Below are positions 1 to 43,327 of a stretch of DNA of 43,327 bases, piece after piece; the first letter of the stretch is position 1; every line of letters begins with the position of its first letter. The DNA lies in the NCBI GenBank assembly GCA_013152815.1, contig JAADFO010000011.1:1-43327 (forward strand), given 5' to 3'. Source of the DNA: Nanobdellati archaeon. GTDB taxonomy: Archaea > Nanobdellota > Nanobdellia > Woesearchaeales > JAADFO01. Under the pieces are notes generated by a model that saw nothing but the letters and a program-made list of their open reading frames with translations, did not search any database and was not told where the DNA came from. Position numbers and translations under genes: made by a program.

Positions 1-15
1 TATTACTAACTTAGT

Positions 16-369
16 ATGGGTAAGGAGTTTAAAGACAAGATAAAGTTTCATGGTGATTCAATCCTTGTTGAAACATATTTAAAAGGTGTTCTTAGTACCT
101 CATGGGTATTGGAATTTAAAGGTAAAGTAGCTGAAAATGAAGTAAATAATAATAATATTTCTTCAACAAAAATTGAACTCTGGGAGCATAGTTATGATAT
201 TAATGGTTCACAAGCTAAAATGTTGCATGATGAAGTTCTAAGGATGTTGACATTTAATCTTCCATTTGTTGAAATATATAACAAATTACGTGAGATTAGA
301 AATAAGATTTTTCCTTTGTTGAAAGATATTCATGAAATATTTGAAACAACGATTCATTTAAAACATTAA
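16..369 (+). CDS. Hypothetical protein in low-GC accessory region
   Basis: 117-aa ORF with AT-rich codon usage; no recognisable motif; lies at the window edge. Confidence 0.5.
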   Translation: MGKEFKDKIKFHGDSILVETYLKGVLSTSWVLEFKGKVAENEVNNNNISSTKIELWEHSYDINGSQAKMLHDEVLRMLTFNLPFVEIYNKLREIRNKIFPLLKDIHEIFETTIHLKH

Positions 370-652
370 TACTTCTAAAATGGATAATACTTAGATAATT
401 ATTTGGTCCTTTTCCTACCGCCCGCTTTGTACGGCGAATTTTCTCTTTTTGCTTTCTGGCTTGTTCTATATTCAGGCACCGTATCGTCGTATTCAAGCAT
501 CATTTTTTATGTTTACTTCAAAAGCAAGAAAATATCCATAGTCATATGTTTGAAAAGGTGCAAAGAGAAGGTAAATTTGTTACAAATGATTTTACAAAAT
601 TCTCAACAGATTACCTAATCATAAGACTTGATGATATCTCACCAGTGAAGAA

Positions 653-673
653 CCACCGGTCTCTGACCGGTGG
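653..673. repeat. IS right-end subterminal hairpin
   Basis: CCACCGGTC-TCT-GACCGGTGG, perfect 9-bp stem, 10 nt beyond the reconstructed tnpA stop. Confidence 0.85.
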
Positions 674-683
674 CATCCCTTGG

Positions 684-1142
684 CTAAGCAGCAAAGCTAC
701 TTAGCGTTACCTGCCCTTTCCCAGCACCCCACACACCATACTTCTGCTTCTTGATATACCTAACCGTATTTTCTAAGTTCCTAGGGGAAGCAATATAGTA
801 AGCAGGATTCTACAAACCACTACCCCAGAAATATTTTTGCTTGATATCAGGAAAATACTCAAAAAACTTCTTCCCCGTATAGCCTCGGAGAAGTTTCGCA
901 ACCTCTTCACGCTTATACATACCAATATCAGCCATGAAATGCACATGATCACTATCAAAACCAACCTCACCAACAGGAATCTCATAATCATACGCCGCTT
1001 CAAAAAGCAACAACCTCAAACCCTCACGAACAACCTCATCATCAAAAACATCATGGCAATACTTCACCTTGAACTGACAATGCATCCAAGCCTCACCAAC
1101 CGCAGAGCTACGCCTAACAGGGTTTTCTTTACGCATTTTCAC
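684..1142 (-). pseudogene. tnpA: IS200/IS605 Y1 (HUH) transposase TnpA with a premature TAG at 810-812
   Basis: HUH motif DHVH. The frame reads FWGSGL*NPAYYIASPRNLENTVRYIKKQ...FAA*; TAG sits where a W (TGG) is expected, and the catalytic YIxxQ lies after it. Confidence 0.88.
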
Positions 1143-1277
1143 AACACTCTCACAGAAAGCTTTTTATCTTCGCTTCACATAGCCACAGCTATGTAAAGCT
1201 GAGTATATGGTAGCGCTTCCCCAGGGAGCCTACCACATACACACGTATCCTACAAAAAGAAATAGTTTACGGTCTTA

Positions 1278-1298
1278 CCACTGGTCAAAGCCCAGTGG
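1278..1298. repeat. IS left-end subterminal hairpin
   Basis: CCACTGG-TCAAAGC-CCAGTGG, sequence-related to the 653-673 hairpin. Confidence 0.8.
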
Positions 1299-1336
1299 AA
1301 TTATGGAATTAAACTAGAACGGGCAGGAAGAAAAAA

Positions 1337-1582
1337 TTATTTATAGCTGTCTTTCCTATGATCAAAACAATTAAGGATAATCTTATTTTTTTCTAACCTA
1401 TAAATAATCCTAAATGGTGGAATCCTGACAGAACGATGATTTTTCAGATCATACTTTAATGGTTTTCCAGATTCAGGCAATTCTTCTAATTTTTTAATAT
1501 GCTTTATTAATTTTAATCTTGTTGATTTATCTTTGATCTTCTTGAAATCCTTCCTAAATTCCTCAGAAAAAATAATCTCCAT
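1337..1582 (-). CDS. Type II toxin, RelE/ParE superfamily
   Basis: 81 aa, basic; GKPLKYDLKNHRSVRIPPFRIIY and terminal HRKDSY are typical RelE features; 1 nt downstream of the antitoxin. Confidence 0.88.
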   Translation of the reverse strand: MEIIFSEEFRKDFKKIKDKSTRLKLIKHIKKLEELPESGKPLKYDLKNHRSVRIPPFRIIYRLEKNKIILNCFDHRKDSYK

Positions 1583-1583
1583 T

Positions 1584-1860
1584 TTAAGCCATCAATAAAT
1601 CATCAATTTCTTCATCTTTCATACGGGTATCTGCTTTAACGACTTTTCCAGTCTTGATCTGTTTTTCACTTCTTAAAAGTTTGTCAATTAATTTCATGTC
1701 TTTTCTTAAGGATTCTTTTTTTATCTGTTTCAATAAAATATTACCATCTTGATTAAAGACAATGAATTTAGTTGATGGCTCTATGCCTGCATCTCTTCTG
1801 ATTTCAGAAGGAATCACCACTTTGTCCATTTTGAGATATTTTTGTTATGGCAACTTCCAT
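1584..1860 (-). pseudogene. AbrB/MazE/SpoVT-type antitoxin with a +1 frameshift (internal ATG at 1829 gives an 81-aa product)
   Basis: GGTGA RBS precedes ATG 1860 (MEVAITKISQNGQ). One extra base at 1821-1823 separates it from VVIPSEIRRDAGI; joined, these give the canonical AbrB N-terminus. Confidence 0.78.
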
Positions 1861-2075
1861 TTGAATCACCTACAATACATTTTAATATTAAAACAGCTTT
1901 TATATATAAACCTTTCGTTTTTTTCTTCCCACAGTTGATAATCCTTTGATGCCCTCCATGCTTGATTGGGCGTGTTTCCCTGCAGCATGCTGTCGCTCTG
2001 TTTTACTCCGCGATTCTTTCTTGCAGAAAGACTAACAGCGACGCCATCCTCATCATCTTCATCTCTGATTTGTCC

Positions 2076-3590
2076 CTATCTGCGACAGACCTTCCTGAAG
2101 GTCTCGGCAGCCTCAGCAAGCGTGGGATGGACATGGACGGTCCGGGTGATGGTCTCGAGAAAGGGGCTGCTGCTGTTCATGACAGCAACATACTCATGGA
2201 TAAGCTCGTCTGCTCTTGGACCGACGATGGTGCATCCGAGGATGCGCTGTCGGGTCCTTCGGCCTGCGGAGCCTTTCCTGCCCATGCCGACGATGAGCTT
2301 GATGAACCCCTCTGTCTCTCCGATGATGGCCGCCCTTCCGGCCTTCGCGAACGATGCTTTGTATATCTCGAACAGAAGTTTCCCCTTCGTCGCCTGCTGC
2401 TCGGTCAGTCCGACACCAGCAATAGGAGGTGAGGTGAACACGGCCCAGGGCACCAGGGAGAGATCGAGATGGTCTCCGTGCCGAGAACGGCTGCCGACGA
2501 TGCGGCTCAGAAGCAGCCGCGCCTGCCGCTTTGCCGCATGGGCGAACATGGCCTTTCCTGTCACGTCGCCGACGGCATAGACCGACGGGTTGGTGGTCTG
2601 GAACTTCTTGTCGATGATGATGCCTCCTTCTGGTGAGGTCCTGATTCCTGCCTGTTCCAGACCCAGGCCATCGGTATTGGGCGTCCTTCCTGCAGCGACC
2701 AGCAGGGCATCGCTCGTGATGCTTTTCAGCCTTCCTTTGGCAGTGCCTTTGCCGGCAGGACGATAACGCAGGATGATGCGTCGTCCCTGCCGCTTCACCT
2801 CAGCGATGCTCACGCCTGTCAGGATGACGGTCCCTCGGGAACGCAGTCCTTCAAGGAGGACATCCCGCACATCCTCGTCAAGGGAAGACAGGACCTGAGG
2901 AAGCGCCTCCAGGATGGTCACCCTGGTGCCGAGGCTGCTGAAGAAGGTGGCAAGTTCCATCGAGATGTAGCCGCCTCCGATGAGGGTGAGGGTCCGGGGA
3001 AGGGTCTTAAGATGGAATACGGATTCATTGGTCAGGAAACCTGCATTCTCAAGGCCTTTGATCAGGGGTATCCTGTTACGGGAACCGGTGCAGATCACGA
3101 TGATGGCACCTTTCACGGTCTTCCTGCCCACGCGAAGCGTGTCCTTCGAGAGAAAAGATGCTCTTCCTTTCCAGACCGTAAGATCCGATGCATCGATGCT
3201 CCTGTCGATATGGGCCTGGCCTTTGCGGATGAATGACCTCACCTGTCTCATCATGCGGGGGATATCGAGGCTTGCAGCGGTCCTGATGCCGATGGACGGT
3301 GCTCGGGCTACTGACCGATAGGTCTCGGCAGCATGGAGCATCGCCTTCGTCGGGATGCAACCCGTATGGAGACAGGTTCCTCCTGGCCTGCCGGGCTCCA
3401 CGAGCAGCGTCTGCTTCCCTTTCCGGGCAAGAGAAAGACCGAGACGCAGCCCGGCAGTCCCGCCACCGACTACGATGACATCGAAGGATGCAGAGGACAT
3501 CTGATGATGCATCTTCTTTCCTTTTTCTCTCTGTCCGCTCTGTCCTTTCTGTCCCCGCTGCGTTCCCGGCTTCTTCTGCGTGATCTTCAT
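2076..3590 (-). CDS. Class-I pyridine nucleotide-disulfide oxidoreductase (dihydrolipoamide dehydrogenase/MerA-like), second copy
   Basis: GGGTAG FAD motif, GGTCLHTGCIPTK redox disulfide, GGGYIS NAD motif, HPTLAE; GGTGA RBS before ATG 3590; no C-terminal Cys-Cys. Confidence 0.9.
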   Translation of the reverse strand: MKITQKKPGTQRGQKGQSGQREKGKKMHHQMSSASFDVIVVGGGTAGLRLGLSLARKGKQTLLVEPGRPGGTCLHTGCIPTKAMLHAAETYRSVARAPSIGIRTAASLDIPRMMRQVRSFIRKGQAHIDRSIDASDLTVWKGRASFLSKDTLRVGRKTVKGAIIVICTGSRNRIPLIKGLENAGFLTNESVFHLKTLPRTLTLIGGGYISMELATFFSSLGTRVTILEALPQVLSSLDEDVRDVLLEGLRSRGTVILTGVSIAEVKRQGRRIILRYRPAGKGTAKGRLKSITSDALLVAAGRTPNTDGLGLEQAGIRTSPEGGIIIDKKFQTTNPSVYAVGDVTGKAMFAHAAKRQARLLLSRIVGSRSRHGDHLDLSLVPWAVFTSPPIAGVGLTEQQATKGKLLFEIYKASFAKAGRAAIIGETEGFIKLIVGMGRKGSAGRRTRQRILGCTIVGPRADELIHEYVAVMNSSSPFLETITRTVHVHPTLAEAAETFRKVCRR

Positions 3591-3620
3591 GGGTTCACCA
3601 TCGAGAGGTATCGGATGCAC

Positions 3621-3640
3621 AAGCTTTATAAAGTTTTTTC
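3621..3640. promoter_or_regulatory. Bidirectional archaeal TATA box
   Basis: Palindromic CTTTATAAAG at 3624-3633, about 35-40 nt from both ATG 3590 (-) and ATG 3674 (+). Confidence 0.65.
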
Positions 3641-3673
3641 ATGGAAAGGAAGATGTTCCCGGAGGTGTCTTGC

Positions 3674-3754
3674 ATGGCTAAAGAAGAAGCGACAAAAAAG
3701 AAGAAGAAGCCGGAAGAAGAGGACGACGAGGAAGAAGGCTGTCCGTTCTGCTGA
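3674..3754 (+). CDS. Unannotated 26-aa peptide MAKEEATKKKKKPEEEDDEEEGCPFC with C-terminal CxxC
   Basis: GGAGGTG SD at 3661-3667, ATG 3674, TGA 3752-3754, TATA upstream; too short for the supplied ORF track. Confidence 0.7.
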   Translation: MAKEEATKKKKKPEEEDDEEEGCPFC

Positions 3755-3856
3755 AAAGCGTCTGTGGTCCGGCGGATGAGAACCATAGAACCATCAAAAG
3801 CCATCTTGGAGTCGCACCATCATCCTGAGACCGCGACAGACAAGCATCCAGGCACC

Positions 3857-4603
3857 CTAACGCAGGGCATTCCATGATCGGGTCGCATACTTCTCTTTCA
3901 CAAGCTCCCCTGCCCTGGCCAGCTCTTCAGCCGTATAGTCGCCGATTTCAGTGTCTCGCCCGTCGCCGAAGGCAGCTTCCAATGCTCTGAGGACCTCTTC
4001 CTTGGAAGCAGCGGTATGCTGGCTGATGCTGGTCACCCTCTTCTTGACGCTTTGGATGAGCTTGTCGGAGATCTTCTCCTTGCTCACTTTCAGGAGGGCA
4101 AACATCCTCTTGACATCGACTGCATAGAGCAAGGTTCCATGCTGCAGCAGGATGCCATGCCTCCGGGTCTGGGCATTTCCCGATATCTTCTTCCCGTCCA
4201 CCAGCACGTCGTTGATGGGCGAGAACCTCGCTGCCATGCCCAGTCGTTCAAGCCCCCGGATGAGGATGCCGCAGACCTGTTCATAGCTCTTCAGGATGTC
4301 CCGGGGGAAATGTTCCTCAGGGCCGATGATGCTGTAGGTGATCTCCCCGGATGCATCATGGTAGACTGCACCGCCTCCGGTTCGCCGTCTTACCCACTCT
4401 ACCCCTGCCTTCCTGCAGGCCTCAAGATCGACCTCATTCTCCAGGCTCTGGAAGTAGCCGATGGATATTGCCGAAGGTTCCCAGCCATAGAAACGGATGG
4501 TGGGAAGGCTCCTGCCTGCCTTGACCGATTCTGCTATGGCCTCGTCCAGGGCCATGTTCATGGCTGCGGGGAATGAACGTTGCCTGATGAGCCGGTATCT
4601 CAT
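3857..4603 (-). CDS. lplA: Lipoate-protein ligase catalytic subunit (LplA-N / BPL_LplA_LipB family)
   Basis: NMALDEA, RRRTGGGAVYHD, KKISGNAQ, LQHGTLL motifs. Confidence 0.93.
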   Translation of the reverse strand: MRYRLIRQRSFPAAMNMALDEAIAESVKAGRSLPTIRFYGWEPSAISIGYFQSLENEVDLEACRKAGVEWVRRRTGGGAVYHDASGEITYSIIGPEEHFPRDILKSYEQVCGILIRGLERLGMAARFSPINDVLVDGKKISGNAQTRRHGILLQHGTLLYAVDVKRMFALLKVSKEKISDKLIQSVKKRVTSISQHTAASKEEVLRALEAAFGDGRDTEIGDYTAEELARAGELVKEKYATRSWNALR

Positions 4604-4893
4604 CGTGTTGCCTCCAGGAGCGCATCCAGGATGTCCTGAGGAGCGATTCCGATGAGGAGGGCATTGTTCTTGCGGAGGATGCCGTCAAGTTCACGGGCGA
4701 TGATACGGTCCCTGTTCTTCAACCCATCGAGAGGCGTACCGATGAGATGATGTTCCAGGGCCCTGAGGGTCTCTTCGGGATGGAGGAAGAAATCTCCGGT
4801 GATGGTCAGGTCCTCAAGATTGAGGCCGAACACGGCATCGACCCGGACCATCTTGCCCCCTGCGACTTTCCTGACTGCATAGCCTGTCCTCAT
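4600..4893 (-). CDS. lplB: Lipoate-protein ligase accessory subunit (stand-alone LplA C-terminal domain, LplB)
   Basis: KVAGGKMVRV and ITGDFFLHPEE motifs; ATGA overlap with lplA. Confidence 0.88.
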   Translation of the reverse strand: MRTGYAVRKVAGGKMVRVDAVFGLNLEDLTITGDFFLHPEETLRALEHHLIGTPLDGLKNRDRIIARELDGILRKNNALLIGIAPQDILDALLEATR

Positions 4894-5107
4894 CTCTTCA
4901 GGAGCGTATCATTTCTGTATTTAAAGTATGTGTTAGATGCATGTGTCCCTGTGTCGATGGAAAGAGCGTGATTGACAAGAAAGGGTTTTGAGCAAGAAGG
5001 CATCACGAAAAATGATTATTTGTCCCTCGACGCTGTTGTCACTCCACCATAGAGAGCAAATCTTTTAAAGGGCGGAAAGAAATACGAGTTTGGGGGAACC
5101 AGACAGT

Positions 5108-6088
5108 ATGGTGGAAACAAAGAGCAGAAAGCCCTCGTGGCTAAAGATACGACCGTCAACCGACAGAGATTTCTCCATCATCAAGAATGCGCTCCGTAGA
5201 CGAGGACTGGTGAGCGTCTGCGAAGAGGCCCGATGCCCGAACATGGCTGAATGCTGGAAAGAACAGGAGACAGCGACATTCATGGTCATGGGCGATACCT
5301 GCACACGGGGCTGCAAGTTCTGCGCCATCAGGACCGCGAGGATCGGCAGGCCGCTGGACCCGAAAGAACCGGAGAAGCTGGCAGATGCCATCGCTGAGAT
5401 GAACCTGCACTATGCTGTCATCACCTCGGTGGACAGGGATGACCTCCCTGACCAGGGAGCCGGCCATTTCGCTGCCTGCATCCGCGCCATCAGGAAGGCG
5501 AGGCCTGATACCCATATCGAGGCGCTCATCCCTGATTTCAGAGGCGAGAGGGAACGTCTCCGGGAGATCATAAAGGCGAGGCCTGATGTCATCGCCCATA
5601 ATGTAGAGACCGTCCCACGGCTCCAACAGGATGTCCGGGATCCACGAGCGTCCTATGCACAATCATTGAACGTCCTTCGGACCATCAAGGAGCTTGACCC
5701 CACCATCCGCTCGAAGACCTCATTGATGCTCGGGCTCGGTGAGACGGCAGAAGAAGTTGCCAGTGTCATGAAAGACCTGAGAGAAGCAGGATGCGACATC
5801 CTTACCCTGGGTCAGTACCTCAGACCAGGAAACCGTTTTCTGGAAGTGAAGGAATACGTGCATCCTGAGCAGTTCGAACGCTACCGGAAGCAAGGAGAGA
5901 CGCTGGGATTTCTTTATGTCGCTTCCGGACCATTGGTGCGTTCATCCTATCGTGCAGGAGAACTGTTCAGGGAACATCTCCTCGGGGAGAGCGGCCAAGA
6001 GACAGGACAGCCGCTGCTCGACCGGCCCTCCGAAGAAAGAACAGCTCCGACAACTGCAGGGGAGGTGATCCCATCACCCGAGACATAG
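5108..6088 (+). CDS. lipA: Lipoyl synthase (radical SAM)
   Basis: CEEARCPNMAEC, CTRGCKFC, TSVDRDDL, GQYL and RSSY motifs. Confidence 0.96.
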   Translation: MVETKSRKPSWLKIRPSTDRDFSIIKNALRRRGLVSVCEEARCPNMAECWKEQETATFMVMGDTCTRGCKFCAIRTARIGRPLDPKEPEKLADAIAEMNLHYAVITSVDRDDLPDQGAGHFAACIRAIRKARPDTHIEALIPDFRGERERLREIIKARPDVIAHNVETVPRLQQDVRDPRASYAQSLNVLRTIKELDPTIRSKTSLMLGLGETAEEVASVMKDLREAGCDILTLGQYLRPGNRFLEVKEYVHPEQFERYRKQGETLGFLYVASGPLVRSSYRAGELFREHLLGESGQETGQPLLDRPSEERTAPTTAGEVIPSPET

Positions 6089-7185
6089 TGCAGCGCTTTG
6101 AGGTCGAATACGTCCAGGTGCTCGACACAGAAGGCCACGTGGACACCGCACAGATGCCTGACCTCAACGACGACCAGATCAAGCAGATATACCATGTGAT
6201 GCGCCTCACCCGAGAGATGGACCGACGGCTCTTCAAGCTCCAACGGCAGGGCAAGATAGGGACCTTTGTCGAGGCGAGGGGAGAGGAGGCTTCAGAGGTC
6301 GCCTCGGCCTATGCGCTCCGGCCTGCGGACTGGATGGTCCCGTCGTTCCGCGAATCAGGGGCATACCTCATGCGGGGAGCAGACCGCGTCAAGTTCATCC
6401 AATCATGGAAAGGGGACACCAGGGGATTCATCGGGGACGAGCATTGCCGCGACCTTCCGGTCTCCATACCCATCGCGTCCCAGATACCCCATGCCGTCGG
6501 CCTCGCCTGGGCAGAGAAGATCAAGGGCAAGAAGAACGTCGCCCTGGTCTATTTCGGGGACGGCGCGACGTCTGAAGGGGATTTCCATGAAGCCCTCAAT
6601 TTCGCAGGCGTCCTCAAGCTTCCGGTCATCTTCTTCTGTCAGAACAATCAATGGGCGATCTCCACGCCGCGCAGCAAGCAGACCGCCTCAGCCACCATCG
6701 CCCAGAAGGCCATCGCCTACGGCATGCCAGGCATCCAGGTGGACGGCAACGACGCCCTGGCGGTCTACAAGGTCACCCGGGAAGCCATCGGACGTGCCAG
6801 GGACGGCGGCGGTCCGACACTCATCGAGTCCCTTACCTACCGTCTCGGAGACCATACTACCTCTGATGACGCATCCCGTTATCGCTCAGAGGAAGAGGTC
6901 CAGAGCTGGCAGGCAAAAGAGCCCATCGCCCGACTGGAACACTATTTCAGGGAAAAGGGGACGTGGACCGACGACTATGGAACATGGGTCGGCCACGAGG
7001 TCGCCAAGGAAGTGGACGAGGCCATCGAGAAGGCCATGGCCATACCTCCTCCTCCGCCGGAGAACCTCTTCAACAATGTCTATGCCAAGATACCTCCCGT
7101 GCTTGTAGAGGAGAAAGCAGAACTCGAGAAAGAATGGAAAGCCATCAAGGCCGAAAGAGAGGCCAAGAAAGAGGGAGCGCCATGA
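6073..7185 (+). CDS. pdhA: 2-oxoacid (pyruvate) dehydrogenase E1 alpha; start is either ATC 6073 or GTG 6088
   Basis: LQRQGKIGT, TPP-binding GDGATSEGDFHE...NNQWAIS, HTTSDD; SD GGAGGTGA at 6061-6068. Confidence 0.93.
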   Translation: MTRDIVQRFEVEYVQVLDTEGHVDTAQMPDLNDDQIKQIYHVMRLTREMDRRLFKLQRQGKIGTFVEARGEEASEVASAYALRPADWMVPSFRESGAYLMRGADRVKFIQSWKGDTRGFIGDEHCRDLPVSIPIASQIPHAVGLAWAEKIKGKKNVALVYFGDGATSEGDFHEALNFAGVLKLPVIFFCQNNQWAISTPRSKQTASATIAQKAIAYGMPGIQVDGNDALAVYKVTREAIGRARDGGGPTLIESLTYRLGDHTTSDDASRYRSEEEVQSWQAKEPIARLEHYFREKGTWTDDYGTWVGHEVAKEVDEAIEKAMAIPPPPPENLFNNVYAKIPPVLVEEKAELEKEWKAIKAEREAKKEGAP

Positions 7186-8156
7186 CCAAGATGCACATGG
7201 TAAAGGCACTGAACAACGCGCTCCAACAGGAGATGGAAGCAGACGCATCCATCATGGTCCTCGGCGAGGATGTGGGTGTGAACGGAGGGGTCTTCAGGGT
7301 CACGGAAGGGCTTCAGGAGGCCTTCGGCAAGGACCGGGTCGTCGATACCCCCCTGGCAGAATCTGCCATCGTCGGTGCGGCCATAGGTCTCGCCATCAAT
7401 GGCATGCGACCGGTCGCAGAGATGCAGTTCTCCGGATTCTCCTATCAGGCATTCGCACAGATCAAGCAGCATGCTGCAAGGATCAGGCAGCGCTCGGAAG
7501 GGACCTTCTCTGCACCCCTGGTCATCAGGGCCCCCAGCAGCGGAGGCATCAGGGCACTGGAACATCACTCGGAAAGCCCGGAGGCCTTCTTCACCCATTG
7601 CCAGGGCCTCAAAGTGGTCATGCCTTCAGGACCCTACGACGCCAAGGGCCTGCTCATCGCATCCATCAGGGATCCTGACCCTGTCATCTTCCTCGAGCCC
7701 AAGAAGATCTATCGTGCCTTCAAGGAAGAGGTCCCCGAGGAGCCCTACACCGTTCCGCTGGGCAAGGCAAAGGTCGTCTCGCAGGGAGAACAGCTGACCA
7801 TCATCAGCTGGGGGTCCATGCTCAAGCTCTGTCAGAAGGCGCTTCTTCAGCTCGACCAGGAATCGGGCATCGAACTCATCGACCTGCGGACCATCTGGCC
7901 CTTCGACATCGACACCATCATCACGTCGGTGAAGAAGACCGGCAGGGCCCTCATCGTCCATGAGGCGCCGCGGACAGCAGGCATGGGAGCAGAGATCGCG
8001 GCCAGGATACAGGAACAGTGCCTGCTGCATCTTGAGGCACCGGTCATCAGGGTGACCGGCTTTGACGTTCCCTTCCCCCAGTTCGCGTTGGAAGAGCACT
8101 ATCTGCCCAACGTGACCAGAATCCTCGACGGCATACAGAAGGTCCTGGAATTCTAG
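7182..8156 (+). CDS. pdhB: 2-oxoacid dehydrogenase E1 beta
   Basis: GEDVGVNGGVFRVT, DTPLAES, EHHSESPE motifs; ATGA overlap with pdhA. Confidence 0.95.
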   Translation: MTKMHMVKALNNALQQEMEADASIMVLGEDVGVNGGVFRVTEGLQEAFGKDRVVDTPLAESAIVGAAIGLAINGMRPVAEMQFSGFSYQAFAQIKQHAARIRQRSEGTFSAPLVIRAPSSGGIRALEHHSESPEAFFTHCQGLKVVMPSGPYDAKGLLIASIRDPDPVIFLEPKKIYRAFKEEVPEEPYTVPLGKAKVVSQGEQLTIISWGSMLKLCQKALLQLDQESGIELIDLRTIWPFDIDTIITSVKKTGRALIVHEAPRTAGMGAEIAARIQEQCLLHLEAPVIRVTGFDVPFPQFALEEHYLPNVTRILDGIQKVLEF

Positions 8157-8246
8157 CGCAGGAGGGAATGGTTGCCTGAGAAGAAGCATCCCGAAGAAGA
8201 CCCCTGAAGACAGCGAGAAAGAATATCAGCAGAAGAGGACAACAGC

Positions 8247-9740
8247 ATGGGAATCCCTTTCAACTTTCCAGACGTCGGCGAAGGCATCGTAGAGGGCAAG
8301 CTCGTCAAGTGGCACGTCAAGGAAGGAGAGCTTGTCAGGAAGGATTCCACCCTGGCAGAGGTCGAGACCGACAAGGCCATCGTCGAGATACCCTCTCCCA
8401 GAGACGGGACCATCGAAAAGCTTCCCTATCAGGAAGGTGACACCCTGACCGTGGGCAAGCCCCTGCTCGTCTTCACCGGCAAAGGAGATGACCAGGAAAC
8501 AGCACAAACAGCAGTGTCAGGGACAGGAGAGCGTGCGCTCCCTGACAGCCCCGCTGTCTCCTCTGAGAAGGAAAAGCAGCCGGAAAAGTCTCAGCCTCCG
8601 CAGCACACAGGAAACCCGCAGCCGACAACAAGAGAAACATCGGATGATGTCATCGCACTCCCCTCTGTACGGAAGTTTGCAGCCCAGCATGGCATCGATC
8701 TCACCAAGGTCAGAGGGACCGGCAGGGAAAACAGGATAACGTTGGAGGACGTGCAGCAACAGGCAGGTTCGGCGACACCGTCGGTACCCAAGGTCCCGCG
8801 GCAGTTCATCGGACGCAAGGATCCCCCGGAGAAACGGACAATCCTTGCGACTCCGTCGCTGCGCAGATATGCCCGGGAACAGGGCATCGGCCTTGAGACC
8901 GTCAAGGGTTCAGGCCTTCTGGGAAGGGTCACCAAGGAAGACATCGACCATGCCAACGGACGTGGAGGCATTGAAGGCAAGCCTAGCACGTCCCTGAAGC
9001 TCGCCCGAGCAGTTGTCGCATCACCAAAGGTGACGGGCCCGGCAGAGGTCATCCCGTTGACGGCCATCCGCAGGGCCATCGCGAAGAAGATGACCGAATC
9101 GCTGGAGAAGGCTGCCCAGGTCACCCACAGCGACGAGGCAGATGTCACCGGTCTCGTGAAGGTCAGAGAGCATGAGAAAGCCAAGCTTGCAAAGCAGGGG
9201 ATCCATCTTACCTACCTCCCTTTCTTCGTCAAGGCAGCGGTCTCGGCATTGCAGAAACACCCGCTCCTCAACGCCACGCTGGATGAGGGACAGCAGGCCA
9301 TCATCCTCAAGAAGTATTACCATGTCGGGATAGCGGTGGACACGCCGGAAGGACTCCTCGTCCCGGTGGTGAAGGATGCTGACCGGAAGAGCATCGATGA
9401 TCTTGCCCGGGAGATCGGCGACCTTGCGGCCAGGGCACGGGCGAAGAAACTGACGCCTGCAGAGATGCACGACAGCACGTTCTCCATATCATCCGTCGGA
9501 CGTTTCGGAGGGCAGGTCTTCACCCCCATCCTGAACTATCCCGAAGCGGCCCTGCTCGGCATCGGACGCATCCTCGAGAAACCCGGCATCGTCGACGGCA
9601 AGATCGTGCCTCGCAAGATGGTCACCCTGTCGCTCACCTACGACCATCGCATCCTCGACGGAGCAGAGGCCGCGAGATTCATCTCCACGCTCATCCAGTA
9701 CCTGGAGGATCCTGACCTCTTCATGGTCGAGATGCCCTGA
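8247..9740 (+). CDS. pdhC: Dihydrolipoamide acyltransferase E2 (one lipoyl domain, two peripheral-subunit-binding domains)
   Basis: PDVGEG...ETDKA lipoyl domain, two PSxRxxA...GxGxxxRxTxED repeats, catalytic DHRILDG. Confidence 0.95.
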   Translation: MGIPFNFPDVGEGIVEGKLVKWHVKEGELVRKDSTLAEVETDKAIVEIPSPRDGTIEKLPYQEGDTLTVGKPLLVFTGKGDDQETAQTAVSGTGERALPDSPAVSSEKEKQPEKSQPPQHTGNPQPTTRETSDDVIALPSVRKFAAQHGIDLTKVRGTGRENRITLEDVQQQAGSATPSVPKVPRQFIGRKDPPEKRTILATPSLRRYAREQGIGLETVKGSGLLGRVTKEDIDHANGRGGIEGKPSTSLKLARAVVASPKVTGPAEVIPLTAIRRAIAKKMTESLEKAAQVTHSDEADVTGLVKVREHEKAKLAKQGIHLTYLPFFVKAAVSALQKHPLLNATLDEGQQAIILKKYYHVGIAVDTPEGLLVPVVKDADRKSIDDLAREIGDLAARARAKKLTPAEMHDSTFSISSVGRFGGQVFTPILNYPEAALLGIGRILEKPGIVDGKIVPRKMVTLSLTYDHRILDGAEAARFISTLIQYLEDPDLFMVEMP

Positions 9741-9845
9741 TCGCGGAAAGAGAAAGATGATGAAGGATACGGGAAGCATGATGAAAAAAAGAAGGGAAGA
9801 GAGAACAGAAAGCAGGAAAAGGATGGATCGACAGGTGGACCGGAG

Positions 9846-11279
9846 ATGGTAGTAGGATCGTTGCAGGTGGAGACCGACGTCCTGGTCATAGGAGCAGGAC
9901 CAGGAGGGTATGTCGCCGCCATCCGCGCCGCACAGCTGGGAAAGACCGTCACCCTCGTAGACAGGGAAAAGGCGCTCGGCGGCATCTGTCTCCAGAAGGG
10001 ATGCATCCCCACCAAGGCGCTGGTCCATGCCTCTGACTATTTCCATACGCTCCAGGAACTGGATGCCATGGGAATCCTGGTCAAGGAGTACCACGTGGAT
10101 ATCGGCAAGATGATGGCCTGGAAAGACGGCATCCTCGAGCGGCTCGACAAGGGCATACATCTGCTCTGCGAAAAGAACGGCATCGACATCATCGTCGGCA
10201 CGGCCACCTTCATCTCATCGAACGAAGTGCACATCGGAGGCAAGAGCGACATCAACTCCATCATCTTCAGGCAGGCCATCATCGCGACAGGCTCCTCACC
10301 CGTCGAGATCCCGAACTTCCCATTCTCCCATGAGAAGATACTCTCTTCGTCAGAAGCTTTGTCGCTCGCCAAGCTCCCGGAGACCCTCATCATCATCGGA
10401 GGCGGCTACATCGGGACAGAGATGGGGACGGTCTACGGCAAGCTCGGAAGCACCGTCCACATCATCGAGAAGGGGGACCGGCTGATACCGAGCATCGAAG
10501 AGGAGCTGGTCAGGGTGGTCGAGCAGCGGCTCAAGAACTTCAACATCCATCCTCACTACAGGTCGACGGCAGTCGCCTTCTCTGAGAAAGAAGGAAGCAT
10601 GACGGTCACCTATGAAGAACAGGGAGTGAAGAAGGCCCTCACCGGAGACTGTGTCCTCGTGGTGGTCGGCAGGAGACCCAACAGCCAGGGCCTGGGACTC
10701 GACCACACCCAGGTCAAGCTCGACAACAGGGGGTTCATCATCACCGACGAACAGATGCAGACCTCAGACCCGGCCATCTATGCGGTCGGCGACGTGGTCG
10801 GCCAGCCCATGCTCGCCCACAAGGCATCCCGCCAGGGCAAGGTGGCAGCAGAGGCCATCTGCGGACTTCCCGCAGCGTTCGACAACAAGGTCATCCCCTT
10901 TGTGGTGTTCAACGACCCGGAGATCTGCTCGGTGGGACTCACCGCCGGACAGGCAAAGGAACAGGGATATGATGTCCTGGTGGGAAGGTTTCCCTTCAGA
11001 GCCCTGGGCAGGACGATGACGCTCAACAAGAAGGACGGATTCATCAGCTGGGTCGCTGAGAAGGGAAGCAAACTCGTCCTGGGCATGCATGCGGTCGGGC
11101 CGTCAGCCTCAGAGCTCGTCGGCGAGGCGGCGCTTGCCATCGAGATGGGAGCGACGGTGGAAGACATCGCTCTCACCATCCATGCCCATCCTACCATGGG
11201 CGAGTCGCTCATGGAGGCGGCAGAAGCGACCATGGGCCAGGCCATCCACATTTTCCAGCCCGGGACAAAAGAAAGGTAG
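9846..11279 (+). CDS. lpdA: Dihydrolipoamide dehydrogenase E3
   Basis: GAGPGGYVAAIRAAQLG, GGICLQKGCIPTK, MLAHKA, HAHPTMGE; last gene of the operon. Confidence 0.96.
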   Translation: MVVGSLQVETDVLVIGAGPGGYVAAIRAAQLGKTVTLVDREKALGGICLQKGCIPTKALVHASDYFHTLQELDAMGILVKEYHVDIGKMMAWKDGILERLDKGIHLLCEKNGIDIIVGTATFISSNEVHIGGKSDINSIIFRQAIIATGSSPVEIPNFPFSHEKILSSSEALSLAKLPETLIIIGGGYIGTEMGTVYGKLGSTVHIIEKGDRLIPSIEEELVRVVEQRLKNFNIHPHYRSTAVAFSEKEGSMTVTYEEQGVKKALTGDCVLVVVGRRPNSQGLGLDHTQVKLDNRGFIITDEQMQTSDPAIYAVGDVVGQPMLAHKASRQGKVAAEAICGLPAAFDNKVIPFVVFNDPEICSVGLTAGQAKEQGYDVLVGRFPFRALGRTMTLNKKDGFISWVAEKGSKLVLGMHAVGPSASELVGEAALAIEMGATVEDIALTIHAHPTMGESLMEAAEATMGQAIHIFQPGTKER

Positions 11280-11373
11280 GGTCTGAAAGAAGCGAGAAAG
11301 AAAGGAAGATAATACGGACGAACACAGAGAGAAAGAAAGGGCAAAGAACAAGGAAAGAAGAACCCGCTCACCC

Positions 11374-11973
11374 TTATCTCTTCGTTTTTCTGGAAGCCTG
11401 CTTCGAACCAGGATGCCTACCTGAGGATTGATGCCTGTAGGAATCCCGTTCCCGCATCTTGCTGCAGCCCTTGCATCCGCCCTCGACGATCTTGCAGCTG
11501 TCATAGCGCATCTCATCCATCAGGCCGATGGTGAAGATGAACTCCTTGGTGGCGCTCACAACCACATTGACGGTGATGTCTGACACCGAAGGGTCGTTAC
11601 GGAGATGCTGGTTGATGATGTCCTCGATCTTCCTGATGTTGTCATGGACAAAGAAGGCAGAGGCGTTGTTCTTGCCGGAGATGATGAAGCCGTTCACGAA
11701 GAAGGTGCATCGCTTAAGCTCTTCCATGGTCGCGGAGGCATCGGCAGCGGTGAAGTCCACCCGTATCATGATGAGGTTGGAGGTGTTGAGATTGATGCCC
11801 GCCCGATGGTTGAGTATCCCCCGCTTCTTGAGCTTCTGGATGCGGACATTCACGCTGGGCTGGGAGAGCTTCAGACGTTCGGCGATCTCGTTCTGGCTGA
11901 TCTCCGGCGTTTCCATGAACCAGGAGAGGATCTGCACGTCCTTATCGTCCAGGCCAAGGGTGGCTTTGAGCAT
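11374..11973 (-). CDS. Lrp/AsnC-family transcriptional regulator
   Basis: LDDKDVQIL...SQNEIAERLKLSQPSVNVRIQKL HTH followed by a RAM-like domain and a Cys-containing tail. Confidence 0.85.
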   Translation of the reverse strand: MLKATLGLDDKDVQILSWFMETPEISQNEIAERLKLSQPSVNVRIQKLKKRGILNHRAGINLNTSNLIMIRVDFTAADASATMEELKRCTFFVNGFIISGKNNASAFFVHDNIRKIEDIINQHLRNDPSVSDITVNVVVSATKEFIFTIGLMDEMRYDSCKIVEGGCKGCSKMRERDSYRHQSSGRHPGSKQASRKTKR

Positions 11974-12122
11974 TCCTCTCCGGACCGGATGATGCTTTAT
12001 AAATATTTCTATCTTTAATAGTCGTCCTGTCTTTGAAGGCAACGGGCGCCACGAGGATGATGAAAAGGGAAGAACAAGGTATCGGCGAAATGTTTATTAA
12101 CGGCCATGGCGACAGGCAGGTC

Positions 12123-12965
12123 ATGGCACGATTCTCAAAGCTGCTCTTCGGTACTGCAGGGCTTCCTCTTTCCACACCAAGACGCAACACCGAGAACGGG
12201 ATACGGCATCTCACCGAGCTTGGCCTCGACGGCATGGAACTGGAGTTCGTCCATAGCGTGAACATCCGGCCAGAGAAGGCACCCCTTATCGATGCGGTGC
12301 GGAAGGAAGAAGGGAAGACACTCACCTGCCATGGACAGTATTACATCAACCTCAATTCTCTCGAACCGGCCAAGGTCGAGGCGAGCAAGCAGCGCATCCT
12401 GAACGCAGCACGGATAGCCCATCTTGCAGGGGCTTTCTCCCTGGTCTTCCATGCTGCATTCTATCAGAAGGTCGAGCCGAAAAAGGTCTATGCCAACGTG
12501 AAAGCCGGCCTCAAGGATATCGTGGCGACGCTTCAGGAGGAAGGCAACCCCATCTGGGTACGGCCGGAGACCACAGGGAAACCGACCCAGTTCTCTGGGG
12601 CAGAGGACCTGCTCAGGCTCTCCCAGGAGATCGAGCAGGTGATGCCCTGCATCGACTTCGCCCATCTGCATGCACGCACCAACGGCAAGGTCAACACCTA
12701 CGAGGAATTCAGCCGGGTCCTGACCCAGGTCGAGGAAGCATTGGGGCGGGAAGGCCTTGACCAGATGCACATCCATGTCTCAGGGATAAACTACGGCGAG
12801 AAGGGAGAGAAGAACCATCTCATCCTCGAAGAGAGCGATTTTCGCTACAGGGAACTGCTCAGGGCGCTCAGGGACTTCAAAGCAAAAGGCATGGTCATCT
12901 GCGAGAGCCCGAACATCGAGGAGGATGCACTGCTCCTCCAGAAGACCTATCAACAGCTAGGATAG
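12123..12965 (+). CDS. nfo: Endonuclease IV (AP endonuclease 2, TIM barrel)
   Basis: FGTAG, ELEFV, HGQYYINLNS, ETTGK, DFAHLHAR, HIHVSG, GEKNH, ICESP. Confidence 0.9.
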   Translation: MARFSKLLFGTAGLPLSTPRRNTENGIRHLTELGLDGMELEFVHSVNIRPEKAPLIDAVRKEEGKTLTCHGQYYINLNSLEPAKVEASKQRILNAARIAHLAGAFSLVFHAAFYQKVEPKKVYANVKAGLKDIVATLQEEGNPIWVRPETTGKPTQFSGAEDLLRLSQEIEQVMPCIDFAHLHARTNGKVNTYEEFSRVLTQVEEALGREGLDQMHIHVSGINYGEKGEKNHLILEESDFRYRELLRALRDFKAKGMVICESPNIEEDALLLQKTYQQLG

Positions 12966-13124
12966 CATAAACAGCAAGAGAGCAGAGCGACCGAAAGAAG
13001 AAAAGAGAAAGCAGATCCCGGTGGGATGCCGGCCCTACTTTCTACAGAGCCATCCCAAACAGAATATTTTTATGCTGTTCCTGCTTCGCTTGTCTCTATG
13101 ACACGCAAGCCAGACCAGAAGAAC

Positions 13125-13679
13125 ATGAAGATGAAGAGGATAGTCCTCCTGCTCTTCGTATTCTCCTTTGCCGTGATGCTGGCCCTGACCTTCACCGGAT
13201 GTGCGAAAGAACAGGCGACGATGCCGGAACGTCCATCGACGGTGTCCTTCAACGCGAGCAGGCTCTTCATCCTCAACAACACCTATAAGGTCGACCAGAT
13301 ACATGTCCGGAATGTCGACCAGCAGCTCAGGATAACTCCCTATGCGATGTGGGAGATCGACAACAGGACAGGACGCTACCGCAACGCCTCCACCTATGAT
13401 GTCTTCGAAGCCGATGTGGTCGTCCAGACAAAGAAGACCTGGAACATGACCCTACGGGGCCAGACCATCGACAGCATATTCCGGAGACGGTTCCTGAACA
13501 TGACCGAAGACCATGATATCGTCCAAGAGGACTGCCGGTTCTGGGACGAGTACGACCCCCGCTATCCTGTGGTCCATGGCCGATGCAGAGACCGGCAACA
13601 GCTCATCTTCATCTCGGTGGGCGGCGAGATCGACAACAGGGAGATGATGAGAAGGATCCTCTCGCTCATGACTTCTTGA
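13125..13679 (+). CDS. Putative lipoprotein of unknown function
   Basis: Basic N-terminus, hydrophobic stretch and lipobox-like LTFTGC; start uncertain (13098/13125/13131). Confidence 0.65.
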   Translation: MKMKRIVLLLFVFSFAVMLALTFTGCAKEQATMPERPSTVSFNASRLFILNNTYKVDQIHVRNVDQQLRITPYAMWEIDNRTGRYRNASTYDVFEADVVVQTKKTWNMTLRGQTIDSIFRRRFLNMTEDHDIVQEDCRFWDEYDPRYPVVHGRCRDRQQLIFISVGGEIDNREMMRRILSLMTS

Positions 13680-14613
13680 ATGACTTGAACGACTTCTTGA
13701 GAAGGGTCAGCATGATGGCGTTCTGGGCCCAAAGCCTGTTCTCTGCCTGGTCGAAGACGACGGATTGCGGCCCGTCGATGACCTCTGCGGTCTGTTCTGC
13801 TCCCCGTTCTGCAGGGAGGCAGTTCATGAAGACGGCGTCAGGCTTCGCATGTCTCATGAGCTCTGCATTCACCTGATAGGGCATGAACAGCTTCCTGCGG
13901 GCCTCTTTCTCTTCGGCAGGGATGTGATAGCTCATCCAGGAATCAGTATAGACCACGTCAGCATCTTCTGCCGCTTCTGCAGCGTCCTGGGTGATGGTGA
14001 TGGTGCTTCCGCTTGTCTGGGCATATGCCTTTGCCTGCGCGACGACATCCTCTGCAGGAGCAGAGGACCCGGCAGGACAGCCTATGGCAATGTGCATGCC
14101 GGTGAGTGCACAGCCGAGCAGCAGGGAATGGGTGACGTTGTTGTCGGCATCGCCCAGGTAGGCCAGCTTCAGCCCCTTGAGAGACCCCTTCTTCTCGGAG
14201 ATGGTCAGGAGGTCAGAGAGTATCTGGCAGGGATGGTGGCGGTCGGTGAGAGCATTGATGACCGGGACGCCGGCATATGCTGCAAGTCCGTCGATGTCCT
14301 CCTGCCGATAGGTGCGTGCCATGATGAGGTTGACATACCTCCCTGCACATTTGGCCGTATCGTGGATGTTCTCCTTCTTCCCGAGCGGAGAGTCCTTGAT
14401 GCTGTAGAAGATCGCGTGGCCGCCCATCCGGGTCATGCCGGTCTCGAAGGACACCCGTGTCCGCAGGCTTGGCTTCTCGAAGAGCATGAGCAGGGTCTTC
14501 CCTGCCAGGGCTTCGTCGTAGGAGGCAGGATCTGCCTTGATGCCCTTCGCAAGGATGATTATGTCCCTAATCTCGTCGGGACTGACGTCGTTGAGGCTTC
14601 TTAGATGTTCCAT
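13666..14613 (-). CDS. argF: Ornithine carbamoyltransferase
   Basis: KPSLRTRVSFE, HPCQ, GDADNNV, YTDSWMSYH, MNCLP, QAENRL. Confidence 0.93.
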   Translation of the reverse strand: MEHLRSLNDVSPDEIRDIIILAKGIKADPASYDEALAGKTLLMLFEKPSLRTRVSFETGMTRMGGHAIFYSIKDSPLGKKENIHDTAKCAGRYVNLIMARTYRQEDIDGLAAYAGVPVINALTDRHHPCQILSDLLTISEKKGSLKGLKLAYLGDADNNVTHSLLLGCALTGMHIAIGCPAGSSAPAEDVVAQAKAYAQTSGSTITITQDAAEAAEDADVVYTDSWMSYHIPAEEKEARRKLFMPYQVNAELMRHAKPDAVFMNCLPAERGAEQTAEVIDGPQSVVFDQAENRLWAQNAIMLTLLKKSFKSFKKS

Positions 14614-14863
14614 TCTTCTTCAACCGTTCCTTGATCTTCTGTAGCTTGGTCTTGTTCTCAGGCTGCGGCACACCGAGATGATGGGCGATGGCCTCGATAT
14701 TGGTGTTGATCCTCTTGAGGAGCCCCACGACACTGAGAGACTCTTTCCAGCGTATGATGACCAGGATGAGGTAGAGGCCGAAAAGACCGCCCATGAAGAA
14801 TTCAAGATAGCCCAGGAGCGATCTTGCGCCAGCACCAAGCTCCTGGATGAACGCGATGGCCAT
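14567..14863 (-). CDS. Small single-TM membrane protein
   Basis: One hydrophobic helix and a basic tail; TATA-like box upstream; overlaps the argF start. Confidence 0.65.
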   Translation of the reverse strand: MAIAFIQELGAGARSLLGYLEFFMGGLFGLYLILVIIRWKESLSVVGLLKRINTNIEAIAHHLGVPQPENKTKLQKIKERLKKNGTSKKPQRRQSRRD

Positions 14864-15055
14864 GGTGCCTGAGATAGCATCACTGTATTTAAAGCTTGCT
14901 TTTCATATTTTCATAGCATCTCATCATAGCATCTACATCTGCTCAGATGTGTTCTCATATGATAGCGTCATAGGAAGAACAGTACTGAAGAGAATATATC
15001 GTTTCAGGAGCAAGAACCACAGGACAGGAAGCATCCAACAGACAAAGAGGACCGA

Positions 15056-15247
15056 TCACTGATCATCAGCGTGCGCATCTTTGTGGTCGTCTTTCTCTGC
15101 AGAAGAATCCTTCGCGGGTTCCTCATCATAGCCCTTCATGAACGCTTCTTCCTCTGGAGAAAGTTCGTCGTTCTCGACCAGATCCTCTCGGGTCTCTTTC
15201 TTATAGACGTTTTCTTCTCCTTCTTCAGCGGGAAAGTCCTCAGTCAT
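15056..15247 (-). CDS. Small acidic hypothetical protein
   Basis: 63 aa with VY...REDLVENDELSPEEEAFMKGY; TTTAAAAA box upstream. Confidence 0.7.
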   Translation of the reverse strand: MTEDFPAEEGEENVYKKETREDLVENDELSPEEEAFMKGYDEEPAKDSSAEKDDHKDAHADDQ

Positions 15248-15383
15248 GATAGCGGGGTTATAATATCCCTTTTTTAAAGGTTTCTATTCACGCCCATCAA
15301 GGGTTATTCAACCGCATGATAAGAGATAAGAGAGGATAAGAGGAAAGGCACGCAGAGAAAGGCCTGAAAAGAGGAAAGGTCGC

Positions 15384-15698
15384 TCAATCATAGTCCCGCC
15401 AGGTATGCCTGCAGGCGGTGCATTTGAGGAATTTTGTCTCCGGCTCGTCAGCAGCCCTCGTCTGGACCGTCCAGAACCATGCCTTATCATTGCCGCAGGT
15501 AGGACATTTGGCACCGATGATGGGATTGGTCTCGAAATCTTCATGCACGACTTCGATGTCCTTCTTCTTGGCAAGGGTCTCTTTGATGTTGGCAGAAGAG
15601 AGGTCAGTGGTCTTGTAGCCGCAGGAACAGGCCAGGATCTTCTTGCTCCCGTCTTTCTTGGGGACCAATATCGCTCCACATTTCGGACAGAACATCAT
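15384..15698 (-). CDS. tfs: Transcription factor S (TFIIS/RpoM-like)
   Basis: Two Zn ribbons, FCPKCG and CPTC...QTRAADEPETKFLKC with the catalytic DE. Confidence 0.96.
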   Translation of the reverse strand: MMFCPKCGAILVPKKDGSKKILACSCGYKTTDLSSANIKETLAKKKDIEVVHEDFETNPIIGAKCPTCGNDKAWFWTVQTRAADEPETKFLKCTACRHTWRDYD

Positions 15699-15835
15699 TT
15701 TGATACCTCAATCATGCTGCAACCATGTCTCAATCTGCTGCGTTATAGAGGTTCATTTAAAAATGTTTCCCATAGGAGCCATACGGACTGCAGCACAGCA
15801 GCAAAAGAGGGGGGCCAAGGGATGCTGGAGGATAA

Positions 15836-16795
15836 TCATCTTTTCAAAGAGAGCTCGCCCCTATAGAACTTTGCCGCGTCTTCTGGGTTCACTGAATTGA
15901 TGATGATGCCGCTGCCGAACTCGAATCCTGCCCATTTCGCCATCCGCGGGATGACCTCGATATGGAACTGCAGGCCGTCCTCGGTGCGGGCATTGAAGAA
16001 CGTGAAGTTATAGGAGACCTGGAGCTGTTTCAGTCTGGAAAGCACCTGATGGAGCATGGCGGCGAGCGACGCCTCCTGAGAAGAGTCCATGATGGCCAGT
16101 GAAGGGCAATACCATTTGGGCAGGATGAGCAGCTCATAGTTGAAACGGGAGGCATAGGGGCAGATGGCCAGGAAATGGTCATTCTCGAAGCATCGTCGGT
16201 CAGAATCTTTCTCACGCTCCATCACGTCGAGATAGCGGGAGCCTCCTTCAAGGAGACTTGCCTTGATCTTCTGCTCTATCAACGGGGGCATCAGATGCAT
16301 CGAGGCCAGCTGGCTATGGCTGTGGACAAGAGAGGTGCCTGCCTCAGGACCGTGGTTCTTGAAGAGGTTGACATAACGTATGCGGCTGTCTTCATAGGCA
16401 CGCCCGATGCGTCTCCTGTAGACCTGCAGCACAGCGAGGAGTTCCTCTTCGGTGAGGTCCCATAGCTGCCGGTCGATGTCCGGGCTGTCGACGATGATCT
16501 CATGGTCGCCATAGGCGCCGGTGAAGGTGTAATAGTCATTGTGGGTCACAAATTCCGAATCGGCATCCTTCGTGACCGCAGGGAACTTGTTGTTGAACAC
16601 CCTGATCTTCCATGCTGACCCGTTTTCAGGGAAACGATAGAGTTCAGGAGGAGTAAGGTGCTCGTTGCCGGGTGCGAAGTAGTCGACCTGCGCAGGATGC
16701 TCCTGAACAGCGTGGGTGAATTCCCGTGGCCGTAAGCTTCTCCCCTCGGAGATGATGACCCAACGATCCAGAAGATAGTCTTTACGCAACTCCAT
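15836..16795 (-). CDS. galT: Galactose-1-phosphate uridylyltransferase-like HIT-family protein
   Basis: MELRKD...WVIIS..RSLRP, NKFPA, GDHEIIV, FKNHGPEAGTSLVHSHSQ, AGFEFGSG. Confidence 0.88.
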   Translation of the reverse strand: MELRKDYLLDRWVIISEGRSLRPREFTHAVQEHPAQVDYFAPGNEHLTPPELYRFPENGSAWKIRVFNNKFPAVTKDADSEFVTHNDYYTFTGAYGDHEIIVDSPDIDRQLWDLTEEELLAVLQVYRRRIGRAYEDSRIRYVNLFKNHGPEAGTSLVHSHSQLASMHLMPPLIEQKIKASLLEGGSRYLDVMEREKDSDRRCFENDHFLAICPYASRFNYELLILPKWYCPSLAIMDSSQEASLAAMLHQVLSRLKQLQVSYNFTFFNARTEDGLQFHIEVIPRMAKWAGFEFGSGIIINSVNPEDAAKFYRGELSLKR

Positions 16796-16835
16796 GATGC
16801 AGCCCCATGATGATCTCAGGAGAACAGGCGGGAAG

Positions 16836-16984
16836 GTATAAATAGTTTCGTTACGACTCCCCGATAGGCCGGAATATAAGTATTTTTATTAATATATTAT
16901 CTGATATAAAAGATAATAAATAAAATAGCAATTAAGATAATAGAAAAATATTTATATAAGTAAGTTTAAAAGTAAGTATAACAA
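16836..16984. promoter_or_regulatory. Very AT-rich divergent promoter region with tandem AAGTAAGT repeats
   Basis: TTTATATA at 16951-16958; AAGTAAGT at 16958-16965 and 16970-16977. Confidence 0.55.
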
Positions 16985-17188
16985 ATGGAATTCAGAAGAA
17001 AGCTCTACCAGAGGGGATCAAGCTATGAGACCACCATCCCGAAGCCCATCCTCTTCGCCATCGATCCTTCCAGAAAGCATGAAGTCATCTTCAGCTATGA
17101 CAAGAAGCTCCGACGATGGATCGTCAGCATCGAAGAACAGCCGGTCCAGAAGGACAAAAGAGACGCGAGGAGAAGGAAGCATGGATGA
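16985..17188 (+). CDS. Small AbrB/SpoVT-like (swapped-hairpin) DNA-binding protein
   Basis: RKLYQRGSSYETTIPKPIL matches the AbrB-type N-terminal pattern. Confidence 0.7.
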   Translation: MEFRRKLYQRGSSYETTIPKPILFAIDPSRKHEVIFSYDKKLRRWIVSIEEQPVQKDKRDARRRKHG

Positions 17189-17630
17189 CAAACTACAGCA
17201 CTTCGTGAAGAGCCTCACTGAGAAGGAGCTCTATCAGCTCCAGGACCAGCTGGGAAGCAAAGAGAACAAGATGCGCGAACTCGTCCAGAGACAGCTTCTG
17301 GAGCTCCAGGCATCGTCGGGGAAGGCCTGTGCGACCTGCATGGGCGGTCTCGAGCCTGCAAGCATCCATAACTATCAGCTCATCTTCGGTCCCCATGACC
17401 TTCGGAAGCAGGCATTCTTCTGCGGCATCGACTGTCTCGAGTACTTCATCATCAGGCTCAAGGCCCGGAAGCAGTATCCCCTCATACCTCAAGCATCTCC
17501 AGAAGAGGGGAAGAGACTGAAGAGTCCTCTCAAGCAGGAAGTTCCTGCCGAGAAAAGACCAGAGCGCCCGTCAGAACCCCTGGAAGGAGACCCTTCAAAG
17601 ACCGACCTTTTCCGTCAGGGAGGAATCTGA
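17181..17630 (+). CDS. Hypothetical protein with a TRASH-like CxxC...FCxxxC metal-binding motif
   Basis: CATCMG...FFCGIDCLEYF; start overlaps the upstream stop (ATGGATGA). Confidence 0.72.
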   Translation: MDDKLQHFVKSLTEKELYQLQDQLGSKENKMRELVQRQLLELQASSGKACATCMGGLEPASIHNYQLIFGPHDLRKQAFFCGIDCLEYFIIRLKARKQYPLIPQASPEEGKRLKSPLKQEVPAEKRPERPSEPLEGDPSKTDLFRQGGI

Positions 17631-17670
17631 GACAGGGCGATGAGGAGAAAGAGACAGGAACAAAAGGACC

Positions 17671-19203
17671 ATGGCAAAGAAGGACATCCTCAGCAAAGGA
17701 CAGGAACGGCGCACATCAAGGAAGCTCAGCAGACTTTCCGAGAGCGACAGAAGGACAGAGCAGGAGATCGTCTCCATGGACCAGGAGCATCAACAGCTGG
17801 GAAAAGACATCAAGAGGATGCGCAAGAACAATGCCGGAGAAGACCAGGAGACGCTCAGGGCCATGGAAGAGCGATATCAGGCACAGGAGAAGGCCATGAA
17901 AAGACGAGGAAAAGATGCCCGTCGCATCCATGCACAGACCGAACGGCTGCAACAGGATATAGGCGGGCCGGAAACGAGAACACGGCACACGGGTAGGCTG
18001 GCCAGGATCCTCAAGTTCGCATTGCTTCTCGCAGCACTGGCCGTCGGCTATCTTCTCCTCGTCAACAGCATCTCCTCAGGAGACAATCTCATCAGCGGAC
18101 GCGTCGTCGGCTCGGCGTGCAATCTTCGTGAACTCAACTGGATAGAGACCGAGGTGAACCCCGGAGATACCACCCACATCGTCCTCTTCAGCGACCGGTG
18201 CGAAGGCAAGACCGCGCAGGTCAGCATATGGGAACTTCCCGCAGACGACCACAGGGTAGAAGGCACCAAGGTGGCCACCATCGACGACATCATCCTGGGC
18301 GCCCAACCAGCAGAGATGCCCTGGCAGACGCCGACCGACGGAAATACCCCTGATGCGACGGGCAGCAGCGGCACCAGATACTATTATCTCAGGGCATCCC
18401 TGGCCGACAGCCGACAGGGAATAGCATCGGTACGCGATGATGCATCGCTTCTCAAGATCATTAGTTCCCCGGGCAGTGCTGCAGAGCAGGGAAATGGGGA
18501 TAGGGGCCCGCTGGATGACTGCCCGTCCAGCCTGGGCTCCGCTTACCGTAAAGTGGAGACCGATGCAGACTGCGACGGCATAGACAATGATTGTGATGGA
18601 ACCATCGACGAGCTCTGCGGCCCGCGACAGGAACAGCCAGGGACGCTTGATGGTGCAGGTGACGGCAACGACATCGCAGGAAACCAGAGCGACGGATGGT
18701 ATGTGGAAGGCGGCAGCGGCGGCAGCGACATGACCGGTCATCTCTTCATGGGAGCCATACTCCTCCTCGTGGGAGGCGGACTGGCAGGGCTCTTCATCTT
18801 TGAGAAGAAGCACCGGAAGAAAGAGAACCCTCCTCTTGCCAGATTCGAGCATCCGACGATCCAGCATGAGACCGACCAGGCAAGGCTCCATGCCTATGTC
18901 ACCGTGGTCAGGAACCAGGGCTTTGAAGAAAAAGACATCAGAAGGGAGCTCTTCTCCAAAGGATGGAGTCCGCTCCTGGTGGGAAAAGAACTGGCCAGCA
19001 TGGAAACAGCGAAGCAGGGATTCACCATCAAGGTCGACCCGAGAGCATACCATAAGAAGGTCGAGGCAGTCTTCGAGGAGGATATGAGGACAAGAGAGAA
19101 CAGGAGACTGCAGGGATACGGACGCAGGAAAGAACCGCAGCAGACACCAGAGCAGGCCTTCCGCAAGCTTAAGGATTTCGCCGAAGAAAAGATAAGACTC
19201 TGA
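17671..19203 (+). CDS. Two-TM membrane protein with an extracellular domain carrying a CDGxDNDCDGxxDE (MopE-like) metal-binding motif
   Basis: N-terminal coiled coil, TM LLLAALAVGYLLLV, CDGIDNDCDGTIDE, second TM, cytoplasmic helical motif. Confidence 0.8.
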   Translation: MAKKDILSKGQERRTSRKLSRLSESDRRTEQEIVSMDQEHQQLGKDIKRMRKNNAGEDQETLRAMEERYQAQEKAMKRRGKDARRIHAQTERLQQDIGGPETRTRHTGRLARILKFALLLAALAVGYLLLVNSISSGDNLISGRVVGSACNLRELNWIETEVNPGDTTHIVLFSDRCEGKTAQVSIWELPADDHRVEGTKVATIDDIILGAQPAEMPWQTPTDGNTPDATGSSGTRYYYLRASLADSRQGIASVRDDASLLKIISSPGSAAEQGNGDRGPLDDCPSSLGSAYRKVETDADCDGIDNDCDGTIDELCGPRQEQPGTLDGAGDGNDIAGNQSDGWYVEGGSGGSDMTGHLFMGAILLLVGGGLAGLFIFEKKHRKKENPPLARFEHPTIQHETDQARLHAYVTVVRNQGFEEKDIRRELFSKGWSPLLVGKELASMETAKQGFTIKVDPRAYHKKVEAVFEEDMRTRENRRLQGYGRRKEPQQTPEQAFRKLKDFAEEKIRL

Positions 19204-19242
19204 GCAGTCACAAGAAGGAAAGAGAGGAAGGAGACACAGCCC

Positions 19243-20103
19243 ATGCCAAAGGAACGACAGAAGGTCCTCGATTACATCGAGCACGAGATAAAGAAGGGCT
19301 ATCAGATAGAGAACATCAGACAGGTGCTGGTCGAGCATGGTTATGACGATGGCCTGGTGGACACGCTCATCAGGGAGTCCATCGCCGACCTGCAGCAAGA
19401 AGCAGGAGCAGGACCGGCAGGAGAGAGCGGGAGCCCTGCAGAGAGCAAGCCTACGAAGAACAGGACAGGAGAAGCCCAGGCCACTGCCCCTGTCCAGGCC
19501 GATGGTCCGGAGAAAGCGCAGAGGATCCCGGATACGGCAACATCGACGACGACACAGAAAGCAGGACAGGCAGATGCCGACACGACCAGGCTCCGGTTCC
19601 TCCGGGAGGACTTCATCCATCTTCGGATGCCCTCCAGGGACCACACGTTCCTGGTCATCATCCCGACCGCTCTCGGCATCATGGCCCTGGGAACGTTCCT
19701 CATGGGCCTGAGGGTCAGACTCTTCGGTTGGGCACCCGATTGGGCACTCATCAAATTCGCCGTCTATCTCATAGCAGGAACCCTTACGGCCAAGGCCATA
19801 GCCCATCGTCTCAGCACAAAGGGCATGCAGGGATATGATGATGCCATCTTCGAGAAGGTGATGCGTTTCGGATTCATCATCTATCTCCTGAGTCTTGCCA
19901 TGGACGGCAGGATGCTCATGGGTTTTGTCGTGCTCGGCGTCCTGGTCCTCGCCTATGCCCTCGCCCGCAGGACCGGACTTTCGCTCTGGAGATCGGTCAG
20001 GATGACAACGCTCTTCGCCTCGCTGGGACTGGCCATAACCTATGGTTCCATCGCAGTGTCTGCCCTGGCCATCGGTCTCCTGAAAGCGCGGGGCCTCATC
20101 TGA
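19243..20103 (+). CDS. Multi-TM membrane protein with an N-terminal YI...GY...I...L...GY helical motif
   Basis: About five hydrophobic helices in the C-terminal half; GGAG SD upstream. Confidence 0.78.
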   Translation: MPKERQKVLDYIEHEIKKGYQIENIRQVLVEHGYDDGLVDTLIRESIADLQQEAGAGPAGESGSPAESKPTKNRTGEAQATAPVQADGPEKAQRIPDTATSTTTQKAGQADADTTRLRFLREDFIHLRMPSRDHTFLVIIPTALGIMALGTFLMGLRVRLFGWAPDWALIKFAVYLIAGTLTAKAIAHRLSTKGMQGYDDAIFEKVMRFGFIIYLLSLAMDGRMLMGFVVLGVLVLAYALARRTGLSLWRSVRMTTLFASLGLAITYGSIAVSALAIGLLKARGLI

Positions 20104-20258
20104 ACATCTGGACAGGAGCAGGAAGAAGAGAAAGAAGAAGCAAACATCCATAATGAAGCGAGCAGAGAAAGGAAGATTATTAAGTCAGGCCGGTTTTTTC
20201 TCAGAGGACAGGGAACCTTTCAAGAGCTGAAGATAAGCGAGAAGCAGCAGACAGCACC

Positions 20259-21953
20259 ATGACAGACGTGATCGACGAGCAGTTCGTAGCAGACCTCCTT
20301 GCAAGGATAAGGGGAAAGAATCCCGCCAAGGATGACATCTCCCGCATCAAGAACCGGCTTGCTGCGAAACATCATCTCAGGAAGGCGCCCACGGACATAG
20401 ATATCCTGCTCAGGGCATCGGCGAAGGAGCGAAGGCTGCTCAAGCCCTATCTCAAGACAAAACCTGTCAGGACACAATCAGGAGTGGCTCCTGTCGCCCT
20501 GATGACCCGCCCCATCAACTGCAAGCATGGACGGTGCACCTATTGCCCCGGAGGGATCGGCTCGTTCTTCGGTGACATGCCCCAGAGCTATACCGGGAAC
20601 GAACCCTCCACCATGCGGGCCATCCGGAACGACTATGAAGCATATCTCATCGCCATGAACCGGCTTGAACAATACGCCCTCCTGGGACATGAGCTGACCA
20701 AGGTGGAGGCCATCGTCATGGGAGGGACCTTCACCTCCTTTGACAGGAGATACCAGAGGCATTACATCACCGACATGTTCCAGGCGTTCAACGACTTCGG
20801 CGACCGTTTCATGGACAAGGGCAGGGTCGACCTGGACAAGCTGAAGGAAGCCTTCCTCCTGCCCGGCGACCTTCATGACAAAGGACGGGCAAAGAAGGTG
20901 AAGAAGAATCTCCATGCCCTGAAGAGGAAGACGACCCTCGAGAAGGAGCAGCAAAGGAACGAGTCTGCAACGGTACGCTGCGTCGCCCTGTGTCTGGAGA
21001 CACGACCAGACTATGCCAAACCGAGGCACATCGACCAGATGCTCAGGCTGGGATGCACCCGGGTGGAGATGGGTGTCCAATCGGTCCATGATGAGGTCCT
21101 CAGAGCGGTACACCGCAGCCATACGGTCAAGGAATCGATCGATGCGACCCGCTACCTCAAGGACAGCCTGCTCAAGGTCGGGTATCACATGATGCTCGGC
21201 CTTCCGGGCATGGACTACGACCAGGACCTGGAGCAGCTCAGGCAGGTCATCACGGATTCCCGGTTCAAGCCCGATGCGTTGAAGATATACCCCACCATGG
21301 TGATGCCCGGGACCGTCCTTCACACCCAATACAGACGGGGAGAATACACCCCCATGAGGACCAAAGAGGCGGCATCCCTGATCGCAAAGTTCATGAAGGA
21401 TATCCCGTCCTGGCTGAGGATCATGCGTGTCCAGCGGGACATCCCCACCAAGGTGACGATCGACGGCGTGGACAGGACCAACCTCCGCCAATACGTCGAG
21501 CAGGAGATGCAGAGACAGGGCATCAGGAGCAGGGACATCCGGGCAAGGGAACCGAAGCACCCGCAGGATCCGAAGGACTGGATGCTCGTCCGGCAGGAAT
21601 ATGAGGCCAGCAAAGGCACGGAGATCTTCCTTTCCATGGACAACCGTAGGCATGATGAGCTGCTGGGGTTCCTGCGGCTGCGCATACCGTCAAGGCCCAT
21701 GAGGAAAGAGTTCGATGACCGGACAGCAGGCATCAGAGAGCTCCACGTCTATGGAGGCGCCACCGCATTGGGCAAGAAAGGAGAGGTGCAGCACAGGGGC
21801 ATCGGAAGGAGACTGCTGGAAGAGGCCGAGAGGATAGCCAAAGAAGAATTTAAGAAGGACATGATGCTCATCATCTCAGGGGTAGGAGCAAGAGAGTATT
21901 ACCGGAAGTTCGGCTATAGGCGAACAGGCCCGTATATGAGAAAAGGGCTGTGA
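20259..21953 (+). CDS. elp3: tRNA U34 carboxymethylation radical SAM/GNAT enzyme Elp3
   Basis: KPVRTQSGVAPVA, CKHGRCTYCPGG, ETRPD, RVQRDIP, RELHVYG, QHRGIG. Confidence 0.96.
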   Translation: MTDVIDEQFVADLLARIRGKNPAKDDISRIKNRLAAKHHLRKAPTDIDILLRASAKERRLLKPYLKTKPVRTQSGVAPVALMTRPINCKHGRCTYCPGGIGSFFGDMPQSYTGNEPSTMRAIRNDYEAYLIAMNRLEQYALLGHELTKVEAIVMGGTFTSFDRRYQRHYITDMFQAFNDFGDRFMDKGRVDLDKLKEAFLLPGDLHDKGRAKKVKKNLHALKRKTTLEKEQQRNESATVRCVALCLETRPDYAKPRHIDQMLRLGCTRVEMGVQSVHDEVLRAVHRSHTVKESIDATRYLKDSLLKVGYHMMLGLPGMDYDQDLEQLRQVITDSRFKPDALKIYPTMVMPGTVLHTQYRRGEYTPMRTKEAASLIAKFMKDIPSWLRIMRVQRDIPTKVTIDGVDRTNLRQYVEQEMQRQGIRSRDIRAREPKHPQDPKDWMLVRQEYEASKGTEIFLSMDNRRHDELLGFLRLRIPSRPMRKEFDDRTAGIRELHVYGGATALGKKGEVQHRGIGRRLLEEAERIAKEEFKKDMMLIISGVGAREYYRKFGYRRTGPYMRKGL

Positions 21954-22031
21954 GCGTCAAGGAAAAGAAAGAGAGCAAGAAGAAGGAGAACAGGAAAAGG
22001 AGAGAGAAAGAAAGAAGAAAACGTGCTGCCC

Positions 22032-23066
22032 ATGGCGAAAGACTACCAGAAGGAAGACGTGAATATCAAGCCTGCCTTCCAGGAACGCTATGCCGCACTG
22101 ACCGACTGGGAGGCCTTCCTGAGCTGCTCGCTTCGCTTCCTGCGGAGGAGCATCCGGGTCAACACCCTCAAGATGAGCGTGCATGAACTGGTCGCGCGGC
22201 TGGAGCCGGAATGGAAGCTCACTCCGATCCCCTGGTGCCCTGAAGGGTTCTGGATAGAACACCGGAAAGGTGAGCGACGGGACATCGGCAACATCCCTGA
22301 GCATTCCCTGGGCTACTTCTACATACAGGAGGCAGCGTCCATGATACCTCCGCTGGTGATGGACCCCCGACCAGGAGAGACCGTCCTCGACATGTGCGCG
22401 GCTCCGGGAAGCAAGGCAACACAGATCGGCATGTACCTGAAGAACGAAGGGACACTTGTTGCTAACGACTACACCGGTATCCGGATGCAGAGCCTCGGCA
22501 TCAACCTGCAGCGCTGCGGACTCACGAACAGCGTCGCCACGCTCATGGAAGGAAGATGGTTCAAAGGGCATCAGTTCGACAGGATCCTCGTCGACGCGCC
22601 CTGTTCTGGGACAGGCACCATCAGGAAATCGCTCAAGACCCTCCGCATCTGGAACCCGAACATGGTAAGGCGGATAAGCGGCCAACAACGCCAGCTCCTG
22701 GAGAGTGCCTATCAGAACCTCAAGCCCGGAGGGGTCATCGTCTACTCGACCTGCACCCTGGAGCCGGAAGAGGACGAAGGCATCATCAGCTGGCTCCTGC
22801 ACAAGCATGAGGACATCCATACCGAGAAGATAGACCGGGGACGGTTGCCCGGACTCAAGACCAGCAAGGTGGTGACGTCCTTCGGAGGGGTCGACTTCCA
22901 TCCCGGAGTGAAAGACTGCATCCGGATCTGGCCCCAGGACAATGACACCGAAGGGTTCTTCATCTGCAGGCTCGTGAAGGAAAAGAGGGAGACAAAGAAA
23001 GAGCAGGAAGAGACGAAAGATGCGCTTCCTCAGAAGAAGCCCGACCTGCCTGACAAAGGTTTTTAA
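22032..23066 (+). CDS. RsmB/NOP2/Trm4-family RNA m5C methyltransferase
   Basis: YIQEAASM, LDMCAAPGSK, DAPCSGTG, YSTCT, GFFI. Confidence 0.93.
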   Translation: MAKDYQKEDVNIKPAFQERYAALTDWEAFLSCSLRFLRRSIRVNTLKMSVHELVARLEPEWKLTPIPWCPEGFWIEHRKGERRDIGNIPEHSLGYFYIQEAASMIPPLVMDPRPGETVLDMCAAPGSKATQIGMYLKNEGTLVANDYTGIRMQSLGINLQRCGLTNSVATLMEGRWFKGHQFDRILVDAPCSGTGTIRKSLKTLRIWNPNMVRRISGQQRQLLESAYQNLKPGGVIVYSTCTLEPEEDEGIISWLLHKHEDIHTEKIDRGRLPGLKTSKVVTSFGGVDFHPGVKDCIRIWPQDNDTEGFFICRLVKEKRETKKEQEETKDALPQKKPDLPDKGF

Positions 23067-23090
23067 AGGCATCGGACATCCCTTCTGTTC

Positions 23091-23768
23091 ATGAAAGTCC
23101 TGCATCTTGAGGCCAGGTACACCAAGAAGATAGCCCTGCCTGCGGCAGCCATCAGGAAGCTTCCTGAGAAGGTCGCGCTCTTCATGTCGGTCCAGTTCCT
23201 CGATTCGCTCCAGGACATCAAGGCAGCCCTCGAGAAGAGAGGGAAGAAGGTCCTGCTGTTCCAGACAAGACACACACGCTACCTCGGCCAGCTCTACGGG
23301 TGCAACAACGAGAAGTACGAAGGAGACTATGACGCCTTCCTCTACGTCGGAGACGGGGAGTTCCATCCAAAAGCGTTGGCCCTGGCGAACAGGAAGCCCA
23401 TCTTCATCTACAACCCCATCACCAAGAAGTCCGGCCAATGGAAGCAGCAGTATTTCCTGGAAGAGCAGAAGCGGACCCGGGCTGCCCTGCTGCGGTTCCA
23501 CTCGTCAGAGCGCATAGGGATCCTGGTGACCACCAAGTCCGGCCAGAACAAGATACGGCTGGGGAAGCTCCTTGAGAAGCGCCATCCCGAGAAGACGTTC
23601 TTTTACCTGGTCTTCGACTCCCTGGAGTTCGGGCGGCTGGAGGACTTCCCGTTCATCCAGTGCCTGGTCAACACTGCCTGCGAACGGATCGCCTTCGAGG
23701 ACAGGAAACGGTTCTTCAGGCCGGTCATCAACGCCGAGGACATCCTCTGGCCAGAACGTCTCCAGTAA
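23091..23768 (+). CDS. dph2: Diphthamide synthesis protein Dph2, short form
   Basis: GQLYGC, YVGDGEFH, GILVTTKSGQ, VNTACERI. Confidence 0.82.
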   Translation: MKVLHLEARYTKKIALPAAAIRKLPEKVALFMSVQFLDSLQDIKAALEKRGKKVLLFQTRHTRYLGQLYGCNNEKYEGDYDAFLYVGDGEFHPKALALANRKPIFIYNPITKKSGQWKQQYFLEEQKRTRAALLRFHSSERIGILVTTKSGQNKIRLGKLLEKRHPEKTFFYLVFDSLEFGRLEDFPFIQCLVNTACERIAFEDRKRFFRPVINAEDILWPERLQ

Positions 23769-23793
23769 AATCAGATCGAAACAGGTTACCTGC

Positions 23794-24165
23794 TCATTTC
23801 CGTCGGGGCAATGGCGGTCTCTTCAGGTCCCGGTCATTCATGCCCTGCAGGATCTCCTCGAACCGGGAAAGGGTCTTCTTGGACGTGTCGACGACAATAC
23901 CCAGGAAGACGAAGCTCGTGATCAGGAGGAGCCAGATGAAGATGGCATTGATCATCTCCCAGGTGATGATCCGATCCATGACAAAACGGTTCTGGATGAT
24001 CCTGAAGCCGAAATATGCCACTGCGACGCCGACCGCGAGGATGAGCATCTCGAAGACACTCGGCCTGCTTGTCTGTGCAGAGGATTCGCCTCTTATCCTG
24101 CCAGCGGTTCTTCCCTGCTGCCTGCCGCTCGGGTGTTCTGTTCTCATGGTATCACCTGGTTTCAT
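23794..24165 (-). CDS. Small two-TM membrane protein, last gene of the MoxR cluster
   Basis: Two hydrophobic helices; ATGA overlap with the DUF58 gene. Confidence 0.7.
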   Translation of the reverse strand: MKPGDTMRTEHPSGRQQGRTAGRIRGESSAQTSRPSVFEMLILAVGVAVAYFGFRIIQNRFVMDRIITWEMINAIFIWLLLITSFVFLGIVVDTSKKTLSRFEEILQGMNDRDLKRPPLPRRK

Positions 24166-25010
24166 CTCAGGACGTCCCAGAAGACGTCGAAGATGGGTTT
24201 GTCTGTGGTCACGGTCCAGAACCGCGCCTTGAGTTCCTTGGCCGTATCCTGCAGGAGATGGATGTGTTCCTGCAGCCTGTCCTGATAATGGCTCTTCAGG
24301 CGGGGCGTGACCGATGTCCTCAGCTGGTCTCCGGATTCCATGTCCCTGAGGAAGAAATCTCCCTCCAGATCGAGATGCACCTCGCTGGGATCCAGGACCT
24401 GGATGAGATGCACATCATGCTGGGGAAACTGCATGATGCCGTTGCGGAACTCCTTCACGTCGAAGAGGAAGTCTGAGATGATGACGATGAAGCTCCGGCT
24501 GCCGATGGTGCGACGGTAGCGCACCATGGAACCTTCGAAGTTGGAGGAGCCGGAGAGCTGCAGCCCGTCGAGATGGTCGACCATGGATCCCAGTTGGGAA
24601 CCCTTGAGGCTCGTCGGGAAGAGGGTAAGATCGTCGCCGAAGGTGGCTATCCTGAACTTTTCATTGTTCTTCATGGCAAGATAGCAGAAACCGATGCCGA
24701 GCAGGGCTGCATAGTCGAACTTCCGCGTCTTCGCCCCATAGTCCATGGACTTCGAGCTGTCCACCACGGCATTGACGACCAGGGAACGGTCCTCGTCATA
24801 GCGCTTGACATAGAGGTCGTCGGTCCTGGCGAAGATCTTCCAGTCGATGGAACGGAAATCGTCCCCTGGAGAATAGATGCGATGGTCGCTCATCACCGTC
24901 CCCCTGCCGAGGAAGTTGGACTTGCGGTCGCCGCTGTACTTGGAGGTGATCTTCCGTTTGATCACCAGGTCGAACTTCTCCAGTTCTTTGAGGATGCTCA
25001 GGTCGATCAT
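24162..25010 (-). CDS. DUF58 domain (vWA-like) protein
   Basis: HRIYSPGDDFRSIDWKIFART, DSSKSM, IISDF. Confidence 0.93.
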   Translation of the reverse strand: MIDLSILKELEKFDLVIKRKITSKYSGDRKSNFLGRGTVMSDHRIYSPGDDFRSIDWKIFARTDDLYVKRYDEDRSLVVNAVVDSSKSMDYGAKTRKFDYAALLGIGFCYLAMKNNEKFRIATFGDDLTLFPTSLKGSQLGSMVDHLDGLQLSGSSNFEGSMVRYRRTIGSRSFIVIISDFLFDVKEFRNGIMQFPQHDVHLIQVLDPSEVHLDLEGDFFLRDMESGDQLRTSVTPRLKSHYQDRLQEHIHLLQDTAKELKARFWTVTTDKPIFDVFWDVLR

Positions 25011-25132
25011 TTATGGGCCTCGCGCGTCATGCGCTCTGGATAACGTGAAACGTGATGATCTTTCCTATGGCAGGATCAATCGACGACCTTCTCCTGCCAT
25101 TTTCATCCTTTCATGCCTTCTTCATGCAGGCT

Positions 25133-26065
25133 TCATGCCTTCTTCAGGACAGCGGACACGACATCGTCAGGGGAAAGGCCTTTCCGTTCAGCCTCGAAGG
25201 TCGGGATGATCCTATGACGCAGCACAGGATAGGCCATCTTCTCTATATCGGCGGAAGAGACATAGTTCTTCCCCTTGATGAGCGCGTAGGCCTTGGAGGC
25301 AAGGGTCAAGGCGATGGATGCCCGGGGAGACGCCCCGTAGGCGATGAGCTCATGCTTCCTCGTCAGGGTGACTATCCTGATGATCCTGTTCTTCAGGTCG
25401 TTGGCGATGGGCATCTGCTTCACGAGGTCCTGGAGATACTGGATCTTCTCCTTGTTGAGGACCTTTTTCAGGCGCACATTGGTCCCTGCTGCGGTATATT
25501 GGTTTACGATGGCAAGCTCTTCCTGGGGAGACGGATAGCCGACGAGGATCTTGAGCAGGAACCGATCAGCCTGGGCCTCGGGAAGCGGGTAGGTGCCTTC
25601 CTGTTCGATGGGGTTCTGGGTGGCCAGGACGAAGAACGGAAGATCGAGCTTGAAGGTGGAATTTCCCACAGTCACCTGCTTCTCCTGCATGGCCTCCAGC
25701 AGCGCAGACTGGGTCTTCGGCGTGGCCCGGTTGATCTCGTCCGCAAGGACGATGTTGGCGAAGATGGGACCGGGATTGAACTTGAAGGAACGTTTCCCGC
25801 CAGAACCCTCCTCGATGAAATAGGTGCCGGTGATGTCCGAAGGCATGAGGTCCGGCGTGCTCTGGATCCGGGAGAACTTCAGGTCCAGGGCGCTGGCAAG
25901 GCTCTTGATGGCCAGGGTCTTCGCGAGACCCGGATAGCCTTCCAGCAGGCCGTTCCCGTCGCAGAGCAGGGTGACGAGGACCTGTTCGATGACCTCGTCC
26001 TGCCCTATCACCACACGATGGAGCTCTTTCATCAGCACTTTCATTATATCTTCGACGTTCTTCAT
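25133..26065 (-). CDS. moxR: MoxR-family AAA+ ATPase
   Basis: Walker A GYPGLAKT, TPDLMPSDITG, LADEINRATPKTQSALLEAMQE, ATQNPIEQEGTYPLPEAQADRF; GAGGTGA RBS before ATG 26065. Confidence 0.96.
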   Translation of the reverse strand: MKNVEDIMKVLMKELHRVVIGQDEVIEQVLVTLLCDGNGLLEGYPGLAKTLAIKSLASALDLKFSRIQSTPDLMPSDITGTYFIEEGSGGKRSFKFNPGPIFANIVLADEINRATPKTQSALLEAMQEKQVTVGNSTFKLDLPFFVLATQNPIEQEGTYPLPEAQADRFLLKILVGYPSPQEELAIVNQYTAAGTNVRLKKVLNKEKIQYLQDLVKQMPIANDLKNRIIRIVTLTRKHELIAYGASPRASIALTLASKAYALIKGKNYVSSADIEKMAYPVLRHRIIPTFEAERKGLSPDDVVSAVLKKA

Positions 26066-26088
26066 GATCTTCACCTCAATTCAACAAT

Positions 26089-26925
26089 TCAATTGTTTGC
26101 CAGGGACGTGAAATAGTTCTTCACCACGACCCGTTCATCCTCGTCTATCTTCTCTGCATAGGTCTTGGCCGCCGTCGCATAGAGCTCGACCGGAAGCTCG
26201 GACCTGAACTGCTCATCGGCATAGTCTGCCTCGTTCTTCAGGTCCAGCTCGAACCCGAAATCATTGATGACCAGATCGATGACATCGTTCCCCAGGCTTG
26301 CCACGGTATTGTCACGGATGACCTCATCGGAGACCGTCCCCAGGGGTTCTTTGTCCCCGTCGGTGGTCTCTCCATGGATGGAATTCTGCAGCATGGCAAG
26401 GGCATTCTTCGACAGGTCATCCACACTCTCGCCTATCTGCCGGGGCATGTCCCGGAAGGAGTCTCGTATCGCCTCTTTCATGGGGAAGAGCCCTTCCTGG
26501 AGGAAACTGACGAACATCAGGGAGAAGATGAGCAAAAGAAGGACCCCCACCTTGAGGGTGAGCCTCTTGCTGTCGAGCAGCACCGAGAGCCGGAACCGTC
26601 TGAGTCCGGCCATCACCTCGCGCTTGAGCTCATCGACGATGGGGTTGGCATGCCTTCGGTATTGGGCAGCGGTCCGCAGCCGCTCCTTCAGGACGGCATC
26701 ATGGTCCTCCACCTCACGCAGGCCCGTCCCGGAGAACCGTACATACAGGGCCACCAGGAGGTAGACCAACGCCGGCACGACGGCCGCCAGGGATATGAAG
26801 GTGAAGATGGAGAGCAGGAGGAAGGTGGCCAGGAAGATGAGGCCGGTGTTGAGAAGTATATCAAAGACCCAGATGGATTCTACGCTCAGCTTGAGCTCCC
26901 GCAGTATCTTGCTGAAATCGCTCAT
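26089..26925 (-). CDS. Membrane protein of the MoxR/vWA cluster
   Basis: Three TM segments, LKERLRTA motif, acidic C-terminal region ending VVKNYF. Confidence 0.8.
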   Translation of the reverse strand: MSDFSKILRELKLSVESIWVFDILLNTGLIFLATFLLLSIFTFISLAAVVPALVYLLVALYVRFSGTGLREVEDHDAVLKERLRTAAQYRRHANPIVDELKREVMAGLRRFRLSVLLDSKRLTLKVGVLLLLIFSLMFVSFLQEGLFPMKEAIRDSFRDMPRQIGESVDDLSKNALAMLQNSIHGETTDGDKEPLGTVSDEVIRDNTVASLGNDVIDLVINDFGFELDLKNEADYADEQFRSELPVELYATAAKTYAEKIDEDERVVVKNYFTSLANN

Positions 26926-27036
26926 GGTGGTTCCTTTATGTTCTCAAATGCATGTTCTCAAATGTTTGAGAACGCCTGATGTCTTGATGGCCGGCCGGAC
27001 CTCAGGGCTCCGGCGTCTCCTGACGCGGCTCTTGTT

Positions 27037-27675
27037 CTATGAAGTGGAGGTGACCGATGATGCGATGGACTGGAGATGGTTCTTGGAGGATTTGACCGAC
27101 GCGAAGCTGTCGTCGACGAGCGACAGTGTCGCTTTGCAGCTCGAGCTCGTCGCGTTGTCTGCGATGGAGGCATCCAACATGGCCTGCACAGCATCCACAC
27201 GGTCATCGAGCCGGGATACTTCGCTGTCATAGCTCTCCAACGATTGCTGGGCATTGCTCAGGACGGCCTGGGTGTTGATGAGGGTCAGCTTCTCTGTCTG
27301 GAGCTCCTTCAGCTTGTCCTGGAGCTGAGCCTTGGTGGTCGCCAGTTCCATCGTTGTCGAGGTGAGGGCGGTGGTCACGTTCTGCAGCTGCGCCTCACGG
27401 GTGGCGGCCTCTTCCCTGAGGCCCTGGTAGTTCTCGCTGAGCTGCTGCTCCCGTCTTTCCTTGAGCTTGACGGTCACCATGGTCTCGTTGAGCTTGGACT
27501 TCTCCGCCTGCAGGTCGGCGATGAGCTTGTCATATCTCTGCTGGACCGTGAAATGGCGTTCGGCGAGCTCTGAAAGGCTTGAATGATAGTAGGAGGTCAC
27601 GACCACGAGGGAGATGACCAGCAGCATGACCAGGCCAAGGAGGATCAGCATCGTGTTTTTCTGGAAAAAGCCCAT
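27037..27675 (-). CDS. Membrane-anchored coiled-coil protein
   Basis: N-terminal TM helix followed by a long heptad-rich region. Confidence 0.78.
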   Translation of the reverse strand: MGFFQKNTMLILLGLVMLLVISLVVVTSYYHSSLSELAERHFTVQQRYDKLIADLQAEKSKLNETMVTVKLKERREQQLSENYQGLREEAATREAQLQNVTTALTSTTMELATTKAQLQDKLKELQTEKLTLINTQAVLSNAQQSLESYDSEVSRLDDRVDAVQAMLDASIADNATSSSCKATLSLVDDSFASVKSSKNHLQSIASSVTSTS

Positions 27676-27767
27676 GGTCATCACTTCTTTTTGCTGTCTT
27701 TCATCCTGGGAAACTCATTTATAAGGTTTTTTATCATGTTGCTGTCATTGGCCTCCTGGGCAGCGCT

Positions 27768-30158
27768 TCATCGCGGCCTCCGGAGAGCGATATCCACCAG
27801 GAAGACGATGATGGCCAATGCGAGGAAGGGCCAGCGGAGCAGGATCCGCTGGGCAAAGGAGCTTCTGGCGACGCTCTTCACCCGCTCGATGATGAAATTA
27901 GGATCGTCGCTGGAGAAGACCTCCCCGCCGTTGTCCCTGATGAGCTTGAGGAAGCCCTCATCCATCCCGGTATGCCGGTATTCCTCCTTGCTGTTGACCC
28001 CTAATTTTGCGCCCAACAGATCTTTTATGCCGACCGCGTCCGGAGTGTAGCTGAGACGGTAGGTGTCTTTTCCGACTTTGGCCAGGGGGTATCGGTCGGT
28101 GCCCGGCCGGGATTTGGAATAGATCAGGAGGTTCGTGGGGGTCTTCACCTGCGCCTGTGTGATGAGCAGGGCGAAGTCCTGCTGGCGCTTGTTCGAGCCG
28201 ATGATCCAGTTGACCGTCCTGCTGATGAGCAGGGAATTCTCCTGCCCGAGCAGGTCCCCGGACCAGGCCATGCCCTCGTCGGTGGACAATACGGCCACAC
28301 GGCCGAGGCCGTAGCGGCCGACCGTGAGGATGGGATTGTTGGAGCCGGTGGTGACCAGGAGCTGTGCGTGGGACTTGGGGATGACCGCATTGAAGCCGGC
28401 CACCGACGCCTTGAGCTGCAGGCCACGGGTGATGAAGTGGTCGGTGTTGAGGATGACCAGCTGCTTGTCTGACTCCTCCTTGAAATCCCCCTGCGGGCCG
28501 AAGAGGATCTTGAGCTTCTGGGTCTCGTCGGGCTCGAAATAGGAGTCAGAACCGCCTGCAGCAGCCAGGCTCCGGAGGATCCTGCTGTTTGTCCCCTCAC
28601 CGATGCCGACGGTATAGAGTTTCATGCCGTCATCCTTGATGTCGTTGGCTATCTCGAAGGCATATTCGGTGTTGCGGTTCTCCCGGCCGTCAGATATGAG
28701 GATGATGTTGTTGGAGCCCTTCGCTGAGATGAGCTGGTCATAGGCCACCTCAAGCCCTGCAGAGATCTGGGTCGCGCCGGAGAAAGGGAGCGAGGTGATG
28801 TCTGCCCTGAGCTGGTCACGGGAAGAGGCGAGCCTGCGGAGCGGCCTGATGAGCTTTCCCTCGTTGTTGAAGGTGACCAGTGATACCGAGACATCATCAC
28901 CGAGGGTGTTGAGGATCTCGATGGCGATGGCCTTCTGGACCGCTCCCCGGGTATAGACCGAGCCGGACTTGAACTTCCTGCCTGAACTCTGGGACACGTC
29001 AAGCACCAGGACCACATTGGTGTCCTCCTTGGACTTCTTCTTGGCCTTGCCGGAAAAGACAGGGAGCATGGTCTCGGTGAGGCTGTCCCGATAGCCGCCG
29101 AAGTCGAAGGACCGGTCCCCTCCGATGAAGAGGATGCCTCCGCCGTCATTGAGATAACCGGAAAGAGAATCGAAATAGGGGTCGAGAGAGGACGCTTCCC
29201 GGTTGGCGATGAGCACCCCGTCAAAGGCAGAGAGATCCGCAGGGAGACTTCCCCGTTCCACGTTGTAGACCTGCCCCAGCAGCCGACGAAGGGGAGGGTT
29301 GCCGCTTCCGACATAGAGGAGCCGGGGAGGAGGGATGCCGGCGACCACCCAGTAGAAGGCATTGTTCTCCGGGAAATGGTCCTTGAGGGAGATGACCGCC
29401 GATATGGCATGATATCCTTCGGTGATACGCCGTTTCAGGGTGATGGGTTTGTCGGGAACCACCTCCTTGGAGAGTATTGTCTCGCCGTCGAAGGTGATGG
29501 TCAGGGGGACGGGCGAGACATGGTCAGGATCGGCTGCTTCCACCACCACAGAAAAGCCTGCATCGGTGCCGGTGATGACCTCCGGAGGCCCTTTGATGAT
29601 GACACTGTAGTCCTGGTCCCGGGGGACGAGCTCGAGGGCGGAGACGGTGCTGTTCAACGAGGAGGTGAACCGCAGGATCTCGTCGACTGCCTTCCCCTCG
29701 GTATTCCTGCCGTCGGTGATGATGAGGACCTGTTCCTGCTGTTTGCTGTTGGCGAGGATGCCGTCGCCTATGGCAGTTCCTTCTCCCGGCGAGAAGCTGA
29801 GGACCTGGGTGGGCAGCCCCTTCTTGAGGGCAGAGATCACCCGGTTGATGTCGCTGCGGTCGAAGAGGTCCATGGAGCTGGAGTTGTCAATGAGGATGGT
29901 TATCTTTGGGTCAGAGACGACCTCGCGCTGCTGGAAGATGAACGGTGAGGCGAAGGCGATGGAAAGGAAAAGGTAGAGGAGCAGCCGGGTCCAGAGGATG
30001 CGCCGGCGAAGCGGCTTCACCTTCTGCAGGTGGCTCTCCTCGCTCTTCGGGTCATTGAAACGCACCAGGGTCTTCCTGACGAACCAGAAGGTGACGATGG
30101 CGAGGAGGAGAAAAAGAGGGAAGACCGCCGGGTACTGGAAAGAGGAGAGGAGCCCCAT
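27768..30158 (-). CDS. Membrane-anchored protein with two vWA domains and a GATase1-like domain
   Basis: MIDAS-like DNSSS/ITDG and DVSQS/ISDG; GGGILFIGGDRSF; GRYGLGRVA; terminal TMs. Confidence 0.88.
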   Translation of the reverse strand: MGLLSSFQYPAVFPLFLLLAIVTFWFVRKTLVRFNDPKSEESHLQKVKPLRRRILWTRLLLYLFLSIAFASPFIFQQREVVSDPKITILIDNSSSMDLFDRSDINRVISALKKGLPTQVLSFSPGEGTAIGDGILANSKQQEQVLIITDGRNTEGKAVDEILRFTSSLNSTVSALELVPRDQDYSVIIKGPPEVITGTDAGFSVVVEAADPDHVSPVPLTITFDGETILSKEVVPDKPITLKRRITEGYHAISAVISLKDHFPENNAFYWVVAGIPPPRLLYVGSGNPPLRRLLGQVYNVERGSLPADLSAFDGVLIANREASSLDPYFDSLSGYLNDGGGILFIGGDRSFDFGGYRDSLTETMLPVFSGKAKKKSKEDTNVVLVLDVSQSSGRKFKSGSVYTRGAVQKAIAIEILNTLGDDVSVSLVTFNNEGKLIRPLRRLASSRDQLRADITSLPFSGATQISAGLEVAYDQLISAKGSNNIILISDGRENRNTEYAFEIANDIKDDGMKLYTVGIGEGTNSRILRSLAAAGGSDSYFEPDETQKLKILFGPQGDFKEESDKQLVILNTDHFITRGLQLKASVAGFNAVIPKSHAQLLVTTGSNNPILTVGRYGLGRVAVLSTDEGMAWSGDLLGQENSLLISRTVNWIIGSNKRQQDFALLITQAQVKTPTNLLIYSKSRPGTDRYPLAKVGKDTYRLSYTPDAVGIKDLLGAKLGVNSKEEYRHTGMDEGFLKLIRDNGGEVFSSDDPNFIIERVKSVARSSFAQRILLRWPFLALAIIVFLVDIALRRPR

Positions 30159-31931
30159 CTAGACATCACCCCGGAACTTCACGACGGAAAGCTCGACAAG
30201 GACGAGCAGGAGCGCCAGGCTCATGAGCGGGAACTGGAGGCTGAGGTCCTTCTGGCCAGAGAGGTCAGTGAGACGGGAACTGGCATACTGATGATGGTTG
30301 TTGACGTCTGATTCCTGTTCGTCCAGGAGGTTCACTGCAAGGGTCTTTCCGCGGAAGGAGACGAATCCTCTGCGGGAGAGCAGCTGCCGGCCGTCGGCAT
30401 CGGTGGCAGCGAGGAAAGAGCCGGTCCTGCGATGATAGAAGCCGATGGACTCTATGTTCCCCAGCCGCTTGAGTATCCTGCTCCAGAAGATAGGGAACGA
30501 GGGAGTCAGCCGGAAGTCGGCCTGGTCTTCCCGGAAACCCACGTAGAGGACCGAACCAAGGCCTTTCTTGCGCAGGGCGATGAGCGGGACGCTCGTGTCG
30601 GTGTCGGCAAGGAGGACTGCCTTTTCCTTCAGGATGGCATCCCAGTAGACATGGACCTGGCCGAAGTCCATCTCATCGAGCCCATAGCTCTTGGTGGCAG
30701 GATAGAGCGTGGCCGCTTTCTCTTTCTTCGAAGCGATGATGACCGGAAGTTCATCCTGCAGCGGACTCTCCATGAGCGCATCGCTTGCGATGAGGACCAG
30801 GGTCGAACCGCCTTCGACCTGCCGGAGGATGGAAGGGAAGGTCCCCGGAAGTATCTTGTCGCCTTCGAAGGAATCGATGATGATGAAATCAAAGGGCTCC
30901 TGGGGGATGATGGGGGGGATGGCGGTGCGCACCTGGAGGAAGGGCATGGCATAGAGAGCAGTCAAGAGATAGCCGGAGGTGGTGTTGCTGATATAGAGCA
31001 CCGACTCCTTGTTGGCCAGCGGATTGTAGATGAAAAGGGTGTTGTCCGCAGGGAAATCATCATCCCGGTCGATCCGGACGGTGTTCTTCCCCGGGAACGT
31101 GGCAAAGGTCAGCTGTTCCACGGAATCCGGTCGGAGGGTCACGGTCTGGGACGATTTGGTCTCGTCTCCCTGTCGCAGGGACACGGAGATTTCCAGCGTC
31201 TTCGTATCATAGTTCTTCACCGTGACCAGGGCATCGGTCCGGTCGAAGGAGAGGCCTATCAGGCCGACATTGTCCAGCTCCTTGTCCGGCAGCGGATTCT
31301 CGAACTCGACGAGGGTGTTGCGTGATTCCAGGGTCTTCTGGGCCACCTGGATGTCAGAGCCGGTAGTAGGCATCATATCAGAGACCACGATGACCTTGCC
31401 GGTCCCCTGTTGCAGGAGAGAAGAGGCGGCGATGATGCTGTCCCCCAGATTCGACGGCAGATCAGTGGGCGACAGCCTGTCCAGTGTATCTTTCAGGGCC
31501 GACGGGCTCGCTTTGTCCAGCACCAGCCGGGGCTGGTCTCCCAGGAGGATGAGCGAGTTGCTCGAAGCCGGATGGGCCTTGATGTAGTCACGGAAATAGT
31601 CGAATGCAGCCTTATTGCCGTAGCGGGCCTGGGAGCTTGCGCTGATGTCCAGGACCCAGACCACATGGCCTGGCTGGGCAGAGGACTCCAGAGGGATCTG
31701 AGGGTCGGCCATGGCCAGCACGAGAAGGGAGAGTATCAGGAGCTGCAGGAAGAAGAGCAGGTTCCTGAGGAGACGGCGCAGCATTGACCGCTGGACGCGT
31801 TTCTCGTCCTTCATGAGGAACATGAGGGAAGGGAGGGCTTTCTTCTTCGGCCGAGGCCTCCGAAGGTAGATGATGATGAGGGGTATGAGGAAGAGGAAAC
31901 CGAGCAGCCCGAGCGGGTTCAAAAAGTCCAT
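30159..31931 (-). CDS. BatA N-terminal domain plus vWA membrane protein
   Basis: MDFLNPLGLL...PLIIIYL...PSLMFL BatA motif, DISASS, VSD. Confidence 0.88.
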   Translation of the reverse strand: MDFLNPLGLLGFLFLIPLIIIYLRRPRPKKKALPSLMFLMKDEKRVQRSMLRRLLRNLLFFLQLLILSLLVLAMADPQIPLESSAQPGHVVWVLDISASSQARYGNKAAFDYFRDYIKAHPASSNSLILLGDQPRLVLDKASPSALKDTLDRLSPTDLPSNLGDSIIAASSLLQQGTGKVIVVSDMMPTTGSDIQVAQKTLESRNTLVEFENPLPDKELDNVGLIGLSFDRTDALVTVKNYDTKTLEISVSLRQGDETKSSQTVTLRPDSVEQLTFATFPGKNTVRIDRDDDFPADNTLFIYNPLANKESVLYISNTTSGYLLTALYAMPFLQVRTAIPPIIPQEPFDFIIIDSFEGDKILPGTFPSILRQVEGGSTLVLIASDALMESPLQDELPVIIASKKEKAATLYPATKSYGLDEMDFGQVHVYWDAILKEKAVLLADTDTSVPLIALRKKGLGSVLYVGFREDQADFRLTPSFPIFWSRILKRLGNIESIGFYHRRTGSFLAATDADGRQLLSRRGFVSFRGKTLAVNLLDEQESDVNNHHQYASSRLTDLSGQKDLSLQFPLMSLALLLVLVELSVVKFRGDV

Positions 31932-32066
31932 GGTCCTGTATCACACCTTTTTCCTTTTTCACACATGCTATGCATGCTTGTCTCACAGGGTCGGATATTT
32001 TATAAAGCTTTTGCAAGACGAACGCAAGACAAACCTATATTAATCACCTCGCCTGCAGAAGGTACC

Positions 32067-32777
32067 ATGGCCAAGCGCTCCCTTGAGAAATGGAAGACCT
32101 ACAAGAACGTCTTCGACAACTTCACCATCCATAACCTGGACCTGCTTTCCGGCAAGGGGTACTTCGATGAGCTCCTGAGCCCCATCGCCATCGGAAAGGA
32201 GGCGAACATCTTCACCGCGAAGGCAGGGAGAAAGAGGATCATCCTCAAGATCTACCGGCTGGAGAACTGCGACTTCAACAGGATGTACAGCTACATCCGA
32301 GCCGACAGCCGCTACCCGACCCTGAAGAAGAACCGGAGAGGGGTCATCTTCGCCTGGGCCCAGCGCGAATACAGAAACCTCTACCTCGCGAGGAAGATAG
32401 GGATACGGGTGCCGACGCCCATCCATCGGAAGGACAACATCATCATCATGGAGATGATAGGGAAAGGGGAACCTGCTCCCCAGCTGAAGAACGACTATCC
32501 TGCAGACCCCGAGAGGTTCTATCGGGAGGTCGTCACGTTCATGGCCAGGATGCACAGGAAAGGGCTTGTGCATGGCGACCTCTCGGGATTCAACATCCTC
32601 AACAACAGAGAACGGCCGGTGTTCATCGACTTCTCCCAGTCGACGACCCGCGACTCTCCGGACTATGACGAACTGCTGCACCGGGACGCCCGGAACATCG
32701 CACGCTTCTTCCAGAAGGCAGGAGTAGAGACCTCGACAGGGAAGCTGCTCAGGGAACTGGAAAAGGAAGAGCCGTAG
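32067..32777 (+). CDS. rio1: RIO1-family Ser/Thr kinase
   Basis: GKEANIF, KIYR, WAQREYRNL, VHGDLSGFNIL, IDFSQ. Confidence 0.93.
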   Translation: MAKRSLEKWKTYKNVFDNFTIHNLDLLSGKGYFDELLSPIAIGKEANIFTAKAGRKRIILKIYRLENCDFNRMYSYIRADSRYPTLKKNRRGVIFAWAQREYRNLYLARKIGIRVPTPIHRKDNIIIMEMIGKGEPAPQLKNDYPADPERFYREVVTFMARMHRKGLVHGDLSGFNILNNRERPVFIDFSQSTTRDSPDYDELLHRDARNIARFFQKAGVETSTGKLLRELEKEEP

Positions 32778-32849
32778 AGCAGCAGGCCGGGCCGAAAACC
32801 GATCTCATCTTCTGGAGGGCCCATCGCCCGCTTCGGATCCTTGCAGCGT

Positions 32850-33803
32850 TCACAGCCATCTCTTGCGCTTGAAATAGAGCAGGAAGAGCACGGCAACCAC
32901 GGCCATGACGAGCAGCGAGAAGAAATAGCCGTACTTCCAGGCGAGCTCGGGCATGAAGCGGAAATTCATGCCGTAGATGCCTGTAATCAAAGTGAGCGGC
33001 ATCATGATGGTGGCGATGATGGTGAGGACCTTCATCACCTCGTTCATCTTGTTGGAGACCACCGAAAGATGGACGTCGAGGGTGGTCGAGATGATGTCCC
33101 TGAAGCTGTCCAGCATGTAGGTGAGCCGGAACATATGATCGTTGACATCCCGGAAGTAGAGTTCACAGTCAGATGAGATGAAGGGAGAATCGCGCTTCGC
33201 GAGCAGGCCGATGACCTCGCGCTGGGGAAAGGCGTTCTTCCTGACATCGAGAAGAGACCGTTTGATGGCGAAGAGCTTGTTCAGCAGGCCCGGGTCGGTG
33301 CTGTGGAGGACCCTGTCCTGAAGACGGTCAAGGCGGTCGTCCACCTTCTGGAGCACGGGAAAATAATGGTCGATCTCCTCGTCGATGAGTGCGTGCATGA
33401 GGAAGTCAGCGCCTCTCCTGAAAAGCAGCCCAAGCCGTTCCTTGTCCTGCTTCAGCTGTTCACAGGAATGGTGGAGGCGGGCATGCCCGGTGATGAGGAA
33501 CCGTTTCGAAAGGAAGAAATTGACCTCGAAGAGATGCAACGGATCGGTGTCCTCGATGCCGTAGAGCACGACAAAGATCCCATTCTTGAGCACATCGACC
33601 TTCGGAAGCGTACCGGACATCTGGAAATCCTCGAGGATGAGCGAGTGCAATCCGAGACCATCCTTGAGCATGGCAAGCTCTGATGAGGTCGGAGAGGTCA
33701 TATCCAGCCAGAACAGGATCCTGCGCTTGGAAAGGCGTCGCAACAGAGGAAGGGTCGGCGTGAGCCTTCTGATGCCTTTTTCATAGGTGTAAAGTTCTAA
33801 CAT
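32850..33803 (-). CDS. corA: CorA Mg2+/Co2+ transporter
   Basis: NKMNEVMKVLTI...GIYGMNF..MPEL.W. Confidence 0.96.
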   Translation of the reverse strand: MLELYTYEKGIRRLTPTLPLLRRLSKRRILFWLDMTSPTSSELAMLKDGLGLHSLILEDFQMSGTLPKVDVLKNGIFVVLYGIEDTDPLHLFEVNFFLSKRFLITGHARLHHSCEQLKQDKERLGLLFRRGADFLMHALIDEEIDHYFPVLQKVDDRLDRLQDRVLHSTDPGLLNKLFAIKRSLLDVRKNAFPQREVIGLLAKRDSPFISSDCELYFRDVNDHMFRLTYMLDSFRDIISTTLDVHLSVVSNKMNEVMKVLTIIATIMMPLTLITGIYGMNFRFMPELAWKYGYFFSLLVMAVVAVLFLLYFKRKRWL

Positions 33804-33899
33804 GGGAGCCTCTTTTTTCCCTTTGAAGGATACGCTGTGGAAATGCCGGATGTTTTTAACCGTTGTGTTCTCTGATCGCCTATTCTGTCTCCTGTCCCA

Positions 33900-34952
33900 T
33901 CAGTGGAGCAGCACATAGAACAACAGCCCATAGAGGAACAGGAAAAGGATGCCTTCTCTTCTGCCGAACTTCCATTCGACCCGCATGATGACGAGGAAGA
34001 GCAGGGAGAAGAGCAGCATGGCCGGAAGCGCTATCCAGAGGAGAGACGGTTCCAGGGTCAGCGGATGTATCAGTGCCGCGACACTTCCGACGACAAGCAG
34101 GTTGGCTATGTTGGAGCCGATGATATTTCCCACCAGGAGCGAACCATGGCCTTTGATGACCGAGACGATGGAGACGGTCAGCTCAGGGAGGGATGTGCCG
34201 ATGGCGACAGCCGACAGGCCGACGATCGCCGAGGAGATGCCGAAGGCGGTGGCCAGCTGGGACGCAGAGACGATCAGGTACTTGGCGCTGAGATAGATGA
34301 GGACTCCTGAGAGCAGGAAGGACGGTCCATGCATCCAGATATTGATGCCCTTCCGCGTTTGTTTCAGCCGTTCCCCTGTCTTTTTCTTTCGCCTGCTCTG
34401 GGCGATATGCCTTCGGAAGACGTCGGTGAAGCCGAAGGTGTCGAGGATCCAGCGGACATTGAAGAAGTCGATGACCTTTATCTCGTGGGAGAAGGATTCC
34501 TTCTTCCCTCCTTCCCAGCGATAGAGCAGGAAGAGGTAGTAGGCGAGGAAGGCAAGGAGGATCAGCGCATCGAGACCAGAGATGCTGCCGTCGAGGGCAA
34601 GGAGATAGAAGAGCACCGAGACGCCCAGCATGAAGAGACCGTCCCGGAAGAAGGCCACCTTGTTGAGCAGGATGGTGGAGAAGAGGGCGGTCGAACCTAT
34701 GACCAGTGCGATGTTCGCGATGTTGGAGCCGATGATGTTCCCTAAGGCTATGGAATAGTTGCCGAGCAGGGTGGCTGCCACCGAGGAACCCAGCTCAGGA
34801 AGGGAAGTCCCGAAGGCCACCACTGTGAGTCCGATGAGCAGTTCAGAGACGCCGAAGAACTTTGCCAGAAGGGCGGCACTGTCCACAAAGACATCGGTCG
34901 CCTTGACCAGGATGACCAGGGAGATGATGAAGATGAAGAGGTCGAAGAGCAT
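33900..34952 (-). CDS. Ca2+/Na+ antiporter (CaCA/YrbG family)
   Basis: Two alpha-repeats GTSLPE...GNIIGSNIAN; about 10 TMs. Confidence 0.93.
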   Translation of the reverse strand: MLFDLFIFIISLVILVKATDVFVDSAALLAKFFGVSELLIGLTVVAFGTSLPELGSSVAATLLGNYSIALGNIIGSNIANIALVIGSTALFSTILLNKVAFFRDGLFMLGVSVLFYLLALDGSISGLDALILLAFLAYYLFLLYRWEGGKKESFSHEIKVIDFFNVRWILDTFGFTDVFRRHIAQSRRKKKTGERLKQTRKGINIWMHGPSFLLSGVLIYLSAKYLIVSASQLATAFGISSAIVGLSAVAIGTSLPELTVSIVSVIKGHGSLLVGNIIGSNIANLLVVGSVAALIHPLTLEPSLLWIALPAMLLFSLLFLVIMRVEWKFGRREGILFLFLYGLLFYVLLH

Positions 34953-35162
34953 GGGAGGTCCAGAGGGAAGGGTCATATAAAAGCTTTGCCGGTCCCCGAA
35001 GCAAGGATTATCGAATTAACACTACGCCCGAACATCGCGCGCTGTCATGAGAACCGGCCCCTGCAACGTTGGGGGAGGGAAGTATGACGCAGGGACACAC
35101 AATGCTCACAGAGAGAAGCGACAAGACAACACGAGAATAAGAACAGAAAGGTAGGGATGACA

Positions 35163-35426
35163 TCAATCGTATATTTCATCATGATGCCCATAATCTTCAA
35201 TGATAACCGTATTTCTTTTTTCATCAACAGAAAACGTGAGAACAAAGCTTTTATCAACATGGACTCTTTTGAGATGTTGTAATGGTTTTCTCAGATTTTT
35301 ATAATGCTGGGGCTTTTGGATTATCTCACCAATCTTTTTTTCGATCATTAATAACTGTTTGGAGTTTTTCTTTGCCAGTTTAAAGAATAGTTTCTCTACG
35401 GTCTTTCTTAATTCATAATCATACAT
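35163..35426 (-). CDS. Type II toxin, RelE/YafQ-like mRNA interferase
   Basis: YKNLRKPLQHLKRVHVDKSFVL and terminal HHDEIY; low GC. Confidence 0.88.
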   Translation of the reverse strand: MYDYELRKTVEKLFFKLAKKNSKQLLMIEKKIGEIIQKPQHYKNLRKPLQHLKRVHVDKSFVLTFSVDEKRNTVIIEDYGHHDEIYD

Positions 35427-35427
35427 T

Positions 35428-35661
35428 TTAAGCTAGACCAAAATGTCTTCTGAAGTTTTTGATCTTTACAGCAGGTTCTTTCTTCCTTTCGTTCATCTTC
35501 TGAATGAATTCGGGCCTTAACTGAGGTTCTAAGAGATCTTCACCATATTCCATGACCACCCGCTCAATAGCTTCAGATTTATCTTTAAGGTTGTGTCTAG
35601 CTTTTACAATATTTAAGATTTGATTCGCATTCTTGGAAATATTCACCATAGCTTGCACCAT
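35428..35661 (-). CDS. Antitoxin (DUF2683-like)
   Basis: MVQAMVNI...NQILNIVKA...DKSEAI...EPQLRPEF; GGTGA RBS; 1 nt upstream of the toxin. Confidence 0.82.
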   Translation of the reverse strand: MVQAMVNISKNANQILNIVKARHNLKDKSEAIERVVMEYGEDLLEPQLRPEFIQKMNERKKEPAVKIKNFRRHFGLA

Positions 35662-35837
35662 ATATATCACCTATATATAGAATATATATCCACTATATAA
35701 AGGTTCTGTTTTTATGTCGTCCCATCTCCACTAAATTGAAATTGCGTGTCCCGAGTAATATTTCTCATAACATCGGATTCCTGTTAGTTTCTCCGACTCT
35801 ACAAAGGGGGGTCGGATTGCGTCCGCAAAGTAAGTTT

Positions 35838-35973
35838 TTGAATTACTTATCAATCCAAGGCGAAGCCGAGTCATACTGTCCGAAGGACGAGGGGATTTTC
35901 ATTCAGGCGAACAAAGCGAGCTATCCCGAAATAGTATCAAGGGACACTCTCACCCACATCTAAGATTGGGGCT
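35838..35973 (+). repeat. Four-block non-coding element, copy A
   Basis: TTGAATTACT (35838), GAGGGGATTTT (35889), GGGACACTCTC (35941), TTGGGGCT (35966). Confidence 0.7.
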
Positions 35974-36009
35974 AAGTATTTAAACAAGTAGAGATTTTAA
36001 GTATGAAAG

Positions 36010-36846
36010 ATGGTTGATAATAAAGGATTGGTTGTATTTCAAGACAGAAAAATTAGGAGACTTTGGCAGGATAATCAATGGTTTTATTCTGTAACTGATA
36101 TTATTCTTGTTCTGACTGATAGTAAAGATGAAATGGCTTACTGGAGGAAGCTTAAACAGCGAGAACCCCAACTCGTGACAATTTGTCACGGTTTGAAATT
36201 GCCTGCTAAAGATGGAAAATTGCGTTATACAGACTGTGTAAACACCAAAAACGCTTTTAGGTTAATTCAATCAATTCCATCTAAAAAGGCAGAACCGTTC
36301 AAGCAATGGTTGGCACAACTAGGACAAGAAAGAATTGAGGAAATTGAGAATCCAGAACTTGCCCAAGATAGAGTCAAAGAATATTATGAATTGAAAGGCT
36401 ATCCCAAAGAATGGATAGACAAAAGATTAAGGGGAATTGCAATTAGGCAAGATTTGACTGATGAATGGAAAACTAGAGGCGTTGAGAAGCAGAAAGATTT
36501 TGCCATTCTCACTAATGAAATATCCAAAGCAACTTTTGGGAAAACAGTAGGAGAATACATAAAGTTTAAGGGATTGAAAAGACCAAACCAAAATCTAAGA
36601 GATCATATGACAGATTGGGAATTAATATTGAATATGATTGGCGAGAAAGCAACTACTGACATTACTATTGCAAAAGATGCTAAAGGATTTCCTCGCTTGA
36701 AACAGACTGCCAAGGACGGTGGTAATATTGCAAAAAATACTCGTAAAGAATTGGAGCGGAAGATTGGGAAGTCATTAGTTTCTAAAGAAAATTATTTACA
36801 CTTAAACGAGAGAAAGAAAAAAAAATTGACTAAGAAAAAAGAATAA
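36010..36846 (+). CDS. Bro-N domain protein (phage antirepressor-like)
   Basis: KIRRLW...WFYSVTDII, YWRKLKQR, LKLPAKDGKLRYTD, RLIQSIPSKKAEPFKQWLA, NLRDHMT. Confidence 0.88.
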   Translation: MVDNKGLVVFQDRKIRRLWQDNQWFYSVTDIILVLTDSKDEMAYWRKLKQREPQLVTICHGLKLPAKDGKLRYTDCVNTKNAFRLIQSIPSKKAEPFKQWLAQLGQERIEEIENPELAQDRVKEYYELKGYPKEWIDKRLRGIAIRQDLTDEWKTRGVEKQKDFAILTNEISKATFGKTVGEYIKFKGLKRPNQNLRDHMTDWELILNMIGEKATTDITIAKDAKGFPRLKQTAKDGGNIAKNTRKELERKIGKSLVSKENYLHLNERKKKKLTKKKE

Positions 36847-36847
36847 A

Positions 36848-37246
36848 TTATTTATGTTTTATTATTCCTCTATTCTTTAATTCAAAGAAACATTTTGCAC
36901 AAGCTGAAACATCGCTTAATGCATCATGTGCATTATCAAAAGTGTTGTTAAATAGTTTTTGATGAAGTTCCATAAGAGTTGGCCATTTATAGCCATATGG
37001 TCCCGGAATCTGACAAAAATCTGTTGTGTTTTTCATGGTGCAAATCTTATTAATGGAAGAAAGATTGTTTTCAATGTTCATTCTAATCAATTCAGAACCA
37101 ACAACTTTTTCATCAAAGCTCATCTTATGGGCTACGAGTAAACTAGAATTGTTTAAGGATGTGACAAACTCACTAAGAGCGTTTTGAAGAGGAATGCCTA
37201 CTTCATGTGCTTTCTCGTTGGTGATGCCATGAACTTTAGTGGATGC
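36848..37246 (-). pseudogene. 5'-truncated DEDDh (DnaQ-like) 3'-5' exonuclease
   Basis: VHGIT, VAHKMSFD, ICTM, YKWPTLMELH and AHDALSDV are present; the ExoI DxETTG motif is absent. Confidence 0.8.
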
Positions 37247-37286
37247 TAGTGTATACTTGTCCAGGGGGTAAGTGGATTGAATAAAA

Positions 37287-37389
37287 AGCCCCAAATTCAT
37301 TCCGTTAAAACATAAAGTGCATAGCGCAATCAAGAGAGTGTCCCGTTCTAATCTAAAAAATCCCCCTCTTTTACAAAATAGTAATTCAA
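37287..37389 (-). repeat. Four-block non-coding element, copy B (inverted)
   Basis: Reverse complements of the copy-A blocks at 37380-37389, 37357-37368, 37334-37344 and 37287-37294. Confidence 0.7.
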
Positions 37390-38480
37390 GAATTGTATTT
37401 AACATCCGTTCTTTTCCCTTTTGTCCCCTTTCTTGCTTTGCTCTTCTGCTTTGGTGTCTGCTGCTGCCGATCCACAAAGCCTCCTGCGACAAGGAGAGGG
37501 AACGTGATGCTTGCGTCACCGACGACCTTGGCGTTGGGAGCATCGGGCCTGTTGCCCCAGGACATGGCTTCCTGGATGTTTGCGCCGGCGTTGCTCCCTT
37601 CGTATTCCATCGCTGTTGTCAGGTAGATGGCATAATCTGCTCCGTCACGGAACAGGTTGGCGTTCGCTATCATGTGTTTCGGCAGGGAACCTCCCAGGGC
37701 GATGATGCCGGTCCTCTTCGCATTGATGGCCAGATTGGTGATCTCCACGATGTCATCGGTGATATCCAGCAGGAACTCGGGATGCTGCTGCTTGAAGAAA
37801 TAGACCATATCCCCGATGGAGCCGTCGGTCAGGGCAGGACAGAACAGGGGTATGTCGTTCCTGGTCGCCCAGTAGAGTATCGAATGCTCATCCTTGACCG
37901 TCTTCCCGAGCTCATGGACAAACTCCCGTGAGGCCATGGCACGACCATGCTGCTTCTGGAGGGCGAGCATGCGTTCCAGAAACGGCATCATGAGACGTTC
38001 AAAATAGAGATAACGGTCATTGGGGATGAAGGTATTGCCTGTGCGGTTGATGCCCTTGTCCCGCAATGCCCCTCCCGGCGCGTCGTAGTTGCCGATGACA
38101 AAGGGCTTGAGCGCCTTGATGATGTCCTCTTCAACACCGCCAGCGGTCGTCACGAGCACATCGACGAGCTTGTGTTTGACAAGATAGGCGATGACTTCGC
38201 GGACACCGCAGGACACCATGTTCGACGTATAGCCCAGGAAGATGACCGCTTTGGTCTTTCTCATCTGCCTGACGATATCGATGGCCTTGGCGAGCTCGGT
38301 GGCCTGGAACCCTGTGGAGAACAAGGAGTCCAGATAGTGCTGGAAATCCAGGCCCTTCTCGAAATCATAGCCTTTGACCTGTGGCCAATCATCGAGGGTC
38401 AGCACGGCTTCCACATAATTGACTGCATGGGCTTTCTTGACCTTCTTCTCGTCGATCTTGATGTACCGTCGCATGGGCAT
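37386..38480 (-). CDS. dys: Deoxyhypusine synthase homologue lacking the catalytic lysine
   Basis: TGFQAT, GYTSNMVS, TTAGGVEED, CPALTDGSIGD, GGSLPKH; EAMSWGN replaces the canonical SWGK. Confidence 0.92.
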   Translation of the reverse strand: MPMRRYIKIDEKKVKKAHAVNYVEAVLTLDDWPQVKGYDFEKGLDFQHYLDSLFSTGFQATELAKAIDIVRQMRKTKAVIFLGYTSNMVSCGVREVIAYLVKHKLVDVLVTTAGGVEEDIIKALKPFVIGNYDAPGGALRDKGINRTGNTFIPNDRYLYFERLMMPFLERMLALQKQHGRAMASREFVHELGKTVKDEHSILYWATRNDIPLFCPALTDGSIGDMVYFFKQQHPEFLLDITDDIVEITNLAINAKRTGIIALGGSLPKHMIANANLFRDGADYAIYLTTAMEYEGSNAGANIQEAMSWGNRPDAPNAKVVGDASITFPLLVAGGFVDRQQQTPKQKSKARKGTKGKRTDVKYNS

Positions 38481-38789
38481 GGTGATCACCTTGGTTAGTG
38501 GAGGACTGTTCTTTTATGCGCTGTGGTTATGTCGTGAGACAGCATGGATGCCCTGCATTGAGCGGAAAGGAAGAACAGGAAATGAGCAGGGCAAGGACCA
38601 GAGAGAGCAAGAAGGCTCATGAACCGTTGACACGCACAGTATCGAAGAGAGCGCTGCTGGTGCTGGAGAGACAGATCATGGCCATCAACCCAAGGGAATG
38701 AGAGGCTCTTTTTAACCATTGCTGTCCTTTCTGGCCGCCCTATGTCGTTAGAGCAAACCTTTATAAAGGCATCGGGGTTGCTCGTATCC

Positions 38790-38990
38790 ATGGGACGAAT
38801 CAAGACCGTACCGATCAAGAGCAAGACCTTTGACATCTTCGAGAAGCATGGGGACATCCTTTCTGACAAGTATGAGGAGAACAAGGCGAAGCTTCCGACG
38901 CTGGCCACGATAAAGTCCAAGAAGCTCCGGAACGTCGTCTCCGGCTACATCACCAGGCTCCATAAACGAAGGAGCAAAGAGGATCAGTAA
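38790..38990 (+). CDS. rps17e: 30S ribosomal protein S17e
   Basis: MGRIKT...YEENK...SKKLRNVVSGYITR; TTTATAAA box about 25-30 nt upstream. Confidence 0.95.
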   Translation: MGRIKTVPIKSKTFDIFEKHGDILSDKYEENKAKLPTLATIKSKKLRNVVSGYITRLHKRRSKEDQ

Positions 38991-39004
38991 AAGCTCAGAA
39001 GGGC

Positions 39005-39886
39005 TCAATATTCTCCGAGAAGCTTTTGTTCTGCCAGCAGCGGGGACGCCCGGAACCCCTCCCTGTTCAACGACGCTGCCAACTCCTCGGCAAAGCCATG
39101 GAACGTGAATATCCTGTCTGGATCGCAGCGCCCGACAAATCTCATGAGTGAAGGATGGTCTGCATGGTCAGAGATCGGGAAGCCACGGGAATGAGCGTGA
39201 CGGCTTGGCCGGTCCAGCACCCAGCCGGACAGGGTGATGGTCTTGAACCCGGGAAAGGACTGGTCTGATATGATGACATCTGCATCATCTCGCTGGCAGG
39301 AATAGGCAAGACCCAGCGCATCATTGATGGCCTGTACCGCATCATGCTGTATCTGGAACAGTATCTGATGCTGGTCGAGGATATGGCAGACCTCCTGGGC
39401 CTTGCCGAACGCATAGACGTCGAAGATGACCTTCTTCTGCTGTCGGACGAAGCCGATCATCTCCTGTATCGTCCGATGATAGCCTGGCATCGCGTATCTT
39501 TTTCTTCCGTAGGTGGCCTCCACGATCAGGGTCGAGCAGCTCCTCGGTCTCGCCTGGCCGCAGTATTTCTGTATGGTGTTGAAATCACCGGTGTAGAGCA
39601 GGTCATGCTCTCTGAGATAGAGCATCCTGCTGCCGATGGTGTGGCCCGCATCCAGGAGAAGGAGCCGGGAGTCCTTCCCGAAAGCGATCTTCCTGTTCTT
39701 GATGCGACAGGAGAGGACCTTCCTGGTCTCTGGAGAGCAGACGAGGGTCTTGTCCTTGAGACGAGTAGGAATGTGGTCGAAATGCCCGTGGGAGACGAAG
39801 GAGAGCTTTCCGCCGTTGTCCTTGGGAAGTATCTTTCCGCTCTCCAGGTCGATGGAGAACTGGTTATCGATGAGGATCGGTTCCAT
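39005..39886 (-). CDS. MBL-fold (beta-CASP-like) nuclease
   Basis: SHGHFDH, AGHTIGS, YTGD, VEATYG, YAFGKAQE, SDHAD, FHG. Confidence 0.88.
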   Translation of the reverse strand: MEPILIDNQFSIDLESGKILPKDNGGKLSFVSHGHFDHIPTRLKDKTLVCSPETRKVLSCRIKNRKIAFGKDSRLLLLDAGHTIGSRMLYLREHDLLYTGDFNTIQKYCGQARPRSCSTLIVEATYGRKRYAMPGYHRTIQEMIGFVRQQKKVIFDVYAFGKAQEVCHILDQHQILFQIQHDAVQAINDALGLAYSCQRDDADVIISDQSFPGFKTITLSGWVLDRPSRHAHSRGFPISDHADHPSLMRFVGRCDPDRIFTFHGFAEELAASLNREGFRASPLLAEQKLLGEY

Positions 39887-40634
39887 TGAACACCTTGTTC
39901 CACAGAGAGGGGATGGCATATTCGGCCAGCGGCTTGAGATTCACGATATCCTCGCGGTTGTAGGCCAACAGCTTCTCCAGATGGCGCTCGTTCCCTGTTG
40001 TCTTCCACATCTGCCAGAGATAGATCGCGTCTTCACCCATCATATCCTGGACGTCTTTGCATCTCCTGATGTCGAGCAGCTTCTCGATGACCTTGAGACC
40101 GCCCGAGAGACCTATTCGTTTGCAGACAAATCGAAGGTCGATGTGAGGATGAGGGATATCAATATTCCAGAAACGCTTGATGACCGGGATGTCAAAGGAC
40201 AACCCATTGAAGGTCAACAGCACGGACGCATCCTTGATCGCTTTCTGGAAGCCGTGCTTGTCGAGGTTCTTGTCGCGCACCATGAGAAGGGCATCCTCTC
40301 CGTCATAGACACCGATGACCGTGATGTCACCGTAGTAGGAAGAGGTCTCGATGTCAATGTAGAGCGCGTTCGCGTTCATCAGGTCCCACAGACGATAGTG
40401 CTCTGAGACCGGAAGCCGCTCGGTAAAATAGGAAAGGTCATCCTTCTCCAACGCCCTGGCTGCCTCTGCGATCCGTCTGTCGTAGAAAGATTTCCTGGCC
40501 CGGGAGAACCCCCTGATGGAGGGGGCGTCGAGAAATGCCTGCCAATCCGTGATGCCCGACCGCCATATCCTCTGCTCTGTCCGCAGACCGACACGGTCGA
40601 GAAAGATGAACGAATGTTCGAGCATAGAAACCAT
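39864..40634 (-). CDS. YprB-like RNase H-superfamily (RNase_H_2) exonuclease
   Basis: IDIETS, TFNGLSFDIP, HIDL, GGLKVIEK, YNREDIVNL. Confidence 0.88.
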   Translation of the reverse strand: MVSMLEHSFIFLDRVGLRTEQRIWRSGITDWQAFLDAPSIRGFSRARKSFYDRRIAEAARALEKDDLSYFTERLPVSEHYRLWDLMNANALYIDIETSSYYGDITVIGVYDGEDALLMVRDKNLDKHGFQKAIKDASVLLTFNGLSFDIPVIKRFWNIDIPHPHIDLRFVCKRIGLSGGLKVIEKLLDIRRCKDVQDMMGEDAIYLWQMWKTTGNERHLEKLLAYNREDIVNLKPLAEYAIPSLWNKVFNGTDPHR

Positions 40635-40778
40635 GACCAGGAAAGGATATTTTCTGGTTATAAGGTTTACGGAACCCTGTCCTGTGGGAAGTGGCCTGGT
40701 TCTTCAGGAACCAACCAACAAACCGACCGTGAACCCATAGAAACCCATAAATACTCAGGAAGGTTCGCCCTTGCCAAC

Positions 40779-41111
40779 ATGGCAAAGCATCAGACCAACC
40801 TGAGGATGTTCAGGCACATCACCAGCATGCTTGGGGGACATCTTCATTACAACGCCGACAGCAGGAACTATTTCATCATCTGCATCGACGATATACTGCC
40901 GGAGAATGATGTAAATCAGCTCCTTTCCGAGACCGGAAGGCGACACTTCTATGCGGCCCTGCCTGGGGCAGACTATGCAGTGGAGCATCCTGACAACATC
41001 CGATTCACCAAGTTCAAGGACCTGTTCCTCGATTCAGCCATCCTCCGGTTCTATGGCATAGGCTATGATGCAGGACGGACGAAGACGGCGAAGGATATCA
41101 GACAGGGGTGA
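40779..41111 (+). CDS. Hypothetical protein
   Basis: 110-aa ORF filling the gap with host-like codon usage; start inferred. Confidence 0.6.
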   Translation: MAKHQTNLRMFRHITSMLGGHLHYNADSRNYFIICIDDILPENDVNQLLSETGRRHFYAALPGADYAVEHPDNIRFTKFKDLFLDSAILRFYGIGYDAGRTKTAKDIRQG

Positions 41112-41187
41112 TACGCGGCTAGTTGCCATTGATAGGTAGTGATTTCTCAGATACATTTATAAAGAGGGATTGTTTTCTTCAACCATC

Positions 41188-42330
41188 ATGGAGATAACTG
41201 AGATCAACGACCTTAAGGGTCTGCAGGCGTTGGAGCCTGAATGGAAGGCCCTGCTCGACAACAGCTATAGTGCCACTTTCTTCCAGAGCCCTGAATGGAT
41301 CATCACCTGGACCAAGCATTTTCTTGACGACAGGAAGCTCAGGGTATTGGTCGCGCGCGAGCAAGGAGAGCTCGTCGGAATCGCTCCGCTGTTCATGACG
41401 CTCCAACGGGAGGGCGTCACCAACAGGACCATCAAGTTCCTGGGCGATCCACTGACCGACTATAACGATTACATCATCCATAATGATTACGTTGACAAGG
41501 TGCTTGAAGGCTTCTGCGGCCACCTCCATGCGCATGCCGATGAATGGAACCGGCTCCAGCTCAGAGAGATGCCCGGCGAATCAAAGACCCTCGCCTACAT
41601 CAAGAAAAAGCACAGGGCAAGCCTTCCGGTGAAGCAGGAAGAGACCTTCCGTTTCCGCATCTCTGAAGAGGACGGCTCGGTCGGGGAGATCATGGAACGG
41701 GTGGAGAAGAAGATCACCGAGCGGAGAGGACGGCTCAAGAAATTCATCCATTCCCAAGCCTATTCTGCCGGACTCGCAAAGGACTATGCCGAGTTCCTGT
41801 CGTTCATGGAGCGGCTGAAAGCGTTTCACATCAGACGCTGGGCCGATACCTCGACGCCCAGCTATTTCACCGACCCGAAGCACGTGCATTTTTTCGAGGA
41901 GCTGCACCGTCTGCTCTGGGACAGGGGCATGATCAACCTCTCTGTCGTCCGCAGACAAGGGGAGGTCATCGCGACCATCCTCTGTTATCTTTACCAGGAC
42001 CAATGCTATTATTACACCTCATCCTATTCCTGGGAAGCGAAGAACATCTCCCCTTCCCATGCGAACTTCCTGTCCACCATAGGTTTCTGCATCGAACGGG
42101 GATTCCATACCTTTGATTTCGGACGAGGGGATGAATCCTTCAAGAGAGAGTATGCCAACCATATCTGCAGGAACTACAGCATCGACGTGGTGAACAAGCC
42201 GGTCCTGATGCCGCTCCTCAAGGCCAAGCAGCTCTTCCTCGGCAGCCTCCGGGAGAATCCCAGGCTCTACAGGAAAGCCAAGCAGGTCAAGGAGTTCCTG
42301 GGGATCATGCATAAAAGTACAGTTGGTTGA
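41188..42330 (+). CDS. GNAT-family N-acetyltransferase (CelD/BcsL-like)
   Basis: FFQSPEW, LVGIAPL, DYND, SPSH, FDFGRGDESFK. Confidence 0.88.
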   Translation: MEITEINDLKGLQALEPEWKALLDNSYSATFFQSPEWIITWTKHFLDDRKLRVLVAREQGELVGIAPLFMTLQREGVTNRTIKFLGDPLTDYNDYIIHNDYVDKVLEGFCGHLHAHADEWNRLQLREMPGESKTLAYIKKKHRASLPVKQEETFRFRISEEDGSVGEIMERVEKKITERRGRLKKFIHSQAYSAGLAKDYAEFLSFMERLKAFHIRRWADTSTPSYFTDPKHVHFFEELHRLLWDRGMINLSVVRRQGEVIATILCYLYQDQCYYYTSSYSWEAKNISPSHANFLSTIGFCIERGFHTFDFGRGDESFKREYANHICRNYSIDVVNKPVLMPLLKAKQLFLGSLRENPRLYRKAKQVKEFLGIMHKSTVG

Positions 42331-42360
42331 TTCTTCAAGAGACACAAGAAACAGCAGCGC

Positions 42361-42392
42361 TCAGCTCTTCCCCAGTTTCTGGACAAAGCCTT
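42361..42392. repeat. 32-bp direct repeat, left copy
   Basis: TCAGCTCTTCCCCAGTTTCTGGACAAAGCCTT, identical to 43137-43168. Confidence 0.95.
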
Positions 42393-42425
42393 CAACCACA
42401 GGTAAATGTCCTCAAGAACAAAACA

Positions 42426-42465
42426 TTTATATATCCATTGATACTTTATAGGTATCCATTGATAC
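42426..42465 (+). promoter_or_regulatory. TATA box with tandem palindromic operators
   Basis: TTTATATA at 42426-42433; TATCCATTGATAC at 42432-42444 and 42453-42465 (RTATC-N4-GATAC, 21-bp period). Confidence 0.75.
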
Positions 42466-42480
42466 GAATAGGTGATAAAC

Positions 42481-42786
42481 ATGCCTGAACTCAAATTTAC
42501 TGATAATGAACTGATCGAAAAGATAGATCACAAGATAAGAAGATACCCCAATCTAAGCACGGTCCTCATGGTTGAGGACTTTCTGAAGAAGCACAGAGAT
42601 ATTCCCATAAAGATCTCTAGACTAAAACAAGCATTGCCAAGACAGGTCATGCATCAAACCTTGAAGATCATACTGGAATATCTTTTCAGAAGCGGAAAGA
42701 TCATGTACGGCCCTAAAGGAATTCAATGGATCTATGCAGAACCAGAACATCTAAAGAGAATGATGAAAGACACACTGGAGATCTAG
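42481..42786 (+). CDS. Winged-helix-like putative antitoxin/regulator
   Basis: PNLSTVLMVE...LPRQVMHQTLKIILEYL..SGKI; GGTGA RBS; 1 nt upstream of the toxin. Confidence 0.72.
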   Translation: MPELKFTDNELIEKIDHKIRRYPNLSTVLMVEDFLKKHRDIPIKISRLKQALPRQVMHQTLKIILEYLFRSGKIMYGPKGIQWIYAEPEHLKRMMKDTLEI

Positions 42787-42787
42787 G

Positions 42788-43129
42788 ATGTATGCAGGGA
42801 AAGAAGTAAGGATACTATTGAAAGGTCAAGCAAAGAACAGCTATCTCGCACTTAAGAAAAGAACAGACAAAGAATCGCAAAGCATCTTGAACTCAATAGA
42901 GAGAATAAAAACAATACTCAAAGACAATCCGCAATTCGGAGATCCGATAGCAAAGAGATTGATACCCAAATCATTGAAGGATCTAAACATCCAGAACCTG
43001 TATCGCGTTGAGCTATCAAATTACTGGAGAATGCTCTACACACTTGAAGGAAATAAGATTGAAATCTTTTTGTTCGTGCTGAATATAGCAGGCCATAAAG
43101 AATATGACAAATTATTCGGATACAAATAG
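42788..43129 (+). CDS. Putative RelE-like toxin
   Basis: LKDNPQFGDPI..RLIP, NLYRVELSNYWRMLYT, HKEYDKLFGY. Confidence 0.75.
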   Translation: MYAGKEVRILLKGQAKNSYLALKKRTDKESQSILNSIERIKTILKDNPQFGDPIAKRLIPKSLKDLNIQNLYRVELSNYWRMLYTLEGNKIEIFLFVLNIAGHKEYDKLFGYK

Positions 43130-43136
43130 AGGGGTT

Positions 43137-43168
43137 TCAGCTCTTCCCCAGTTTCTGGACAAAGCCTT
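43137..43168. repeat. 32-bp direct repeat, right copy (the last 32 nt of the downstream minus-strand gene)
   Basis: Identical to 42361-42392; encodes GFVQKLGKS* on the minus strand. Confidence 0.95.
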
Positions 43169-43327
43169 TGCTCATGAGCCAGGCATTTGCGAGGACGAAT
43201 GTCGGGTCGGATAGGGGAAGGTCGTTCATGGTGATCGGCGGGGTGATGGTCTTGAGCCAGTTCCACAGCGTCAGTTCTCCTGCCTTCCGGTACTGCATGA
43301 ATGCAGGGATATCCCGATGCAGGGAGA
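43137..43327 (-). CDS. 3' end of a gene running off the window; C-terminus resembles ATP-grasp carboxylate-amine ligases
   Basis: Open frame SLHRDIPAFMQYRKAGELTLWNWLKTI...DPTFVLANAWLMSKGFVQKLGKS*; family assignment is tentative. Confidence 0.6.
   Translation of the reverse strand, partial: SLHRDIPAFMQYRKAGELTLWNWLKTITPPITMNDLPLSDPTFVLANAWLMSKGFVQKLGKS

Follow-up and report, generated by a model that had tools for sequence, protein, structure and literature searches.

A conserved CPFC micro-gene divergent from a class I disulfide oxidoreductase in Woesearchaeales: a candidate dithiol carrier and its proposed reductase

Can an open reading frame of 26 codons be a gene and, if so, what could a peptide that ends in a cysteine pair do beside a flavoprotein that has no such pair at its own C-terminus? 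The question is raised by a 43,327-nt stretch of DNA (in the following the window) from a Nanobdellati archaeon of the order Woesearchaeales, in which such a reading frame lies divergent from a disulfide oxidoreductase gene. The first-pass annotation, made from the sequence alone, had read the peptide as a possible free-standing version of the C-terminal redox tail of enzymes such as MerA or the high-Mr thioredoxin reductase, forming a two-part thiol-redox or metal-handling system next to the lipoate/pyruvate dehydrogenase (PDH) locus.

The micro-gene and its conservation beside the flavoprotein

The features of the pair and its surroundings are collected in Table 1. A 26-aa reading frame behind a strong Shine-Dalgarno (SD) sequence and a palindromic TATA-like box between the divergent genes had both been described before, and both are found exactly where they were said to be. 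The peptide consists of a Lys-rich part followed by an acidic linker and by CPFC, a glutaredoxin-type dithiol motif. With its small size and the motif at the very end it is presumably too short to form a thioredoxin fold around the CxxC. A profile scan gave no Pfam or NCBIfam match for it and the ESM Atlas no usable match, and within its genome it is the sole charged micro-ORF that ends in Cx[FY]C-stop.

Table 1. Positions of the divergent pair, its sequence signals and neighbouring lipoate and E3 genes in the window
Feature	Position	Strand	Basis
Micro-gene, 26 aa, C-terminal CPFC with Cys as last residue	3674..3754	+	Sequence; conserved pairing; codon variation
Shine-Dalgarno GGAGGTG of the micro-gene	3661..3667	+	6 nt before ATG (sequence)
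Palindromic TATA-like box CTTTATAAAG, between the divergent genes	3624..3633	.	Sequence
Class I pyridine nucleotide-disulfide oxidoreductase, unnamed clade	2076..3590	-	Pfam PF07992/PF02852; tree; model
GGTGA, possible SD for flavoprotein start 3590	3595..3599	-	4 nt upstream of ATG 3590 (sequence)
Redox-active CxxxxC of the flavoprotein	3357..3374	-	Invariant in 50/50 clade sequences
Glu at the end of the second strand of the NAD(P)-binding fold (Glu198, numbering from ATG 3500)	2907..2909	-	Alignment
HPTxxE His-Glu acid-base dyad	2112..2129	-	100% of 50 clade sequences
Genes for lipoate ligases (lplA and lplB-like), convergent with the micro-gene; not part of the conserved context	3857..4893	-	Profile matches
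Operonic lpdA (E3), ends the lipA-E1a-E1b-E2 operon	9846..11279	+	TIGR01350; groups with E3s in the tree

As to the expression signals, an SD-like word precedes 17/21 of the paired peptides, a count obtained with a permissive pattern and with the start picked to suit it. The box CTTTATAAAG was counted 34 times over both strands of the 1.49-Mb genome, corresponding to 17 sites, so that the palindrome is not rare on its own; a TATA-like word is present in 19 of the 20 evaluated intergenic regions, and the box of the window would serve both divergent genes.

To the right of the module the window carries lplA/lplB, lipA, E1a, E1b, E2 and lpdA. Its positions 1–2000 have a GC content of 0.29–0.44, as compared to about 0.58 to the right, and contain an IS200-type tnpA (810–1142) as well as a ParE / AbrB-MazE-like pair (1337–1829); this stretch is likely a mobile patch just downstream of the flavoprotein. 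Further to the right (18076–31931, minus strand) a cluster with a MoxR AAA ATPase, DUF58, BatA and vWA genes is found, together with several large ORFs.

The first-pass annotation had proposed looking for the ORF and its terminal CxxC beside orthologues of the enzyme. When 401 genomes of the order were searched with a profile built from 66 close flavoprotein homologues, 17 matches scored 539–674 bits and a gap followed; two genomes, G381 (partial match) and G168 (gene split over two contigs), were added by tree or context, which resulted in an orthologue set of 19 genomes including the one studied here. In 17 of these 19 (16/18 top orthologue loci, plus G168) a charged ORF of 12–33 aa that ends in C-[PE]-F-C-stop is kept divergent from the flavoprotein gene. 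The peptide gene of G050 lies elsewhere, upstream of ccdA, and in G313 (88% complete) the enzyme is present and no peptide was found. No such micro-ORF was located within 1.5 kb of the 12 next-best homologue loci, nor a divergent one at any of the 77 scored loci of 80 distant homologues (0/77, among the matches listed; 30–36% identity, taken from a contig scan with generic patterns), and block shuffles of the 21 module loci produced three in 73.1 Mb.

An independent pattern scan of metagenomes yielded 58 matches, 12 of which were charged micro-ORFs (10 distinct), the remaining 46 being treated as chance. Among the seven distinct short metagenomic peptides, five face the gene of the enzyme; for one the contig stops 147 nt upstream, and the last has a different neighbour. 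Among 29 peptides of 12–46 aa nothing is invariant apart from the initial Met and C-x-F-C, and the 21 pairs between them use either Cys codon, each of the four Pro codons and any of the three stops; selection therefore acts on the terminal dithiol. The loose CPFC-stop pattern is itself near chance level: out of 28 further regions only one, in G321, held a charged micro-ORF, and there was none inside four viral pattern matches. The paired genomes span 14 families, and the locus counts are not independent because the genomes are related. The micro-gene is real and conserved.

The flavoprotein clade and its relation to MerA and E3

The reading frame of the flavoprotein can start at 3590; in most orthologues 8–13 residues precede the first Gly motif, in agreement with the alternative ATG 3500. 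The 30-residue Lys/Gln/Gly-rich N-terminal extension encoded by 3501–3590 on the minus strand is not seen in orthologues and may be translated, given its SD-like word. The earlier description of a paralogue with CxxxxC and HPTxxE and without a C-terminal Cys pair was accurate, as the motifs are in place and a vicinal pair is found at the C-terminus of 0/50 clade sequences. A single Cys occurs there in two, the window enzyme has one C-terminal Cys, and most chains of the clade stop within ~10 residues of the His-Glu dyad. Glu198 is present in 98% of the 50 clade sequences, 83% of six dihydrolipoamide dehydrogenases (E3s) and 19% of the group that resembles bis-gamma-glutamylcystine reductase (GCR); its column, which we take to be the NAD(H)-preference position of this fold, suggests that the enzyme prefers NAD(H).

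In the IQ-TREE phylogeny (49 rows) 21 orthologues form a clade of their own with a support of 98/97, apart from E3, MerA, glutathione reductase (GR) and the GCR-like group, and FastTree (126 rows) agrees with this placement. The E3 sequences are set apart at 100/100, and the link between the orthologue clade and the GCR-like group, which contains Halobacterium and Natrinema homologues, is weak (73/24). The closest named homologues of the window flavoprotein come from Woesearchaeota, Pacearchaeota and Nanoarchaeota, pointing to a Woesearchaeota-like DPANN host, and the protein scores under every listed NCBIfam cut-off. Its monomer model has a typical class I fold (pLDDT 92.5), the closest solved folds being lipoamide dehydrogenases (TM ~0.87). 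The window genome (G000) has three class I flavoproteins, namely the operonic E3, a MerA on contig C58 and the divergent flavoprotein.

MerA shares with the clade the scaffold and the active-site Cys pair. All of the 50 clade sequences (100%) have His where two MerA rows have Phe, a column that presumably is MerA position 605. The accessible text of PMC8261052 gives a vicinal C-terminal Cys pair and Tyr or Phe at 605 as MerA signatures. On TIGR02053 (cut-off 454.45) the window flavoprotein reaches 307.8. Its identity as MerA was rejected on account of the missing vicinal Cys pair, the His in place of Tyr/Phe, the separate clade and the true merA on C58. The latter belongs to a mer-like operon which looks complete (G000:C58:12279-14730) and consists, by motif, of a regulator, merA with a terminal Cys pair, a membrane protein and a metal-binding protein.

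The operonic lpdA had been said to supply E3 already, so that the paralogue would need another job. This is true of G000 and three other genomes (G182, G112 and G130), in which the canonical operonic lpdA is kept alongside the orthologue. In G000 the two proteins are 31% identical, and TIGR01350 (cut-off 408.8) gives 525.3 for the operonic lpdA and 371.8 for the divergent flavoprotein. It does not hold for G390 (one contig), G172 and G276, where the PDH operon has no lpdA and no full-length gene other than the orthologue matches TIGR01350 (3/3 tested); there the orthologue may act as E3, directly or via the peptide, since it is the only E3 candidate. PDH operons without lpdA are also present in G327 and in G237, the latter having an E3 elsewhere. 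Operons of this kind (E1a-E1b-E2 with lipA and/or lplA; L423 3656-7773, L424, L425, L426 and L430) encode a shorter E2 of 402–415 aa.

It could be argued that the flavoprotein is an atypical dihydrolipoamide dehydrogenase acting on the lipoyl arm of E2 and that dihydrolipoyl-E2 reduces the peptide, which would then be an AhpD-like adaptor. The mycobacterial Lpd/DlaT/AhpD chain, in which AhpD draws on lipoyl-E2, offers a precedent in the accessible text of PMC12995895; an E3-like enzyme, a lipoyl protein and a CxxC adaptor could be linked likewise here. Three orthologues (those of G112, G276 and G172) pass TIGR01350 with scores of 451.3, 423 and 416.7, another one staying under it at 403; the motifs of E3 are present throughout the clade (CxxxxC 100%, HPTxxE 100% and the NAD-type acidic residue 98% of 50 sequences), an AH motif is common to clade and E3, and the nearest solved folds are E3s. 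A lipoyl domain was detected in 8/10 orthologue genomes tested, and the module lies near PDH genes in G000 and G182. However, the orthologues fall outside the E3 group in the tree, the gene of the enzyme is tied to the peptide and not to PDH, and no lipoyl domain was found in G284 (95% complete) and G060 (91%), both of which have enzyme and peptide, so that E3 is not the conserved job; AhpD, in addition, is a folded protein that serves AhpC. We regard the atypical E3 as an unlikely explanation.

Residues typical of the clade (50 sequences) are R/K19 (90%), H97, K324, R325 and W352, and the basic R/K19, K324 and R325 would lie near the substrate cleft. Because bacterial GRs also carry Arg at 19 and often at 325, R/K19 and R325 mark an anionic substrate and not this peptide specifically. 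The residues just before the motif are acidic in 22/26 CPFC peptides and basic in 35/41 CE[FY]C peptides, a few probable chance ORFs included. G351, G381 and G050 lack a basic residue at position 19 and have basic peptides; L202, with Ala19 and a very acidic peptide, is a counter-example. As this match of charge between enzyme and peptide at position 19 rests on two independent events, it is suggestive only.

The CcdA operon and peptides without the enzyme

The lipoate/PDH locus turned out not to be the conserved setting of the pair: other orthologue loci mostly have ccdA-operon genes in its place, and it is a CcdA/VKOR operon that is conserved as the third partner. A gene for a CcdA-type membrane electron transporter, which had gone unnoticed in the first-pass annotation, lies within about 5 kb of 11 of the 17 enzyme-adjacent peptides; one of the other six has VKOR only, one a His-rich gene at the contig end and four have none. 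Elsewhere among the genomes the peptide gene is usually the first of an operon that includes an NPC/LPC membrane protein, accompanied by VKOR and an exported thioredoxin-like lipoprotein or by a His-rich membrane protein. Both the NPC and the LPC Cys of this CcdA-type neighbour are invariant in 14/14. Two out of three scanned proteins match DsbD_TM (32.6, cut-off 27.1) and DsbD_2 (27.9, cut-off 24.9), all three scoring best on SfLAP, and the two conserved membrane Cys together with the profile match place the neighbour in the DsbD family. A CcdA profile gave a top subgroup of 44 matches, 11 of them seeds, and the peptide lies within 2.5 kb of 26/44 of these loci (16/33 without the seeds); among lower-scoring loci it is beside ccdA in 8/10 fetched.

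According to the accessible text of PMC3322552, CcdA draws electrons from a cytoplasmic dithiol carrier. Peptide and enzyme remain together in G000, G130 and G284, with ccdA at another location. The lipoprotein thioredoxin and ccdA-type genes of G000 are on another contig, C60 (24809-25973), with no peptide there, so that the CcdA step would occur in trans in this genome; the C60 pair, the probable trans partner, sits just upstream of what looks like a ribosomal L3-L4-L2 cluster.

The His-rich membrane-anchored protein beside ccdA (L054 5690-6460 and homologues) is marked by the motifs HWHxD and HxHxDxRxHxE and by two Cys, all of them invariant, and matches no Pfam or NCBIfam family. Five of its His are invariant, and its model is confident (pLDDT 89); the fold search was led by a helical hairpin, and the best match to the soluble domain, 3u7z (Z 6.6, rmsd 2.7, 88 aligned), was not significant. 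The Atlas offered a lead to a Nitrososphaerota 'protein-disulfide isomerase family' at 0.87.

Related peptides are found well outside the enzyme clade. The VCE[FY]C-stop pattern gave 47 matches in 45/401 genomes (a tally that includes G274, a genome marked unpublished on which none of the conclusions depends) versus six control matches, and 34 of the 45 genomes contain, by inspection, a Lys-rich micro-ORF. Fourteen of the 34 have a GCR-like enzyme, and in G171 the divergent layout recurs with this enzyme. A check of another 19 genomes with a Lys-rich VCE[FY]C peptide left 11 without a class I flavoprotein match at E<=1e-40; of these enzyme-less genomes four are 100% complete by markers, and others reach 84–97%. 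In G235, which encodes two CPFC peptides, none was found at 1e-20. Judged from gene content, the peptide family does not need this enzyme, and the enzyme-less genomes therefore suggest a free carrier that may be served by more than one reductase rather than an obligate split tail. The idea of a free-standing redox tail thus survives insofar as a separate dithiol peptide lies beside a tail-less enzyme, but not as a 'split tail', since related peptides occur without it. In total, the micro-gene family is present in about 60 of the 401 genomes and would, from its length, mostly be too short for gene callers.

Some members of this wider family show peculiarities of their own. The CPFC micro-genes of G235 (L051 6428-9618) are 3 kb apart and head VKOR-Trx-ccdA and a P-type ATPase gene, respectively, with two membrane ORFs, one of them DoxX-like, between them. 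A longer class of 42–46 aa that ends in KAE[DE]GCPFC occurs on contigs of 46–55% GC (L182 2543-2671, L188 586-726 and L190 1853-1981); two of the three lie downstream of a P-type ATPase gene, and neither enzyme nor ccdA was seen nearby. Variants with a zinc-finger-like (LIM-/TRASH-like) N-terminal part before the terminal Cx[FY]C were found at L338 1995-2129, L339 4080-4199, L344 1896-2012, L357 1657-1788, L358 3231-3368, L405 3312-3440 and L404 3133-3420, including one 95-aa Lys/Ala/Ser-rich form; LIM scores 24.1 (cut-off 22.9) in one of these variants, and the TRASH and zf-FCS matches are weak.

The peptide might then be a general partner of the CcdA subgroup that is reduced by TrxB/thioredoxin, the flavoprotein being merely co-regulated through a shared stress promoter and acting on another disulfide substrate. 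The frequent proximity of peptide and ccdA given above speaks for this, as does the occurrence of the peptide without the enzyme in at least 12 genomes, and since all 11 genomes tested have a TrxB-like gene (full-length in all 10 besides the window genome) a normal donor for CcdA probably exists. Yet three genomes keep the peptide with the enzyme while ccdA is elsewhere, the acidic CPFC class closely tracks the enzyme clade, and the layout recurs with the second enzyme clade of G171, which makes a mere co-regulation of the flavoprotein quite improbable. A peptide that replaces thioredoxin as the sole system is ruled out, as the window genome has TrxB and TrxA.

A proposed dithiol relay

Our preferred reading, to which we assign a probability of about 0.48 and thus slightly less than even odds, sees in the peptide an unstructured dithiol carrier of ribosomal origin and in the divergent flavoprotein its dedicated reductase, in a chain that leads from NADH via flavoprotein, peptide and CcdA to exported thiol proteins. 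NADH would reduce FAD and then the CxxxxC of the flavoprotein; the CPFC disulfide of the peptide would enter the open substrate cleft and be reduced there, comparable to the tail of the high-Mr thioredoxin reductase in cis. The reduced peptide would diffuse to the cytoplasmic face of CcdA, which would hand the electrons to exported thiol proteins such as the lipoprotein thioredoxin, VKOR or the His/Cys-rich membrane protein. Short CxxC peptides have potentials around -200 mV and NADH of -320 mV, from which electrons would be expected to pass from NADH to the peptide. Probably the peptide stands in, as a gene-encoded compound, for small thiol cofactors such as glutathione. More tentatively, these DPANN archaea could use a ribosomal Cx[FY]C-COOH peptide of 12–46 residues as a foldless dithiol in place of a small thiol or thioredoxin; a new, NAD-dependent class I clade would be dedicated and charge-matched to it, and the peptide would feed CcdA and in lineages without lpdA may also drain the lipoyl arm of PDH.

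A tail-less thioredoxin reductase is reportedly able to reduce tail peptides in trans. The high-Mr enzyme has the same class I flavin scaffold and, as given in the accessible text of PMC6155587, a terminal two-Cys centre (e.g. GCUG) that is reduced by the FAD-proximal disulfide and passes the electrons on, whereas here the centre is a separate gene product, the enzyme is archaeal with an NAD-type Glu and the proposed acceptor is CcdA. The window enzyme scores 157.8 on TIGR01438 (cut-off 475.85) and has no C-terminal redox centre in the same chain. GR, mycothione reductase and GCR are also tail-less class I enzymes with a His-Glu dyad and a diffusible disulfide substrate, and the haloarchaeal GCR was once mis-annotated as MerA/E3 (accessible text of PMC7278568). 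In contrast to GR and the haloarchaeal-homologue group (the characterised GCR being absent from the tree), the present enzymes form a separate clade, and the substrate proposed for them is a ribosomal peptide whose gene is adjacent; NF005884 (cut-off 501) gives 262.6, which leaves the window enzyme outside the GCR/mycothione-reductase-like family.

The relay from thioredoxin to CcdA/DsbD resembles the one proposed here in that the neighbour has NPC/LPC Cys and lies next to an exported thioredoxin-like lipoprotein or VKOR, but the linked dithiol is a peptide of 12–46 aa without a thioredoxin fold and the linked reductase is of class I and not TrxB. Very small archaeal proteins with CxxC are also known as the haloarchaeal C(P)XCG zinc-finger micro-proteins; these have, in the accessible text of PMC11241148, at least two motifs, whereas the window peptide has one, at the very end.

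A role of the peptide in binding or chaperoning a soft metal (Hg, Cu or Zn) by its terminal CxxC, with delivery to the flavoprotein or an exporter in the membrane, is very improbable, for in spite of the zinc-finger-like part in some family members, the P-type ATPase genes near several loci and the five invariant His of the neighbouring membrane protein, the enzyme lacks MerA signatures in a genome with its own merA operon and has retained the His-Glu dyad that serves disulfide substrates, the neighbours that are conserved belong to a thiol relay, and the ATPases match Cation_ATPase_N/C families and not the heavy-metal-binding domain. From the two-part thiol-redox or metal-handling system first suggested, the thiol-redox alternative therefore remains as the best reading, while its MerA-like metal branch is contradicted by the His for Tyr/Phe, the absent Cys pair and the separate mer operon.

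The peptide and its flavoprotein apparently represent an undescribed micro-gene family with a dedicated enzyme clade inside a known kind of thiol relay; the accessible portion of the open-access literature contains no description of peptide or clade that we could find, and supplementary DPANN annotation tables could list these ORFs. If the proposed chain is true, this would be the smallest natural thiol-redox carrier gene, its foldless peptide taking over the task of thioredoxin or glutathione, and a natural counterpart in trans of the thioredoxin reductase tail, possibly an intermediate between small-thiol and tailed reductases. It would also correct how an entire enzyme clade, at present labelled 'dihydrolipoyl dehydrogenase', is annotated, expose a micro-gene family mostly below gene-caller length, and explain how reduced DPANN cells might power the thiol chemistry of their envelope.
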